Origin: an uncultured Acidobacteriaceae bacterium
Lineage (GTDB): Bacteria; Acidobacteriota; Terriglobia; Terriglobales; Acidobacteriaceae
Assembly (NCBI GenBank): GCA_963736915.1
Contig: CAVTQV010000005.1
Span: forward strand, 124,009-188,008
Reading direction: 5' to 3'
Length of the DNA: 64,000 nucleotides
A model generated the notes under the pieces. It searched no databases, was not told the DNA's origin, and was given only the letters and a program-made list of their open reading frames with translations. Of the stretch, positions 1 through 64,000 are shown one piece after another; position 1 is the stretch's first letter; every line of letters starts with the position of its first letter. The position numbers were made by a program, and so were the translations under genes.

Positions 1-54
1 ACTCGCGGAGCGCGTTAAGGCGTGCTAATGTTCCTGCGTTGGAGGAGGTCTGCC

Positions 55-378
55 ATGATGCGCGTTTTTGCGCTGATTTCTCTTTTCACATTTGGTTCTG
101 TTTGCCTCGCCCAGAACCAGGCGGCTTGGGATGGGTTCGTTACCGACACGCACTGCGGAACAAATTGCCAGCGAACTTCCGATATGAAGCCGGACAAGGC
201 GTGCGTACGGCGGTGCGTGCGCAGAGGATCGAAATACGGGCTCTGGTACGGCAATCATGTTTATGAGCTAAAGCCGCAGGCGAAGGCGGCTAAATTCGCT
301 GCGGAGGATGTTCACGTAATCGGCACGATGACGAATGACAAGATTCTGATCCAATCGATTGCGCTGAAAAGCAAATAG
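55..378 (+). CDS. Secreted Cys-rich hypothetical protein
   Basis: GGAGGAGG RBS before ATG at 55; signal peptide; TDTHCG...CVRRCV..G.KYGL pattern. Confidence 0.75.
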   Translation: MMRVFALISLFTFGSVCLAQNQAAWDGFVTDTHCGTNCQRTSDMKPDKACVRRCVRRGSKYGLWYGNHVYELKPQAKAAKFAAEDVHVIGTMTNDKILIQSIALKSK

Positions 379-397
379 ACCCGCAGGCCCAAATAGA

Positions 398-429
398 ACT
401 GCAGGTCATTCGCTTCGCTCAGGATGACA
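398..429. repeat. REP-like palindromic repeat (…CGCTCAGGATGAC family)
   Basis: ACTGCAGGTCATTCGCTTCGCTCAGGATGACA; homologous to 16595 and 22809; between convergent genes. Confidence 0.75.
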
Positions 430-453
430 GAAGCATTGCCAGCGAGTGGAAAC

Positions 454-492
454 AGCAGATCGCTCCACTTTGCTTCGCTCCGCGGGAAAGAC
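454..492. repeat. Degenerate REP-like repeat (AGCAGATC.CTCCACT subfamily)
   Basis: First 16 nt match 56468 copy at 15/16. Confidence 0.55.
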
Positions 493-509
493 TCGCTGGC
501 TCGCTATCT

Positions 510-2756
510 TCACTGTGCCGGATGGGCCTTGCCTTCCTTCATCGCCTGATCGATGAGCGATTGCATCTTGCGGTCGGCTTCGCGGCTGGCTTCGCGCTGC
601 TGGATGCCGAGGAGCGCCTGCTGGCGGCCCAGCTCACCCTGCATCCGGCCGAGGTCGCCCTGCTTCGTTCCGAGCTCGTGCATTTTCTCTATCAGCGGCT
701 CCATCTGCTTGCGGATCTGCTCAGCCTGCTGGCGTATCTGCTTCTCCATGGCTTCGCGCTGGGGCTGCTGTGCCTTCCAGTCGGCGAGCGCCTTGTCGAA
801 ATTCGCACGCGCTTCTTTCTGCTCGGCTTCGAGTCGCGCCCGGTCTGCGTCGCTGAGCTTCTGGTCAAGCGCGAGTCTGGTTGTGCTGTCGGTGAAGCTC
901 TGAACTGCCTGGTTGAAGCCTTCCGGCATTTCGAAGTGGAAGTCAGGCATATCGAAATGGCCCTGCATCGCGCCGAGTTGACCCTGCATCGCTCCCAGCT
1001 CGCCTTGCAAGGCGCCGAGTTCGCCCTGTTGCGCGCCTAGCTTGCCTTGCTGCGCCCCGAGTTCGCCCTGCTGTTTACCTAGTTCTCCGACGCGCGCATA
1101 TGCATCCTGCGCCTGCTTCACGAGAGCGGGATCGTCGATGATGTAGGTCTTGCCGTCGCGCTCGAAAGAGGACCGCGCCGTTCTTGTGATCCTTGAGGCT
1201 GTAGCCGTTGAGCTCGCAGTCGTGGACCGTACCGTGGTTGTCTGGGCCACATATGGCGTAGTTGCGTCCGTCGAGCTCGATGAATTCGATTGTCGCCGGA
1301 CTGGAAAGCCAGGACGCGCGGCATGCTCACGGATCTTCATGTGCGTGCCATCGTGATTCGGGGTTCGACCATGGCCATAGGGGCCGATCGGGACGACGGC
1401 GGTCATGGGGCCGAGTGCGAGCACCGAAGGCATGCCATCGGGATCCGAACCATCGAAAACCTGGGTTTGACCATCGGGCGGCACAGCGTGAACCTGGACG
1501 TGAACGCCAGGCTGGACGCGGACAACGCCATCTTCCGATTGCCCGACTCCGGCGCCTTCACCAACGCCGATACCGATACCAGGTCCCGGAGCGAGTACGG
1601 CATCGGGCGCCGGTGGAGGAGGCAATGGAGGAGCGTCGGCTGGAGCAGATGGAGATTGCGGCGTGGCCGGAGGCCCGGCGGGCGCTTGCGGAGCGGCGAG
1701 AACGACCATCTGCGGCTGGACGATGTGGATGGAGGCCGCGGCTACGAGGGCGGCGGCGGCAAACAGCGCGGCGGCGGCGATGGCCTGACCGCGGCGCTTG
1801 CGGAATGCGCCTGTGAGCTCGGGGTCGGCGATGAGGCGGTCGATGCGTTCGCGGAGTCCGGCGGATTGCGCCATGGCCACCATGCCGGCGGGCGCCTGCT
1901 CGGCGACTGCGAAGCGAAGGAGCAGTTGCGCGTAGCTGAGGCCGTCGCCGCCGGAGGCGATGGCGGCACGATCGCAGATGGTCTCGCTGAGCCGGGAGAG
2001 CTGCGGGCGAAGCCACCAGGCGTGCGGGCTGATCCAGAAGAAGCAGTGATGCAGGGTTGCGGCGAGCTGCAGATAGAAGTCGCCTTCGCGGATGTGCTGC
2101 GCCTCGTGCGCGAGCGTGGTGCGCAGCGTGGCATCGTCCCACCCGACAGCCTCAAGCGGCAGCAGGATGCCATGGCCGACGGTGGCGGGAGAACGGAGAT
2201 CGACAGAGAGGCGGACGGGGAGGTCGGTTTCGGAGCTCGCGAAGGGCTGCGCGCGACGCCAGAGGCGTCCGGCAAGCGAAAGGCCGAGGAGCACACGAAG
2301 CAGTAGCAGCGCGGTGATGGCGAGATAGGCGGCAAAACCGATTTGCCACAGGGCAATGTGCCGGACGGCGTGTTGGACGGGCGCGGGCGGCCCTTGCAAC
2401 TCGCGTGGAACCGGCACGCTCAACGTAACGGCAGGCGCGAGGTCAGCCGGCGATGCGGGAGTTTGCTGGATGGCGGCGCTGGCCGGCGCGGTGACGACGT
2501 TTGCCTGGAAAGCAGAAGCAGGCGGCGGGCTGACGATGATCGTCTGCGGCGTAGCCCATAGCGGCGTAAACGAGAAGGACGGGATGTGCAGCGCGACGAG
2601 CGCGGGCATGGCAAGCGCGAGGATGAGGACGGCGGTCCAGGCGCGCTTGGCGATGCGCGCGTGCTGGACGCGGAGCAGCCGCAACACCACCGCAACGGCC
2701 AGAGCCAGGGCAAGAGAACGAACTGCCGACTCTCCGAGAACACTGACGATGCTCAT
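510..2756 (-). CDS. BlaR1/M56 family metallopeptidase with Pro-rich linker and C-terminal heptad-repeat coiled coil
   Basis: HEAQH zinc motif, W.SP.AWW, E..CD; downstream of BlaI; RBS GAAGGAG before ATG 2756; three compensating +1 indels at ~1167-1331. Confidence 0.9.
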   Translation of the reverse strand: MSIVSVLGESAVRSLALALAVAVVLRLLRVQHARIAKRAWTAVLILALAMPALVALHIPSFSFTPLWATPQTIIVSPPPASAFQANVVTAPASAAIQQTPASPADLAPAVTLSVPVPRELQGPPAPVQHAVRHIALWQIGFAAYLAITALLLLRVLLGLSLAGRLWRRAQPFASSETDLPVRLSVDLRSPATVGHGILLPLEAVGWDDATLRTTLAHEAQHIREGDFYLQLAATLHHCFFWISPHAWWLRPQLSRLSETICDRAAIASGGDGLSYAQLLLRFAVAEQAPAGMVAMAQSAGLRERIDRLIADPELTGAFRKRRGQAIAAAALFAAAALVAAASIHIVQPQMVVLAAPQAPAGPPATPQSPSAPADAPPLPPPPAPDAVLAPGPGIGIGVGEGAGVGQSEDGVVRVQPGVHVQVHAVPPDGQTQVFDGSDPDGMPSVLALGPMTAVVPIGPYGHGRTPNHDGTHMKIREHAARPGFPVRRQSNSSSSTDATTPYVAQTTTVRSTTASSTATASRITRTARSSFERDGKTYIIDDPALVKQAQDAYARVGELGKQQGELGAQQGKLGAQQGELGALQGELGAMQGQLGAMQGHFDMPDFHFEMPEGFNQAVQSFTDSTTRLALDQKLSDADRARLEAEQKEARANFDKALADWKAQQPQREAMEKQIRQQAEQIRKQMEPLIEKMHELGTKQGDLGRMQGELGRQQALLGIQQREASREADRKMQSLIDQAMKEGKAHPAQ
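958..1090 (-). repeat. 21-bp coding tandem repeat (GELGAQQ heptads)
   Basis: GELGKQQ GELGAQQ GKLGAQQ GELGALQ GELGAMQ GQLGAMQ in translation. Confidence 0.8.
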
Positions 2757-2837
2757 CTGAACTTCTCCTTCATTCTCCTTCACTCGATGCTGCTCACGGC
2801 GGAATCGCGTACTGCGATACACGTTCGGAGGGCGCTT

Positions 2838-3281
2838 CTACTTCGACTTCCCTGCCTTTGCGGTGGCGCGAGCGATCTTCGCGGCCAGGCGCTGCAATTC
2901 GTTTTCGCTGAGCACGTCGGCGCTGACCATGCCTACGAGGAGCGCTTCCACGGAACCGCCGCAGAAGCGATCGACAATGCGCTGCACGGCGCGGCCCGCG
3001 ACGGAGCGGCCGTCCTCGGCGGCGCGATAGAGATACGTGCGCTGCTCGACGGTGTGGGCGAGATAGCCCTTCTCTTCGAGCCGGCGCAGGACGGTGCGGA
3101 CGGTGGACTCCTTCAAGACGCGGCCCTCGGAATGAAGCCGCTCGCGGATTTGCTCGGCGGTGGCCTGGCGCTCCTGCCAGACCATACGCAGGATGGCCTG
3201 CTCGAGTTCGCCAAGGCCTGCGGGATCGTGGTCCTGAGTGTGTGGTTCCGGATTCGGAGGGGCGGAAGTGCTACTGTTCAT
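2838..3281 (-). CDS. BlaI/MecI/CopY family repressor
   Basis: LGELEQAILRMVW…STVRTVLRRLEEKGYL…IVDRFCGGSVEALL. Confidence 0.93.
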   Translation of the reverse strand: MNSSTSAPPNPEPHTQDHDPAGLGELEQAILRMVWQERQATAEQIRERLHSEGRVLKESTVRTVLRRLEEKGYLAHTVEQRTYLYRAAEDGRSVAGRAVQRIVDRFCGGSVEALLVGMVSADVLSENELQRLAAKIARATAKAGKSK

Positions 3282-3305
3282 AGTGCTACAGACTGTAGCA
3301 CTATG
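3279..3305. promoter_or_regulatory. BlaI-type operator palindrome
   Basis: CATAGTGCTACAG-A-CTGTAGCACTATG, 13-bp perfect arms with TACA/TGTA core, overlapping blaI ATG. Confidence 0.8.
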
Positions 3306-3405
3306 CCGAAGGTTAGCGCAAGGGGCGAAGAATTTTTCCCGACAGGGCGGCGCGACTACATGAACTGACAGCCGCGAAATCCAGAAACGTCGTCGTAAAT
3401 TCTAC

Positions 3406-3434
3406 TTGACATATTGTACTAGTATAATAGTACA
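3406..3434 (+). promoter_or_regulatory. Promoter -35 plus YtrA-type GntR operator
   Basis: TTGACA 3406-3411; TGTACTA-N6-TAGTACA 3415-3434, 12 bp before the GntR start. Confidence 0.8.
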
Positions 3435-3446
3435 TTAGTACCAGCC

Positions 3447-3860
3447 GTGACACCGCGCCTCTCATCCACACAGTTCCGCTTCACGCTTGATCTACGGAGC
3501 GGCGTGCCGGTGTACCGGCAGATCATCGACCAGGTGCGTGCGGGCATGGCCTCCGGTTCGCTGGTTGCCGGCGACCAGTTGCCCACGGTGCGTCAGTTAG
3601 CCGTGGACCTCGAGATCAACCCCAACACGGTGGCCCGCGCCTATCGCGAGCTGGAACTGGGCGGCCTGCTGGAAACACATCAGGGAACGGGCTCGTTCAT
3701 CAGTACACAGAAGATCAGACGTGCCGATGCGGAGCGCGAACGGCAGCTCTCGCAGGTTGTGGGCGATTGTGTCTCGCGCGCCGGAGCCATGGGTTACACG
3801 GTGGATGAAGTTATCGAGCAGTTGCGGAAAGCCGCTGCAGAGTCGAACCGCAGGAGGTAG
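3447..3860 (+). CDS. GntR family regulator, YtrA subfamily
   Basis: PVYRQIIDQ…GDQLPTVRQLA..L.INPNTVARAY..LE; short C-terminal domain. Confidence 0.93.
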   Translation: MTPRLSSTQFRFTLDLRSGVPVYRQIIDQVRAGMASGSLVAGDQLPTVRQLAVDLEINPNTVARAYRELELGGLLETHQGTGSFISTQKIRRADAERERQLSQVVGDCVSRAGAMGYTVDEVIEQLRKAAAESNRRR

Positions 3861-3864
3861 TGGA

Positions 3865-4737
3865 ATGATCAGAGTCGGCGTTGTACACAACAGAGTCGCA
3901 GCCGTGGCGTTCCTTGCATCGCTAGCTGCCGGTGGCGCGCTTACGGCGATCCTGCGTCATCCTGCGCCGCTCGTTATCGGGGCCGTCATCGGATGTTATC
4001 TCCTGTTCTCCATCAAAGTGATTCCGCCATGGGAGAAGGTTGCGCTGCTGCGGCTTGGCCGGTATGCCGGATTGCGCGGCCCGGGATTGTTCTTCATCGT
4101 GCCGGTGATCGAGGCCCTGAGCCCGCATATTGATCAGCGCGTACGCGTGGCGAGCGTCTCCGCTGAATCGACACTGACTCGTGACACAGTGCCAGTCAAT
4201 GTCGACGCGATCGTCTTCTGGCTGGTATGGAATGCCGAGAAATCCATTCTTGAAGTCGAGAACTTTCTCGAAGCGATCGTGATGAGCGCGCAGACGGCAC
4301 TGCGCGAGTCCATCGGCCGCCATGAGCTGGCGCAGATGATCACCGAACGCGAGACGCTGGGGCGCGAGCTGCAGCGCATTCTGGATGAAAAGACGAACCC
4401 TTGGGGGATAACGGTCCAGTCGGTGGAGATTCGCGATGTGCGCATCCCGCAGGCGCTGGAAGATGCGATGTCGCGGCAGGCGCAGGCCGAGCGCGAGCGG
4501 CAGGCGCGCATCATCCTGGGCCAGGCAGAGACCGACATATCCGCAAACTTCGTGAAGGCCGCCTCTGCCTATGCGGAGAACCCGATGGCACTGCACCTGC
4601 GCGCGATGAACATGCTCTACGAGGCAATCAAGGAAAAAGGATCGATGGTGGTTGTTCCCTCCTCAGCGGTGGAAACGATGGGCCTGGGTGGATCGTTGGC
4701 GACCGTCGCGATTGCCAAGCCAGGCGGACATGTGTGA
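3865..4737 (+). CDS. SPFH/stomatin-like (slipin) protein
   Basis: GPGLFFIVP…TLTRDTVPVNVDA…WGITVQSVEIRDV…AQAERERQA; RBS AGGAGG. Confidence 0.93.
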   Translation: MIRVGVVHNRVAAVAFLASLAAGGALTAILRHPAPLVIGAVIGCYLLFSIKVIPPWEKVALLRLGRYAGLRGPGLFFIVPVIEALSPHIDQRVRVASVSAESTLTRDTVPVNVDAIVFWLVWNAEKSILEVENFLEAIVMSAQTALRESIGRHELAQMITERETLGRELQRILDEKTNPWGITVQSVEIRDVRIPQALEDAMSRQAQAERERQARIILGQAETDISANFVKAASAYAENPMALHLRAMNMLYEAIKEKGSMVVVPSSAVETMGLGGSLATVAIAKPGGHV

Positions 4738-4753
4738 CGAAAGGAGCAGTGCT

Positions 4754-5227
4754 ATGCGAGCAAAGTGTGCGGCAATTGCAGCGATGCTAATGATGATCGC
4801 AGTGGCCGGTTTCGGCCAGGCACGGGTGAAAGTGATTGCCTTGAATGCAGGTAGTCCAGCAGCAAAGGCAGCCGCGAACAACTTAAGTGGAGTCTGGCAC
4901 GGCGAGTACCGGGATTTGCCGTGGGTCACCGTGACGCTTACGCAGGAGGGCGAAGCCTTCTCTGGGGCTATCCTTTTCTATCTGCACCGCAAAACGTCTG
5001 GGAACGCGGAAACGGCGACCGCCGGCACGCCGGAGCCTCTGCTCGACCCGCACTTCGATGGCAAGACGCTGACGTTCCGAGTAAGCACTCGCCACGCCGA
5101 TCCGCCGAAAACGCTTGACGATCCACCAATCGTGATGACCATGGAGATCATCGACCAAGATCATGCCCGGCTGATAAACAAAGAGGATCCGCATCTGACT
5201 GGGCTACTGACCCGGATGTGGCGCTAG
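4754..5227 (+). CDS. Secreted hypothetical protein
   Basis: AAGGAG RBS, signal peptide, co-oriented after SPFH gene. Confidence 0.7.
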   Translation: MRAKCAAIAAMLMMIAVAGFGQARVKVIALNAGSPAAKAAANNLSGVWHGEYRDLPWVTVTLTQEGEAFSGAILFYLHRKTSGNAETATAGTPEPLLDPHFDGKTLTFRVSTRHADPPKTLDDPPIVMTMEIIDQDHARLINKEDPHLTGLLTRMWR

Positions 5228-5271
5228 AGCAGACAGAAAAGGGGAGAGCTACGTGCACTCCCCTTTCGCGA

Positions 5272-6150
5272 TTACTTCTGCTTCGCGTCGGCTTCGATGG
5301 CCTTCCACTCGTTGGGTTCGAGGTGGAGGGACGCGGATGCGATGTTCTCTTCCAGGTGCTTCACCGAGGACGTGCCCGGGATCGGCAGCATGACCGGCGA
5401 GCGATGGAGCAGCCAGGCGAGCGAGAGCTGCGCGGTAGTGGCGCCGTGCTTTTTTGCCGCTGCGTCGAGCGGGCCGCCCGAGCGCGCGAGTTTGCCGGCT
5501 GCGACCGGGAACCATGGGATGAAGCCCAGCTTGTGATGCGTGCAGTAGTCGACGACGTCTTCGTGCTGGCGGTCGCCGAGGTTGTACTGATTCTGCACGC
5601 TGACGATCTCGATGAACTTGCGTACCTGATCGATCTCGTGCGGCTTTACTTCTGAAAGGCCGACGTGGAGGATCTTGCCCTGCTCCTGCAGCTTTTTGAT
5701 CGGCGCGAGCGATTCTTCCACCGGCACCTTGGGATCGATGCGATGAAGCTGCCAGAGGTCGATGCGCTCGAGCTTGAGGCGGCGGAGGCTCATCTCCACT
5801 TCCTGCTGCAGGTATTCCGGGCGGCCAAGAGGCTGCCATGCGCCGGGCCCGGTGCGTACCAGCCCGCCTTTGGTGGCGATGACGAGACCCTTCGGATAAG
5901 GATGGAGCGCTTCCGCGATGATCTCTTCGCTGACGTAGGGGCCGTAAGCATCGGCGGTGTCGATGAAGTTGACGCCGAGTTCGACTGCACGCTGGAGGAC
6001 ACGTTTCGCCTCCGCGCGGTCTTTGGGTTCGCCCCAGATGCCTTCACCTGTGAGGCGCATGGCGCCGAATCCGAGGCGGTGGACTTGCGTCTTGCCGCCG
6101 AGGGAGAAGGTGCCGCTGGATTGTGCGGAGATGGTGGGTGCGGTGCTCAT
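5272..6150 (-). CDS. Aldo/keto reductase
   Basis: LGFGAMRL, FIDTADAYG, IATKGG, IDLWQLHRID, IPGTSS. Confidence 0.95.
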   Translation of the reverse strand: MSTAPTISAQSSGTFSLGGKTQVHRLGFGAMRLTGEGIWGEPKDRAEAKRVLQRAVELGVNFIDTADAYGPYVSEEIIAEALHPYPKGLVIATKGGLVRTGPGAWQPLGRPEYLQQEVEMSLRRLKLERIDLWQLHRIDPKVPVEESLAPIKKLQEQGKILHVGLSEVKPHEIDQVRKFIEIVSVQNQYNLGDRQHEDVVDYCTHHKLGFIPWFPVAAGKLARSGGPLDAAAKKHGATTAQLSLAWLLHRSPVMLPIPGTSSVKHLEENIASASLHLEPNEWKAIEADAKQK

Positions 6151-6280
6151 ATCAAAATTCGATGCGGTCTAGCGAGGGAGGGTTCAATATCGGACGCGGG
6201 ACGTTACGGAACCATGAATCGCGGGGATGCGTAGTTGTGAGTATGCCCGGTTCGCAGGGCAAAAGGATGGGACAGAAGCA

Positions 6281-6688
6281 ATGACGACTCCGATGGCGAT
6301 ACCGCAGATGACAGCAGAGCAGCAGGCGACCTTCAACATCTACTATCCGAGCACGCAGCGGGATGAGCTGCTTGGCGTTCTGTTGGCAGTGTTGCTGGGC
6401 AGCTTCGGAGCGCATCACTTCTACCTGCGCCGCAACGGACTAGGAGTGCTGTACCTGGTGCTGTTCTGGACGGGGATTCCGGCGATCCTCGGGATTATCG
6501 AAGCATTCTTCATGCCCGGGCGGGTGCGGCTCTTCAATGCGGAGCAGGCCGCACTGCTTGCCCATTCGGTGGTGCAGGGAACGACGCTGCCTCCCGCGCC
6601 GGCCGCGATGGTGGCTTGCCCGGCTTGCGGAACGGTGCAGACGGCGGGCGCTCGGTACTGTGTGCATTGCGGGAAGGCGATGGGATGA
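6281..6688 (+). CDS. TM2 (NINE) domain protein with C-terminal zinc ribbon
   Basis: LLGSFGAHHFYL…LFWTGIP; CPACG…YCVHCG. Confidence 0.88.
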   Translation: MTTPMAIPQMTAEQQATFNIYYPSTQRDELLGVLLAVLLGSFGAHHFYLRRNGLGVLYLVLFWTGIPAILGIIEAFFMPGRVRLFNAEQAALLAHSVVQGTTLPPAPAAMVACPACGTVQTAGARYCVHCGKAMG

Positions 6689-6710
6689 GGAATTGCAGAG
6701 TCTTCTTCGC

Positions 6711-7130
6711 TCAGCTCCCATGCACCAGACTGAAGGCGAGAATCCCGAGCACGATCAAGCTGACGACGGTGTAGAGGAGGTCGCGTTCGCGGGCGAAGCC
6801 GATGATCGCGAAGATCACCCGCGCGATGGGCGTAGCGACGAGGACCAGCAGACCGAGCGCGATGATGCTGCCGCCGCTGCCGGTATGGAGCTGCTCAAGT
6901 ACGCCGGAGATGGAGCGGAAGGGCACGTTTGCCGAGGCGCTTGCTGCGTGCTTCGCGGGCGGATGAAACACGGTATAGTCGGGCACCGGCGATCCGGGAT
7001 GGCGCAGCACCAGCACACCGCCGATGGCGACGAGAACGGCGGCGAGAATGACACCGATACGCAGCAGCATGCCCATGGCGATTTCCATGCGCTGGTCTTC
7101 CTGGCGGGTTGGCGTATGTCCCATGGCCAT
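6711..7130 (-). CDS. DUF1634 family membrane protein
   Basis: LLRIGV…GLLVLVATPIARV…ERD; coupled to TauE/SafE gene. Confidence 0.85.
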   Translation of the reverse strand: MAMGHTPTRQEDQRMEIAMGMLLRIGVILAAVLVAIGGVLVLRHPGSPVPDYTVFHPPAKHAASASANVPFRSISGVLEQLHTGSGGSIIALGLLVLVATPIARVIFAIIGFARERDLLYTVVSLIVLGILAFSLVHGS

Positions 7131-7969
7131 CAGAATTTTCCCGTGAGGCTGGAGTAGATCATTTCCACGCCCAGCGCGACGATGACGAAGGCGAACACCT
7201 TCCGCAAGGTGGACACGCGAGCGCGAACGAGGATGCGCGAGCCGAGCAGCGAGCCGGTGAGCACGCCGAGCATCACGGGCATGGCGAGCGACGGCAGCAC
7301 GTATCCGCGACTGATATAAATTCCAGCGCTGGCAGCGGCAGTGACGCCGATCATGAAGTTGCTGGTGGTGGTGGAGACCTTGAAGGGCAGGCGCATGGCC
7401 TGATCCATAGCCAGTACTTTGACTGCACCGGAGCCGATACCGAGCAGTCCGGACAAGCCGCCGGCAAGAAACATGATGCCGAAGCCGGCAGGAACGCGCT
7501 GCGCGACATATGCCTGGAGCGCGCCGCCTTCGACCGGATAGGCGCCGGCAAGGCGCAGACGCTCGGCGAGGCCGTTGGGCTGCGGGGGAGGGGCATCCGC
7601 GTGCCGTCCGCGAAAACTGGCTATAGCCGAGTAGAGCAGCACCACGCCGAAGACAATGCCGATGGCCTTGGTGGAGACAATCGCCGTCAGATACGCGCCA
7701 ACCAGAGCGCCCAGCGTGGTCGCGATTTCAAGGAACATGCCGATGCGGACATTGGAGAAGCCTTCGCGGACGTAAGCGGCCGCCGCACCGGAGGAGGTGG
7801 CGATGACGGAAATCAGCGAGGCGCCGATGGCATAGCGCAGGTCCACGTGGAAGGCCAGCGCGAGCACAGGCACGACAACAACGCCGCCACCGAGTCCGGT
7901 GAGCGCGCCGAGCAGACCGGCGAGGAGCGATGTGCCGAGGATGGCCAGGGTGAAGGTGAGGATGGTCAT
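7130..7969 (-). CDS. TauE/SafE sulfite exporter family permease
   Basis: GALTGLGGG, GLLGIGSG, STTTSNFMIGVT. Confidence 0.92.
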   Translation of the reverse strand: MTILTFTLAILGTSLLAGLLGALTGLGGGVVVVPVLALAFHVDLRYAIGASLISVIATSSGAAAAYVREGFSNVRIGMFLEIATTLGALVGAYLTAIVSTKAIGIVFGVVLLYSAIASFRGRHADAPPPQPNGLAERLRLAGAYPVEGGALQAYVAQRVPAGFGIMFLAGGLSGLLGIGSGAVKVLAMDQAMRLPFKVSTTTSNFMIGVTAAASAGIYISRGYVLPSLAMPVMLGVLTGSLLGSRILVRARVSTLRKVFAFVIVALGVEMIYSSLTGKF

Positions 7970-8018
7970 TCGGGATGGTTCATTTCAATGCGACATCCAG
8001 AGATATCACAGAGCGACC

Positions 8019-9626
8019 TCAATTCACCTTTTCCTCGTGATAATCCTGCTCGGTATTGATCTCCCATAACGCGCTCTTGTCTGTGATGCCGGCGAGGATA
8101 TTGTCGACCGCGGTCATCGCCGTGAGCATGGAGTGGTCCTGGTTGTTGTATTTGTGCATGCCGTTGCGGCCGACGAGAAAGAGGTTTTCGAACGGGTCTA
8201 GCCACTCACGGACTTCTCCGAAGCGATCGTAAGTGCCGAAATATGCCGGATAGGTTTTGGGCACGCGAACTACGTGCCCATCGCGCACGTCGGCGGCGTC
8301 AATGATGCCGATCTTTGCCAGCTCACGGGTGGCGAAGCGGATGATCTCTTCATCCGGCATCCGCCAGAGATCGTCCGTCTGGTAGCAGAAATATTCGAGA
8401 CCGATCCAAACCTTGGATGGATCGGCGACCATGTGCGGACTCCAGTTGTTGAAGATCTGTAACCGTCCGAGGAGCACATCCGGCTCCTGCACGTAGATCC
8501 AGGTGTCCTTGAGCGGCGAGCCGTCCGGTTCGGTGACGAGCAGGCGATCGAGGAGCAGGCCGACGGTGATGAAGTCGCGGTACATGAGACCGTCTACGAC
8601 CTCGCGCACGTTCGCGGGCGCATCCTGATCGATTGCGCGCACCAGCTCTACGACTGGCATGGTGGAGAAGCAGTAGTCGGCGGCGAAGCGGCGGCGCTCG
8701 CCGTTCTTCTGTTGCGCTTCCACGGCAATGACGCGATGTGCGCCGTCGGTCTCGATGCGGTCCACGCGCCAGCCGGTCAGCACTTCCCCGCCCTGCTGGC
8801 GGATGAGATCGGCGACATGTTCCCAGAGCTGTCCGGGGCCGTGCATGGGGTAAAGGAACTGCTCGATGAGCGAGGTCTCGGTATGCTTCTGGGCGAGGTC
8901 GGCGCCCTTGGAACGCGGGGTGAAGGCCCGCTTCAGAAAATGTGTGACCGCGCGAGTAAGTGAAAGTCCCTTGATGCGTTGCGCGCCCCATTCGGCGCTG
9001 ATCTGGTCGCAACGCACACCCCACACTTTTTCCGTGTAGGACTTGAAGAACGTGAGATAGAGCTGGCGACCAAACCGGTTGATGAGGAAGTCTTCGAGGC
9101 TTTTTTCCGGACGGCGCTGATGGAGACGCGACTTGATGTAACTGAGGCCGACCCGCGCGGTGCGGGCGAGTCCGAGCTTGCTGAGCGTATCGGCGGTGAG
9201 CGTGATGGGGTAATCGAAAAAGCGGCGCAGGAAGTAGATGCGGCTACGGCGGGAACGCACGAGCATGACAAGCTCAGGATCGGCATCCGGCCGAGTATGC
9301 GCATGAAGCGTCCTCAACGAGCGATGGCGGTTCTGATACGAAATGACGGCATGCCCGGCGCCTTCGTCCGCGATGGGCATCAAGTCGAGCCACCATTGCA
9401 TGACGCGGTCCGACTTCGAAAAGAAGCGGTGGCCGCCGATGTCCATGCGGTTGCCCTTGTAGCGGATGGTGCGCGAGATACCGCCGATGGAGTCGTCCGC
9501 TTCAAGGACAATGGGGCGGATGCCTGGTGCGCCGTCCGGTGTCTTGCCGGACCGGCGCAGCAGTTCGAGCGCAGCGGTAAGGCCGGCGGGGCCTGCGCCG
9601 ATGATGACGGCAGTGCGCTGGGTCAT
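8019..9626 (-). CDS. NAD(P)/FAD-dependent oxidoreductase (HemY/UDP-galactopyranose mutase-like)
   Basis: [37 protein letters not shown]. Confidence 0.88.
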
Positions 9627-10783
9627 TGCACGCGCGCGAAGCGGCCGGCGATGCAGGTGGCGACGAGCTGCCCTTCCGGAGAGAAGGCGATAACGTCTGC
9701 ACGGCGGCCGGGCGAAATGGCTCCGTGCGTCCCGGCAAAGCCGCTGAGCGCCGCAGGATTCGTGGTGGCGAGCCGAGCGACTGTAGCGAGCGGCGCGCCA
9801 GTGAACTCCGCGAAGTTATGCACAGCGCGATCCATGGTGAGCACGCTGCCGGCCAGCACATCGCCATGCGTGGCACGTCCGTCGGCTACATCGACTTCGA
9901 AGGTGCCGAGGCGATACCGGCCGTTGGGCATGCCGGTGGCGCTCATGCCATCGGTGATGAGGATGGCACGCGCCGGCCCCTTGGAACGCCAGTAGATGCG
10001 GACGGTGATGGGATCGACATGGATGCCGTCGGCGATGATCTCGGCGTAGAGGGAGTCATCATCCAGCACTTCGCCCAGCATCCCGGGCTCGCGATGGTCG
10101 AGACCGCGCATGGCGTTGTAAGTGTGGGTGGCGGAGACTCCGCCGGCGGCGATGCCTTCGCGGGTCTCGGCAGCGGTCGCGTCACTGTGGCCGAGGCTGA
10201 TGCGCACACCGAGCGATGTGGCGTGTTTGATGAGGTCGAGCGTGTTGGGCAGTTCCGGCGCAACCGTCATCAGGCGGATGTGGCCGCGGGCGGCCTGCCA
10301 GAAGCGATCGAATAGCTCGACGGAGGGCGGCTGCAACAATTCGGGCGGATGCACACCGCGTTTCGCGTGCGAGAGGAATGGGCCTTCGAGGTGGATGCCC
10401 AGTGGCGTAGCTCCTTCGATGGAGCCGGGGTTTTCTATCAACCCAGCGAGACCTTCAAGAGCACTGAGAATGTCGTCCACCTTTGCGGTGACTGTCGTCG
10501 GCAGGAAGGCGCCCACACCACGAGATGCGAGAAAGCGGCTCACATGTGATACGCCTTCGGCCGTGCCTTCCATCACGTCATGGTTGGCGGCGCCGTGCAC
10601 GTGAATGTCGAGCATCGCGGGCGTGAGCAGGGCGCCGCTGAGATCGTGATGCTCCTGATGCTGCGGCAGACCGTCTCCGCGGACGCCGAAGCTGTGGATG
10701 GTGCCGTCTTCAATGAGCAGCCATGGTTCGGCGAGGACGGAATCCGGCAACACCAGGTTGCCGGCGGTTAGCAGAATGCGCAT
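9623..10783 (-). CDS. nagA: N-acetylglucosamine-6-phosphate deacetylase
   Basis: [33 protein letters not shown]. Confidence 0.95.
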
Positions 10784-10811
10784 GATGATTCCTTCGTACC
10801 ATTATCCGATG

Positions 10812-12914
10812 TCAGTCGCCATTGACGACGGGAACACCGATTTCCTCTGCTTTGGGCAGTGTGTGAGTAGAGGAGAGCTGGGCGCGCAGGGCGTCGAACT
10901 GGCGGCCACGCGCGATCCATAGCTGGATTGCCATGTCGTATTGCGCGAGCACGTTCTGGAGCCAGTAGGGGCGGTTGTCGCGCAGCCACGCCTGCTCAAA
11001 AAGCTCGCGGGTCAAGGTGTAGCCGTCGCGCAGGTCCTGACAGCGGCCGTTAGCACTGCTGATCTGGACCAGATCGCTGAAGGCGGGCGAGTGCGGTGTC
11101 GCCGCCTGGCTGTACGCATCGGAGTAGGCGTGGGCCATCTCGTCGGCGAATTGGAACTTCATCCCAATGAAGTCGATGCGGCGCGCTCCAAGGGCGAGTG
11201 CGTCAAGCGCTTCCTGCTCGCGGAGCGGAGCGCCGACGCGGGCTTGGTCGATGAGCGTGATGGCATTTTCGGTGCTGAGGCGGACATCTCTAAGGATAGG
11301 CAGCAGCTTGGCCGAGTCCTGCTGACCTTCACTGCTCCAGGGATCTTCCCAGAAGAGCGCGTTCGATGCACCGAAGCGGAAGCCGTTGTCGGAGAGCAGC
11401 TTCTGCGCAGCCATGATCTCAGCTTGTGCCTTATCGACTTTGCCGCTGAGATCACCATGAAACACTGCGCCGTAGCCGGATTGGAATTGCGGAATGGAAC
11501 TTTCTCCGGGCTGCCATGCAGCGGCTGCACCGAAGAGGACACCGTACCAATCCTCGTCGAAGATGCCTTCGCCGTCATCATTCCAGACGGTGTTCAGCAT
11601 GCCCTTCGCGCCAAGGCGCTGGCCGTCGCGAACGAAGTGCTGGATATTGACCAGGCCGACGTTGCTGTCCGGATAGACGCGACGCCAGTTGTTGACTCCG
11701 GGGGCGACCCAGACCTCCATACCCGCGCGATTGAAGGGCTGGATGTACTTATCGAAATTCGGCTTGGCGTCGTAGACCCAGGGGACGCCGATCATGTCCT
11801 TTGGCAATGCGGAGAGCAGGTCGGGATTGTGCCAGGCGAGATCTCCCCAAAAGAGGATGCGCTTGCCGGTCGGCTGAATGGTGCTGTGAATCTGGGTAAG
11901 GAAATCGACATAGACCTGATCGAGTCCGCGCTGGGCGACGAGGTCTTTTGTTTGGCCTTTGCCGAGCTCGTTGGTCTCATCCGCGCCGATGTGTACCCAC
12001 GGCGAGGGGAATTGCTGCGCGATCTGGGTGAACCAGCTTTTGATCAGCGCAAGCGAGCCGGGCTGGACGGGTGAGAGCACGTGACCATGCGGTGTTTCGG
12101 CGAGCGAGGAGAACTGCTCGTATTTGAGAACGTGATGCAGATGGCCGAAGGCCTCCTGCTCCGGCACCACGGTGACGTGATACTGCGCGGCGTAGTGGAC
12201 GAGTTCGGCGACATCGCCTGGCGACATGGAGCCGCCGGGCGGCGCGACGAGGGGCGATGCGGAGTATTGAAGTGTGTGCTCGAAATAGGGCGAGTAGATA
12301 TTGAGCTTGTATGCGGCGAGCGTGCGGACCTGGCGCTTCTGGAATTCGAGCGTGGGCACGGGACCGCGGGAGAGATCGTCATCAAGGCCGCGATGCGGAA
12401 GCGCGGGCCAGTCGCGGATGGTGGCGGTCTGGAGCCGGGCTTCTTTGCTGTTCCCGACCACGAGTTGCTTGACGGTCTGGGCACCATAGAAGAGGCCGGT
12501 GCCGGTGGCCGCGATGATGGCGAGGCCGCGGCGACGCGGGAGGATGACGTAGCCCTCGTCGTGCATTGCGGGATCGAAGGTGATGTGGGCGGATGCGAGC
12601 AGCGTCCTGCCGGAGGGAGTGCTGGCACGGAGTAGCTCGACAACCGGGCCGGCGGCACCGCTCGGGATGTGGCGCTCCTTCAGCGTGGCGCGTAGGTCTT
12701 CCGCCGTGAAGCGGTCTTCCGCGTCGCGGGAGCCGACCCGGATGGAGATGCCGCGATCAAGAGGAAGAAGCCTGCCTGACTGAACCTCGCGCGGCATGGG
12801 AATGAGCTTGAGCGCGGGGGCAGGCTGCGCACGCAATGGCTCGAGAGACGCGAGGACGGCGATTGCAAGAAACGAGAACAGGGCTGCGCGTGAGGCTCGC
12901 GTGATCTTTACCAT
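10812..12914 (-). CDS. GH20 beta-N-acetylhexosaminidase, secreted
   Basis: Signal peptide; IRDWP…RG; HIGADE catalytic motif; upstream of nagA. Confidence 0.9.
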   Translation of the reverse strand: MVKITRASRAALFSFLAIAVLASLEPLRAQPAPALKLIPMPREVQSGRLLPLDRGISIRVGSRDAEDRFTAEDLRATLKERHIPSGAAGPVVELLRASTPSGRTLLASAHITFDPAMHDEGYVILPRRRGLAIIAATGTGLFYGAQTVKQLVVGNSKEARLQTATIRDWPALPHRGLDDDLSRGPVPTLEFQKRQVRTLAAYKLNIYSPYFEHTLQYSASPLVAPPGGSMSPGDVAELVHYAAQYHVTVVPEQEAFGHLHHVLKYEQFSSLAETPHGHVLSPVQPGSLALIKSWFTQIAQQFPSPWVHIGADETNELGKGQTKDLVAQRGLDQVYVDFLTQIHSTIQPTGKRILFWGDLAWHNPDLLSALPKDMIGVPWVYDAKPNFDKYIQPFNRAGMEVWVAPGVNNWRRVYPDSNVGLVNIQHFVRDGQRLGAKGMLNTVWNDDGEGIFDEDWYGVLFGAAAAWQPGESSIPQFQSGYGAVFHGDLSGKVDKAQAEIMAAQKLLSDNGFRFGASNALFWEDPWSSEGQQDSAKLLPILRDVRLSTENAITLIDQARVGAPLREQEALDALALGARRIDFIGMKFQFADEMAHAYSDAYSQAATPHSPAFSDLVQISSANGRCQDLRDGYTLTRELFEQAWLRDNRPYWLQNVLAQYDMAIQLWIARGRQFDALRAQLSSTHTLPKAEEIGVPVVNGD

Positions 12915-13077
12915 TCCATCCTTTTACGATTGGGATTGCTATCGGGCGGTTTGGACAACCCTCCCAATGTAACGCGGCTTAGGGAACGTATAACTTCGCG
13001 ATCACAACGCGCTGGCCTGTTCCCGCGGACACCGGCGTAAGCTTTCGTGTTATAAACGGCTGTTTCGGAGGGAATGC

Positions 13078-14391
13078 ATGGCGGAGCTGCGCTATCAGTC
13101 TGGGTTTCTAAACGAGTTTGCTACCGAAGCCGAGCCGGGCGCGCTGCCGGTCGGGCAGAATACACCGCAGAAGCATCCGCTGGGCCTGTATGCGGAGCAG
13201 TTCAGCGGGACACCCTTTACTGCGCCGCGGCACCGAAATCGGCGGTCGTGGCTCTACCGCATCCGGCCATCGACCGTACACAAGCCCTACACGCCGGTGC
13301 GGGCGCAGCGGCTGATCCGTGGCTGGCCGAATCCCGACGCCGTCACCTCGCCCAACCAGTTGCGGTGGAGCCCGGAGCCGATCCCCCCGGGTGCGGTCGA
13401 TTTTGTGGACGGCATCATGACGCTCGGCGGCAATGGCGATCTGTCAGTACAGACCGGCGTGGCAATCCACATCTATGTGGCAACCCGCTCCATGCACAAA
13501 CGGTTCTTTTGGAATGCCGATGGCGAGTTCCTGGTGGTGCCGCAGGAAGGCAAGCTGCTGATCTTTACCGAGCTGGGCAAGCTGGAGGTAGGACCGGGGG
13601 AGATCTGCGTTCTGCCGCGCGGGCTGAAGTATCGAGTGGAGCTCATAGATAAGGCGGCGCGCGGCTACATCTGCGAGAACTACGGACAGCCACTGCGGCT
13701 GCCGGAGTTGGGGCCGATCGGCGCGAACGGCCTGGCAAACGCGCGAGACTTTCTGAGCCCGGTGGCGGCGTACGAGAACGTGGAAGAGCATGTCGAGGTG
13801 ATTGCGAAGTATGGTGGCTCGCTGTGGTGCAGCGGGATGGAGCACTCGCCGCTGAATGTGGTTGGCTGGCACGGGAACTATGCGCCATACAAATACGACC
13901 TGGCGCGCTTCAACACCATCAACACGGTAAGTTTCGATCATCCCGATCCATCGATTTACACGGTGCTGACTTCGCTGAGCGAGATACCGGGCACGCCAAA
14001 TGTCGACTTTGTGATCTTTCCGCCGCGATGGATGGTGGCGGAGCACACCTTCCGGCCGCCGTGGTTCCATCGCAACGTGATGAACGAGTTCATGGGGCTG
14101 ATCTTCGGCGAGTACGAGGCAAAGGCCGGAGGATTCCTGCCGGGCGGATGCAGCCTGCACAACTGCATGAGCGGGCATGGGCCGGACGCGGAGACCTACG
14201 AAAAAGCAAGCAATGCGGAGTTGAAGCCGGTGCGTCTGGAAAACACACTGGCCTTCATGTTCGAAACGCGCTTCGTGGTGCAGACCACCAAGCACGCGCT
14301 GGAGAGCAATACGCTGCAGCGAAACTACTTTGAATGCTGGCAGGGCTTGAACCGGCGCTTCACCCCGCCCGGCCACCACCACCAATCTTGA
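13078..14391 (+). CDS. hmgA: Homogentisate 1,2-dioxygenase
   Basis: [41 protein letters not shown]. Confidence 0.97.
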
Positions 14392-15278
14392 GCGGTACAG
14401 AACATTCTGTCCTGCGCAGTCTGCTGGCTGGGCTGATCGATTACGCAGGGCTATTTCCGCCTGCCTGCCTGACGATGGATGCTGTCGTACGTAACTACGA
14501 CAGCTACATACGAGGCGAGCACGCCTGGATGCTGGGGAGGCTCATCGTGCCAGCGAGCTGCCTGGCGGAATACGAAGAAGTCGTGCGGACTGCGCACGTG
14601 GATGCCAGCGCATGGCGGCTGAGCGTGCTGGCGACTGCGGCAGACGTGGAGCGAGTCACTCGCTTCAATGCGGACAAGCGCGACCGATTTGGCGAAATCG
14701 ATGTTCTGGAAGTGAAGGCTGCGAATGCCCGCGAGATTCACGATACGGCGCTGGCGTACGGAGGCTATCAGCTTTACCTGGAGACGCCGCCAGAGACGTG
14801 GCGCTCGCTGCTGCCGGCGATGGGTGTCGCTCATGCGAGAGCAAAGATCCGGACCGGCGGACAGGTGGCCGAGGCGATTCCGGAGGAGGCGCGTGTACTG
14901 GAGTTCCTGCGCGTTGCGAGCGAGCGGCGGGTGGCCTTCAAGGCGACAGCGGGGCTGCATCATCCGCTGCGCGCGATGCAGCGTCTCACCTACAAACAGG
15001 ACAGCCCGGAGGCCGTGATGCACGGCTTTCTGAACGTCTTCTGCGCTGCGGTGCTGCTGTGGCATGAGCCCGCGCTACGGCAGGAAGCAGCATGGATGCT
15101 GGGCGAGCGGGACGCCGATGCCATTACGATGGATGAGATGAGCATGACCTGGCACAACAGCGGAGTAACACTGACGACCGAACAGATTCTAGAGGCGCGC
15201 GCGCAGTTCTGTATCGGCTTCGGATCGTGTTCGTTCACGGAGCCGATTGAGGACCTGAGGGCGCTGGGATGGCTGTAA
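14388..15278 (+). CDS. Conserved hypothetical protein in homogentisate operon
   Basis: TTG start overlaps hmgA TGA; motifs [42 protein letters not shown]. Confidence 0.85.
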
Positions 15279-16588
15279 ACACCAGCGATCCCGCGCTGCG
15301 GAGCTGGGTGAAGACGGCCCAGGTGCCGGGGACGGATTTCCCGATCCAGAATCTGCCGTTTGGTGTGGCGCGGATTCCCGGACAGGCCGAGCCGCGCATC
15401 GTTGTGGCCATCGGCGACCGCGGGCTGGACCTGCACGCGCTGACAACGGCCGGCATACTGACAGGGCTGGACGATGCGACTATCGCGGCCTGCAGGCAGA
15501 CGACACTGAACGCGCTGATGTCGCTGCCGCGCGCCTCGCTGCGGCTGTTGCGGGAACAACTGAGCGCCATGCTTGAAGAGGCCCGCGTGGAAACCATGCG
15601 GCACCGTGCCGCGGTGGAGTCAGCGTTGAAGCCGCAGAGCGCGGTGGAGATGCTGGTGCCCGCCGCCATCGGCGATTACACGGACTTCTATGCTTCGATC
15701 TATCACGCGACGAACGTCGGCAAGCTGTTTCGTCCGGACAATCCGCTGCTTCCGAATTACAAATATGTTCCGATCGGATACCACGGGCGAGCGTCGTCGA
15801 TTGTGCCCAGCGGCACGGCGGTGCGGCGGCCGCGCGGGCAACTTGCCGGTGCAGCGGGAGAGGCGCCGACATTCGCGCCGAGTCGCATGCTCGATTACGA
15901 ACTGGAGATGGGCGCGTTTGTCGGCAAAACTAATCCGTTAAGTGATGCGGTGCCGATCGACGAAGCGCGTGAACACCTCTTCGGACTATGCCTGGTCAAT
16001 GACTGGTCGGCGCGCGATATCCAGAGCTGGGAGTATCAGCCGTTGGGACCGTTTCTCGCGAAGAGTTTTGCGACGACGGTGTCGCCCTGGGTGGTGACGC
16101 TCGATGCGCTGGAGCCATTCCGCGTTCCGGCGTACTCGCGCCAGGAAGGCGATCCAGCACCGCTTCCGTATCTCACGGGCGGTGACGACCAGCGGCGAGG
16201 GGGGTTCGATGTACAGCTTGAGGTCTACCTTGAAACGCCGCGGATGCACCAGGCAGGCGAAGCGCCATTCCTGCTGAGCCGCAGCAATCTGCGCGAGCTC
16301 TACTGGACGCTCGCCCAGATGCTCGCACACCACACCAGCAACGGATGCAACCTGCGCACAGGTGATCTGCTGGCGACGGGAACAGTTTCGGGTTCGGCGA
16401 CGACATCGCGCGGATGCCTGCTTGAGATCACGGCACGCGGCGCGCAGCCGGTGATATTACGCAATGGAGAGACGCGGAAGTTTCTCGAAGACGGCGACAC
16501 GGTGATTTTCCGCGGCTACTGCGAGCGCGAGGGCGCGACGCGGATTGGCTTTGGGGAGTGCCGCGGGACGGTTTTGCCGGCGCGGTGA
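15269..16588 (+). CDS. fahA: Fumarylacetoacetase
   Basis: FPIQNLPFG, DYTDFYAS, GYHGRASS, LDYELE, NDWSARDIQ.WEY.PLGPF. Confidence 0.97.
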   Translation: MAVNTSDPALRSWVKTAQVPGTDFPIQNLPFGVARIPGQAEPRIVVAIGDRGLDLHALTTAGILTGLDDATIAACRQTTLNALMSLPRASLRLLREQLSAMLEEARVETMRHRAAVESALKPQSAVEMLVPAAIGDYTDFYASIYHATNVGKLFRPDNPLLPNYKYVPIGYHGRASSIVPSGTAVRRPRGQLAGAAGEAPTFAPSRMLDYELEMGAFVGKTNPLSDAVPIDEAREHLFGLCLVNDWSARDIQSWEYQPLGPFLAKSFATTVSPWVVTLDALEPFRVPAYSRQEGDPAPLPYLTGGDDQRRGGFDVQLEVYLETPRMHQAGEAPFLLSRSNLRELYWTLAQMLAHHTSNGCNLRTGDLLATGTVSGSATTSRGCLLEITARGAQPVILRNGETRKFLEDGDTVIFRGYCEREGATRIGFGECRGTVLPAR

Positions 16589-16594
16589 AAGCCG

Positions 16595-16626
16595 ACTGCG
16601 GGTTCTTCGCGTTGCTCAGGATGATA
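16595..16626. repeat. REP-like repeat (…CTCAGGATGA family)
   Basis: ACTGCGGGTTCTTCGCGTTGCTCAGGATGATA between convergent genes. Confidence 0.7.
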
Positions 16627-16637
16627 TCTGCGCTTCT

Positions 16638-17135
16638 TTACTGAAAATCCGGCTTCCAGAGCGGAAGAGGACGCGCCCAGAAGATGATCTCTCCGGGATT
16701 CGCCTGCACCGTTCGGGTATTGCATTCGTTGTGCGCGACGAAGCCTTTGTGAACGGCCTGCTGCACCGGCACGGCAAGGGTCGGGCCGCTGCAACTGAAA
16801 TAGGCGAGGCGGTTCGGGTCGCCGTAGTCCTTTGTGGCGGGCTTCAGCGTGAAATTCTGGCTGCCCGCCAGGATATCCATCGTGCCGCGTCCCTTGCCGC
16901 CCACGTAGACGAGCGACTCTTCGGCGTCGGCGTCCCACTCGATAACGACGTTCTGGTGGCTCATGGGCTCGCCGGTGTCGACATTGATAAGGCGAATGAC
17001 CAGCCGGCTGGGTTCTACAGCGGCCAGTGCGGAGGAGGAACTGCTGCGCGTGGTGTCAGAAAAGGCAGTTCCGTGCATCGCCAGCACAAGCGCTGCGCAA
17101 AGGGCTGTCTTTCTCCAGATGTGTGTTTCGAACAT
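16638..17135 (-). CDS. Secreted hypothetical protein
   Basis: Signal peptide; C-terminal PGEIIFWARPL. Confidence 0.7.
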   Translation of the reverse strand: MFETHIWRKTALCAALVLAMHGTAFSDTTRSSSSSALAAVEPSRLVIRLINVDTGEPMSHQNVVIEWDADAEESLVYVGGKGRGTMDILAGSQNFTLKPATKDYGDPNRLAYFSCSGPTLAVPVQQAVHKGFVAHNECNTRTVQANPGEIIFWARPLPLWKPDFQ

Positions 17136-17334
17136 AGCGGGTCGTCATTTCCGCGCTCGAAGCGCGTACTCTCATGATCCGATAGCGCGAGCGATTCCCA
17201 ACCTACACAGAAGTGAAATGCGCGTCACCCGTGTGGTGGTGAATAGGCCCACTTCGGGAAAATGTGGCAACTGTGCAATACAGTATTCATAGTGCTTGAG
17301 CGCGCTTCGCGCTGATATCGAAACGAAGGGATGG

Positions 17335-17398
17335 CACATCCGTTCGATAAGCTCAGGGCAGGCTCCTCACTCCACCTTCAGCTACGTTCAGGATGCCA
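17335..17398. repeat. Degenerate REP-like repeat
   Basis: …GCTCAGGGCAGGCT…CGTTCAGGATGCCA just after the ALDH stop. Confidence 0.5.
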
Positions 17399-17406
17399 AA
17401 CTGACT

Positions 17407-18867
17407 CTAGAAGCGCGCGATGAGCATCCGCTCTTCCGTCATGGACTCGATTGCCGAACGCAGGCCCTCGCGGCCGGTTCCGCTTTCCTTCACACCACCA
17501 TAAGGCATGTGCTCCGCGCGCCAGGATGTCGCCTCATTGATAAGGACGGCGCCCGCCTCGATCTCGCGGAAGGCCTGCGTAATGCGTCCCCAGTCCTTGG
17601 TGAAGACGGCGGCCTGCAGACCATAGCGTGAGTCGTTGACGGCGGTGATGGCTTCATCGAAGCTGTCGTACGGATTGAGAAAGACGACAGGCGCGAAAGC
17701 CTCTTCCTTGAAGAGCGGTGTGTTGTGCGGGACCTTGGCCAGCAGCGAGGGCGAAAGCTGCGCGCCGCGGCGCTCTCCGCCGGTGATGAGGCGCGCGCCG
17801 GCATCGACGGCTTTCTCGATCCAGTCGGCAGCGCGTTCGGCGGCGGCGAGCGAGATCATGGGGCCGATCTGCGTCTGCTCGTCAAGCGGATCGCCGGCGT
17901 GCATCTGCTCGATGCCTTCGGTAAGGCGCTGCGCAAGCGTCTGCCAGCGGGTTTTGTGGACGAAGACGCGCTGGACCGAGATGCAACTTTGCCCGGAGTA
18001 GCTGAAGCCTCCGGTGAGAATGGATTGCGCGGCAAGATCGAGATCCGCATCTTCATGAACGATCATCGCCGCGTTGCCGCCGAGCTCCAGCGTGCAGCGC
18101 AAGCGCGGGGCCATGGCTTTGAGCTTCCAACCCACCGCAGCGCTGCCGGTAAACGTAAGCATGCGCAGGCGCGAGTCGGCGAGCATGCCTGCGGTGACCT
18201 CGTTCGAGCAGGGCAGAACGCTGATGGCGCCCCGCGGCCAGCCTGCATCCACCGCCATTTCGCCGAGGCGCAAGGCGCTGAGCGGCGTCTGCGGCGCCGG
18301 CTTGAGGATGATGGGATTGCCGGAGGCGATCGCCGGTGCGAGCTTGTGCGCAACAAGGTTCACCGGGAAATTGAATGGGGTAATGCCGAGAATGGGCCCG
18401 ATGGGGAAACGCCGGATGAGCGCTGCGCGGTTCTCGTTACCGGCGGTCCAGTCGAGCGGCAGTAGCTCTCCATTGATGCGCTTGGCTTCCTCAGCAGCAA
18501 CGCGGAAGGTCTGGACGGCGCGCTGGACTTCCGTGCGTGCGGCGGAGAGCGGCTTGCCGGCTTCGAGGGCGATGCCACGGGCAAGGTCGAGGGATTCGCG
18601 CTCGATGCGAGCGGCAATGTGCTCCAGGATGGCCGCACGACGCCACGATGGCAGCGATTTTGTTTCGGCAAAAGCCTTCTCCGCCGCGCGGAGCGCTTCG
18701 TCCGCATCGCCGCCGGTGGCCTGGCATACTGCCGCGATGACGTGATTATCGTAGGGGCTGCGCACCTCGCCAGTGGCTTCGCTGTTGCGGAGATTGCCGG
18801 CAATCATGAGGGGCGTGGCGGCAGGCGAGCCTTGGGTTGCGGCCCGTTTGGCTTTGGAGATCGGCAT
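17407..18867 (-). CDS. Aldehyde dehydrogenase family protein
   Basis: ITPFNFP, FTGS, LELGGNA, GQSCISVQR, EEAFAP, YGGVKESG.GREG. Confidence 0.95.
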   Translation of the reverse strand: MPISKAKRAATQGSPAATPLMIAGNLRNSEATGEVRSPYDNHVIAAVCQATGGDADEALRAAEKAFAETKSLPSWRRAAILEHIAARIERESLDLARGIALEAGKPLSAARTEVQRAVQTFRVAAEEAKRINGELLPLDWTAGNENRAALIRRFPIGPILGITPFNFPVNLVAHKLAPAIASGNPIILKPAPQTPLSALRLGEMAVDAGWPRGAISVLPCSNEVTAGMLADSRLRMLTFTGSAAVGWKLKAMAPRLRCTLELGGNAAMIVHEDADLDLAAQSILTGGFSYSGQSCISVQRVFVHKTRWQTLAQRLTEGIEQMHAGDPLDEQTQIGPMISLAAAERAADWIEKAVDAGARLITGGERRGAQLSPSLLAKVPHNTPLFKEEAFAPVVFLNPYDSFDEAITAVNDSRYGLQAAVFTKDWGRITQAFREIEAGAVLINEATSWRAEHMPYGGVKESGTGREGLRSAIESMTEERMLIARF

Positions 18868-18995
18868 CGCTCCTATGGTAGCGGGAGGCGAGAGTAAAGC
18901 ATGGCGTACGAGGCAACCGGAAACTAAACAGACAGCAAACTTTGGTCATGGCGAAGTTTCGGCGAAGGACGGATGTTTCGATTGAGGAATCGAAT

Positions 18996-19011
18996 CGTTC
19001 CACGTGGAACA
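18996..19011. other. parS: parS site
   Basis: CGTTCCACGTGGAACA, 15/16 to TGTTCCACGTGGAACA, intergenic. Confidence 0.8.
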
Positions 19012-19086
19012 TTCTGGTGAAGAATAGGCGAAGGCAGACTATGGTGTCGGCAGGCAATATATTCAACCTGCTTTTGAGGTGATGCA

Positions 19087-19467
19087 ATGACCAGTGCCCT
19101 CCCCCGACCCTTTGTCCCTGTTACGCAGCTTTTGATGGCCGTGATGAAGGTAGCCGCGCAACACCACCGCGCCGGTCGCGCCGCTGCCGCGCGAACGATG
19201 TACCTGGAAGTCTTGCAGATGGATCCGCGCCATGCGGATGCGCTCTTTCTGCTGGGAGTGTTGGAGCGCCAGGCGGGACAGCTGGAAGAGGCACGCCGGC
19301 GGTTGAGCGAGGCGGCGCGCTGGGCGGCGGACCGCGCTCCGATAGATGCCGAACTGCGGACTGTGGAGCAGCTTCTGCATCGGCGTGATCGCAAGCCGAT
19401 ACAGGGATGGCGCGAGACGCGGTATGCGACGGACTGCTCTGCCTTGCCGATGACCGCGCGCGCATAA
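19087..19467 (+). CDS. Short TPR protein
   Basis: A.QHHRAG…Y.EVL..DPRHADALFLLG. Confidence 0.75.
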   Translation: MTSALPRPFVPVTQLLMAVMKVAAQHHRAGRAAAARTMYLEVLQMDPRHADALFLLGVLERQAGQLEEARRRLSEAARWAADRAPIDAELRTVEQLLHRRDRKPIQGWRETRYATDCSALPMTARA

Positions 19468-19567
19468 TCCGCAAAGCCAGTCTCGAGATCAGCCCGTTAC
19501 AATGAACGAGGCAGCCTGCGCGGTAGAACCGCCTTGGCGCGCCGTATCTCGCCGTAACAGGACTGGA

Positions 19568-20497
19568 ATGACACTCGCGTCTAGCACTTTGCAGCAGACC
19601 GTCGAACAGGCCGCACAGCAGGCCGGTCTCACCATTTTGACCACCACCGAGGGTGCGGATTTCCACGGGAAGCCGACCTCCATTTTCCGGCTTGGGTTGT
19701 CGGCTGATAGCGCCAACGAACGCACCTTGACGCTGGAGTTGAGCGAGGGCTTTGCGCCCGTGACGGCCGACCAGAAGCAGGGATTGGCGGTCTATCTGCA
19801 ACAGGCGGCGAAGCGGCTGCGTAATCCGAATCCGAATGCGATGGTCTCCCTTGCCGGTCTACCGCTGGTTTGCCGCGAGTTCAAGTGGCCGTTCCACTTG
19901 TCGACGTCAGGCGCTGATACCTACCTGGTGCATGGGGTGGTTGGTCTGGAGGATGGCGCCGGGGCACCGTTGCATGCAAAGGTGGCAGCGAGCATGACCG
20001 TGACCTTTGCGGAAGTCGTCTCTGCTCCGGAGCAGCCGTACGCGGAAGCATTCATCTACAACGCAGTGCGCAAGACGCTGGACCAGGGACAACTGGAGAT
20101 GTTGAAGTCGGGCAATCGCCAGCCGGTGCCGGTGACCACGCGCTACTACAGCCGGTGGCAGAAGAAATTCATCTTCTCCGACACGACGGAGGCGGCGCGG
20201 CGCGAGTTCCTGAAGATGAAGGTCTATTGGCTTTCCGCGACACTGGGCGGCAATCAGCCGATATGGATCGCCGATGCCTACGACGCGCAGTATCTGAATA
20301 CGGCACCGGAAGAGTTGCAGAAAGAAGCTGCGCAGTTGGCGCAGGAAGGCTGGCTGGCGCTCGATGGCGAGTTTGCCGCGGCAACCCCGAAACTGGCCGG
20401 AGAGGCCGAGCACTATCGCGCATTGCTGGACCATGGACTCTCGCTGACCAAGCCGGAGTTCAATGAAGAGATGCGGCACGGCCACACCAATATGTAG
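19568..20497 (+). CDS. Conserved hypothetical protein
   Basis: Long ORF with host-like codon usage; no motif recognised. Confidence 0.8.
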   Translation: MTLASSTLQQTVEQAAQQAGLTILTTTEGADFHGKPTSIFRLGLSADSANERTLTLELSEGFAPVTADQKQGLAVYLQQAAKRLRNPNPNAMVSLAGLPLVCREFKWPFHLSTSGADTYLVHGVVGLEDGAGAPLHAKVAASMTVTFAEVVSAPEQPYAEAFIYNAVRKTLDQGQLEMLKSGNRQPVPVTTRYYSRWQKKFIFSDTTEAARREFLKMKVYWLSATLGGNQPIWIADAYDAQYLNTAPEELQKEAAQLAQEGWLALDGEFAAATPKLAGEAEHYRALLDHGLSLTKPEFNEEMRHGHTNM

Positions 20498-20687
20498 CCT
20501 GCCTGAAAGGCCTTTTCTTCTTCCAGCAGATCCGGTAAAGCAAAAGAAGTGGCCAACGACATGCGCGCGAAGTGGCTGATCATTGTCTCCGCGCACGAAC
20601 GCAGCGTGTACCCGGGACCTGCGCTTGCATGGGCCAAAACAGCGGGAGCGGCGACTTATATTGGCCATAGGTGATGCGGCCACCTGA

Positions 20688-21720
20688 TCACGGAATGTGA
20701 TGCGGAGCAGGTCTCCGACCGGGTGGAGAAGTTTCTCGCACAGTAGATGGCTGCTCGCGAGCGGTGATGGCTTCGCGGATTTTTGCGTATGGCGCTGTGT
20801 CAGCAAACGCTACATCGGATCCATCGCGACGCACACCCAGCTTCTCCCATAGTTCACCGAGATTGACCTGCACGGGTGATGTGCTCCACGAACGATACTG
20901 CTCTGTAAGCACGTGCGTGCCGGTTGCTTTGTCGCCGATCTCGAGAGCGCGCGTCAGCGGCCACTCGTGATCGATCGTGCCACCGGCCGCGACAATCGCG
21001 CGCAATGCGTCCTGCAGGCCTTTGCGGTTTGCTGTTGCGACGCGAATCTGGACATCCGCGACCAGGCAGAAGAGCGCGCCGCCCCAGTAAGTACGGCCCC
21101 AGGTGTGAGTGCGGTCGATGCCCTCGTCGCCGGGTTGCGGCTCTCCTTTCGGCATGCCGTCGAGCATGTCGCGCCAGATCCGTCTCGCCGGCAACTCTCC
21201 GGCCTGCACACGCGCAATCGGCTCGATGTAGGTGGCGAGACCTTCTTCCATCCAGTGCTGGTCATCGGGCAGAGTGGGAAACGCTGAGTGGACGAGTTCA
21301 TGCGTGATGGTCCAATCCTCTGTGAGTTCTTGTGCGGAGATGTGCTGGCCGAGACCGATGCGCGTGAAGGACGGCCAGCCGCCGACATCGCCCCAGGTTG
21401 TGCCGTGCACGCCGTCGCCGGCCGGGCATGGGAACGATAAGGATGCGGATGCGCGGCACGGGAAACCGCCCGTAGTAGGTCGCGACGGCATGCGCCGCCA
21501 TCTCGATGCGCTTCACAATGATGTCATCGGAGAGATCAAGATCGCCCTTAGCGAAATCCACTTGAAGAATGGCGCCGCCGATCGCGACGCGGCGCGTGGT
21601 GCGCGGCGGTCCGTATCGGCGCGCCGGGTCCCATTGAGCTTGCGCGGGCAGAATCGCTCGCGATATCGCAAGCGACCCTAATATCCGGAGAGCGGCGCGT
21701 CGGCTAAGATGGGAGATCAT
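20688..21720 (-). CDS. Tat-exported gluzincin-type peptidase (frameshift ~21420)
   Basis: SRRAAL Tat motif in ORF 21298..21759 joins HELVH…WMEEG in ORF 20688..21491 by removing one base. Confidence 0.75.
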
Positions 21721-21765
21721 GCTGTCTGTGAGACACCCGCAAGGGCCATTCGGTAACAATCGGTG

Positions 21766-22662
21766 TTAGGGCGTTGTGATGCCGAGCGTGCGTAGCCAGA
21801 TCGCAGCCAAGTCGGGCCAGTGGGTGACAGGCAGCTTGGTAGGCCGCAAGCCGTAGCCGTGGCCGCCATTTGCGTAGAGGTGCATCTCCGCCGGCACCTT
21901 GGCCTGCTTCAGGGCTTCGTAATACACCCATGCGTTCTCCACCTTCACCGGATCGTCTTCAGCCTGGAGGAGAAAGCTCGGCGGGGTAAGCGCGATGGGC
22001 TTCACCTCCGGATGTAAGGTATGGGTGTCCTCCGCTTCCAGATAGCCGGGATAGATGAGCAGCGTGAAGTCCGGACGTGCGCTGAGTTTGTCCGCGTCGT
22101 CCACAGCGGGATAGATCGCATCCGCCGCGTGGGCGCCCAGCACCGCGACGAGGTGGCCGCCCGCAGAGAAGCCTAGCACTCCGACGCGGTTCGCATCGAG
22201 CTGCCATTCGGATGCGTGCTGGCGCACGATGCGGACGGCGCGCTGCGCATCGGCGAGGTCCTGCGTGTATTTCGGGAACGGCCCCGCGTCCGGCACGCGG
22301 TACTTCACGAGCGCGCAGTTCACACCGATGCTGTTGAGCCAGTCGCAGACCTCGGTGCCTTCGAGATCGTAGGCGATGATCTGGTAGGCGCCGCCGGGAA
22401 AAACCACAACCGTAGCGCCGGTGTTCTTTCCGGTTGCCGCGGGATAGAAGGCAAGTGTGGGTTTAGAGACAAAGCCGATGCGCGCAACGCGTTTGCCGGC
22501 GATGAGATTATCGGACGGCTTCGTGGTGTCATGCTCCTGCTCGCCGGCGGGAACGTTCGCGGCGCCCGGCGGCGTGCCCGGCCAGAGCGGCATCGTGGTC
22601 TGCGAAAAAGCTGGCGCTGCGATGACGAGCGCAAGGGCGAATGCAAGTCGTGATGTGCGCAC
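21766..22662 (-). CDS. Secreted alpha/beta hydrolase (acetyl xylan esterase-like)
   Basis: FPGGAY, GFSAGG, GGHGYG; GTG start with signal peptide. Confidence 0.9.
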   Translation of the reverse strand: MRTSRLAFALALVIAAPAFSQTTMPLWPGTPPGAANVPAGEQEHDTTKPSDNLIAGKRVARIGFVSKPTLAFYPAATGKNTGATVVVFPGGAYQIIAYDLEGTEVCDWLNSIGVNCALVKYRVPDAGPFPKYTQDLADAQRAVRIVRQHASEWQLDANRVGVLGFSAGGHLVAVLGAHAADAIYPAVDDADKLSARPDFTLLIYPGYLEAEDTHTLHPEVKPIALTPPSFLLQAEDDPVKVENAWVYYEALKQAKVPAEMHLYANGGHGYGLRPTKLPVTHWPDLAAIWLRTLGITTP

Positions 22663-22808
22663 GCGATGAGTGTACCGGGACTGGGTGCTGACCGCACGGG
22701 CACACGCGCCAGGGGCGGGACTCGCCGTCCGGGCGACGGCGCCGTTGGCGCGTTCTGTCGGGTTCGCTCCGTTGTCGCTCACACCAAGTGTTGCGGATGA
22801 CTCAACAA

Positions 22809-22840
22809 ACTATGGGTCCTTCGCTGCACTCAGGATGACT
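22809..22840. repeat. REP-like repeat (…CTCAGGATGAC family)
   Basis: ACTATGGGTCCTTCGCTGCACTCAGGATGACT. Confidence 0.72.
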
Positions 22841-22862
22841 GGTCAGCTGTCGCGATAGATCC

Positions 22863-25314
22863 TCAATACTCCAGATAGGCTGCGCGGCGTTGCATGAAGG
22901 CTTCGAGCGCCAGCCGCCAGTCGCCCGCGATGCGCTCGGGATCTTCGCCGGAGCGGAGCGCGTCCAGCACGGACTTGTTCACCAGCAGGTGATCGATGCG
23001 GTCGAGCTTATAGTCGTTCGGATAAAGCTTCCAGAGAGCGGATGCGATCTCGAGGCCGAGCTCCGGGCCGTCGAGCGTATTGCGATCCGTCACCATGATC
23101 GAGACGCCGTGGCAGAGCTGGCCTGCGTAGGGATATGGTTTGGCGGGCGTGAAGCTGACTGGAATAAATCGCAGCCCGGGCAGCAGATCCGCATTGAGCG
23201 TGCGAGCCAGCGTGCGCGCGTCAATCCAGGGCGCACCCAGCAGCTCGAATGGTGTGTCGGTGCCGCGGCCAACGGAGATGTTGCTGGTCTCGATGAGACC
23301 GAGGCCGGTGTAGAGCTCGGCGGCGCGCTGGCTGCGGAGGTTAGGCGAAGGATTGATCCAGGTGAGGCCGGTCGAGTCGAACCAATCGCCGCGCTGCCAG
23401 CCCTGCATCTTCACGACAGTAAGCGCAGCGTTGATGTGGCCTTCGCCGCTGTAATAACGCGCGAGCTCGCCAATTGTCATGCCGTGGCGTACGGGTATTG
23501 GCATGTAGTTGGTGTAACTGTTGTGCCCGATGTCGGACATCGGTCCCTGTACGAAGGAACCCGTCACTGGATTGGGCCGATCGAGCACGACAACATCGAT
23601 GTGGGCTTTGGCCGCGGCTTCGAGCATGTAGCCCATTGCCGCGTCGTAGGTCCAGTAGCGCACGCCCACATCCTGCAAATCGATGATCACTGCATCAAGG
23701 CGTCGCAGCGTGTCGGGCGATGGACGGCGCTTCTCCTCGGATCCGAAGAGACTGATCACCGGCAGTCCGGTGGCAGCGTCCGTCGTGTTGGAGATATTTT
23801 CCGTGTCCTGATTGCCTTGCAGGCCATGCTCCGGGCTGAAGAGCGTGGTGAGCGTGAGGCCGGGGTCGGCTGCGTGCGCGTCGTGTGCGAGCACATCGAT
23901 GGTGCGATGGCCATCACGATCGACCCCGACGGCGCTGGTGAGCAGACCCATGCGCAGATGGCCGCCACGCTTCTTCGCGAGCGCCTGCAAGGTGAGAAAC
24001 TTCTCCGCCTCGAGTACATCGATGCCGGTCGACACATCGCCGTTACGCGCTTGCCAGCGGCGCGCGCCGGTCAGAGATTCGTTGTAGCCGGTGAGTTGCG
24101 CGAGCTGTCCGCTTTCCTGCGTCTTGATCCCGATGGCCTGCGCGGCTGCATCGGCAATGCGCGAGCGCAACGCGACGGTGTGGCCATGGCCGTCCGGGTG
24201 CACGGCGTTCGTGAGGATGATGACATAGCTGTTGCTTTGCGGGTCGATCCAGAGCGACGTGCCGGTGAAGCCGGTGTGGCCGAAGGAACCGACGGGAAAG
24301 AGCGTGCCGCGGTTGCTGGAGAAGGGCGAGTCGATGTCCCAGCCGAAGCCGCGCAGGGACGTGCCGGTGGCGGGCTGCTCCGGCTCGGTCATTTTGGCGA
24401 GCGTGAGTTGGTTGAGCGGGAAGCTGCTGGGCCGGCCGGCGAGGCGATCGAGCAATGCCTGCGCATAAAGCGAAACATCGGCCGCGGTGCTGAAGAAGCC
24501 GGCGTGGCCGGCGACACCTTCCATGCGGCGGGCGGTGGGGTCATGCACGGTGCCGCGCAGCATGGTTCCCGAGGTAGACAGATTGCCTTCCGCATCGACA
24601 TACTGTGTCGGCGCGATGCGGTCGCGCTTCTCGGCTGGCGGCAAGTAGCCGGAGTCTTTCATGCCCAGCGGCGCGACGATGTTGCGCTGCGCATAGAGCT
24701 CCAACGGCAGGCCGGAGACGCGCTCCACCAACGCGCCGAGCGCGATGAAATTCTCGTCGCTGTAGCGGAAGATGACCCCGGCAGGCGCGACGGGCGCCGA
24801 CTCGAAGAGGCGGCGCAGGCCCTCCTGGCGGCCGTGCCATGGGCCGGTGAGGTCGAGGTCGGGCGCGAGGCCGGAGTAGTGGGTGAGGCACTGGCGGATG
24901 GTGATGTCCTGCTTGCCGTTGGCTCCGAACTCGGGAATGTAGTGCGCGACGGGATCGTCGATGCGAATCTTGCCCTGCTCGTAGAGCTGCATCACGGCAG
25001 TAGCGGTGACGAGATCTTTGGTGAGCGAGGCCATGTCGAAGATGGTGTCCTCGGTCATGGCTTCGCGCGTGGGCACGAGCGAGCGTTCACCATAGGCGTG
25101 ATGGAAGATGACATGGCCATCATGGCCGATGACAACGACCGCGCCGGGCAGCTCGTTGTGCGCTACCGCTTCGTTAACGATCGCGTCGATGGGCGCAAAG
25201 GCCGCAGGCCAAAACGCGGGCGGAAGTCTGCGCAGGAGCCTGGGCAGCATGCGCAACAAGCGCGGCAACAGCAATGGACAGCGCGAGAACAGCTTGGCGG
25301 CAATGATGGATCAT
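22863..25314 (-). CDS. Serine hydrolase (beta-lactamase/AmiE-like) fused to NamZ (DUF1343) exo-beta-N-acetylmuramidase; frameshift ~25205
   Basis: SLTK, YSD, GHTGFTG then FSPEHG, DLQDVG.RYWTY, LDRPNP; signal peptide MIHHCRQAVLALSIAVAALVAHA in adjacent frame from ATG 25314, overlapping the SSS stop. Confidence 0.88.
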
Positions 25315-26792
25315 GCGGCGATGGCCCTTTCTTGCTTCGGCAGCAGCAGGCTTGCGACATAGCCGATGGAGGTGGTGATAAGCGCTCCGATCAGCACGTA
25401 CCAGATGAACGCGACTTTGGGGAGGGCCCAGATGTGTCCCGCGGCAAACGGGCCGGGTTGCTGCCAGAGGATGAGATTCACGATGAGTCCGATGATCATC
25501 CCAATGATCGTGCCGGTCTGATTCGCGCGTCGCGTAAGCGTCCCGAGCAGGAAGGCGCCGAGCATCTCGCCCCAGGTAACGGAGGCGATGGAGAGGCCGA
25601 TCTCGACGACATGGCCGCCGGTGCGCGAGAGAACGGCGAGCACCAGCAGCACCACGGCCCATACCGCAGTGAGTATGCGCGAGAGGCGCGTGCGCGCGCG
25701 CTCGTCCATCTCTGGATGACGCGGCAGATAGAAGTCAACCATCGTGGTGGAGGAGAGCGAGTTGAGCGCAGCGCTCATGTTCGACATGGCAGCAGCGAGG
25801 ATGGCGGCGATGACGAGGCCCGAGATGCCGTGCGGCATGTCCTGAACGATGAAGAGCGGGAAGAGGCGATCTGCCGTGCCGACGTGCGCGAGCGTGCCGG
25901 CGGGGTAGAAGACGTAAAGCCCTGCGCCGATGAGCAGGAAGAGCGCGAACTGTATGAAGACGATGACGCCGCTGGCGAGCAGTGCGACCTGCGATTGCGC
26001 CAGGTTCTTTGCGGCGAGCAGGCGCTGCACGACAAGCTGCTCCGTGCCGTGGCTGGCCATTGTAAGGAAGCAGCCGCCGATCAGGCCGCCCCAGAAGGTA
26101 TAGGTCTGGGTGAGCGAGAGGGCGAAATGGAAGACGGTGAATTTATGCGCGGCAGCGGCGGTGTGATGGATGACATGCCAGCCGCCGGGGACCTTCGTGC
26201 CAAGCGTCCAGAGCGCGAGAATGGTGCCGGCGAAATAGAGGAGCATCTGGATGACATCAGTCCAGATGACAGCGGCGAATCCGCCCTCAAACGTGTAGAT
26301 GAGCGTGAGGATGGTCAGAATCACGATCGAGGGAACAGTGCCGGTACCGAAGGCTACGGCGATCACGATGGAGACGGCGAAGATGCGGACACCCTCGGCT
26401 GCTGCGCGCGTCCCGAGGAAGAGGCCGGCGGTGAAGCGATGCAGTGCCTTGCCGAAGCGCTCGCCGATGAGCTGGTAGGCCGTCATGAGCTGGCCTTCAA
26501 AGTAGCGCGGCAGGAAGAGCACGCAGATGACGATGCGACCTAATAAATAGCCGATGGCGATCTGGAGGAAGCCGAAGTCGCCGGTGTAGGCCAGGCCGGG
26601 GATGCTGATGATGGTAAGAGTGCTGGTCTCTGCGGAGACGATGGAGAGCGAGATGGCCCACCAGGGGACGTTGCGGTCCGCGAGGAAGTAGGAGCGAAGT
26701 GAGCGCTGCCCGTGGCGGAAGCGGAGACCGAACCAGGTGATGCCCAGCAGGTAAAGAACGATCGCAAGGACGTCGATGAGGTGGAGCCGCAC
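25311..26792 (-). CDS. Sodium:solute symporter
   Basis: YFLADR..PWWAIS.SIVSAETS, GG..AVIWTD, QL.VQRLL, AAAMS. Confidence 0.93.
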   Translation of the reverse strand: MRLHLIDVLAIVLYLLGITWFGLRFRHGQRSLRSYFLADRNVPWWAISLSIVSAETSTLTIISIPGLAYTGDFGFLQIAIGYLLGRIVICVLFLPRYFEGQLMTAYQLIGERFGKALHRFTAGLFLGTRAAAEGVRIFAVSIVIAVAFGTGTVPSIVILTILTLIYTFEGGFAAVIWTDVIQMLLYFAGTILALWTLGTKVPGGWHVIHHTAAAAHKFTVFHFALSLTQTYTFWGGLIGGCFLTMASHGTEQLVVQRLLAAKNLAQSQVALLASGVIVFIQFALFLLIGAGLYVFYPAGTLAHVGTADRLFPLFIVQDMPHGISGLVIAAILAAAMSNMSAALNSLSSTTMVDFYLPRHPEMDERARTRLSRILTAVWAVVLLVLAVLSRTGGHVVEIGLSIASVTWGEMLGAFLLGTLTRRANQTGTIIGMIIGLIVNLILWQQPGPFAAGHIWALPKVAFIWYVLIGALITTSIGYVASLLLPKQERAIAA

Positions 26793-26814
26793 TGGACGCT
26801 GGATATCCTCGCTG

Positions 26815-28269
26815 CTATTTCGAAACTGTCAGGGTCTTGAGCAGGTCGTAGTAGAAATCGACACCGCGATCGAAAGATGCGATGGGCAGGCGCTCATCCT
26901 TGCCGTGGGCGCGTACATCGTCGCTTTCGAGCGCGATGCCGGAGACGCCGTAGGTCGGCATGCCGGCGGCGTTGGTGTAGATGCCGTCGGATGCGCCGTC
27001 CGCCATGGTGGAGACGACGGGCACCCCCGGCCACATCTTGCCCACGATCTCGTCGAGCGCGTGTGTCACTTCGGGCTTGATGGGCGCGGGCGGTAGGGCT
27101 TTCTTATCGGGCGCCTTGTCGAAGATCTGGCCCTGGCCTTCTGCTCCATCGCCGACGTACTGCACCGTCATCTTCGGGCTGTCGAGCACGCGGATGAGGT
27201 CCTGGCGGACTTCTTCCTTGGAGTGGCCGGGGAGGATACGGCAGTTCACGATGGCCTGGGCGCGCTGGGGCAGCGCGTTGTTGGCGTGCCCGGCATCAAG
27301 CCGCGTGGCGACGCAGGTGGTGCGCAGGGTGGAGTTGTATTCCGGCGTCTCGTCGAGGCGCTGGATGGCGGCCGGATCAGGAGGCGTCTTCAGGATGGCG
27401 CGCATGTCGGCGGCGGTCTGGCCGGACATGATCTTTGATTCGGTCTGGAAGTAGTCGCGCGTGACGCCGTTCAGCTCGAAGGGAAAGCTGTAGTGGGCGA
27501 GGCGCTCCAGCCCGTCGGTGAGCTCGTAGATGGCGTTATCCGGCCGGGGCAGCGAGCTGTGGCCGCCGGGGTTGGTGACGGTGAGCTGGTAGTCGGCATA
27601 GAGCTTCTCGCTGGCGTCGACGGAGAAGATGGTGGCCTTGCCTTGGTGCAGCTCCACGCCGCCGCCGTCCGGGTTGAGCACGTATTCGGCGTCGATGAGG
27701 TCGCGGTGGTTCTCGATCAGCCAGTTCACCCCGTTGGACTTGCCGCCCTCTTCATCCGCGGTGAGCGCGAGGATGATGTCGCGATCCGGATGGAAGCCTT
27801 CGCGGTGCAGGCGGAGAAGGGTTTCGACCAGGATGGCGTCTGACTCTTTCATGTCCTGGGTGCCGCGGCCATAGTAGTAGCCGTCTTTGGTTACGAATTG
27901 GAAGGGGTCTGTAGTCCAGTCTTCGCGGCGGGCTTCGACAACATCGAGATGGCCGATGAGCAGGATGGGCTTTTTGCCGCTGGCGCCGCGGTAGCGCACG
28001 ACGAGGTTCTGCTTGCGGTCGTTGGGGCCGAGCAGCTGCATGTCCGCGGCGGGAAAGCCTGCGTCGAGAAAGCGCTGCTGCATGGCTTTGGCCGCGGCGG
28101 TGACGCTGCCCACCGAATCGGTGGTGTTGATCTCGATGAGCTGGCGGAAAATATCCACCGCTTCCTTGTGATTGGCGTCGCTGGTCTGAGTCCGGGCAAG
28201 CGGTGCGGACATCCAACAAGCAAGAAATACAAAGCAGGAGCAGATGAGGCAGGAAGCGCGTCGAGTCAT
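26815..28269 (-). CDS. M20/M25/M40 metallopeptidase, secreted
   Basis: GHLDVV, YGRGTQDMK, ADEEGG, GGHSS, HGKDER. Confidence 0.93.
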   Translation of the reverse strand: MTRRASCLICSCFVFLACWMSAPLARTQTSDANHKEAVDIFRQLIEINTTDSVGSVTAAAKAMQQRFLDAGFPAADMQLLGPNDRKQNLVVRYRGASGKKPILLIGHLDVVEARREDWTTDPFQFVTKDGYYYGRGTQDMKESDAILVETLLRLHREGFHPDRDIILALTADEEGGKSNGVNWLIENHRDLIDAEYVLNPDGGGVELHQGKATIFSVDASEKLYADYQLTVTNPGGHSSLPRPDNAIYELTDGLERLAHYSFPFELNGVTRDYFQTESKIMSGQTAADMRAILKTPPDPAAIQRLDETPEYNSTLRTTCVATRLDAGHANNALPQRAQAIVNCRILPGHSKEEVRQDLIRVLDSPKMTVQYVGDGAEGQGQIFDKAPDKKALPPAPIKPEVTHALDEIVGKMWPGVPVVSTMADGASDGIYTNAAGMPTYGVSGIALESDDVRAHGKDERLPIASFDRGVDFYYDLLKTLTVSK

Positions 28270-28511
28270 CAGGAGTCTGAGGGTACCAGATTCTGGGTAC
28301 CAGACCGGGTGCACGCGGCTTACTAGTAACGCGGGAAAATTGCACGGGCGGCATGTTCGCGGCGCGGGAATCGCTGGCCGCGAGCCGTTATGCATCGGAT
28401 AGACTACTCGGTCGGTTGGGGAAAAGAGCGGCTGCCGGGCAGGGACAGAAGCAACGCAAGTTCCCGGAAACGATTCTCACCCCAGTTACACAATCTGATT
28501 CAGAAAGTCGG

Positions 28512-28838
28512 ATGATGAACGATATGACTCGCTACTCGCTCCAACTGCGCCCCGTGGAACTCTGCAACCAGTCCGATCATGGCGTGCTGGAGATGGAAAT
28601 TGTCGCGCACCCGGACGGGCCGGGCGAGGCAATCCGCACGCGCTCGCGCCAGTGGCTGCCGATCTTCGAGCGCATCTGCACCTTTCTGAGCAGCTCGCCC
28701 TTTCAACGGAAGGCAATGCACCGGACGCTGAAGGCCGGCGTGCCGATGCGCGTGCTGAATCGCACGAACGGCGAGATACTGTTCTTCTCTGAGGAGGAGA
28801 TTGCGGCCTTAGCCCTGGATGAGCCGAGCGCGGCTTAG
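28512..28838 (+). CDS. Hypothetical protein
   Basis: ORF with host-like codon usage; start uncertain. Confidence 0.6.
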   Translation: MMNDMTRYSLQLRPVELCNQSDHGVLEMEIVAHPDGPGEAIRTRSRQWLPIFERICTFLSSSPFQRKAMHRTLKAGVPMRVLNRTNGEILFFSEEEIAALALDEPSAA

Positions 28839-28845
28839 GTCTGGC

Positions 28846-29094
28846 TACCCACCCCTCCCCCTCCCGCCGCGGGAGGTTGACTTGTAACTGACCTGGAATC
28901 ATCAGGATAGGGCCTGTCCCGAGGCTCAAATTCGTCTTTCTAAAGGGCTTATCGCTTCATTCGTCATTCCAAAGGGTTTAGCCCCTCGACGACGGGGCCG
29001 ACTCGATAGATAAATGACAAAAGCCACCTCAACGGTGGCTTTTGTCGTTTGACTCTATTTCCAGTGTAGCGAATCGAGGGAAATTAACTGGCAG
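28846..29094. repeat. Dispersed modular non-coding element, copy A
   Basis: Colinear with 40263-40493; core 28927-28980 is 49/54 identical to 40338-40391. Confidence 0.85.
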
Positions 29095-29167
29095 AATTTT
29101 GGCTGCTGTTCCCGATTCGGGAGTTACCGGATTTTGCACTGTTACTGCGCGTGCCACAATCTCCGGT

Positions 29168-29377
29168 ATGGGCTCTGCTCGAGAACGGATAAGACGTGTA
29201 TCGCGATGGACCTGGTGGATTCCGGGAGCCATTGTTTTCGTCGCGTATATTGCCTCCGCTTACATTTGGCCGACTGCACATGGCGATGAGCGACGGCTGC
29301 TTCGCCGGTTCTTTGCGCTCATTGCCCTTGGGATTTTATTTGGATCCGGCTGGCTGATCACCCGGTGGCGGGAGTAA
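29168..29377 (+). CDS. Small 2-TM orphan protein (69 aa)
   Basis: Two hydrophobic helices; TGC-CACAAT extended -10 seven nt before ATG; lower GC. Confidence 0.55.
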   Translation: MGSARERIRRVSRWTWWIPGAIVFVAYIASAYIWPTAHGDERRLLRRFFALIALGILFGSGWLITRWRE

Positions 29378-29413
29378 ATGCGAACTAGTGGTCTATGAGA
29401 TTCGGCGCGGGTA

Positions 29414-29492
29414 CGAATCCGGTGACCCTTCGGGTTGACTACATTGTTTGGGAACTACCCCACCCTAGCCTTCGGCTAGAGTAGGGCACCCG
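29414..29492. repeat. Downstream partner motif with REP-like hairpin, copy A
   Basis: TGACCCT.CGGGT.GACT..ATTGTTT..GAACTACCCCACCCT…TTCGGCTAGAGTAGGGCACCCG shared with 40546-40621. Confidence 0.85.
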
Positions 29493-29512
29493 ATTCTTTT
29501 CTCGACTCCGAC

Positions 29513-30806
29513 TTAATCGGTGGCGACGAGGTCGACGCTGGGGCCGGTGGGGCGGGAGCCGCGGAAGCCGTAATAGATGATGAACAGGTAACAGAGGAAC
29601 GGCAGGATGAAGCAGTGGTGGATGCCGATCTTGTCGGCAATTGCGCCTTGGGCGACGGGAATGATGGCGCCGCCGACGATGGCCTGAACGAGCAGGCCGG
29701 ATGCCTTGCCGGTGAGCGGTCCCATGTGCGCCGTGCCCAGGGTGAAGATGCTGGGGAACATGATGGAGTTGAAGAGGCCCACTAACAGAATGGTGATGAT
29801 GGCGGTGTGCCCATTGGTGAGCATGGAGGTGACGACCAGCAGCGAGGTCACGATGGCGCATATTCCAACGACTCGTCCTGTGGGAACGCGGCGCAGAACG
29901 CCAACCCCGATGAAGCGGCCTATCATGCGCGCCGCCCCAGTAGAGCGCTACCAATTTGCTGGCAGTGGCCGCAGGTACAGAGCCGAGATCGTGACTCCCC
30001 ATGTAGTTGACGGCAAAGCTGCCGATGGATACTTCGGCGCCGACATACAGGAAGATGGCGATGGCGCCGAGCCAGACGTGATGGTGCTCCCAGATGGAGC
30101 CGAGGGGATTTTCAGCGCTGCCGGTGGTGCGGAATTCCTGCGTGGTCTGGAGACGCGGCAACTTGACCAAGGCGATCGCGATAGCGAGCAGGACAAGCGC
30201 GATCCCGATGCCTGCGTAGGGCGCCTTGACCGAGGCCGCCTGCTGCTGGCGCGACATATTGGCAAGCCCGGCGGCTCCGGCAAGGATGAGCACGCTGCCG
30301 AAGTACGGCGCGATGGTGGTTCCCAGCGAATTGAATGCCTGGGTCAGATTCAGGCGGCTGGACGCGGTCTGCGAAGGCCCGAGGACGGTGACGTAGGGAT
30401 TGGCGGCAACCTGCAAGGCGGTGACGCCGGCGGCGAGGATGATTTGCGCGGCGAGAAAGAAGGGATACGATGGCACGCTGGCAGCGGGCAGGAAGAGGAA
30501 GACGCCCACAGCCATGACGCCGAGACCAACCACCATGGTGCGCTTGTAGCCGATGGCCTCAATCAGCTTGGCGGCGGGCTGCGCGAAGATAAAGTAACTG
30601 CCGAAGAACGCGAGATTGATCAGCTGGGACTTGGTGTAGTCCAGCTCGAAGATCTGCTTGAGATGCGGGATGAGCGTATCGTTCAGCGCGGTGAGAAAGC
30701 CCCACATGAAGAAGAGCGTTGTCACGATGGTCAGCGCCCGGCCGTAGTGCGCGCTGCCGCTCTCTGAAACAGAAACCGTTTGTCCTGAAGCGCTGCCTAG
30801 AGCCAT
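29513..30806 (-). CDS. FucP/GluP family MFS sugar transporter (frameshift ~29928)
   Basis: LFFMWGF, LQVAANPYV, RLNLTQAFNSLG, YVGAEV; C-terminus MIGRF…NSIMFP.IF in ORF 29513..29926. Confidence 0.9.
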
Positions 30807-30956
30807 CCGTTCCCGGGACCTCGTGAGGACACTAACATAAATGGGCGAGCCGTTGCGCGTAGCACAGAGTACCCGATTTTGCGGTTATGCAAGTGCTGGT
30901 GGCGGGCTCGCCGGCGAACTGCAGGCCGCATAACCGGCTCAGACGATGGCGGCAAT

Positions 30957-31487
30957 TCAGGTTGGGAAGAAGAGGTCTTCCACTTCCAGCCAGTTGTTGA
31001 CGCGCACCTTGGCCACGACGTTTGCGTTGTGCGCCGCGGTGAAGAGAACGCCCTGGCCGGCAAAGCGCTGGAAGTGGCGCGGCATGTCGTCGATGAGGTA
31101 GTCGGCATGCAGGATGCTCTTGTCTCCGCAGAAGACGAAGCGCGTGGGCGAGAGGAAAGGAAAGTGCCGCTCCAGCCAGCGGAATTTCGGGCCGAAGGAG
31201 TTGGGGAATTCCATGGCTGCGGTGGCGACAAAGATTTCATAGCGGCCGGAGAGACGCTCGAGGACGCGCTGGCTGTCTGGCATGACGTCGAGATCTTCGA
31301 AGAAGTCCTTCTCCTGCAGGTAGGCCATCAGCCGGTCCTGGCGCTCCGCCGGGAGCACGTTGACCATCCAATTGCCCCACATATCCTGTACGGTCAGGTT
31401 TTCAGAAAACTCCGCGTTGTACAGACGAATGAGTTTGCCGAGGGCGTCGGCGAGCACCTCGTCCATGTCGACAGCAATTCGCTTCAT
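30957..31487 (-). CDS. 5'(3')-deoxyribonucleotidase (NT5C, HAD)
   Basis: IAVDMDEVLAD, K..WL..HFPF, DYLIDD. Confidence 0.92.
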   Translation of the reverse strand: MKRIAVDMDEVLADALGKLIRLYNAEFSENLTVQDMWGNWMVNVLPAERQDRLMAYLQEKDFFEDLDVMPDSQRVLERLSGRYEIFVATAAMEFPNSFGPKFRWLERHFPFLSPTRFVFCGDKSILHADYLIDDMPRHFQRFAGQGVLFTAAHNANVVAKVRVNNWLEVEDLFFPT

Positions 31488-32242
31488 GCGGTCTGCGCGC
31501 CGCTTGCGGTACCGGGCCGGCCGGTCTCAATCTGGGGCTCGCGGCGATTGTCCACATAAAGGATGCGGCCGCAGCTTTCGCACTTCATCGACTGGCCGTC
31601 GCGCAGCTGATTCCAGAGCTGCGGGCGTATACCCATCTGGCAGCCGGTGCAGCGCTGATCGCGGGCGCGGGCCAGCGCGGTGCCGCGCGCTGCGGCGATG
31701 CGGTCGTACTCGGCGAGGCGGTCTTCATCAATTTGCGGGCGAAGCGCTGCGCGCTCCTCCTGCCATTTGCTGAGGTCGGCCTGCTCCAGCACGGTGCTGC
31801 GCGCCGCCGCGGCTTTTTCTGTTTCGAGATAGGCGGCGTGACTTGCGTGCTGCTGACGCGCGGCGAGCAGTTCGCGCTCGAGGATGTCGGAGCGCTCCAT
31901 GCTTTCGAGCTCGCTGTCTTCGAAGCGGCTGATCTCCTGCTCCGCGAAACTGATCTGGTGCTCGAGCGCGGTGGCCTGCGCCTGGTTCTGCACGATGTTG
32001 AGCTGCTGGCGCGACTTGGCGATCTTTCCCTGCTGGTCCTTGAGATCGCTTTCCAGGCGGCGGCGCAGTGCTTCTTCTTCGCGCTGGCGCTTTTCGAAAT
32101 CGGCGATGCTCTTTGCGTGAGCGGCGAGCTCGGCTTCGATGGAGCGAATGCGGCGCGGTGTGGCTTCGAGTGAGGCGCGGAGCTGGCGGATTTCCCCGTC
32201 GAGCTGCTGGAGGCGAATCAGGTTCTCGAGGGTCTGGTCCAT
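31484..32242 (-). CDS. Coiled-coil plus C4 zinc ribbon protein (CT398/HP0958-like)
   Basis: L..LQ.LD.EI, long coiled coil, CTGC…CESCGRIL. Confidence 0.9.
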   Translation of the reverse strand: MDQTLENLIRLQQLDGEIRQLRASLEATPRRIRSIEAELAAHAKSIADFEKRQREEEALRRRLESDLKDQQGKIAKSRQQLNIVQNQAQATALEHQISFAEQEISRFEDSELESMERSDILERELLAARQQHASHAAYLETEKAAAARSTVLEQADLSKWQEERAALRPQIDEDRLAEYDRIAAARGTALARARDQRCTGCQMGIRPQLWNQLRDGQSMKCESCGRILYVDNRREPQIETGRPGTASGAQTA

Positions 32243-32394
32243 AGATGGGTGGAGTCTAAATCATTTTAGCTGGGCGATAGCCGCGGCGCGGGCTCCGGAG
32301 ATCCCGGTTATCAGTCCGCATGAGGCAGGCAGTAGCCGGCGGCATTGCGTTCTTTGTCCGGATCGCAGGCGACGGAAGAGTAAACTTATAACTG

Positions 32395-33567
32395 ATGTTG
32401 TTCCCCGCGCGTCCCTTTCGATTGGCTCTTGTATCCACTGCTCTGGTTGTGTGTTCGCTGCTCCCGCCGATGCTTCGGGGACAGTCACCGTCTGACGCTT
32501 CGCTTTCCAAACAGGTCATTGCAACGGCAGCGCCCGCTCCGCTGCTGCCGGAGAGCTTCGCGGGCTTTGAGCTGCAGGGCAAGCTGGACAAGACCACCGA
32601 GCCGGGCACGGCGGATGCGGGCAATGCGCAGGTACTGGTGGAGGACGGCTTCCGCGACTTCGCCTCCGGCACGTATAAGAGCAACGTCAACACGGTGACG
32701 GTTCGCGCGATGCGATTCGCCGACGCCTCCGGCGCCTATGCCGCTTACACCTTCTATCGGATTCCAGGGATGGCTCCTGAAGACATCGGCAAGGGTGGAG
32801 CGGCCAATGGCGACCGCGTGCTCTTCTGGAATGGCGCGATCGTGGTGGACGCAAAGTTCGACCATCTGACTGCGATGTCTGCCGCTGCATTGCGGGAGCT
32901 TGCGGACCGGGTGCCGAAGGTTGGCGGATCGGCGGGTGTGCCGCCCGCGCTGCCCGGCTTTCTGCCTCGCACCGATCTGGAGCCGACGCACACGCGCTAC
33001 TCGCTGGGCCCGCAGGGCTACACGCGCAGCGGCGGTGTGCTGCCGGCTGCGCTGGTGGACTTCAGCAAGAGCCCCGAGGTGCTCAGCGGCGGATTTAACA
33101 TGCGAAGCGGAGAAGGGACCCTCACGATCATCGAGTATCCGACGCCGCAGATTGCCGCCGAGCGCGAGCGGGCGATTGCGGCATATCTGAAGGCGGGCAA
33201 TCAACCGCAGGAGCCCTTTACGGCCGCCCTGCAGAGTAGCAACGTACAGGCGCTTGCGACGCGCCGCAGCGGTCTGCTGGTCGGCATCACGAGCGGCGGG
33301 TTCGATGCCGGAGATGCGCACAAACTGCTGGACAAGGTGAACTACGAAGCTTCCGTGACCTGGAACAATCCGGCGGGCTATGTTCCGGACACCACAAAGG
33401 CGGCTCGGCTGCTGGTGAATGTGGTGACGTTCTGCCTGATCACCTGCGGCGCGACGTTTCTGCTGGGGCTGTTTCTCGGCGGCGGGCGGGCACTGTACCG
33501 CATTGCTCGAGGCAAGCCGGCCTCGTCGGTGGAGGAGATGGAGTTCATCAAGCTGAATCTCCGGTGA
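32395..33567 (+). CDS. Membrane-anchored periplasmic hypothetical protein
   Basis: Signal peptide, C-terminal TM helix, ends EFIKLNL. Confidence 0.8.
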   Translation: MLFPARPFRLALVSTALVVCSLLPPMLRGQSPSDASLSKQVIATAAPAPLLPESFAGFELQGKLDKTTEPGTADAGNAQVLVEDGFRDFASGTYKSNVNTVTVRAMRFADASGAYAAYTFYRIPGMAPEDIGKGGAANGDRVLFWNGAIVVDAKFDHLTAMSAAALRELADRVPKVGGSAGVPPALPGFLPRTDLEPTHTRYSLGPQGYTRSGGVLPAALVDFSKSPEVLSGGFNMRSGEGTLTIIEYPTPQIAAERERAIAAYLKAGNQPQEPFTAALQSSNVQALATRRSGLLVGITSGGFDAGDAHKLLDKVNYEASVTWNNPAGYVPDTTKAARLLVNVVTFCLITCGATFLLGLFLGGGRALYRIARGKPASSVEEMEFIKLNLR

Positions 33568-33803
33568 GCCCGAGTGTGGCGGATGTGCGACCAGATGTAG
33601 CCAGATTGCTACGGCTGTGCGGTCCCAAATTGAACCATGAACAGTGCAGTGCCTCAACTAACCTGAACAATCGGTTTAGGTTAGGAGGAGTAAAAATTTT
33701 GCTCAAGGCGAACACCAGGCGAATATATAGCGTGTTTTAGGACAATCTTCGTATCCTGCTAAGCCGCTTGTAATCTTGCGGTTACGAGGAAAATGATTTG
33801 GCC

Positions 33804-33832
33804 TTGACACCCCAATAGGCCACCCATACTAT
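33804..33832 (+). promoter_or_regulatory. sigma70 promoter
   Basis: TTGACA-N17-TACTAT. Confidence 0.8.
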
Positions 33833-33838
33833 GACGCC

Positions 33839-33918
33839 AAGAAAGTTCTGATGGCCTTGCCTCCGTTGGAACTATTCTCCCTAGAGAAAAAGCCACCCTG
33901 TTGCCGGGTGGCTTTTTC
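33839..33918 (+). ncRNA. Candidate ~80 nt sRNA
   Basis: Between the promoter and an intrinsic terminator; 11-bp hairpin with CCTTGCCT loop; TTCTCCCT linker. Confidence 0.65.
33886..33918 (+). terminator. Intrinsic terminator
   Basis: AAAAAGCCACCC-TGTTGCC-GGGTGGCTTTTT. Confidence 0.85.
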
Positions 33919-34045
33919 GTGTTTTGCGGACGATACGGGATGTCCGAATTCATGCGGCGCCTGCTTCCCTACCACTGACGTTGGAGTGAATGGCTGGGTC
34001 ACGCCGCCTATGGTTGCCTTCAGGTGTCCGAAAGGAAATCACAGG

Positions 34046-34429
34046 ATGGCAGGACGCAAGGCACTTCCCGAGTGGTGCGAGTACGTTATTGATCCCGGCG
34101 TCGATCGAATGAAACCTGGACTCTATCAGTGGACGATAGACGGCGCGGACATTTACATCGGCAAGTACACACACAGCAGAAGGCCCGAACGGGAATATGC
34201 ATTGAATGTCGAGCGGCTCCTTGCCGGCAAGCCCTACCACAACAAAGGCAAAGACTTTCGAGCTATTCACTACGCACTTGCGAAAGCTGTTCAAGAGGGA
34301 CGCCGAATCGAACTTCGTTTGCTAGCGAACAAGGATTCAGCAACCATTCTCGCGTGTGAAAATGAATTGATTCGATTGCACGGCACGCTGAATCGCACCG
34401 GAAGCCGAGCAACAAAACCAAAGAGCTAA
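34046..34429 (+). CDS. Stand-alone GIY-YIG-like nuclease
   Basis: PGLY…IYIGK, CENELI (Glu), terminal LN; AAAGGA upstream; lower GC. Confidence 0.7.
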   Translation: MAGRKALPEWCEYVIDPGVDRMKPGLYQWTIDGADIYIGKYTHSRRPEREYALNVERLLAGKPYHNKGKDFRAIHYALAKAVQEGRRIELRLLANKDSATILACENELIRLHGTLNRTGSRATKPKS

Positions 34430-34487
34430 CAGGAGCCGCACCAACTTTACCGTTTCTGCTTGGCGACGCTACAATCCAGTAGGGAAC

Positions 34488-34563
34488 GCCGACGTAGCTC
34501 AGTTGGTAGAGCAGCCGATTCGTAATCGGCAGGTCACCGGTTCAAGTCCGGTCGTCGGCTCCA
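34488..34563 (+). tRNA. tRNA-Thr(CGT)
   Basis: Cloverleaf; anticodon arm GCCGA-TTCGTAA-TCGGC; encoded CCA. Confidence 0.97.
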
Positions 34564-34799
34564 GACAAGGTGGAACCAAGCTCGGTTCCTCTTGGGTTTT
34601 GTACCTCTTTTTCCTCTTTTATTTCAGCTTTGCGGCTTGCACCGTCAGCCGCGACTCCGCATAATCGCGCTAAGCATCTTCGGGAATCCTGTGATGCACG
34701 AGGATTTTCTCGGCAGTGGTGGAACGGCCTACAGCGATACCGAAATGCTTGAGCGGTCTGGAGCAGATGGGGCTTCGTCCCCTCGACGAGCGTGACGCT

Positions 34800-35756
34800 G
34801 TGAGCAGATATAGCCGTCAGGACGTTCTTCGCATTCTGCGCCTTCGTGCCCGGCAGGTTTCGGCATGGGAGCGTGCGGGCCTGATCGAGACGGGCGAGTC
34901 GTATAGCTTTCAGGACCTGGTAAAACTCCGAAAACTTCGTGATCTGCGCGCAAACTGTGTTTCCGTTGCGCACATTCGTGCGTCCGTGGATGCCATGCAG
35001 GCCGTTTCGGGCATGAGTAATCCCCTGCTGGAGGCGACTGCCTCGCGTCGCGGTTCGCGCGTGGTCTTTCGCCATTCCGGTGCAGTCATGGAGCCGATCG
35101 CGCGTCAGTTCGTCTTCGATTTCGACGCGCCGGCCTGCGGCGAGCTATCGGTTGTGGCGAATACCAATTCCAAACCCGCGGCCGCGGACGGCCGTGTCTC
35201 CGCATTGTTCCTGCAGGCGGTGCAGCTTGAGGAGAGCGGCAGGATGGATGAGGCGGCTGAAGCGTATGAAGAGTTGCTGCACCTCGATCCGCACCACGCG
35301 CCATCCTCGATCAATCTGGGCACGATCTGCTACAACCGGCGGGCATTCCGGCGCGCAGAGGAGCTGTATCGCCGCGCCACCATCTCCGATCCGGGCTATG
35401 CGCTGGCCTTCTTCGATCTTGGAAACGTGCTCGACGAGCTGGAGCGCCTGCCCGATGCCATCGAAGCGTACCGCAGCGCCATACGGCTGGTGCCCAAGTA
35501 TGCCGATGCGCATTACAACCTGGCGCTGGCCTACGAGCGCATCGGAGAGCGGCGGCGCGCTCTGCGCCATTGGACGCTGTACCTGAAGCTGGACCCGGTA
35601 GGCCCGTGGGCAAACCATGCTCGCACGCAGGCGCGGAAAATTCTGTCGCGGGAGAAGCTGACGATCGTGCACCGCTCGCCGTGGGTTTCGCGGCGACGTC
35701 CCGAATCGCGGAGTGCGCAGGCGACTGCTGAACACGGGCCCGGCCTTCCCGCCTGA
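34800..35756 (+). CDS. MerR-like HTH plus TPR protein
   Basis: YSRQDV.RIL…W.RAGL…YSFQDL N-terminus; several TPRs (YADAHYNLA). Confidence 0.85.
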   Translation: MSRYSRQDVLRILRLRARQVSAWERAGLIETGESYSFQDLVKLRKLRDLRANCVSVAHIRASVDAMQAVSGMSNPLLEATASRRGSRVVFRHSGAVMEPIARQFVFDFDAPACGELSVVANTNSKPAAADGRVSALFLQAVQLEESGRMDEAAEAYEELLHLDPHHAPSSINLGTICYNRRAFRRAEELYRRATISDPGYALAFFDLGNVLDELERLPDAIEAYRSAIRLVPKYADAHYNLALAYERIGERRRALRHWTLYLKLDPVGPWANHARTQARKILSREKLTIVHRSPWVSRRRPESRSAQATAEHGPGLPA

Positions 35757-35818
35757 ATTGCGCGTTCCGATGAGCTCGTAAAATCCCAGTCGGCGGCGCA
35801 TCCAAGTCAAACAGCTTT

Positions 35819-36550
35819 ATGCCAAGGCAGCCTGGCAATCCGCGGCCGGCGACGCACGCGATCCCACTGATCTGTCTGCTCTGTGCAGTGGCCGGCTCAG
35901 TCGATGCATCCGCCTACCTGCTGAGTGGGCGCGTCTTTGTTGCGAACATGACGGGCAATACCGTACTGTTCGCCATCTCGCTGCTGCAGCGGAATCCGGG
36001 AGAAGTTGCGCTGCGCGGCGGCCTGGTAGCGGCGTTTCTGGCTGGTGTGATCATCGCGCGTCTCCTGGCCAGGATCGCCGGGCGAAAGCGCCGACGAAGA
36101 TGCAGCGCATCGCTATTCTCGGCATTGAATCGGCCGTCTTGCTCATGCTCGCGTGGAAGAACGCCGGAGCGCACGCAGGTCTTTTGCTGTTGCTGCTGGC
36201 CTGTATTCTCGGGGTACAAAACGGCGCCTTCCGGTACATTGGCGGTTTCCACCTGAACACCACGTTCATCACCGGGGATCTGGAGTTGCTGGGCGAAGCG
36301 ATCATAGATTCCCGAAGGTCGGATTCCCGGAATTCGGAGTCGCAGAATCCGGATCCGCGGAATTCGCGCGCCAAGGTGAGCGCCTTCGTGCTGAGCTGGG
36401 TGGGATATGCCGGCGGCGCGTTGCTAGGCGCGCTGGGCGCGGTGAAGTTTCCTCATCATGGATTTCTTGCCGTCGATGATGCTGGCGCTGGCATCGCTCA
36501 TAGCAGTGATGCTGATGCCGGAAGGGTCCGGGCATCGGCAGGAAAAGTGA
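35819..36550 (+). CDS. YoaK/DUF1275 membrane protein (frameshifts ~36085, ~36475)
   Basis: AGSVDA…FVANMTGN.V in first frame; G.QNG…NTTFITG in second; hydrophobic tail in third ending TGA 36550. Confidence 0.8.
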
Positions 36551-36692
36551 TCTGAGAAGCATCTGTGCCAATGCCTACTTTCCGATTCCGTCAGAATGCA
36601 TGCATTCAACTGACCCTGCTACACTCTTCCGTTTGGACGGAGACTGCACGGCTTCTCTCCACGTCAATCTGTAGAAGTGAGGTGTACATATC

Positions 36693-37874
36693 ATGTCCGT
36701 AGTGGCCCTGGAATCTCCCCATGCATCGCCGTTGAGCCGGCTTTCCGAAGATGAGCTGATGTTTCGTGACACGGTTCGCCAGTTTGCCGGCGAGATTATA
36801 GGGCCGCTGGTGCGCAAGATGGATGAGGAGCAGCATTTTCATCCTTCCCTGCTGCCGCAGCTCTTCAATCTGGGTTTGATGGGAATTGAAATCCCGGTGG
36901 AATACGGGGGCGCGGGCGGCACCTTCTTTGAAGCCATCCTTGCGGTGGAAGAGATCTCCGCGGTCGATCCCTCGGTCGGCGTGATGGTGGACGTGCAGAA
37001 CACGCTCTCCATTAACGCGCTGCTGCGCTGGGGCAGCGAGGCGCAGAAGAAGCATTATCTGCCGAAGCTTGCGACGGAGATGGTGGGCGCGTACGCGCTG
37101 AGCGAAGCCGGCTCCGGCAGCGATGCCTTTGCGCTGGAGACTCGGGCGGAGCGCAAGGGCGACCACTATGTGCTGAACGGACAGAAGTTGTGGATTACGA
37201 ACGCGAAGGAAGCCGGCGTGTTCATCGTCTTCGCGACGATGGACCGAGCCGCCGGCTACAAAGGCATTACGGCGTTCCTGGTGGAGAAGCACTTCCCCGG
37301 TTTTTCTGTCGGCAAGAAGGAAGACAAGCTGGGCATCCGCGCTTCTTCAACATGCGAGCTGATCTTCGATGACTGCAAGGTGCCGGCCGCGAATGTGCTG
37401 GGCGAGGTGGGCAAGGGCTACAAGATCGCGATCGAGACGCTGAACGAAGGGCGCATCGGCATCGGCGCGCAGATGCTGGGGCTGGCGCAGGGTGCGTGGA
37501 ACCACGCAGCGCACTACGCGAAGGAGCGGAAACAGTTCGGAAAACCTATCGCGGAGTTCCAGGGCGTGCTGTTTCAGCTTGCCGAGATGGCGGTTGAGAT
37601 CGAAGCGACGCGGATGATGGTTTACAACGCTGCCCGGCTGAAGGATGCCGGCCTCGACTTTGTGAAAGAAGCGGCGATGGCGAAGTACTTCGCCTCGCAG
37701 GTGGCGGAACGCGCGGCGAGCAAGGCGGTCGAGATCTACGGCGGCTATGGCTTCGTGAAGGACTATCCGGTGGAGAAGCTCTATCGAGACGCGAAGATCG
37801 GCAAGATTTACGAAGGCACCTCGAACATGCAGCTCCAGACGATTGGAAAGCTGTTGCTGAGTCAGGTTAAGTAG
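36693..37874 (+). CDS. Acyl-CoA dehydrogenase (short/branched chain type)
   Basis: ALSEAGSGSDA, LNGQK.WITN, KLGIRASST, ERKQFG, YRDAKIG.IYEGT. Confidence 0.96.
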   Translation: MSVVALESPHASPLSRLSEDELMFRDTVRQFAGEIIGPLVRKMDEEQHFHPSLLPQLFNLGLMGIEIPVEYGGAGGTFFEAILAVEEISAVDPSVGVMVDVQNTLSINALLRWGSEAQKKHYLPKLATEMVGAYALSEAGSGSDAFALETRAERKGDHYVLNGQKLWITNAKEAGVFIVFATMDRAAGYKGITAFLVEKHFPGFSVGKKEDKLGIRASSTCELIFDDCKVPAANVLGEVGKGYKIAIETLNEGRIGIGAQMLGLAQGAWNHAAHYAKERKQFGKPIAEFQGVLFQLAEMAVEIEATRMMVYNAARLKDAGLDFVKEAAMAKYFASQVAERAASKAVEIYGGYGFVKDYPVEKLYRDAKIGKIYEGTSNMQLQTIGKLLLSQVK

Positions 37875-37890
37875 CTGCAAGGCCGTGAAT

Positions 37891-38439
37891 TCATCCGGTT
37901 GATTCTCCGGCTGAACGGATTGCGCGCTCTATTTGGCGTGCGTGGTGCCGCGCGTGTGTGCGGTGGAAGCGGCGCCACCGTTCTACGCTGAGCGGCCCCA
38001 GCAGAAAATGAGTCAGCACGGGCGCATTCTTCGACTGTGGCTCGATGCGATTCAGCATTGAGTCCATCGCGGCGAGCGTGGCGCTGAAACGGGCGATCAA
38101 CTCATCGCCAGTTAGTGGCTCACCCGATGGCTCGCCGGGTTGCACCGCGAGCGGCGCTTTGCGGGCTTTGGGAAAGTAGCCACATTCACAGACCGCCAAT
38201 TGTTTGACGCGTTGCGCAAACGTAGGACGCGTGAGCAGCGGCCTTCCCTTCCGGAGGCGATCCTCAATGCCGCTGGTGGTGGATCGCCAGGTGGCGGAGA
38301 GGTGCTCGACTACCTGCTGCGCGCTCCACCGGGCCGGGTCTCCGGCTGGATGGCGGACGACCTGCTCGGCAGAGCGGCCGGCTAACGGCGCGCTCACCAG
38401 CTCCCGTATCTCATCGAGCAGAGGATGCACGGCTGCCAT
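37891..38439 (-). CDS. DinB/DUF1569-like protein
   Basis: WS..QVVEHL, H..LGPLS…W..FH..H..HH. Confidence 0.8.
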   Translation of the reverse strand: MAAVHPLLDEIRELVSAPLAGRSAEQVVRHPAGDPARWSAQQVVEHLSATWRSTTSGIEDRLRKGRPLLTRPTFAQRVKQLAVCECGYFPKARKAPLAVQPGEPSGEPLTGDELIARFSATLAAMDSMLNRIEPQSKNAPVLTHFLLGPLSVERWRRFHRTHARHHARQIERAIRSAGESTG

Positions 38440-38534
38440 TGTCGGCAGCGGGATGTGCGGTGGTCAAGCGGCGCGGTTGTGCCTGTGCTGCTGCTCTTCG
38501 AGTATGCTGGCGTTTGTTTTGGAGGGGAAGATAC

Positions 38535-40259
38535 ATGCGGCGATTGTGGATTCTGTTCTGTCTGGCGATTTGGGCGTGTGGGACGGCGACCGCGCAGACT
38601 CAGGCGGAGCCGCTGAAGACGAACGGTGATGTGTGGTGGAAGCACGCGGTGATCTACGAGGTGTACCCCCGCAGCTTCCAGGACACGGACGGCAATGGGA
38701 CGGGCGACATCAAGGGCATTCAGCAGCGGCTGAGCTATCTGAAGTCGCTGGGTATTGATGCGATCTGGATTACGCCGATGTATCCGTCGCCGCAGGTGGA
38801 TTTCGGCTATGACATCGCGGACTATGAGGCAATCGATCCGCAGTACGGCACGATGGGCGACTTCGACAACCTGATGAAGGCGGCGAAGCAGCAGGGCATC
38901 CGGGTCATTATGGATATGGTGATGAACCATACTTCGGACCAGAACCCGTGGTTCCTGGAGTCGCGGTCGTCGAAGACCAATCCCAAACGCGACTGGTATA
39001 TCTGGCGCGACGGCAAGAATGGCGGACCGCCGAACAACTGGCAGTCGTGGTTCGGCCACTCGGCCTGGACTTACGATCCGAAGACCAAGCAGTACTACTA
39101 CCACTACTTCTATGTGCAGCAGCCGGACCTGAACTGGCGCAATCCCGAGGTGCGCAAGGCGATGTATGACGTGATGCGCTTCTGGCTGGACAAGGGCGTT
39201 GCCGGATTCCGCATCGATGCCATCTCGCGGCTCTTCGAAGACCCGAACCTGCATGATGATCCGATTCTGCCGGGCACAAATGCCTTTGGCGATCCGAACA
39301 TCGAGCACAAGTACACGGACAATCTGCCGGAAGTGCATGACGTGCTGAAGGAGATGCGCAAGCTGGTGGACAGCTATCCGGGACATCCGGTGCTGCTCTC
39401 CGAGGCGGACGAGCCGAATATCGTCGAGCTGTCAAAGATGTATGGCACGCACGATGATGAGGTGCAGTTGCCGATGGATTTCCAGATCGCGGATGTGAAT
39501 GAGCTTTCCGCGACGAAATTTCGCAAGCTGTTTGATGATGTGGAGAACAATCCGGCGCATGGGTGGCCGGAGTACTTCTTCAGCAATCATGACCAGGCGC
39601 GGCAGTGGGACCGCTATGGCGACGGCAAGCACAACGATGAGATCGCGAAGCTGATGGCGGCGCTGGAATTGTTGCCGCGGGCCACCCCCCAGATGTACTA
39701 CGGGGAGGAGATCGGGATGCGCACTACGGTGCCCACCCGGGTGGAGGATGTGCGCGATCCCGTCGGTGTGACCGGGTGGCCGAAGGACAAGGGCCGCGAT
39801 GGGGAGCGCACGCCGATGCAGTGGACACCGGCGCGGCCGAATGCCGGGTTTACGTGGCCGACGGCGAAGCCGTGGCTGCCAGTGCCGCCGAGTTCGGTGA
39901 CGTATAACGTGGAGACCGAGTCGAAGGACCCGACGTCGATCCTGAATTTTTATAAGCAACTGCTGACGCTGCGGCGGACCGAGCCGGCGCTGGTGAGCGG
40001 TGGCTACGTGACGATCAATCCGGATGATCCGAATGTTTTTTCGTTCCTGCGGCACTATCTGGGGAATGGCCGCTCGGTGCTGGTGGCGCTGAATATGAGC
40101 GACAAGCCGCAGATGGTGACCTATGACCTGACGTCGCAGGGGGTGACCGGGGGCGTGGGGCTGATGCTGCTGAACAGTTACGGTTACGAGAGCAAGACGA
40201 TCCGGCTGGACCACATGACGATTCCGCCGTTTGGGACGGCGGTGGTGGGGGTTAAGTGA
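38535..40259 (+). CDS. Secreted GH13 alpha-glucosidase
   Basis: Signal peptide; YPRSFQD, DFGYD, NHTS, GFRIDA, NHDQ, YYGEEIGM, RDGERTPMQW. Confidence 0.95.
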   Translation: MRRLWILFCLAIWACGTATAQTQAEPLKTNGDVWWKHAVIYEVYPRSFQDTDGNGTGDIKGIQQRLSYLKSLGIDAIWITPMYPSPQVDFGYDIADYEAIDPQYGTMGDFDNLMKAAKQQGIRVIMDMVMNHTSDQNPWFLESRSSKTNPKRDWYIWRDGKNGGPPNNWQSWFGHSAWTYDPKTKQYYYHYFYVQQPDLNWRNPEVRKAMYDVMRFWLDKGVAGFRIDAISRLFEDPNLHDDPILPGTNAFGDPNIEHKYTDNLPEVHDVLKEMRKLVDSYPGHPVLLSEADEPNIVELSKMYGTHDDEVQLPMDFQIADVNELSATKFRKLFDDVENNPAHGWPEYFFSNHDQARQWDRYGDGKHNDEIAKLMAALELLPRATPQMYYGEEIGMRTTVPTRVEDVRDPVGVTGWPKDKGRDGERTPMQWTPARPNAGFTWPTAKPWLPVPPSSVTYNVETESKDPTSILNFYKQLLTLRRTEPALVSGGYVTINPDDPNVFSFLRHYLGNGRSVLVALNMSDKPQMVTYDLTSQGVTGGVGLMLLNSYGYESKTIRLDHMTIPPFGTAVVGVK

Positions 40260-40262
40260 CGG

Positions 40263-40493
40263 TACCCCCCCCTCCCGTCACCGGAGGCTGGCTTGTAACT
40301 CTTTTGGTTGCTATAGGATGGGCGGCCTTCCGAGGGCCAAATTCTTCTTTCTAAAGGGCTTATCGCTTTATTCGTCATTCCACAGGAGTTAGGGGCAGCG
40401 AATACCTCGCAAAATAGAAAAGCCACCGCTGTGGTGGCTTTTTGTTTCCGACTCTGTTTCCAGTGTAGCGAAATGGATGTAATTAACTGGCAG
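40263..40493. repeat. Dispersed modular non-coding element, copy B
   Basis: Colinear with 28846-29094. Confidence 0.85.
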
Positions 40494-40545
40494 GTTTTGA
40501 CGATTTGTTCGTGTTGCTGTTCCGTTATGGACCGGCTGGGTCAGA

Positions 40546-40621
40546 CGAATGAAGGATGACCCTGCGGGTCGACTGGATTGTTTTTGAACTACCCCACCCT
40601 TCGGCTAGAGTAGGGCACCCG
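40546..40621. repeat. Downstream partner motif with REP-like hairpin, copy B
   Basis: Homologous to 29414-29492. Confidence 0.85.
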
Positions 40622-40650
40622 GTTTGTGGTTCGTGCCGGATTGCATGCCA

Positions 40651-40675
40651 AAATATGACAACCCCTGTCATATTT
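40651..40675. promoter_or_regulatory. Perfect inverted repeat, likely operator
   Basis: AAATATGACA-ACCCC-TGTCATATTT, 70 bp upstream of ORF 40745. Confidence 0.55.
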
Positions 40676-40744
40676 CACGCCTCCCTTTCGCGTTGCTCCG
40701 ATGACGCTTTCGGGCAGGCGATCCGTGTAGAGTGAAGGTTCCCT

Positions 40745-41374
40745 GTGGATACTTTCGTTCCGATTCGGAGCCGCGCTGAAGTTGTTTTGTTGTGGGCGCA
40801 GTTGCTGCTTGTGCTGGGGGATGCGCTGGCGATTGCGCAGGGGTGGGCTTCGGCGAACGGCGTGGGCGGCGGGCCTGGATGGGTGACGCTAGTGCCGCTG
40901 GTGTGCGTGCTGCCTTCGGCGGCGGCGTTTCGGGAGACCTGGGCGGCGACGATTGGGGTGACGACGGGTGCGTTGGCGTCGCTGGCTGCGATTGCGTGGG
41001 GCTTGTCGTCACACAGCGGCGGCTTCGCGATGCTCTCCGGACTGGCCTTGTCTTTCAACCTGACGTGGCCGTTGTTTGTGGCAGGGGGGCTGCTGTTTGC
41101 CGTAATGCGGGTGCGGGTGGACCGCGAGCGCGAGGCGAGCCGGCTGCACCGGCACACGCGGGCAAACCAGATGGAATTGGAAGCGAGCGAGGTGTGCGGG
41201 TGCATCGCGTGCGAGCGGATTTATTTTCCGAGTGAGATTGTGCGCTGGCTGGAGGATGGCACGGCGATGTGTCCGCACTGCGGAGTGGATGCGGTGGTGG
41301 GGTCGGCTTCGGGGATTCCGATTATGCCTGGGGTTTTACGGCGGGCTCATGAGCGGTGGTTTTTGGTTGGGTGA
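40745..41374 (+). CDS. Membrane protein with C-terminal Zn-binding domain
   Basis: About 4 TM helices, then CGCIAC…MCPHCG. Confidence 0.75.
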   Translation: MDTFVPIRSRAEVVLLWAQLLLVLGDALAIAQGWASANGVGGGPGWVTLVPLVCVLPSAAAFRETWAATIGVTTGALASLAAIAWGLSSHSGGFAMLSGLALSFNLTWPLFVAGGLLFAVMRVRVDREREASRLHRHTRANQMELEASEVCGCIACERIYFPSEIVRWLEDGTAMCPHCGVDAVVGSASGIPIMPGVLRRAHERWFLVG

Positions 41375-41389
41375 GAAATACGCTTGCTC

Positions 41390-41627
41390 CCAAGATGGGA
41401 GCACCGCCGAACTGAAGCAGCAGTATCGATCTGCAAGCATCGTTTCCTCGGAGCGCGTCGTTTTCAATATCAAAGGAAACGAGTACAGGCTGGTAGTGGC
41501 GATCAACTACCCGCATCAGGTACTGCTGATCATCTGGCTGGGCACACACAAGGAATACAACAAGATCGACGTGAAGAAGGTGCGATATGAGAAAAGCAGG
41601 TATGCAGATTCGTCCGATTCGGAGTGA
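41390..41627 (+). pseudogene. higB: 5'-truncated HigB-family toxin
   Basis: TAELKQQYRSASIV…RVVFNIKGNEYRLVVAINY…GTHKEYNKID; N-terminal ~35 aa and start codon absent. Confidence 0.8.
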
Positions 41628-42036
41628 ACGCGACCACGAACGTGCAGTCGCTCGCATCGGCGAGTTGATGAGCGCGCGTCCCGGCACTCCGGAGGGAGAT
41701 GAGCTGGATGTGCTGGCAACGCTGGTCGATGCATATGAGGCGAAGCATCACGCGATCGATGCGCCCGACCCGATTACTGCGATTCACTTCCGAATGGAGC
41801 AGCAAGGGCTAACGCGCAAGGACCTGGAGTCGATGATCGGCAGCCGTGCGCGGGTGTCGGAGGTGCTGACGGGAAAACGGAGCCTGACGCTGGAGATGGT
41901 CCGGCGGGTGAGGACTGGGCTTGGTATCTCCGCGGATTTGCTGATTGGCGGGCAGAGCAAGGGTCGCGGTGTGGCGCGGGCTTCGCTAGGCGCGAGAAAG
42001 GCTGTAGTGATGAAACGTGCACGCAAGCTCGCGTGA
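41602..42036 (+). CDS. higA: HigA antitoxin
   Basis: IRPIRSE.DH..A…GDELDVL..LV.AYE…PDPI.AI.FRMEQ.GL…RVSEVL.GKR.L. Confidence 0.9.
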   Translation: MQIRPIRSERDHERAVARIGELMSARPGTPEGDELDVLATLVDAYEAKHHAIDAPDPITAIHFRMEQQGLTRKDLESMIGSRARVSEVLTGKRSLTLEMVRRVRTGLGISADLLIGGQSKGRGVARASLGARKAVVMKRARKLA

Positions 42037-42075
42037 TTCCGATTATGCCCGGGGTGCTGCTGCGGGGCACATTGA

Positions 42076-42300
42076 TTGAAAGATCGCAGCAATCGCCTCG
42101 CCGTAGTTCATGAGACGGCGGTGGATGTTCATGAAGCAGGTCTGATCAGCGCACAGACCATACGCGAGTTCGACAATCTCTGCCTGACCCCGGTGAAGCC
42201 TTTCTCGCCGAAAGCGATTGCGAGGCTGCGGCGGAAGGCGCATGTGAGCCAGGCCGTCTTCGCTCATCACTTGGATGTGTCTCCGACGAGCGGGCCATCT
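42076..42300 (+). pseudogene. Remnant XRE-HTH antitoxin (YiaG/HigA2-like)
   Basis: VHETA…AGLI..QT.REFD.LCLTPV…I..LR….VSQAVFA..L.VS, then deletion before SGPS. Confidence 0.7.
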
Positions 42301-42326
42301 CATAAGAAAGCAGATACGATGACTCC

Positions 42327-43262
42327 GTGCGCAAGATCGTGCTGTTCGCTAATCCGGTGTTTGGGTCGCGGGCCACACGCGATCTGCCCGCTGTCCTTGA
42401 CGTTTTCAAGCGAGCCGACGTCGAAGTCCAGCTGCTGGAAACGGGGGCAAACCGGGCGGCAGGCGCCCATGCGAAGCAGGCAGTCGAGCAGGTCGTCGAC
42501 GCTATCGTGGTCTGCGGCGGTGATGGAACAGTTTTCGATGTTTTACAAGGAGTCGCCGGATCGGAAGTACCCTTGGGCATCATTCCTTTCGGCACGGGAA
42601 ATATCCTGGCACAAAACTTGCATATTCCTGGCGAGTCGGCCAAAGCGGCACGTTGGCTGCTCGAGGCAAAGCCACGTCCTGTGCCCCTGGGAAAGATTAC
42701 CTGTTGCGTTTCCGGCGGCACACAAACATGGTTCTTCGCGATGGCTGCCGGAATGGGCTTCCACGCAGCGATGATGGGAGCGACCCCACGCCTGGAGAAG
42801 GAGCGGACGGGACGGAAGGCTTATTTCGGCGCGGGCCTCAAAGCGCTCTTCTCACATCCTGTACAACCGTTTGCAATGAAGGTCGAAACGGTGGAGGGGA
42901 AGATATTCGAAAGGCGGGCATCCGAAGCCATCGCAGTACGGGTAGCGGAACTAAACCTGTGGCGGCCCGGCGGGGACCTGGATCTTCCGTTTCTGCGCCT
43001 GGCCAGCGTGGAGGGTGAGTCGCGATGGCATCTTGCCAAAGCATCGTTTGAGGCGCTTGTTCTGGGAGCTGGTCAGCGTAACAGTAGACTTACCAAACGC
43101 ACTGCAGCACGTTATGAAGATGTATTGCGCGTGGAATGTAGCGCTGTTCCGGGGCTGAAGTATCGTACGCCTCTCGCGGTAGAAGCGGATGGCGAAGTTG
43201 TTGGAGCCTCCTGCGCCACCATCGAAATGGCTGGCCTGAGCGTGAGCTTTTTGTCTTGTTGA
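42327..43262 (+). CDS. Diacylglycerol/lipid kinase family
   Basis: NP..G, CGGDGT, GIIPFGTGN.LA, EADGE. Confidence 0.92.
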   Translation: MRKIVLFANPVFGSRATRDLPAVLDVFKRADVEVQLLETGANRAAGAHAKQAVEQVVDAIVVCGGDGTVFDVLQGVAGSEVPLGIIPFGTGNILAQNLHIPGESAKAARWLLEAKPRPVPLGKITCCVSGGTQTWFFAMAAGMGFHAAMMGATPRLEKERTGRKAYFGAGLKALFSHPVQPFAMKVETVEGKIFERRASEAIAVRVAELNLWRPGGDLDLPFLRLASVEGESRWHLAKASFEALVLGAGQRNSRLTKRTAARYEDVLRVECSAVPGLKYRTPLAVEADGEVVGASCATIEMAGLSVSFLSC

Positions 43263-43353
43263 TGGCAGGCGCTGCGACCAATCCTGATCGATGCCAGTTA
43301 GATTGCGGTACGAATCGCCGCGTATGTCAGCGAGAAGGATCGTCGATTCCGAA

Positions 43354-44229
43354 CTATCTGGGCTTCAACGTCTGATATTTGGCAATCGAATATCCGAGCG
43401 CGCTTCCGAGCCACACGTCCGAGGGGAAGTGGGCGGCCTCTGTGATCCGCGAGCAGCTGATAGCGGTCGCCAGTGTGTACGCGAGCACTGGAATCCAGGG
43501 CTTGCCGCGATGACGGTAGCGCTCGGCAACCACCGTCGCCACCGACCACACGGCCGTGGCGTGGCCCGAAGGGAAGCTGCTGCCCTTGAAGGGCGATTTG
43601 CCACCATTGAAGAACGTATTGGAATAGTCACCATTCGGCGCTACGTCGGAGGGCCGCTGGCGGCGCGTTATGGCTTTCATGGCCAGGTCGATGACGACGC
43701 TGTCGCCGTATGCCTCGGCGGCGAGTAGCGATGTATTCACCTCGCGATTATCGTGCCGGATATAGCCGGCGGCCATAAGCCCGGCCGGGAGCGCAATCAC
43801 TTCACCGGTAGTGATCATGGGGTCGAAGATATCGTTGAAGTCATCCAGGTTCTTCTGGTGGTTGCGGAAGTAAGGCATGATGTGCGGATCGGCGTAGATC
43901 AGCCCGATGGTTCCACCAAGAACAATGGCCGTGGGAAGCAGGGAGTGCCCCTTCGCCAGCCGCAGCGGAAAGGTCCACAGATCCTTCTGGTCATGAAGGA
44001 AGTCGCCGGGAAGGCTGCGCCAAGTGGCCTCCCGCTGGGGCACTCCGGTAGTGGTGTCGACGGTGGGATTCGCTGACTGACCAGGATTACCGGGATTACC
44101 TGGCAGCGCCAACAGCCTGGGAGTGGGGGCATCCGGCAGGTTCACGTAGTCCTGCGCAAAGGTTCGCGGGGGGACAAAGGCCACTCCGAGGCATGCCAAC
44201 AGGATGAATGAAGTCCGCTTCTCAATCAT
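43354..44229 (-). CDS. PAP2 phosphatase family protein
   Basis: K…R.RP, SFPSGH, SRI….HFPSD. Confidence 0.9.
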   Translation of the reverse strand: MIEKRTSFILLACLGVAFVPPRTFAQDYVNLPDAPTPRLLALPGNPGNPGQSANPTVDTTTGVPQREATWRSLPGDFLHDQKDLWTFPLRLAKGHSLLPTAIVLGGTIGLIYADPHIMPYFRNHQKNLDDFNDIFDPMITTGEVIALPAGLMAAGYIRHDNREVNTSLLAAEAYGDSVVIDLAMKAITRRQRPSDVAPNGDYSNTFFNGGKSPFKGSSFPSGHATAVWSVATVVAERYRHRGKPWIPVLAYTLATAISCSRITEAAHFPSDVWLGSALGYSIAKYQTLKPR

Positions 44230-44472
44230 CACGAGGGTTGGATGCAGGTTTTTTGCTAGTGCATCGGGGAGCACCCCGCGCGGCAATTTCCGGCTGGCGC
44301 ATCGGCGCCAAAGCCCTCAGAGAGAATCCAGCCACATGGCCGCAAAGTGGTCTGCTGACGCGGATAAGTTCTGAGAAGCCGCTTCCGTTGCCCCAAGATG
44401 AGCTCATGCTCATTCACCACGCGGCGCTTCGAAGAGTTTCGTGTAATCTCGGGCAAAAGGAAGCTGGGAATC

Positions 44473-45159
44473 ATGAGGATACTGCTCTCCGCGTTGTCGC
44501 TGCTCTTGCTGTGTGTGGTTTACCGGGCTTCTGCTCAGGAGCCGAAAAGCGAGGCGTGTCACATAGCGTTGCCGGGGATCACGTTTACACGGTCGCTGAA
44601 CGGTGCTGCTGATGACGCCAAGGTGAGCAATGGGAAGCTGACGCTGAGGGCTGGTGCGAAGCGGGACAATTTCCGCGACCCGAACGGGAAAGGCTCCAAC
44701 AGCAGTGCGCCCGTCCTGCTGACGGAGGTAGACAACACGAAACCGTTCACACTGACGGCGAAGGTTACGCCGACATTTCCTGAGACCTATGATGCGGGGG
44801 CGCTCTACATCTGGGTGAGAGATGACCTGTGGCTGAAGCTGGCGATGGAGATGGATGAACGCCACAAGACCAGGATGGTCACGGTTCGCACGACGGGAAC
44901 TTCCGATGACAACGATCACGATGTGGTGACGGCGAAGAGTGTCTTTATGAAGATCTCTTCGGATGCCAAGGTGGTTGGGTTCTACTATTCGCTCGATGGG
45001 AAGAACTGGCAGTTGATCCGGCTCTTCAAAAATGACTATCCCTCGACGATCTGGTTGGGAGTCAGCACGCAGTCCCCGATGGGCAAGGGAACGTCCGCGG
45101 TGTTCGAGGACCTGTCGTTGACCAAGCGGAGTATTTCGAATTTCAGGCTTGGGAACTAA
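44473..45159 (+). CDS. DUF1349 family secreted protein
   Basis: Signal peptide; YDAGAL, W.KLA.E, TVRT..TSDD, QSP.G.G. Confidence 0.8.
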   Translation: MRILLSALSLLLLCVVYRASAQEPKSEACHIALPGITFTRSLNGAADDAKVSNGKLTLRAGAKRDNFRDPNGKGSNSSAPVLLTEVDNTKPFTLTAKVTPTFPETYDAGALYIWVRDDLWLKLAMEMDERHKTRMVTVRTTGTSDDNDHDVVTAKSVFMKISSDAKVVGFYYSLDGKNWQLIRLFKNDYPSTIWLGVSTQSPMGKGTSAVFEDLSLTKRSISNFRLGN

Positions 45160-45318
45160 CTCGCGTTCACGGATCACCTCCTAACGGCAGGAATTAATCG
45201 CACCGTTCGCTGCGCTCAGGAGTGATCTGGCATCCACAGTTCGGTCGAAGCGTTCGCCTGCCGATGTATAAACACCGCAGACATCTAAGCGCGGAAGAAC
45301 ACGCTTGAGAGGAGAGCT

Positions 45319-45663
45319 ATGAGTGAACTGTTGCTTATCGCCAGACTCAGGATTCACGATGGGAAGCTGGATGAGTTTAAGCCGCTTGCTGCGCGATGCC
45401 TGGAATTGGTGCGCACGAAGGACACGGGGACTTTGGAGTACGTGCAGTACTTGAACAGCGACGGGACGGAGTGTCTGGTGTTTGAGCGGTATCGTGACTC
45501 GCAGGCCATTCTGGATCACCGGAAGAATCTGGCGGAGGTGTTGGCTGCGATTGGTCAGATCTGCTCTGTGTCTGGGGAAGTGTGCGGAACGCCCAGTCCG
45601 GAGCTGACGGAGCAGCTGAAGGGTGGGCCCTTTCTGGTCTACAAGCCGCTTGTGGCAAATTAG
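45319..45663 (+). CDS. ABM-family (quinol monooxygenase-like) protein
   Basis: GKLDEFK…D.GTL.Y…FERYRDS.A…H; RBS GAGGAG. Confidence 0.8.
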   Translation: MSELLLIARLRIHDGKLDEFKPLAARCLELVRTKDTGTLEYVQYLNSDGTECLVFERYRDSQAILDHRKNLAEVLAAIGQICSVSGEVCGTPSPELTEQLKGGPFLVYKPLVAN

Positions 45664-45737
45664 GTAACTGAGAGGGATTCGGTTGCAGGTGCATCTGAGC
45701 CTGCCCTGCATCTGAGCCAGCCAGGAGGAGTCCCATT

Positions 45738-46298
45738 ATGTCTGAACTTTCTGAAACGTCCGCGGCTACATCGACAGGTACATCCGGGATTCCTGCTGAC
45801 GATCCTCGACGCGGGCTGGTGGTGGTGCGGCCGGATGCGGATGCGTCGCTGCTCCATATCGGGCTGGTGGGGGATACGTACACGATCCTGCTGCGGGGCG
45901 AGGATACCGGCGGACGCTATTGCCTGATTGATATGCATATTCCGCCGGGTGGCGGGCCGGCGCCGCATCGGCATGATTTCGAGGAAACGTTTGTGGTGCT
46001 GGTGGGCGAGCTGGAGGCTACGTTTCGCGGGGTGAAGCAGACGGTCCGTGCCGGCGAGACGATCCATATACCGGCGAATGCGCCGCACCAGGTGCGTAAC
46101 GCCTCCGAAGCGCCGGTGCGGGCGCTGTGCACGTGCGCGCCTGCGGGGCAGGAGAGGTTTTTTGAAGAGGTGGGCGTGCGGGTGGCGACGAGAACGACTC
46201 CGCCGCCGCCGCTGGACGAAGCGGGCGAGGCGGCGTTCCGGGAGAAAGCCGGCGCGCTGGCGGCGAAGTATCGTACGGAATTTGTGCGGCCGGGTTGA
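45738..46298 (+). CDS. Cupin domain protein
   Basis: PPGGGP.PHRH.FEE.F.V..G…IPANAPH; RBS AGGAGG. Confidence 0.9.
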   Translation: MSELSETSAATSTGTSGIPADDPRRGLVVVRPDADASLLHIGLVGDTYTILLRGEDTGGRYCLIDMHIPPGGGPAPHRHDFEETFVVLVGELEATFRGVKQTVRAGETIHIPANAPHQVRNASEAPVRALCTCAPAGQERFFEEVGVRVATRTTPPPPLDEAGEAAFREKAGALAAKYRTEFVRPG

Positions 46299-46313
46299 GA
46301 ATCCGCCGCTTGG

Positions 46314-46817
46314 CTATGGCTGCGGTGGCGTGGCGGGGTGGTCCATGCCTGGATGGTCCATTCCGGGATGGTGTTCCCCAGGCTTGAAGGGCATGGGCAT
46401 GCTGTGACCCTGATGGCAGGTGCCGCAGCTTACGGTCTTCTGGTCGGGCGCGGCGTCGGGGTCGTGAATCTGGGAGAGGTACTTGGCGTTGATCTCGTTG
46501 GTCATGGAGATCATGGTGCGCGCGGTGTTTTTGTCGGCCTTCATGTCGGAGGCGAAGTTGGGGCGCCTGGTGGCCGTGTCCTGGGCGTGGCAGAAGGTGC
46601 ATTTGACACCGAGCTGCTGCGAGTAGCCCTGCATGATCTTCATCAGATCCTCGGGCGATGTGTCCTTGGGCAACACTTTGAGGTTGACGGGTTTGGGCAG
46701 CGTCATCGCCTTGTGGGTCTCGCCCGCAGGCGGCGGGGCTTGCTGGGCGATAAGTGGCGAGGGCGGGAAAGCGGGGAGGGCGGCGATGGCTGCTGCCATG
46801 AGAAACGTTCGAAACAT
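46314..46817 (-). CDS. Diheme c-type cytochrome (PufC/CytoC_RC-like)
   Basis: Signal peptide; NLKVLP…LGVKCTFCH…AR.MI.M…INA…VSCGTCH. Confidence 0.88.
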   Translation of the reverse strand: MFRTFLMAAAIAALPAFPPSPLIAQQAPPPAGETHKAMTLPKPVNLKVLPKDTSPEDLMKIMQGYSQQLGVKCTFCHAQDTATRRPNFASDMKADKNTARTMISMTNEINAKYLSQIHDPDAAPDQKTVSCGTCHQGHSMPMPFKPGEHHPGMDHPGMDHPATPPQP

Positions 46818-47140
46818 GCCAGGGCTCCGGATGAGGAGATGTCGCTGCTGAAACAATATTGTCACTGCGGAGCGACACGGCGTTAGCGCGTACCGCCCGG
46901 TGGCACACATTGTTGCACACTTGCCTGGTTTCGATACCGGCGGCGAACGGCTTGCCGCTGCGGATGCACGGCTCGTCGCATGGCGGGCGCGGATGACAGC
47001 TTTGGAGTTTTCGTCCTCTGGGAGGAGCGGCTAGTGTTAGCGCGTTGGTAGTGATTGTCGATCATGCCGACGGAAACGCTGGTTGAAAAATCTGCTCCTG
47101 GCATCAGGCAAACCTGGCATCAGGCAAAAGAGAGGTATTT

Positions 47141-47458
47141 ATGCTTCGCTCATGCACTCTTCTGGCATTGTCAATCTGCTCGGTCGCATCGGCATCTGCA
47201 GCAGTGACTACGAATCATCATTCGAACCGTGCGAAAGACGACCGAGTCTTTGTGACCCTGGTGAACAGCGGTTTTACGTTTATGGACGTGAAGGTTGAGG
47301 GCCGCACCTACACGGTGCAGCCACATAATCTTCTGACCGTGAAAGGGCCGGCGGGAACGGTGGTGTACGTAGCGAGCACGTTCGGAAAACTCCATCGCGG
47401 CGATGTGCTTCTGGCGCTGACACCCGGGCTGGATCAGAGCCGTATCACGATCCGGTGA
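47141..47458 (+). CDS. Small secreted hypothetical protein
   Basis: GAGG RBS, signal peptide. Confidence 0.7.
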   Translation: MLRSCTLLALSICSVASASAAVTTNHHSNRAKDDRVFVTLVNSGFTFMDVKVEGRTYTVQPHNLLTVKGPAGTVVYVASTFGKLHRGDVLLALTPGLDQSRITIR

Positions 47459-47560
47459 CGTTTGTGTGTGAGGGCTGCGGCTCTCGAAGGGCAGGTCCTT
47501 AATGGGCTTGCCCTTTGTTCGTCTGGAACTGTTTTCCAAGTGTCCTGGTCCTGCGCTGCC

Positions 47561-48274
47561 TCACAACTTCTGTATCCACGCGGTGAAGTGGTGCCAGAAG
47601 GTTGCGTGCGGCAGCGCCAGCATGATGACGATCATGAGGGCCATCAGCAGCGAACCCCATGCGGTGACGCGGTGCAGGCGTTTGCGCGAGACGAGGTCGA
47701 AGACGACGATCAAGGCGGGATAGCAGAGATAGAACGCCAGGAACGGAATGAGGCCGGCGAGAAATCGATAGGGCCACCGACTGAGGGCCGGCATGAGGAT
47801 CGCGAGGGTGGCGAAGATCATGAGGCGCTTGTGAGCAGCGCCATCACCTCGCGCGAGCAGGCCCCAGGTTACGAAGATTGAGAAGAAAAGAAGCTGCATC
47901 AGGTCGCCGGCGAGCAGCATTTCCGGGCTTAGATCCGTAACGCCATGCCTCTGTACCGAGTCGATGAGCGTCCAGACGCCGAAGACGACCATGAGCGGCG
48001 CGAGCACAACTCCCAAAATGCCGAGACGCCTATGCCACTTAACGTGGCGGGTAGCAACCAGCCCCACCTGCACCTGGAGCAGCAGAATCCAACTTACAAA
48101 GATGGCGCCATGTACGTGCACCAATTTGTTGGGCAGCCTGGCACGCACCATCCCGGCAAGGAAATAGGTATGAGCGAAGCCGATGAGGACGGTGACCAGA
48201 ATAAGGAGCGCCATCGCCGAGAAGAAGAGATCGTCGGCTCGCAGTCGACGGGGACTTACGGTCATCGTTGCCAT
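47561..48274 (-). CDS. Polytopic membrane protein with conserved His residues
   Basis: VHVHG..F..W…Q..L…WHRRLG…AHKRLM. Confidence 0.8.
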   Translation of the reverse strand: MATMTVSPRRLRADDLFFSAMALLILVTVLIGFAHTYFLAGMVRARLPNKLVHVHGAIFVSWILLLQVQVGLVATRHVKWHRRLGILGVVLAPLMVVFGVWTLIDSVQRHGVTDLSPEMLLAGDLMQLLFFSIFVTWGLLARGDGAAHKRLMIFATLAILMPALSRWPYRFLAGLIPFLAFYLCYPALIVVFDLVSRKRLHRVTAWGSLLMALMIVIMLALPHATFWHHFTAWIQKL

Positions 48275-48440
48275 ACGTCCACCCCGATTTCGAGATCAAA
48301 ATCAGAACGGTGGCCCGGGACCCGCCAAAGGGTATCACGGAGACTATGGCAGCAAAGCGATCTACGCAAAAACCGCCAAATGGGACGGCGCTGACCGATA
48401 GAATCATTGGATGGCAGGACGGGGGATGGCAGGCCGCGGG

Positions 48441-49394
48441 ATGGCGGAGTGGGCGAAGGTCGATTTGGTGGGGGTGGGCTTGAATGCTACCGACACCACG
48501 ATCCATATAGCGGAGTTTCCGGAGTGCGGGTCGAAGGTGGAGTATGACTCGGAGCGGGTGACGCCGGGCGGACAGGTGGCGTCGACCGTAGTGGCGTGCC
48601 AGACCTGGGGACTCGCGACGCGCTATGTGGGCAAGCTGGGCGATGACGATGCAGCACGGCTGCACGCGGAGGCGTTCGAGCGGCTGGGCGTGGAAGCGCA
48701 ATTGATTCGTGCGGCGGGGACGGCGAGCGCGCGGTCGCTGATCCTGGTGGACCGCAGCGGCGAGCGTACGGTGATGTGCCGGCGCGATGAGCGCGTGGTG
48801 CTGCAGGCGGAGGAGTTGCAGCGCGAGTGGATTGTGAATGCGCGCGCGCTGCATGTGGATGGACATGACACGGCGGCGGCGCTGCGGGCGGCGGGGTGGG
48901 CGCGTGAAGCGGGCGTGCCGGTGGTGGCTGACCTGGATGAGATCTATCCCGGCGTGGATGCGCTGATCGAAAAGATTGATTACCTGGTGGTGAGCCGGGA
49001 TTTTCCGCGGCGACTTACAGGCGAGGCGAGTTTGCGGATGGCGTTGCGCGACATCCAGCGGCGCTATGGATGCGCGCTGACCGCGGCGACGCTGGGGCCG
49101 GATGGCGTGCTGGCGTGGGACGGCGAGCGCTTTCTGCATGCGGCGGCGTACCGGGTGCCGGTGGTAGATACGACGGGCGCGGGAGATATCTTCCATGCGG
49201 GATTTATTTATGGGCTGCTGCAGGGCTGGGAGTTGGAGCGGCAGCTTGATTTTTCCTGCGCGGCGGCGGCCTTGAACTGCATGTATGAAGGAGCGCGGGG
49301 CGGCATCCGGCCGGTCGAGACCGTGGAGGCGCTGATGGCGACGACTGCGCGATATGCGGGGATTGAGGACTTGTCTATATCGGCTGTTGGCTGA
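48441..49394 (+). CDS. PfkB family carbohydrate kinase
   Basis: PGGQVA, GKLGDD, DTTGAGDIFHAG. Confidence 0.93.
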   Translation: MAEWAKVDLVGVGLNATDTTIHIAEFPECGSKVEYDSERVTPGGQVASTVVACQTWGLATRYVGKLGDDDAARLHAEAFERLGVEAQLIRAAGTASARSLILVDRSGERTVMCRRDERVVLQAEELQREWIVNARALHVDGHDTAAALRAAGWAREAGVPVVADLDEIYPGVDALIEKIDYLVVSRDFPRRLTGEASLRMALRDIQRRYGCALTAATLGPDGVLAWDGERFLHAAAYRVPVVDTTGAGDIFHAGFIYGLLQGWELERQLDFSCAAAALNCMYEGARGGIRPVETVEALMATTARYAGIEDLSISAVG

Positions 49395-49490
49395 GGGCTC
49401 TGTCGGCGCTGTTGGGAATTCCCGACGAGTCTTTGCGACTTACCGCAAACTCCGTTTTCAAGGAATCTGAGATGGAGCGACAATCAGGAT

Positions 49491-49982
49491 ATGAAAGAGG
49501 ACGCAGAGATCCTGGACTCGGCTAACGAGCGGACAAGTCTCTTAGGGGTAAGAGTTAGTGCGGGGTTGCTAGTCGCGCTTGGGTGTCTATGGGGCTTCTA
49601 TGCTCTTTTCTTTATTGTCATCTTGGGGATAACAGGAGTTCGGGCCTGGAAAACTCATGCTTCTACTCCTGATGATCCTCGTCGGTTCGCTATATTGCTT
49701 CTCGTTGTCATCATCATGACCGCGCTCACATGGCTTTGTGTTAGGGCTGCAGCAGCCTTGCGTGATGCTCGTCGATGGGGAGCTTACGTTGCGATGTCCT
49801 TCGGTTTGTTGCTTCTGCTATTTACCGCCAGCTTTATATACGACATGTACCACCCGGAGCGGCAGGGCCCCGACGAATACTTTGGGATATTGTTCGTGCC
49901 TTTCACACTGCTCATCGGCCTCTGGTGGTGTATCTACCTCAACCTTCCACATGTAAGAGCGTACTTGGATAGCAGTCACTAG
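49491..49982 (+). CDS. Orphan 4-TM membrane protein, lower GC
   Basis: Four hydrophobic segments; AT-richer codons. Confidence 0.65.
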   Translation: MKEDAEILDSANERTSLLGVRVSAGLLVALGCLWGFYALFFIVILGITGVRAWKTHASTPDDPRRFAILLLVVIIMTALTWLCVRAAAALRDARRWGAYVAMSFGLLLLLFTASFIYDMYHPERQGPDEYFGILFVPFTLLIGLWWCIYLNLPHVRAYLDSSH

Positions 49983-50143
49983 TGCTGAACGTGCTCAGAC
50001 TGGCCGCTCTTGTATCTCTAGCTCTGGGGAACTTGCTCGTCTCCACTCCGGATCTCCTGAAAAGTCTGGTTATCGGAAACTTCAGCGGCTCAGCCTGAAT
50101 TCGCCAACGGAATCCGCCGTGGGCTGAAGGCTCTCGGGAGGAG

Positions 50144-50236
50144 AGCAGGCGAAGCTCTCTGCTGCGCGCCTTTCACCCCGTCGACGAAGACCTGTCGCCG
50201 GGGACCGCGAATCTGCGGCGCTCCGGTCGAGATGAC
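50144..50236. repeat. REP-like repeat (…GGTCGAGATGAC) with nested hairpin
   Basis: Matches 56468-56513 except for a ~43 bp hairpin inserted at 50170-50212. Confidence 0.7.
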
Positions 50237-50269
50237 GACGTTTAACTTCCAAACTATTCTTGAGGGATT

Positions 50270-50845
50270 ATGGCTGCATTGATTGATGCGATCGATGTGA
50301 AACGGAAGATGACGTTCGAGTACGAGAATGTGCCGTACCTCTGCATGGACTCGGAGATATCCACGCCGACTGCGCGCGGCGGGCAAACGCTGGTGCGACT
50401 GCGGATGCGCAACATGCTGACGCGCGCGGTCTTCGATAAGACATTCAAGGCGGGCGAGAAGTTCAAGGAGCCGGACCTGGAGACGGTGGATGCGTCCTAT
50501 CTGTACAGCGATGGGGATGGATCGTATTTCCTGAACCAGGAGAGCTTTGAGACGCTGGCGCTGACGGACGAGATGGTGAAAGACGCGCTGGACCTGCTGG
50601 TGGAAGGGACGATCGTGAAGATCGATATGTACAACGGCAACCCGATCGGGCTGGAGCTGCCTGCGCAGGTGGAACTGACGGTGGCGTACACGGAGCCGGG
50701 AGTGCGGGGCGACACGGCGAGCGGCAGCGTGACCAAGCCGGCGCGGCTGGAGACGGGCGCGGAGGTGCGGGTTCCCTTCTATATAAAGGAGGGCGAACGG
50801 ATCAAGGTCGCAACTGAGACCAGAGAATTCGCTGGACGGGCGTGA
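50270..50845 (+). CDS. Elongation factor P-like protein (EfpL/YeiP type)
   Basis: EF-P fold motifs (LYSDG, FLN.E.FE, T.PGVRGDTA, KPA.LETG..V.VP); loop PTARGG. Confidence 0.9.
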   Translation: MAALIDAIDVKRKMTFEYENVPYLCMDSEISTPTARGGQTLVRLRMRNMLTRAVFDKTFKAGEKFKEPDLETVDASYLYSDGDGSYFLNQESFETLALTDEMVKDALDLLVEGTIVKIDMYNGNPIGLELPAQVELTVAYTEPGVRGDTASGSVTKPARLETGAEVRVPFYIKEGERIKVATETREFAGRA

Positions 50846-50886
50846 AGCCAGGCGGCGTATGATGCGCGCAGCCTGGAGGTCGTTCT

Positions 50887-51603
50887 GTGTTCGATGAACT
50901 GGAGTCGCGCCGTAGATTTCTTCGGTTGGCCTGTGCCGGTGTTGCCGGTGCTTCACTCGGTGCAAGAGCTTTCGCGCTGGCCGATCAGCCGCCTGGCAAG
51001 GACCAGCGAGATGCAGCCACATCCCTGAAGCTGCTGATGGAGGGCAACGCGCGGTTTGCCGGCGGCCATGCCGAGCATCCGGAGCGGACACCGGCAGACT
51101 TCTTACCGCTGGCCGCTGGACAAAAACCGATTGCGACGATCTTCAGCTGCTCCGATTCGCGCGTGCCGCCGGAGATTTTGTTTGACCGCGGCATTGGCGA
51201 GCTGTTCATCGTACGTGTCGCAGGCAATTATGTGAGCGGCGCGGGCGCGGCGGTGAAGGGCAGCCTGGAATATTCGGTTGCCGAGCTGGGCGTGCCGCTG
51301 ATTCTGGTACTGGGACACAGCAACTGCGGCGCGGTGAAATCGGCAATCGAGCACGTGGAAAAGCATGATTCCCTGCCGGGAGCCATCAACGACCTGGTGA
51401 ACTACATCAAGCCGGCGGTGATCGAGTCCGAGCATGAGCCGGGCGATCGGCTGGCCAATGCGGTGCGCGCGAATGTGCGACGCAGCGTGGAACGGCTGAA
51501 GGGACTGGAACCGCTTTTGGCACCGGCGGTGCGTGCGGGGCGTCTCCGCGTGGTGGGCGGCGTGTACAAGCTGGAGACGGGGAAGGTTGTCCTGCTGAGT
51601 TAA
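50887..51603 (+). CDS. Tat-exported beta-carbonic anhydrase
   Basis: SRRRFL; CSDSRV, RVAGN, LGHSNCGAV. Confidence 0.94.
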   Translation: MFDELESRRRFLRLACAGVAGASLGARAFALADQPPGKDQRDAATSLKLLMEGNARFAGGHAEHPERTPADFLPLAAGQKPIATIFSCSDSRVPPEILFDRGIGELFIVRVAGNYVSGAGAAVKGSLEYSVAELGVPLILVLGHSNCGAVKSAIEHVEKHDSLPGAINDLVNYIKPAVIESEHEPGDRLANAVRANVRRSVERLKGLEPLLAPAVRAGRLRVVGGVYKLETGKVVLLS

Positions 51604-51892
51604 CACCGGCCGGCTTTTGCCTGCATGAAGTGCGCTGATTTCTTCACTGCATTGCGGTGATCTTTCGGTATGATGCGCTAGAGCATTTTCGCTTCTAATC
51701 GCCTCAGTGAAGCAGCACAGCGTGATGGCTTTTCCCGACGGAAAAGCCACCACGAGTTCGATTGTTCTGCATAGACCGGAAGCGAAAATGCTAGTTCCCC
51801 CCGAAAAGCAGAATGTGGAAACGTCCTCTGGAGGACGAGGCAGTTCCCTGTCCACCCAATGCTTTTCGTATCAACAGGAGCAGGAGCGTTGC

Positions 51893-52777
51893 ATGAAGAC
51901 GATGGCGGCCGTGGTTGCGATGTTGCTGAGCATGAGTGTTCCCGGATACGCGGACACGGTGATCCTGACTCAGGGAGCGAGCTATTCCGGACAGTTCACC
52001 GGGAGTGTCGTGAACTTTACCGATCAGCAGGGGATCAAGTACACGTTTCCCCGGGCGGATGTGCAGACGCTGGCGTTCAATGCGTCTGTCGATACGGTGA
52101 CCTTGCGCAACGGCAAGAGCTACGTGGGGCATTTTACCGGGAACAACCCGGTCGGCTTTACAGATAACGAAGGCATTCAGTATCAGTTCCCGGTGCATGA
52201 TATTGAATCGCTGGTGTTCAACGGAGCCGGCAAGGTTGCTGCTGCGCCGGAGCACGCGAAGGTGATTCCGTTCGGCACGGACATTGTGGTGCGGACGGAC
52301 GAGACTATCGATTCCACGAATACGCAGACGGGACAGCTTTATCGCGGAGCAATTACAGAGCGCGTGCTGGATGCGGCAGGCGGCGAGGCGATTCCTGCAG
52401 GGGCAGCGGCGCAACTGCTGATACGGCAAGTGAAGACGGGCGGCGCGACGAGCAGTCCTGAGCTGGTGCTGGATCTCTACTCGGTGAGGATCGGCGGGAA
52501 ACAGTATCGAGTGGTGACCTCGAATGTGGATGAGAGCAGCAGCAGAGGCGTGGGCAAGAACCGGCGGACCGCGGAATTTCTAGGCGGCGGCGCTGCGCTG
52601 GGAGCGCTGATGGGCGGCATTTTCGGCGGCGGCAGAGGCGCGGGAATCGGAGCGCTTTCCGGCGCGGGAGGCGGCGCGCTGACACAGATATTTACGCGCG
52701 GCCGCGTCGTTAAGGTTCCGGCAGAGAGTGTGCTGCGCTTCCGGCTGGAACACCGGTTGATCCTGCAGGCGCAGTAA
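51893..52777 (+). CDS. Secreted hypothetical protein with duplicated N-terminal module and glycine zipper
   Basis: AGGAG RBS; two DTV.L..G.SY.G.FTG repeats; GGGAALGA..GG..GGG.GA. Confidence 0.8.
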   Translation: MKTMAAVVAMLLSMSVPGYADTVILTQGASYSGQFTGSVVNFTDQQGIKYTFPRADVQTLAFNASVDTVTLRNGKSYVGHFTGNNPVGFTDNEGIQYQFPVHDIESLVFNGAGKVAAAPEHAKVIPFGTDIVVRTDETIDSTNTQTGQLYRGAITERVLDAAGGEAIPAGAAAQLLIRQVKTGGATSSPELVLDLYSVRIGGKQYRVVTSNVDESSSRGVGKNRRTAEFLGGGAALGALMGGIFGGGRGAGIGALSGAGGGALTQIFTRGRVVKVPAESVLRFRLEHRLILQAQ

Positions 52778-53015
52778 GCCAGGCGGCGCCGGTGAGCTCA
52801 GACCCGGCCGGGCGGCGCTGAAACCTCGAAACGAAAGAAGTCATGCAGTGCTGAGCTGTGTGTCGCTGCTCGCGAATTGTCCATTTTGGAAAAGTCGTCT
52901 GTTAAGAAATCCGGAAGCTACGGCAACCGGAGTGCTGGATTGCCTCGTCTAGTGATGTGTGTAGAACCTGGTTGGTTGTTTCGAACCTGCGCAGGGTCCA
53001 CACACAACGGAGGCT

Positions 53016-54704
53016 TTGTTGACTGCGCTGCCTTGTCCAACGGACGATCCCGCCGGTCCTCCTTATCGCCGAATCCATAACCTTGTTTCTGCGCATGTAG
53101 TTTGTGCGCTGCTGCTGGCAATGCCGGCACATGCGCAGAGGCCGGCGTCCGACGCTCTGCCGGATGCGCCGGATGCAGCGTCGCTGCGCGCGACGGAATG
53201 GCAGACTGCTCCGTTCTTCTCCTCATCATTCGCTCCGGCTCAGGCTGCTCTAGCGCCGGCTCATGTTGTGCGGCAGGAGACGTCCCCTGAGGTGACGCTG
53301 CGGGATTGCCCATATGACCATACGCATGCACGCATCTGCCGCGTGCATGTGCGCCAGCTTGTCATCTCGTCGGCGATCTTCAATGCATTTCAGAATGCGG
53401 GGAACCTTTATACCGGCTACTGGTACCGGTATGAGACGACACATGGAGCATGGTGGAACCGTTATGTGAATTCCGTCGAAGGCTGGCGCTGGGATATCTG
53501 GGCGGATAACAACCCGTTTCTGGATGACTATGTCGGGCATCCGATGATGGGATCGATCACGAACTATCTGTGGATCCAGAACGATCCTAAGTCGATGACG
53601 CTGGAGCAGTCGAATAGCTGGCCCTATTGGCGGAGGATGCTGCGCGCACTGAGCTTTTCGACCTTCTACAGCTTCGAGTGGAAGCTGGGCCCATTCGGCG
53701 AGGCGGCGATTGGCCACAATGGCGATCACTATTTCTCTGACGAGAAGGGACGCGTCACAACCAACGAGACGGGGTGGGTGGAGTTGGTGACGACACCCGC
53801 CGGAGGCTTCGGCTGGACGCTTGCGGAAGACGCGCTGGACAAGCATGTTGTCCGGCGACTGGAGGCGAAGAGCAGAAATCCCTTTGCACTGACCGCGGAC
53901 CAGTTCCTTACGCCATCGCGCGGCACGGCGAATATCCTTCGCTTCCGGCCGCCGTGGTATCGCGACTCGCGCACGGTGAAGGCGAAGAGTTTCTTCAGCC
54001 AGCCGCCGGGACCGGAGGATGAGGAGCTGTCCTCTGAAACGGCGACGACTGCGGCAGCAGAGCGCGATGCGCCAGAGACGCCGGGCGGAGGCGAGGCAGC
54101 AGGTGGACCGGCTTCGGATATTGTGCGGCCGCTGAGCTATCTGCCGGTATATCCGCGGCCGGGCGGTGTGCATGAATTCGGCGCGTGGTGGGGATTGTCG
54201 TTGATGAGCGGGCACATCTGGGGCTACGCGAAAGATGTGAAGTATATGCCGATCGATGTGCGGTACTCGTATGAGTTCGAGCACTGGGACCACTGGACGA
54301 TGCGGTATTCGCCGGAGGTGACGGCGCTTGCCATGCTGGACGAGCCGGTGGCGAACCAGACCGACCCAGAGCTGCAGCGCAAGCGGACCTATGGCAGCGG
54401 GGTGAGCCCGGTGGGCTTTCAGTCAGATTTCTTTCCGTCAAAGCGAGTGCAGCCGTTCCTAAGCACGGACGGAGGCTTTATCTACTTTATGGACCACGTG
54501 CTGTCGCCGGAGGGATCGCGATATATGTATACGGTGGATTTTGGGACGGGCGTGAACATCTTCCGCAAGGAGCGCCAGGCGGTCTCGATCGGCTACCGCT
54601 ACCAGCATCTGTCGAATGCGAATATCAGCCGGCACAATCCGGGCATGGATGCGAATACGTTCTATGTGTCGGTATCGCGCTTCCGGACGAAGGGATACCG
54701 GTGA
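53016..54704 (+). CDS. Outer-membrane protein with C-terminal PagL/acyloxyacyl hydrolase-like barrel
   Basis: N-terminal D.NPFLDDYVGHPMMG; C-terminal GYRYQHLSNA…NPG; start uncertain. Confidence 0.75.
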   Translation: MLTALPCPTDDPAGPPYRRIHNLVSAHVVCALLLAMPAHAQRPASDALPDAPDAASLRATEWQTAPFFSSSFAPAQAALAPAHVVRQETSPEVTLRDCPYDHTHARICRVHVRQLVISSAIFNAFQNAGNLYTGYWYRYETTHGAWWNRYVNSVEGWRWDIWADNNPFLDDYVGHPMMGSITNYLWIQNDPKSMTLEQSNSWPYWRRMLRALSFSTFYSFEWKLGPFGEAAIGHNGDHYFSDEKGRVTTNETGWVELVTTPAGGFGWTLAEDALDKHVVRRLEAKSRNPFALTADQFLTPSRGTANILRFRPPWYRDSRTVKAKSFFSQPPGPEDEELSSETATTAAAERDAPETPGGGEAAGGPASDIVRPLSYLPVYPRPGGVHEFGAWWGLSLMSGHIWGYAKDVKYMPIDVRYSYEFEHWDHWTMRYSPEVTALAMLDEPVANQTDPELQRKRTYGSGVSPVGFQSDFFPSKRVQPFLSTDGGFIYFMDHVLSPEGSRYMYTVDFGTGVNIFRKERQAVSIGYRYQHLSNANISRHNPGMDANTFYVSVSRFRTKGYR

Positions 54705-54708
54705 GGCA

Positions 54709-55284
54709 CTACGAGGGATGCCACGTCATATCGACGCGCACCGGGATTTCGTTTTTGATGGGCACGGTCAGGAACGTGGGCGGCTGGATTTTGAAATCGC
54801 TGAGAGTGGAAGGCACAACGCCGGTGATGTGGTGGGTGGTGCCGGAGATGGATTGCTGAAACACGACATGGGCGTAATGCGCGACATTGCCGGCGAATTG
54901 CACCTCAAGATCGCAGTCCAGCGTGGGCTGGCTGAGAGCGGATTGCGGCACGCGGAAGCGCACGGTGACGATGGGATATTCAGCGCCGCGGGTGACCTGG
55001 AGCATGTGAAGGTCGCGATTGGAATCGCCTGAATCAAAGGACTTGACGGGCGCAGCAACGAGAAAGTCGCACTGGCCCGCATGGCAGACGCCTTTGCCGC
55101 GCGCGGCGTGACTGACACCGTCGACTTCGTGAATCGGATGCGACATGTGATAGCTGAGGGTGGACTGATCGAGTGTCCATGATTGGTCGGGACGGGACTG
55201 GTCGGGCGGGGCTACGGTCTGCGCATTGGAATGTGCGATGGCCGGGAGCATGCAAAGGAGCGCGAGAAAGAATGTGCGTTGCAT
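54709..55284 (-). CDS. YceI family protein
   Basis: Signal peptide; H..H.V.G, FDSG..NRD.HM, LSDFKI.PP. Confidence 0.85.
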   Translation of the reverse strand: MQRTFFLALLCMLPAIAHSNAQTVAPPDQSRPDQSWTLDQSTLSYHMSHPIHEVDGVSHAARGKGVCHAGQCDFLVAAPVKSFDSGDSNRDLHMLQVTRGAEYPIVTVRFRVPQSALSQPTLDCDLEVQFAGNVAHYAHVVFQQSISGTTHHITGVVPSTLSDFKIQPPTFLTVPIKNEIPVRVDMTWHPS

Positions 55285-55290
55285 GGCTGC

Positions 55291-56097
55291 TCAGAGTTTG
55301 AAAGAGCCGAAATGAATGGGCCAGGAGACGGCGACGATGGCGGCTCCGTAGGCCGCGACCGTTGTCCACGCAACGGCGGTGTGGGCCGAAGCGATGCCAT
55401 GAACCTTTTCATTGTTGTTGGCCTGATCGAATGCCATAGCGCCGAGGATGGGCGTGAGCACCATGCCGGGGGCGTGCACGTAAATCAGATATTTGTGCCA
55501 CTTGATGCCGCCGCGCGCGGGCGCGTCGGAGATTTTGGGCGCGCGAATGGCATACGAGGCCGTGATGGCGTACATGGTGACCGAAGTTGCGCCGAGCGCG
55601 ACATGTATATCGCGTCCGACCGTATTGCCGCTGCCTTTGCGGGGATCGGGAGGAGCGGCCGCGGAGCTGATGCAAGCTCCGGCGAGTGGAACCAGCGTTA
55701 AGAGGCCGAGGCGCTGGTGAATCCGCAACATCCGGGTGTGCCGATCGAGGCGGGCCTGTAGATCCGGATCAGGTTTTGTCTGGCTGGGCGCGAGGCCGAG
55801 ATCCCCGAGTGAAGGCGGAGCCGGAGCTTGCGGAGTCTGGCCGTCAGGCTTGGGGAGCGTCTGCCTGGACTGCTGCTGCTGTGGCGGACCGGGAACAGCG
55901 GCTTGCGTGGAGGAATCCGACGAGGAGGAAGACGACACCTGCGGCACCGGTGCTTCGGGCAGTGAGGCGAGGCTCAGCGTGGATTGGGATTGCAGGCTCT
56001 GGGCCGGGAGTGCGCTGGTCAGGCTAAAAAAAGCCAGCATGCCGACTGCGACAGGTAGTGGACATGATAGCCGTGCCTGCGGCGGTCTGGACGACAT
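55291..56097 (-). CDS. Hypothetical membrane protein
   Basis: Signal peptide, LPEAP linker, 4 TM with His residues. Confidence 0.75.
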   Translation of the reverse strand: MSSRPPQARLSCPLPVAVGMLAFFSLTSALPAQSLQSQSTLSLASLPEAPVPQVSSSSSSDSSTQAAVPGPPQQQQSRQTLPKPDGQTPQAPAPPSLGDLGLAPSQTKPDPDLQARLDRHTRMLRIHQRLGLLTLVPLAGACISSAAAPPDPRKGSGNTVGRDIHVALGATSVTMYAITASYAIRAPKISDAPARGGIKWHKYLIYVHAPGMVLTPILGAMAFDQANNNEKVHGIASAHTAVAWTTVAAYGAAIVAVSWPIHFGSFKL

Positions 56098-56270
56098 TGC
56101 GCCCTCCTTAGCCTCGGCAAAGCACTACTTGCCTGGCCGCGAACATCTACATCGTACGGCGGGCTGCCTTAAGGCGAGATGAAGGGGCGCCGCCATGGAT
56201 TCTGCGGTTCACGTCAAGCGCGGGCGTGGCTCGAATGAGACTGCATCTCATTACGGAGAAGGAGAGCGCT

Positions 56271-56450
56271 ATGAGCACCAAGGACGAGCAGAACAAAAAG
56301 AGAACGACAGTGACAACTCCGGCAGAGAAGCAGCGCCAGGAGGAGACGGGGCGTGAAGATCCGGCGGACCCAGATGAGGTAGGCAGCGCGAAAGAGACCA
56401 CGACGGTGCGCGGACGGAATGAGCCGCAGTCGGTGCGGCGCTCCGCTTGA
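56271..56450 (+). CDS. Small hydrophilic protein
   Basis: Strong RBS GGAGAAGGAG, 59 aa, highly charged. Confidence 0.6.
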   Translation: MSTKDEQNKKRTTVTTPAEKQRQEETGREDPADPDEVGSAKETTTVRGRNEPQSVRRSA

Positions 56451-56467
56451 TGTGCGTTCGCAGGAAA

Positions 56468-56513
56468 AGCAGATCTCTCCACTACGCGCCTGCGGCGCTT
56501 CGGTCGAGATGAC
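56468..56513. repeat. REP-like repeat (…GGTCGAGATGAC)
   Basis: AGCAGATCTCTCCACTACGCGCCTGCGGCGCTTCGGTCGAGATGAC between convergent genes. Confidence 0.72.
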
Positions 56514-56618
56514 CGAGTGTACGCATGCGGTACTTCGGTCGAGACGACGAAGTCTCCTGGATGATCCGCAAAAGCTGAGTGCGCCTGGAGCCGAGTGGCT
56601 CCAGGCGCGCACGGTATT

Positions 56619-57830
56619 TCAGGCAGCTTTGCTTGCCATGCCGGGTTCTAGTTTTACCTTGAGCCAGCCGCTTTCGTGCCGGTCGAAGTGATGATAGGCA
56701 TCGATGGCAGACGCTACGGGGACGCGCTGGGTAAAGAACTCCTCCGGGTGCATGACGCCGGAGCGAACCAGCTCGACGAGGCGGGGAAGGTATCTGCGGT
56801 GATTGCAATTGCCGGTGCGCACCGTGAGATTTTTGTTCATCATCTCGCCGACGGGGAATGACTGGAGTTGCGGCGGATAGACGCCGATGATGGAAAGCGT
56901 GCCGGCCTTGGCAATGGAAGTCACGGCCCACTCCAAAGCCTGGGTGGGTGCGCCGCCGATCCACCAGCTCCGCTTCGCTTTGCTGACATCGGGATCGACG
57001 GTCTTCATCTGTTGCTCGAACTGCTGCTTGTGTTTCCCGTCGGGATGGGCGGTGGTGGCGTCGATGCCTACCGCGTCGATGACGCGATCCGGGCCGGAGC
57101 CGAGGGTGAGCTCGCGCAGAATTTCGACGGGATCTTCCCTGCTGAAGTCGATGGCTTCGGCGCCGTGGCTACGTGCCTGATCGAGACGTGACGCAACCTG
57201 ATCGACAGCGAAGATGCGGCCTGCGCCGAGATGCTGCGCGCAGGCGATGGCCATCATGCCGACGGGACCACAGCCGAAGACTGCGACTGTGTCACCGGGA
57301 TGGATGTTGGCCATTTCGGCCGCCTGGTAGGAGGTGGGCAGGATGTCACTCATCATGATGGCCTGATCGTCGGTGATCTCTTCGGGAAGCTTGATGAGGT
57401 TTGTTGCGGCATAGGGAACGCGCGCGTACTCCGCCTGCAGGCCGTCGAGGCCGCCTGCGTTCTCCGGCCCACCAAAGAAGACGGTGCCGCCGAGTTTGCC
57501 TGCGGGATTGATGCGATCGCACTGCGCGTAGAAGCCGGCGCGGCAGTAATTGCAGCTTCCACAGCCGACGGTAGAGGGGATGATGACGCGATCCCCTTTG
57601 CGGAAATTGCGCACCGCGGAGCCGGTCTCTTCGACGATGCCGACTGCCTCGTGACCGATGATGCGCCCCGGTTTCATGCCGCTGACGGTGCCGCGGATGA
57701 AGTGAAGATCGGTGCCGCAGATGGCGGATGATGTGATGCGCACGATGGCATCGTTTGCATCCTTGATTTTTGGCTCGGGAACATCGGCAAGCCGGACGTC
57801 CCCCACGGCTTGAAACACGACAGCTTTCAT
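56619..57830 (-). CDS. Zn-dependent alcohol/formaldehyde dehydrogenase-like
   Basis: AICGTDLH, GHEAVG, CGSCNYC…C, SDILPT, VFGCGPVG. Confidence 0.94.
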   Translation of the reverse strand: MKAVVFQAVGDVRLADVPEPKIKDANDAIVRITSSAICGTDLHFIRGTVSGMKPGRIIGHEAVGIVEETGSAVRNFRKGDRVIIPSTVGCGSCNYCRAGFYAQCDRINPAGKLGGTVFFGGPENAGGLDGLQAEYARVPYAATNLIKLPEEITDDQAIMMSDILPTSYQAAEMANIHPGDTVAVFGCGPVGMMAIACAQHLGAGRIFAVDQVASRLDQARSHGAEAIDFSREDPVEILRELTLGSGPDRVIDAVGIDATTAHPDGKHKQQFEQQMKTVDPDVSKAKRSWWIGGAPTQALEWAVTSIAKAGTLSIIGVYPPQLQSFPVGEMMNKNLTVRTGNCNHRRYLPRLVELVRSGVMHPEEFFTQRVPVASAIDAYHHFDRHESGWLKVKLEPGMASKAA

Positions 57831-57945
57831 GCGAACCTCCTTCTGGTTCGGATGCCGGGTTCAGGGGAGACGGTTCCGTGTGGATTTGATTTTGCCGAGC
57901 CTGATCGTGTTCATCAACAAACCGCAGTGCGGGTATCATGCCTGC

Positions 57946-58447
57946 ATGAAAGCGAGCCGCGCTACGACTTCCAGAACAAAATCCGCTTCTGCCGGGAAGA
58001 GGCAACCCGTCCAGCCGGAACAAGCGATTGCGGAGGCGGAGCGTAAATCGACGAGCGACCGCTTCGGACGTTTTGCTGCCGCGGCATCCGGCTGGCTGGG
58101 ATCAAAGTGGGCGTTCTCCGGAGCGATTCTGATCATCGCGCGTGTGGGCGGCGGCCGGGCCGGCATTTCACTACTCGAACAGCTGGCAACTGGTGATCAA
58201 TACTGGCACGACGATTGTTACATTCATGATGGTGTTCCTGATCCAGAACACGCAGAACCGGGACGCGCGCGCGATCAATCTGAAGCTGAACGAGCTGATA
58301 CGGGCACTGGACAAGGCGCGGGACCAGATGATTGATATCGAGAACCTGAGCGATCTGGAATTGGACAAGTTGCAGGCGCGGTACGAGGCGATCCGCGCGG
58401 CCTGCATCGAGCGCGAGAAGCGCAAGTCGTCCGCAGGCTCGAATTGA
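57946..58447 (+). CDS. Low-affinity iron permease family (frameshift ~58140)
   Basis: F.RFA…WLGS.WAF then WQLVINTGTTIVTF.MVFLIQNTQNRD..AI.LKL.ELI. Confidence 0.88.
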
Positions 58448-58792
58448 TGCTGAGATGTATGGAGGCCGGAAAGTAAGCCCGTATGGGATTGGGCGAATTG
58501 ACAATATATTGCCTCTGTTTCTAATTGGACCGAGCAAGTCAGTCTAAGTACCAGACTTGGGTACTCTCGAAACGAATCGAATTCATAGATTTGTAGACTG
58601 GCATTTGCTTTTGAGATAGGTCTAATCAAGTTAGTCGAGGACGCGCTGCGGCACAGCCGAATCTGATGGACTTTTTCGACTTCACGAACGCACCGTGGGC
58701 CACGCCGCCGATTCCGCCCACGCCGGCGTCAAACGCATCACTTGACTACAACGCATGCCTGCCGACGAATATGGAGCCTTCGTGAGGGTGCG

Positions 58793-59974
58793 GTGAGCAT
58801 CTCCAAAGCCGCCGAGGCCGTGATTGTTTGCGCCTGCGCGCTGAGCTTTGCGCTGATGGCGCTCGCGATCTGCATGTTGCTCATCACGGGCAATGGACTA
58901 GTGCATCACGATGCGATGTCGTTCTGGACCGCGGGACAGCTATTCGCACATGGGAAAAATCCCTACGATGCCGCAGAGACCCTCCGCATGCAGCGGGCTG
59001 CGGGGCTCGATAGCTCCTATGCTCCGCTGATCCTGCGCAACCTTCCCTTCGCGCTGCCGCTGGTGCTGCCGCTGGGATATTTATCTCAGCGTTGGGGGAC
59101 GCTGGCATGGTCTGCGCTTCTGCTCGTCGCGTTCGTTCTTTCCGTGCGGCTGCTGTGGGACGTCTTCGGACGGCCGAAAGGACTGCTGCGCTGGCTGCCA
59201 TACGGCTTTGCGCCGGCATTGATCTGCATTCTCGTGGGGCAGAGTGCGATTCTGCCGCTGCTCGGCGTTGCGCTCTTCTTTCGCTACCACCGCACGCACC
59301 CGTTTGCTGCCGGAGCGGCGCTGTGGCTCTGCATGCTGAAGCCGCATCTATTGCTGCCGTTTGCCGCGGTCCTGCTGCTATGGACGGTACGGGAACGGCG
59401 CTTCGGCATCCTTGCCGGCGCGGCCGTGGCATTGGCAGCCAGCATCGGCATTGCATGGGTGTTGGACCCGCACGCGTGGTCGCAGTACGCGACGATGGCC
59501 GGCGGCTCCAAAGTGGAGCAAGAGTACATCCCCTGCATCAGCGTGGCGCTTCGCCTGTGGCTGCGGCCAGAGGCGCTATGGCTGCAATGGCTGCCGTGTG
59601 CGCTCGGCAGCATATTCGCGGTCGTTTACTACTGGCGGCGACGCGCTGCCTGGGATTGGACTTCGGGCGGAGGCTTGCTCCTGCTCGTGTCCGTGCTTGT
59701 GGCGCCGTACGCATGGGTGAGCGATACCGCGCTTGCGCTTCCTGCTCTCATGTACTCGGCCACCAAATACCCCTCACGCGTGATGCTGATGGTTCTTGCC
59801 GTGCTGATGGCACTTATGGAAGCCGAGGCCCTGCGAGGGACACCGTGGCATTCGCCACTCTACCTATGGCCTGCACCCGCATGGCTGCTTTGGTATCTCG
59901 GCAATCACGCTCTTGGATCCGCGGCTGCTGGTCGCCGCGCAGATCAGGAGCACGCGACGATGCCGATGGCCTAG
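58793..59974 (+). CDS. GT87/DUF2029 family membrane glycosyltransferase
   Basis: D..SFW.AG…G.NPYD, GQS, LKPHL, PYAW..D; polytopic. Confidence 0.82.
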   Translation: MSISKAAEAVIVCACALSFALMALAICMLLITGNGLVHHDAMSFWTAGQLFAHGKNPYDAAETLRMQRAAGLDSSYAPLILRNLPFALPLVLPLGYLSQRWGTLAWSALLLVAFVLSVRLLWDVFGRPKGLLRWLPYGFAPALICILVGQSAILPLLGVALFFRYHRTHPFAAGAALWLCMLKPHLLLPFAAVLLLWTVRERRFGILAGAAVALAASIGIAWVLDPHAWSQYATMAGGSKVEQEYIPCISVALRLWLRPEALWLQWLPCALGSIFAVVYYWRRRAAWDWTSGGGLLLLVSVLVAPYAWVSDTALALPALMYSATKYPSRVMLMVLAVLMALMEAEALRGTPWHSPLYLWPAPAWLLWYLGNHALGSAAAGRRADQEHATMPMA

Positions 59975-59999
59975 AGCAGTTGTGCGGTTGAGGGGGTTG

Positions 60000-60076
60000 T
60001 GGTGCGCCCGGAGAGATTCGAACTCCCGGCCTATTGCTCCGGAGGCAATCGCTCTATCCAGCTGAGCTACGGGCGC
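60000..60076 (-). tRNA. tRNA-Arg(CCG)
   Basis: Reverse complement GCGCCCGTAGCTCAGCTGGATAGAGC…ATTGC-CTCCGGA-GCAAT…GTTCGAATC…CCA. Confidence 0.97.
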
Positions 60077-60244
60077 ACTTCTGTGATTTTACATGAGGGC
60101 TGTTGCGGTCCAGCCGAGAACTCCGACTGCCCTTGATTTGACCGGTTACCGTTGATTTCCTCTGGTTCCGGCGAAACGGCATAGACTTGGCGCGCCCAGG
60201 AAGCAGGATCGAATCCTGGCTGCATCGCGAAAGGAAAGACAAAC

Positions 60245-61027
60245 ATGAACAAATTACCGGGAAGAGTTCTCGCGGGACTATGTACCGTCGGCATGGCCGC
60301 CGCAATGGCTGCGCCCGTGGGTGCGCAGACATCAGAGGTTAAGGAAAAACCGCCGATGTACTCCTACGTTGGCAACTGGGTTATTCCACGCGCCCAATGG
60401 GCCGACATGACCAAATCGGACCAAACCGATCGGCCAATTCTTGAAAAGGCGCTCTCCGGCGGCACGATCGTGGGCTATGGCAACGATCTGACCGTGATTC
60501 ACACACCGGACGGTGCGACGCATGACCAGTGGTGGTCGGCCATGTCGATGGCCGGCTTGATGAACGTGCTCGAGCAGTTCTACTCAAGTGGCAGCTCCAC
60601 CTCTCCGGTACTCGCCAGCGCTACCAAGCACTGGGACGGCATCTATGTCAGCCGGTATTACAACTGGCATTCGGGATCCGTGAAGAATGGTTACACGCAT
60701 GTCGGGCTCTATAAATTGAAGCCGGATGCCTCAGACGATGCGGTTGAGTCGGTGAGCAAGAATCTGGTGGTGCCGCTGCTCGAAAAGGAGCTTGCCGCGG
60801 GTACGATTGCCGAGTACGAGATTGATACCGAGGCAATTCATACCGATGCTCCGGGCAGCTTCACGATTGTCTACATCGCGACGAATGCCGAAGGGCTGGA
60901 TAAGGTCCAAGCAGACGTGGAGGCGGCGCTCAAGTCCAACCCACTGGGCGGTTCGGCGTTTGGTTCCATGACCGATTCATCAGGCCACCGCGACGAGTTG
61001 GTTCGCACCAACGCAACCTTTAAATAG
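60245..61027 (+). CDS. Secreted hypothetical protein
   Basis: AAAGGA RBS; signal peptide; two similar alpha/beta halves. Confidence 0.8.
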   Translation: MNKLPGRVLAGLCTVGMAAAMAAPVGAQTSEVKEKPPMYSYVGNWVIPRAQWADMTKSDQTDRPILEKALSGGTIVGYGNDLTVIHTPDGATHDQWWSAMSMAGLMNVLEQFYSSGSSTSPVLASATKHWDGIYVSRYYNWHSGSVKNGYTHVGLYKLKPDASDDAVESVSKNLVVPLLEKELAAGTIAEYEIDTEAIHTDAPGSFTIVYIATNAEGLDKVQADVEAALKSNPLGGSAFGSMTDSSGHRDELVRTNATFK

Positions 61028-61228
61028 GTAACAAACGGGCCTGGGTCCCCTCCCCCGCTTGTCCTTCCCTGCTCCACAATTCCATCCAAAAAGAATGAGC
61101 AGTTATTCCGCTCCGGATGAAGAACGCATCTGCGCCATTCGCGGCCGGCGCGAAAAGACGCCGGCAGCTTCGCGGACGGAAGCCAGCTATTGCAAGCCAT
61201 CACTTTTGAGCAAGGATACGAGCGTCGC

Positions 61229-61522
61229 CTACTGGATGTAGGCGACACCTTCGAGGGCGGTCTGGAGGCAATCTATTGTGCAGCGAGACATTTCCATGTT
61301 CGCGATGAGTTCGCGCAAATTCTCGGCGTTGGCGCCATAACCATGACCGGCCAGGAAATTCGCCGTGAGGTCCGCGGCCTGCCAGCTATCCAACTGACTA
61401 CGCAGTAGCTCCGTGCGCAGGTTTGTGAGCTCAGCCTCGCTGAACTTTTCAATCTGCGGTGAAGGCGGAAGGGCCGCCGGCACGCCTGCATGGAGTCGAT
61501 CCACTCTCACCTGGTCCTTCAT
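61229..61522 (-). CDS. Conserved hypothetical protein
   Basis: AGGAGG RBS; EKFS..EL..LR.EL…LDSWQAA…FL..HGYG. Confidence 0.75.
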   Translation of the reverse strand: MKDQVRVDRLHAGVPAALPPSPQIEKFSEAELTNLRTELLRSQLDSWQAADLTANFLAGHGYGANAENLRELIANMEMSRCTIDCLQTALEGVAYIQ

Positions 61523-61696
61523 CGCCCTCCTCCTTTCGCCCCGATACTCTCTTCTTCTGTGAACCCGATACGCAGAGAATGTTGCGCCGGTTCAATTGCG
61601 TTGTACTCCGCTATACAGAGAGACGCTGGCTTACCCTATTGGTATGTATGGAGAAAGTGAATCTTTGTTGATTGTGGTGAATTACGGGGCTGCGTT

Positions 61697-61865
61697 ATGA
61701 AGAAGACCGGGCATCCCGGAGCGACAGGAAGAGGAGCCAAAGAAGGATTTTCTTGAAAAGCGGGGCTTCACATGGGGAGCTTTGCTTGTCCTGCTTGTCG
61801 TGACATTGATTGCTGCACTGGTGCTTGCTTATTTGATGACGGTGCACAACATTCCGACGCACTGA
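61697..61865 (+). CDS. Small single-TM protein (extra base after ATG), missing from the ORF track
   Basis: ATG-a-AGA AGA CCG… reads RRPGIPERQEEEPKKDFLEKRGFTWGALLVLLVVTLIAALVLAYLMTVHNIPTH*. Confidence 0.55.
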
Positions 61866-61877
61866 GGAACAGATCTC

Positions 61878-62056
61878 TTACTGGAGAGCAGCTTCCGCGA
61901 GCAGCACAGGCAAGCCGTCACGTATGGGATAGCGGCGGCCACAGCCGGAGCAGAGGACCGCTTCCTGTTGAATCTCCTGCTGAGATGCACGAGCGCGGCA
62001 TGACATACGGGACACGCAAGCATGCTGAGCGCGGCTGCGATGGGCAATTTCTTCAT
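61878..62056 (-). CDS. Trm112 family protein (frameshift ~61983)
   Basis: MLACPVCH.AL in one frame; LCSGCGRRYPIRDGLPVLL in the other. Confidence 0.85.
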
Positions 62057-62162
62057 CTTCGACCAGTGTAGAGCGGGAGATCCGCGCACAACCATTACCA
62101 TAGAAGCAGGGCCTCAGAGGGTATGAGCGGGGCAGCACTTACGACGTCCTGACAGGAGGGAC

Positions 62163-63089
62163 ATGGGAGAGGCACGCAGGCTGGATGGCGCGGCGATCGC
62201 GTCCGCAATCAAGGAAGACGTGGCGCGCGAAGTGAAGGCGCTGGCGGAGCAGGGCATCCGCCCAGGGCTGGCCGCCGTGCTGGTGGGCCATGTGCCGGCG
62301 TCGGAGATTTATGTACGCAGCAAAGTGCGCACCTGCCAGGAGCTTGGACTGGGCAGCGAACTGATTACGCCGCCCGAGACGGTCACAACCGAAGAGATGC
62401 TGGCGCTGGTGGCTGAGCTGAACGGGCGTGACGATATTGACGGCATCCTGATACAGCTTCCGCTGCCGCCGCAGGTGAACGCGAAGCGGCTGCTGGAAGC
62501 GGTGGCTCCGGAGAAGGACGTTGACGGATTTCATCCGGTGAACGTGGGGCGTTTGCAGACCGGGCAACCTGCGCTCGCGCCGTGCACTCCAGCGGGACTG
62601 ATCGAGATATTGAAGCGCAGCAATCTGCCGATTGCAGGACAGAATGCAGTGGTGATTGGCCGCAGCGATATCGTGGGAAAGCCGGCGGCGATTCTGCTGT
62701 TGGCCGAGAATGCGACGGTCACGATCTGCCACTCGAAGACACGCGATCTGCCGGATGTCTGCCGCCGCGCGGATATTGTGGTTGCGGCGATCGGGCGGCC
62801 GGGATACGTAACCGCGGATATGGTAAAACCCGGAGCGACGCTGCTGGATGTGGGCATCAATCGCCTGACCACGCAGGAAGAGTTCGACCGATTCTTCAAG
62901 GGCGATGCGCGACGCGAGGAGCTGTTCCAGAAGAAAGGTTCGACGCTGATCGGCGATGTGCATCCTGCGGCGTTTGCGGTATCCGGCGCTTACACACCGG
63001 TGCCAGGTGGCGTGGGGCCGCTGACAATCGCGATGCTGATGGCAAACACGGTGCGCGCGGCTAAGCTGCGCCGCGGGATGTCGCTGTAG
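62163..63089 (+). CDS. folD: Methylenetetrahydrofolate dehydrogenase/cyclohydrolase
   Basis: YVRSK, DGILIQLPLP, KDVDGFHP.N, PCTP.G, GRSDIVGKP, TPVPGGVGP.T. Confidence 0.97.
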   Translation: MGEARRLDGAAIASAIKEDVAREVKALAEQGIRPGLAAVLVGHVPASEIYVRSKVRTCQELGLGSELITPPETVTTEEMLALVAELNGRDDIDGILIQLPLPPQVNAKRLLEAVAPEKDVDGFHPVNVGRLQTGQPALAPCTPAGLIEILKRSNLPIAGQNAVVIGRSDIVGKPAAILLLAENATVTICHSKTRDLPDVCRRADIVVAAIGRPGYVTADMVKPGATLLDVGINRLTTQEEFDRFFKGDARREELFQKKGSTLIGDVHPAAFAVSGAYTPVPGGVGPLTIAMLMANTVRAAKLRRGMSL

Positions 63090-63096
63090 AGCGCCG

Positions 63097-63759
63097 ATGC
63101 TACGGGTTGGATTGACCGGAGGCCTGGGCAGCGGGAAGACGACGGTGGCGGCGATCTTCCGCGAGCTTGGCGCGCAGGTGATGGAGGCAGATGCCGTAGG
63201 CCGCGCCATGATGGAGCCGGGGGAAGCGGTGTACCGCGACATCGTGAAGACCTTCGGCCCGGGCGTGCTGCGCGCTGACTCGACACTGGACCGCCGCAGG
63301 CTAGCGAAGACTGCCTTTGGGGAGGGACGGCTGGCAGAACTGAATGCTATCGTGCATCCGCCGGTGATTGCGGAGCAGCGGCGCTGGATGGAGGCGCTGG
63401 AGAGGGAGCAGCCGGATGCAGTGGCGATCTATGAGACGGCGTTGTTGTTTGAAGCAAGCCGGGCGGCGGGGACTCGGGACTGGCAGGAGCGCTTCGATCG
63501 GCGGATCCTGGTGACCGCGCCGGAGGCATTGCGCATCGCACGGTATGTGGCACGCATGGCGGGGCCTGATCCTGACGAGACGACGCGACTGTCACTGGAA
63601 GCGGAGGCACGCGAGCGCATGGCAGCCCAGATGCCGGACGAGGAAAAGATGCGGCTCAGCGATACCATCATCCGCAACGACACGTCTTTCGAAGAGGTAA
63701 GAAGACAAACAGAGGCTGTGTATCGAGAGCTGCGCGCCTTGGCGCGAGGTTCACGATGA
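63097..63759 (+). CDS. coaE: Dephospho-CoA kinase
   Basis: VGLTGGLGSGKTTV, LDR..L, LN.IVHP, LLFE. Confidence 0.95.
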   Translation: MLRVGLTGGLGSGKTTVAAIFRELGAQVMEADAVGRAMMEPGEAVYRDIVKTFGPGVLRADSTLDRRRLAKTAFGEGRLAELNAIVHPPVIAEQRRWMEALEREQPDAVAIYETALLFEASRAAGTRDWQERFDRRILVTAPEALRIARYVARMAGPDPDETTRLSLEAEARERMAAQMPDEEKMRLSDTIIRNDTSFEEVRRQTEAVYRELRALARGSR

Positions 63760-63797
63760 AACGCCCATTCGCACGGCAAGGAGAGAACGACCGCACA

Positions 63798-64000
63798 ATG
63801 AAGATTCGCCGTCTTGCAGCGCTTGTTGTTTTGATTGTCGCTGGATTCTGGTATGTCACCAGCTTTGGTATTCCGGGCATGCACAAATTGCAGCGGCTCG
63901 CGCGCCATGAACTGCCTGCGCTGGCGCATGACGTACACCTGAGTCCATCCGTAGAACTGACTGTAGCGGACGCGCAGAGCAACTATGACAGCGTGGAGCA
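63798..64000 (+). CDS. 5' part of a membrane-anchored protein (possibly HtrA/S1C protease), runs off window
   Basis: AAGGAG upstream; MKIRRLAALVVLIVAGFWYVT…YDSVE open to the end; product inferred from context only. Confidence 0.55.
   Translation, partial: MKIRRLAALVVLIVAGFWYVTSFGIPGMHKLQRLARHELPALAHDVHLSPSVELTVADAQSNYDSVE

Follow-up and report, generated by a model that had tools for sequence, protein, structure and literature searches.

Candidate paralogous small RNA genes, each with a predicted antisense transcript across a shared terminator, in a non-coding cassette of Acidobacteriaceae

Sibling genes for trans-acting small RNAs (sRNAs) that end in intrinsic terminators include OmrA/OmrB, Qrr1-4, and PrrF1/2; other sRNAs, such as CpxQ, SroC, and MicL, derive from 3′ untranslated regions (3′ UTRs). 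Hairpin-ended non-autonomous IS200/IS605 derivatives and MITEs lack open reading frames (ORFs) and carry palindromes near their ends, and IS608 has subterminal hairpins and a TTAC target. For the par/Fst system of pAD1, the passages on it in PMC7472228 describe RNA I (~230 nt) and RNA II (~40 nt), transcribed from convergent promoters, with a shared bidirectional terminator and direct repeats.

Here, we describe a non-coding cassette of ~290 bp found in two diverged copies in the window (the whole 64-kb stretch of DNA analyzed) and also in relatives among the soil Acidobacteriaceae. Our tentative reading is that the copies are paralogous genes for sRNAs and that, in each, a short antisense transcript ends at the same terminator from the opposite side, with both transcripts predicted. 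The cassette matched no Rfam family, and no paper describing it appeared in the literature searched (titles and abstract openings); within that scope, it is undescribed, as the initial annotation had supposed. As a candidate family of RNA genes, we consider it new, though not extraordinary.

Two copies in the window

Copy A (28846 to 29094) and copy B (40263 to 40493) are 72.07% identical over 247 bp (blastn; E value, 2.1e-31), sharing both the order and the orientation of their modules; nhmmer (--max) found no third copy in the 64-kb window. The 54-bp cores (28928 to 28981 in A, 40339 to 40392 in B) are identical at 49/54 positions and consist of two tandem units, 29 bp apart, that match at 20/24 positions in A and 16/24 in B, a match reached by 0/1000 and 1/1000 shuffles, respectively. 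The hairpin AAAAGCCACC-N5-GGTGGCTTTT lies at 29019 to 29043 and at 40418 to 40442, and the minus strand of both copies reads CTGCCA-N20-TACACT, with spacers that differ in sequence and keep their length. Each copy starts within 8 bp of a plus-strand stop codon (TAG ending at 28838, 8 nt before A; TGA ending at 40259, 4 nt before B). Every feature described in the initial annotation was recovered. Its coordinates located both copies, but the edges were too narrow: across the 13 family members described below, conservation extends over ~28841 to 29133 (A) and ~40251 to 40521 (B). The wider right edge adds a hairpin (29110 to 29123) in which the stem of the left hairpin (28860 to 28876) recurs. 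The features of copy A are as follows.

28840 to 28862, plus strand: left boundary motif (..GGCTACC) and C-rich tract; family alignment conserved from here, nhmmer envelope from 28841
28860 to 28876, plus strand: left hairpin hpL, CCTCCCG-N3-CGGGAGG (RNAalifold helix); its stem recurs in the right hairpin
28881 to 28908, plus strand: modules b and c (CTTGTAAC ... CAGGAT), candidate promoter, not sigma-70-like, of the plus-strand RNA
28917 to 29047, plus strand: predicted sRNA of ~130 nt; putative 5′ end at the onset of conservation, 3′ end at the intrinsic terminator
28928 to 28981, plus strand: 54-bp core with two tandem 29-nt units (28930 to 28958 and 28959 to 28987)
28981 to 28998, plus strand: variable-linker hairpin (GCCCC..GGGGC), from folding
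29011 to 29051, both strands: bidirectional intrinsic terminator, core 29019 to 29043, from terminator scan and folding
29056 to 29094, minus strand: module v, extended −10 promoter (−10 TACACT, 29068 to 29063; G-14, 29070; CTGCCA, 29094 to 29089; predicted +1, 29056)
29010 to 29056, minus strand: predicted short antisense RNA of ~46 nt, from the module v start to the shared terminator
29110 to 29128, plus strand: right hairpin hpR (TCCCG-ATT-CGGGAG), then TTACC, from repeat search; outside the earlier coordinates

Copy B has the corresponding features.

40251 to 40287, plus strand: left motif (GTGACGGTACC), C-tract, and hpL (40271 to 40287)
40292 to 40319, plus strand: modules b and c (CTTGTAACT ... 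TAGGAT)
40328 to 40447, plus strand: predicted sRNA of ~120 nt, core at 40339 to 40392
40418 to 40442, both strands: bidirectional terminator hairpin
40455 to 40493, minus strand: module v promoter (−10, 40467 to 40462; G-14, 40469; CTGCCA, 40493 to 40488; predicted +1, 40455)
40519 to 40532, plus strand: degenerate right hairpin (GTTC-CGTTAT-GGAC), shifted by a 12-nt insertion (read from the alignment); weak, with 10/18 positions identical to its orthologue

The family across genomes

Species-representative genomes were scanned once for exact matches to an 18-mer of the core, which is invariant by construction as the search pattern, and 26 loci were returned. The whole cassette, with all modules in the same order and orientation, was present in 11 of these, all of them Acidobacteriaceae metagenome-assembled genomes (MAGs), so homologues do exist elsewhere, as anticipated. 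Together with the two copies of the window, they form a family alignment of 13 copies in 9 gene contexts and ~10 genomes. Three contexts are common to different species: alpha, where copy A and locus L025 follow the same 161-amino-acid (aa) gene; beta, where the same alpha-amylase-family gene precedes both copy B and L001; and gamma, common to four loci. Such fixed orthologous positions, combined with absent transcription, had been named beforehand as evidence against the initial interpretation. Paralogues within one genome are 63 to 69% identical; orthologues are 72 to 75% identical in the two pairs closest to the window and 84% in one gamma pair. The copies include two deep clades (split support, 0.985), and both the window genome and MAG MFD09671 have one copy from either clade. 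These patterns are best explained by a chromosomally fixed family, found only in Acidobacteriaceae, with probably at least two old paralogues per genome.

The spread of 13 copies over 9 contexts in ~10 genomes could also reflect a relic of a non-autonomous mobile element (a hairpin-ended IS200/IS605-type derivative or a MITE), inserted long ago after genes, fixed, and perhaps domesticated. A clade-B copy follows the alpha-amylase-family gene in the window, and the one found in the closely related MFD09671 follows a SprT-like gene; the palindrome TCCCG-N3-CGGGAG occurs at both ends on one strand, with TACC left of the C-tract and TTACC directly after hpR, an arrangement that recalls IS608. However, no transposase, integrase, recombinase, or HUH gene was found among 135 ORFs (61 in the window and 74 flanking the 11 loci), no near-identical copies were found, the same site is filled in different species in all three shared contexts, and neither the window nor the 26 loci contained an isolated module. 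Plasmid and phage searches gave no match, in ~3/13 copies hpR is missing or degenerate, and an invariant internal promoter, terminator, and core would not be expected of a relic. The mobile-element reading is therefore weak and, in our estimate, improbable. The earlier observation that ORF and transposase are absent stands, and no integration host factor (IHF) or recombinase arm-site consensus was apparent by eye in the family alignments. What survives of the initial "mobile element or ncRNA gene" includes its novelty, its homologues, its inward promoter, and its tandem units, without the mobile half.

Conserved blocks, promoters, and terminator

Invariant positions were found in every module. 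Linkers show identity at or below that of four-fold sites in flanking genes (0.78 to 0.81), and orthologous intergenic DNA beyond the cassette is no longer alignable. Over the whole cassette, orthologue identity (0.72 to 0.75) is no higher than at four-fold sites (0.79), so it is the blocks that speak for selection. The region of modules b and c diverges fast (55 to 73% identity between orthologues), except for invariant TA and G.T positions ~20 nt apart. Conservation climbs steeply at T[CT]CCGAG, the predicted start of the plus-strand RNA, and the consensus of the tandem units (..A.T.GTC.....A..GG..TTA) is kept in at least 11/13 copies, supporting the tandem units of the initial annotation across the family. 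The linker between core and terminator is unalignable and varies in length by up to ~90 nt (core 18-mer start to terminator, 52 to 142 nt).

A terminator hairpin after a conserved region might indicate a structured cis-regulatory RNA (riboswitch or attenuator) for the neighboring gene, and relaxed thresholds gave weak Rfam matches to leader and attenuator models. These matches, however, were driven by the terminator and lay far below gathering scores (best, 27.5 bits vs 60), and downstream genes vary in identity and orientation. The left half folds no better than shuffles on either strand in all 13 copies (z, −1.6 to +2.5), the covariation term of the family alignment was +0.07, and compensatory change was seen in just 3/25 consensus pairs; what is conserved in the left half is the sequence, not the structure. 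With sub-threshold matches and no excess folding, a riboswitch or attenuator is most improbable.

In layout and sizes, the cassette resembles a par/Fst-like type I toxin-antitoxin locus, in which a toxin mRNA and a short antitoxin RNA arise from convergent promoters with a shared bidirectional terminator, and a frame of 22 to 29 codons recurs across the core. This lone recurrent frame, however, lacks ATG, GTG, or TTG at a conserved position in most copies, has no Shine-Dalgarno sequence, and is preceded by an in-frame stop in L014 and L015; its third position is the least variable (0.37 vs 0.72 bits), and its peptide is basic, not hydrophobic, by inspection. No ORF with conserved start and stop was found in the cassette family. 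No conserved 5′ seed is present in the predicted short antisense RNA, and extra complementarity of the two RNAs, including their 5′ parts, beat 95% of shuffles (the 5% level) in 0/13 copies. With neither toxin ORF nor extra complementarity, a toxin-antitoxin system is close to refuted and very hard to credit.

The best-supported and strongest signal lies in module v, a predicted extended −10 promoter on the minus strand. All 13 copies have G-14, T-12, A-11, and T-7, variation is limited to the inner hexamer positions, and this is the one conserved TAnnnT with G-14 on either strand in 404 alignment columns. The inward promoter of the initial annotation thus holds as a sequence signature, and its start sites (29056 and 40455) agree with an independent count from the −10 element. 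The CGCTACAAT context also lies upstream of a tRNA gene at 34488 in the window.

The terminator scan called the hairpin on both strands in copies A and B (in A, −18.7 kcal/mol on the plus strand and −19.9 on the minus strand). Its plus-strand side carries an A-run of at least 4 in 13/13 copies, and the minus-strand terminator has a U-tract. The stem is almost invariant in the 13 copies, which would follow if any single transition impaired termination in one direction or the other.

Evidence on strand use conflicts. The core hairpin pairs in 77/78 cells on the plus strand vs 51/78 on the minus strand, which argues for plus-strand use of the left half. In hpL, 63/65 cells of the 5 common pairs pair on the plus strand, with 3 U-G cells from L023 and L017. 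The terminators of L021 and L024 have a C-A mismatch on the plus strand and G-U on the minus strand, and in module v and hpR, outside the predicted plus-strand RNA, G-U cells are more frequent on the plus strand.

No plus-strand sigma-70 promoter was detected in the promoter scan of A and B (0 sites), and no conserved TAnnnT was present on that strand. AAC-N16/17-G[AT]T occurs in 10/13 copies in modules b and c; reading it as an alternative-sigma promoter leans on this motif and on what we take to be the relevant consensus motifs. A missing plus-strand promoter, together with hpL directly after the stop codon, would also suit a portable 3′ UTR and terminator acting in cis on the upstream gene, with the plus-strand part as mRNA tail: the C-tract and hairpin would give 3′-end protection or processing, followed by regulator sites and a strong terminator, and the inward promoter would block read-through or collide with it. 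The upstream gene is co-directional in 8/9 contexts (one-sided binomial P = 0.02), and its stop codon ends 3 to 17 nt before the approximate C-tract start in four contexts (alpha, the window copy of beta, L017, and L023). However, the upstream genes are unrelated (a 161-aa gene without known family, alpha-amylase family, SprT-like, AHSA1, GNAT, and peptidase M3), the left neighbor in L024 is divergent (DUF1905/OmdA), and the nearest co-directional gene at the gamma loci ends 275 to 307 nt away. In L001, 110 nt are inserted between stop codon and cassette, and the cassette is undisturbed; nor would a plain terminator need an invariant core of ~65 nt. We consider this cis-acting role rather unlikely.

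Sequence conserved without structure would fit a region acting as DNA, in which the module v promoter is controlled by a nucleoid protein or transcription factor bound to AATTCG-type units and palindromes, and any RNA from the left half is irrelevant. The core has ATTCG twice in direct orientation, a third, inverted ATTCG lies just upstream of the −10 on the minus strand, the center of hpR lies near −64 from the predicted start, and both units of both paralogues in MAG MFD09368 have the same T-to-G change, as if tracking a trans-acting partner. The inverted copy, however, lacks that change, and the putative sites lie downstream of the promoter, beyond the terminator, at a distance that varies with the linker, a poor geometry for a DNA-bound regulator. 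A hairpin of the hpR kind is present in ~10/13 copies (alignment by eye) with stems that differ yet stay complementary (TCCCG/CGGGA, TTCC/GGAA, CCCA/TGGG), which fits a folded strand, not a double-stranded operator. Control at the DNA level is thus decidedly unlikely.

Proposed organization and comparison with known systems

We infer both transcripts, their ends, and their roles from these signatures. As paired sRNA and antisense genes, the cassette would comprise two convergent transcription units with one intrinsic terminator in common. The plus-strand unit would produce an sRNA of ~100 to 190 nt ending at the terminator, in which a near-invariant, largely unstructured stretch (T[CT]CCGAG..CAAA and the two tandem units) is followed by a free-evolving linker hairpin and the terminator. 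It may act in trans via the invariant stretch, by base-pairing with mRNA or by offering two sites to an RNA-binding protein, and could originate by processing of co-directional upstream read-through or from modules b and c, if these contain an alternative-sigma promoter. The minus-strand transcript (~45 to 65 nt) would run from the module v +1 (~29056 and ~40455) straight into the same hairpin. The sole conserved part of this antisense transcript is the complement of the 3′ terminator hairpin of the plus-strand RNA; the transcript, or its transcription, may therefore act on the plus-strand RNA by controlling its 3′ end, its stability, or read-through.

The cassette shares with IS200/IS605 derivatives and MITEs its size (~290 bp), the lack of an ORF, a similar palindrome close to either end of one strand, and a short TACC/TTACC motif outside each hairpin. 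It differs from them in low copy number, strong copy divergence, syntenic occupancy, no transposase nearby, and a conserved internal promoter, terminator, and core. Like CpxQ, SroC, and MicL, it adjoins a co-directional gene's stop codon and terminates where that gene does, and it would need no canonical promoter if the RNA were made by processing; unlike them, the same RNA follows unrelated genes, and L024 has no co-directional upstream gene.

As far as the account of par/Fst in PMC7472228 goes, both systems have convergent units that share a bidirectional terminator, so that the two RNAs have complementary terminator stem-loops, a long (~130 to 230 nt) and a short (~40 to 65 nt) RNA, and direct repeats. 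On the same account, the cassette differs in having no toxin ORF, repeats in the long RNA only, and no second complementarity region, and in being chromosomal, syntenic, and from another phylum.

With OmrA/OmrB, Qrr1-4, and PrrF1/2, the cassette has in common diverged copies per genome, an invariant single-stranded stretch beside free-evolving linkers, a Rho-independent terminator at the end, and an intergenic position without an ORF. Unlike these siblings, it has no sequence relationship to them (no Rfam match) and no recognizable sigma-70 promoter on the RNA strand; its conserved stretch is long (~65 nt) with an internal tandem repeat, a conserved antisense promoter adjoins its terminator, and conserved hairpins flank the unit.

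Anatomy and distribution of the cassette

The reading that best accounts for the sequences is one of old paralogous sRNA genes built as a convergent pair, with expression that is predicted; we hold it tentatively, at a little under an even chance. The initial annotation placed the element at 28846-29094 (copy A) and 40263-40493 (copy B), and these intervals aligned at 72% identity over 247 bp (blastn, E 2.1e-31). Each feature that it listed was borne out: the cores match at 49/54 positions, two tandem units recur at a 29-bp spacing (20/24 identical in copy A and 16/24 in copy B, reached by 0 and 1 of 1000 shuffles, respectively), both copies carry the hairpin AAAAGCCACC-N5-GGTGGCTTTT and, on the minus strand, CTGCCA-N20-TACACT with spacers that differ in sequence, and stop codons end 8 nt (copy A) and 4 nt (copy B) ahead of the proposed element starts. 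The proposed extent lies inside the cassette and was too short; the family profile spans 28841-29133 and 40251-40521. No third copy was found in the 64-kb window, which has a G+C content of 61%, by a permissive nhmmer search.

Species-representative genomes were scanned once with an exact 18-mer from the core, and 26 loci were returned. Full-length cassettes matching the profile of the two window copies were carried by 11 of the 26, all MAGs titled Acidobacteriaceae, giving the element the homologues that the initial annotation proposed searching for. The remaining 15 match the 18-mer only and belong to other groups, with one Blastocatellia and one Bryobacteraceae MAG among them; by our own arithmetic, approximately 17 chance matches were expected. 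Copies with any mismatch to the 18-mer are missed, so that copy numbers (1 to 2 per MAG; 2 in the window) and taxonomic range are lower bounds; with the 18-mer as the query, its invariance follows from the search, and that of the core is partly a matter of ascertainment. Two MAGs hold two copies each (L012 with L025; L015 with L017). Searched with nhmmer profiles, one for the entire cassette and others for five sub-modules, the window and the 26 loci yielded no further copies, whole or partial. The terminator portion of the family profile has a weak match at window positions 33880-33923 (both strands, E ~0.007), which is probably just another A-run/hairpin/T-run terminator.

At Rfam 15 gathering thresholds, only two tRNAs passed across the whole window, and the cassette was assigned to no family. 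A relaxed search (E up to 10) gave 13 weak matches per copy, all on the terminator hairpin, the best being OrzO-P (E 0.021), whose 27.5 bits fall short of its threshold of 60. Neither the plasmid nor the phage collection contained a match to the cassette, and no description of it was found in the literature, judged on titles and abstract openings. By these two yardsticks, Rfam 15 and the literature so searched, the cassette family is new, in keeping with its initial annotation as undescribed.

All 13 copies (two in the window and 11 loci) contain every module, with order and orientation unchanged, and no module stands by itself in the window or the 26 loci.

Modules of the cassette in the 13-copy alignment, from left to right
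Left boundary, plus strand, leftmost: motif GGTNACGKTACC or ..CTACC, then a C-rich tract
Left hairpin (hpL), right of the C-rich tract: CCTCCCG-N3-CGGGAGG
Stretches b (TGTAAC or TATAAAC) and c (..GGAT or GGTT): fast-evolving, few invariant positions
T[CT]CCGAG..CAAA, plus strand: sharply conserved, followed by the two tandem units
Linker: unalignable, usually with a hairpin, differing in length by up to ~90 nt between copies
GCCACC hairpin, right of the linker: A-run before, T-run after
Module v, right of the GCCACC hairpin: candidate minus-strand promoter block, followed by a T-rich stretch
Right hairpin (hpR), 29110-29123 in copy A: TCCCG-N3-CGGGAG, then TTACC; outside the coordinates of the initial annotation

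The consensus shared by the tandem units, ..A.T.GTC.....A..GG..TTA, is kept in at least 11/13 copies, and the terminator lies 52 to 142 nt from where the core 18-mer begins. The hairpin hpR, whose stem repeats that of hpL, is weak or missing in ~3/13 copies.

Genomic context and divergence

The 13 copies occupy 9 gene contexts. A 161-aa gene precedes both copy A and L025, an alpha-amylase-family gene precedes both copy B and L001, L002, L011, L014, and L015 (the gamma loci) have a third context in common, and L012, L021, L023, L024, and L017 have one unique context each. In each of the three contexts that different species share, the site is occupied, the scan having fetched occupied sites only. 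The L001 and L025 genomes are close to that of the window (flanking proteins 70 to 98% identical). Neighboring genes are ordinary metabolic and housekeeping genes; those downstream differ in identity and orientation between copies, and in four contexts the upstream stop codon is 3 to 17 nt short of where the C-tract approximately starts. The upstream gene is co-directional in 8/9 contexts, the exception being L024, in which the cassette and a DUF1905/OmdA gene are divergent. This orientation bias favors the processing of read-through transcripts and also fits the main rival reading, a cis-acting 3′-UTR and terminator cassette, which we consider unlikely.

Several features were observed around the cassettes and elsewhere in the window. 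In L001, a 110-nt insertion (oriented ~4803-4912; window 40259-40263) separates the alpha-amylase-family stop codon from the cassette, with breakpoints at GTGAC and GTAAC, and looks like a deletion between short repeats. The palindrome ATGACA-N5-TGTCAT (40655-40671), ~75 nt upstream of a 209-aa ORF at 40745, is among the few stretches that the window and L001 still have in common where their intergenic DNA is otherwise unalignable, and may be an operator for that gene. To the right of copy A, a 69-codon ORF (29168-29377, plus strand) resembles, by eye, a small membrane protein and has no Pfam match; the region is unalignable in the orthologous locus L025, so the ORF is probably not part of the cassette. 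A 1217-aa ORF (22890-26543, plus strand) has no Pfam match at E 0.001 and a GC3 of 0.64, low for the window. At 510-3278 (minus strand), a BlaR1-type peptidase M56 sensor adjoins a penicillinase-repressor-family regulator, an ordinary two-gene signaling pair.

Comparing the window with L001 or L025, four-fold degenerate sites in flanking genes show 78 to 81% identity.

Cassette identities, computed without the 18-mer and without the linker
Orthologous cassettes closest to the window (two pairs): 72 to 75%
Gamma pair L002/L014: 84%
Paralogues within one genome: 63 to 69%

Because the closest orthologues lie at 72 to 75% against 78 to 81% for four-fold sites, the cassette as a whole evolves no slower than neutral. 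Its conserved blocks are hpL (81 to 100%), CCGAG..CAAA (84 to 95%), unit 2 (74 to 89%), and module v (83 to 87%); stretches b and c, the T-rich stretch, and the linkers are at or below the neutral level, and orthologous intergenic DNA just outside the cassette is no longer alignable. Within blocks, paralogues are almost as similar as orthologues, the pattern that fixed constrained positions would produce. In a tree built from 279 columns, the copies fall into two clades (support 0.985); the window genome and MAG MFD09671 each hold one copy from each clade, placing the duplication before these species; finer branches are poorly supported, and not all orthologues pair up. No sign of recent copying is seen in these sequences.

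The two paralogues of MAG MFD09368 (L015 and L017) have AAAGTCGTC in each of their tandem units in place of the AAATTCGTC of most copies, a T-to-G change at alignment A2 columns 98-106 and 127-135. At that unit position, T is retained in L002, L011, and L014, which are gamma orthologues of L015 from other genomes. Four sites with the same change in one genome suggest a trans-acting partner co-evolving with the units, or else local gene conversion.

The initial annotation considered a mobile element, and the possibility that the cassette is the relic of a hairpin-ended one has some footing in its nine contexts and in its ends, where a common palindrome (28861-28874 and 29110-29123, 79%) is flanked externally by TACC or TTACC; no longer inverted repeats were found at the ends. 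Low copy number, divergence, and synteny argue against mobility, as does the absence of any transposase, integrase, recombinase, or HUH protein among 61 window ORFs and 74 flanking ORFs of the 11 loci, and we prefer paired sRNA genes to the mobile-element annotation, regarding a relic as improbable. A MITE or other non-autonomous transposon would be expected in many highly identical copies per genome, whereas the paralogues here are 63 to 69% identical.

The left half and a predicted plus-strand RNA

The 137-nt left half folds no better than dinucleotide shuffles on either strand (z -1.6 to +2.5, 13/13 copies), and RNAalifold gave 25 consensus pairs, 3 with a compensatory change (covariation term +0.07). 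A riboswitch or other structured cis-regulatory RNA would show a fold with covariation support, which these values do not provide, and is very improbable. No ORF with a conserved start and stop was found on either strand in the 13 copies; a type I toxin-antitoxin locus, for which a small hydrophobic toxin ORF with a start codon and ribosome-binding site would be expected, deserves scarcely any credence. What is conserved in the left half, as judged from the alignment, is sequence, and neither a fold nor a protein.

Coding readings were rejected. Most copies have no start codon for the core frame (which in copy B, for example, gives an ORF of 24 codons), L014 and L015 have an in-frame stop immediately preceding it, and variability is lowest at its third position (0.37 versus 0.72 bits), the reverse of a coding pattern. 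A minus-strand ORF of the gamma copies, starting beside the C-tract at the left edge of the cassette, has no codon-position signature. The long-range helices GGATAGG/CTTATC, CCAGT/ACTGG, and TTCGTCATT/AATGAC were rejected because some copies keep them and others do not. By eye, unit 1 has GGG rather than the GGA of CsrA-type motifs, and the IHF consensus was not seen.

Small hairpins in units 1 and 2 pair better on the plus strand. The core hairpin, invariant by ascertainment, has 77/78 paired cells on the plus strand and 51/78 on the minus strand, and that of unit 2 is kept, by eye, in two different registers. The strand evidence is mixed, as hpR and the module v CCAGT/ACTGG pairing are also richer in G-U cells on the plus strand. 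We think it rather improbable that the cassette is purely a DNA-level regulatory array. If it encodes paired sRNAs, the plus-strand RNA, predicted to end at the GCCACC hairpin, would act via its unstructured, invariant 5′ stretch with the two tandem units; this stretch, partly invariant by search pattern only, serves as a candidate seed region.

Promoter scans of copies A and B and of the 404-column alignment found no conserved sigma-70-like element on the plus strand, where the only other TAnnnT besides that of module v (column 126) occurs in 7/13 copies. Conservation steps up at T[CT]CCGAG, and invariant TA and G.T lie ~32 and ~10 nt upstream, a promoter-like geometry. ECF-type promoters have a -35 element with AAC and a GTT-like -10 element; AAC-N16/17-G[AT]T, present in 10/13 copies, resembles such a promoter and is a candidate. 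Processing from read-through of the upstream gene is an alternative origin for the plus-strand RNA and is the one that the orientation bias favors. The sigma-54 consensus is TGGCAC-N5-TTGC, with GG and GC exactly 10 nt apart; a sigma-54 reading with TGGCA as the -24 element (plus strand) was rejected, GC being at the required position in only 2/13 copies (copy A and L021, by eye).

A candidate minus-strand promoter, the shared terminator, and known systems

All 404 alignment columns were scanned on both strands for a TAnnnT hexamer. On the minus strand, module v carries T-12, A-11, and T-7 together with G at -14, each in 13/13 copies, and is the sole such site. Its hexamers are TACACT, TACTCT, TACAAT, TACTAT, and TAAACT, varying at inner positions only and preceded by TT[CT]G[CTG]. 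TAnnnT with G-14 is the extended -10 signature of sigma-70 promoters, which can work without a good -35. Module v is thus a candidate sigma-70 extended -10 promoter and the clearest signal in the cassette. The predicted +1 positions, counted 7 nt from the hexamer, are 29056 (copy A) and 40455 (copy B), the same start sites as named in the initial annotation. Upstream of the hexamer, CTGCCA is separated from it by 20 nt that are constant in number but free to vary in sequence; because this is too distant for a normal -35, a stricter two-hexamer scan reports no promoter in copies A and B. A MerR-type spacer is 19 to 20 bp; the 20-nt CTGCCA/TACACT spacer has no dyad and varies freely, and the MerR reading was rejected. 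Elsewhere in the window, the tRNA gene at 34488 carries CGCTACAAT at the place corresponding to the module v context. The sequence TTTACC-N18-TACAAT, with a preceding GACGC (34447-34476), lies upstream of this gene; as a putative promoter, it offers a local sample of the organism's promoter style and matches the module v context.

Intrinsic terminators were called on both strands in copy A and, in copy B, fully on the minus strand and in part on the plus strand. On either strand, folding energies of the hairpin span about -11 to -20 kcal/mol across the 13 copies, and every hairpin is preceded by 4 or more A and followed by 3 or more T. Their stem is almost invariant, as expected if folding is needed on both strands, since a single transition breaks one direction; the sole variant (L021 and L024) gives a C-A mismatch on the plus strand and a G-U pair on the minus strand and is accompanied by one fully compensated pair. 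Starting in module v and ending at the minus-strand terminator, the predicted antisense RNA would be only ~45 to 65 nt long, comprising 10 to 30 variable nt and then the hairpin, with a 5′ part unconserved beyond ~+4. In the gamma copies, an extra 16- to 20-nt segment (..TCTGTGACTGG.., alignment A2 columns ~285-305) between the terminator and module v would lengthen it to ~65 nt. This transcript would overlap solely the terminator hairpin of the plus-strand RNA. Extra complementarity between its 5′ part and the body of the plus-strand RNA exceeded 95% of shuffles in 0/13 copies, and a par-like second complementarity between the short and long RNAs was rejected at that 5% level.

A more elaborate possibility, to which we give little weight, is a toxin-less, self-contained sense/antisense module in at least two paralogues in the Acidobacteriaceae, its antisense gating a stress-sigma-dependent RNA. 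A constitutive extended -10 promoter would fire the 45- to 65-nt antisense into the shared terminator, gating the 3′ end and lifetime of a regulatory RNA that holds two tandem docking repeats for a trans-acting partner. A partner co-evolving with the repeats would account for the T-to-G change in both units of both paralogues of one genome, and the matching end hairpins and TACC motifs would mark descent from a domesticated single-strand (HUH-type) element.

Acidobacteria are abundant soil bacteria, and our literature search (titles and abstract openings) found almost no characterized regulatory RNAs from them. The cassette is a concrete candidate, with predicted starts, ends, and strands for two transcripts and at least two paralogues per genome, and the 13 sequences are a starting set for a family model. 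Its unusual trait is an invariant, putative antisense promoter set against a bidirectional terminator; if real, the pair would be a simple natural example of an sRNA carrying its own antisense control, and if only a 3′-UTR and terminator module, the cassette would be ordinary.

According to the passages of PMC7472228 that set out its layout, the RNA I and RNA II of the par/Fst locus are transcribed from promoters that converge, share one bidirectional terminator, and are complementary in their terminator loops. The cassette has no toxin ORF and so fails the defining test of that family as given there. Of a convergent layout it has the shared bidirectional terminator and one candidate promoter, module v, with no sigma-70 match as its plus-strand counterpart. 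As a predicted convergent pair with a shared terminator and complementary terminator loops, the cassette would resemble that locus in layout, and the plus-strand RNA would have an intrinsic terminator at its 3′ end, as expected of a trans-acting sRNA gene.
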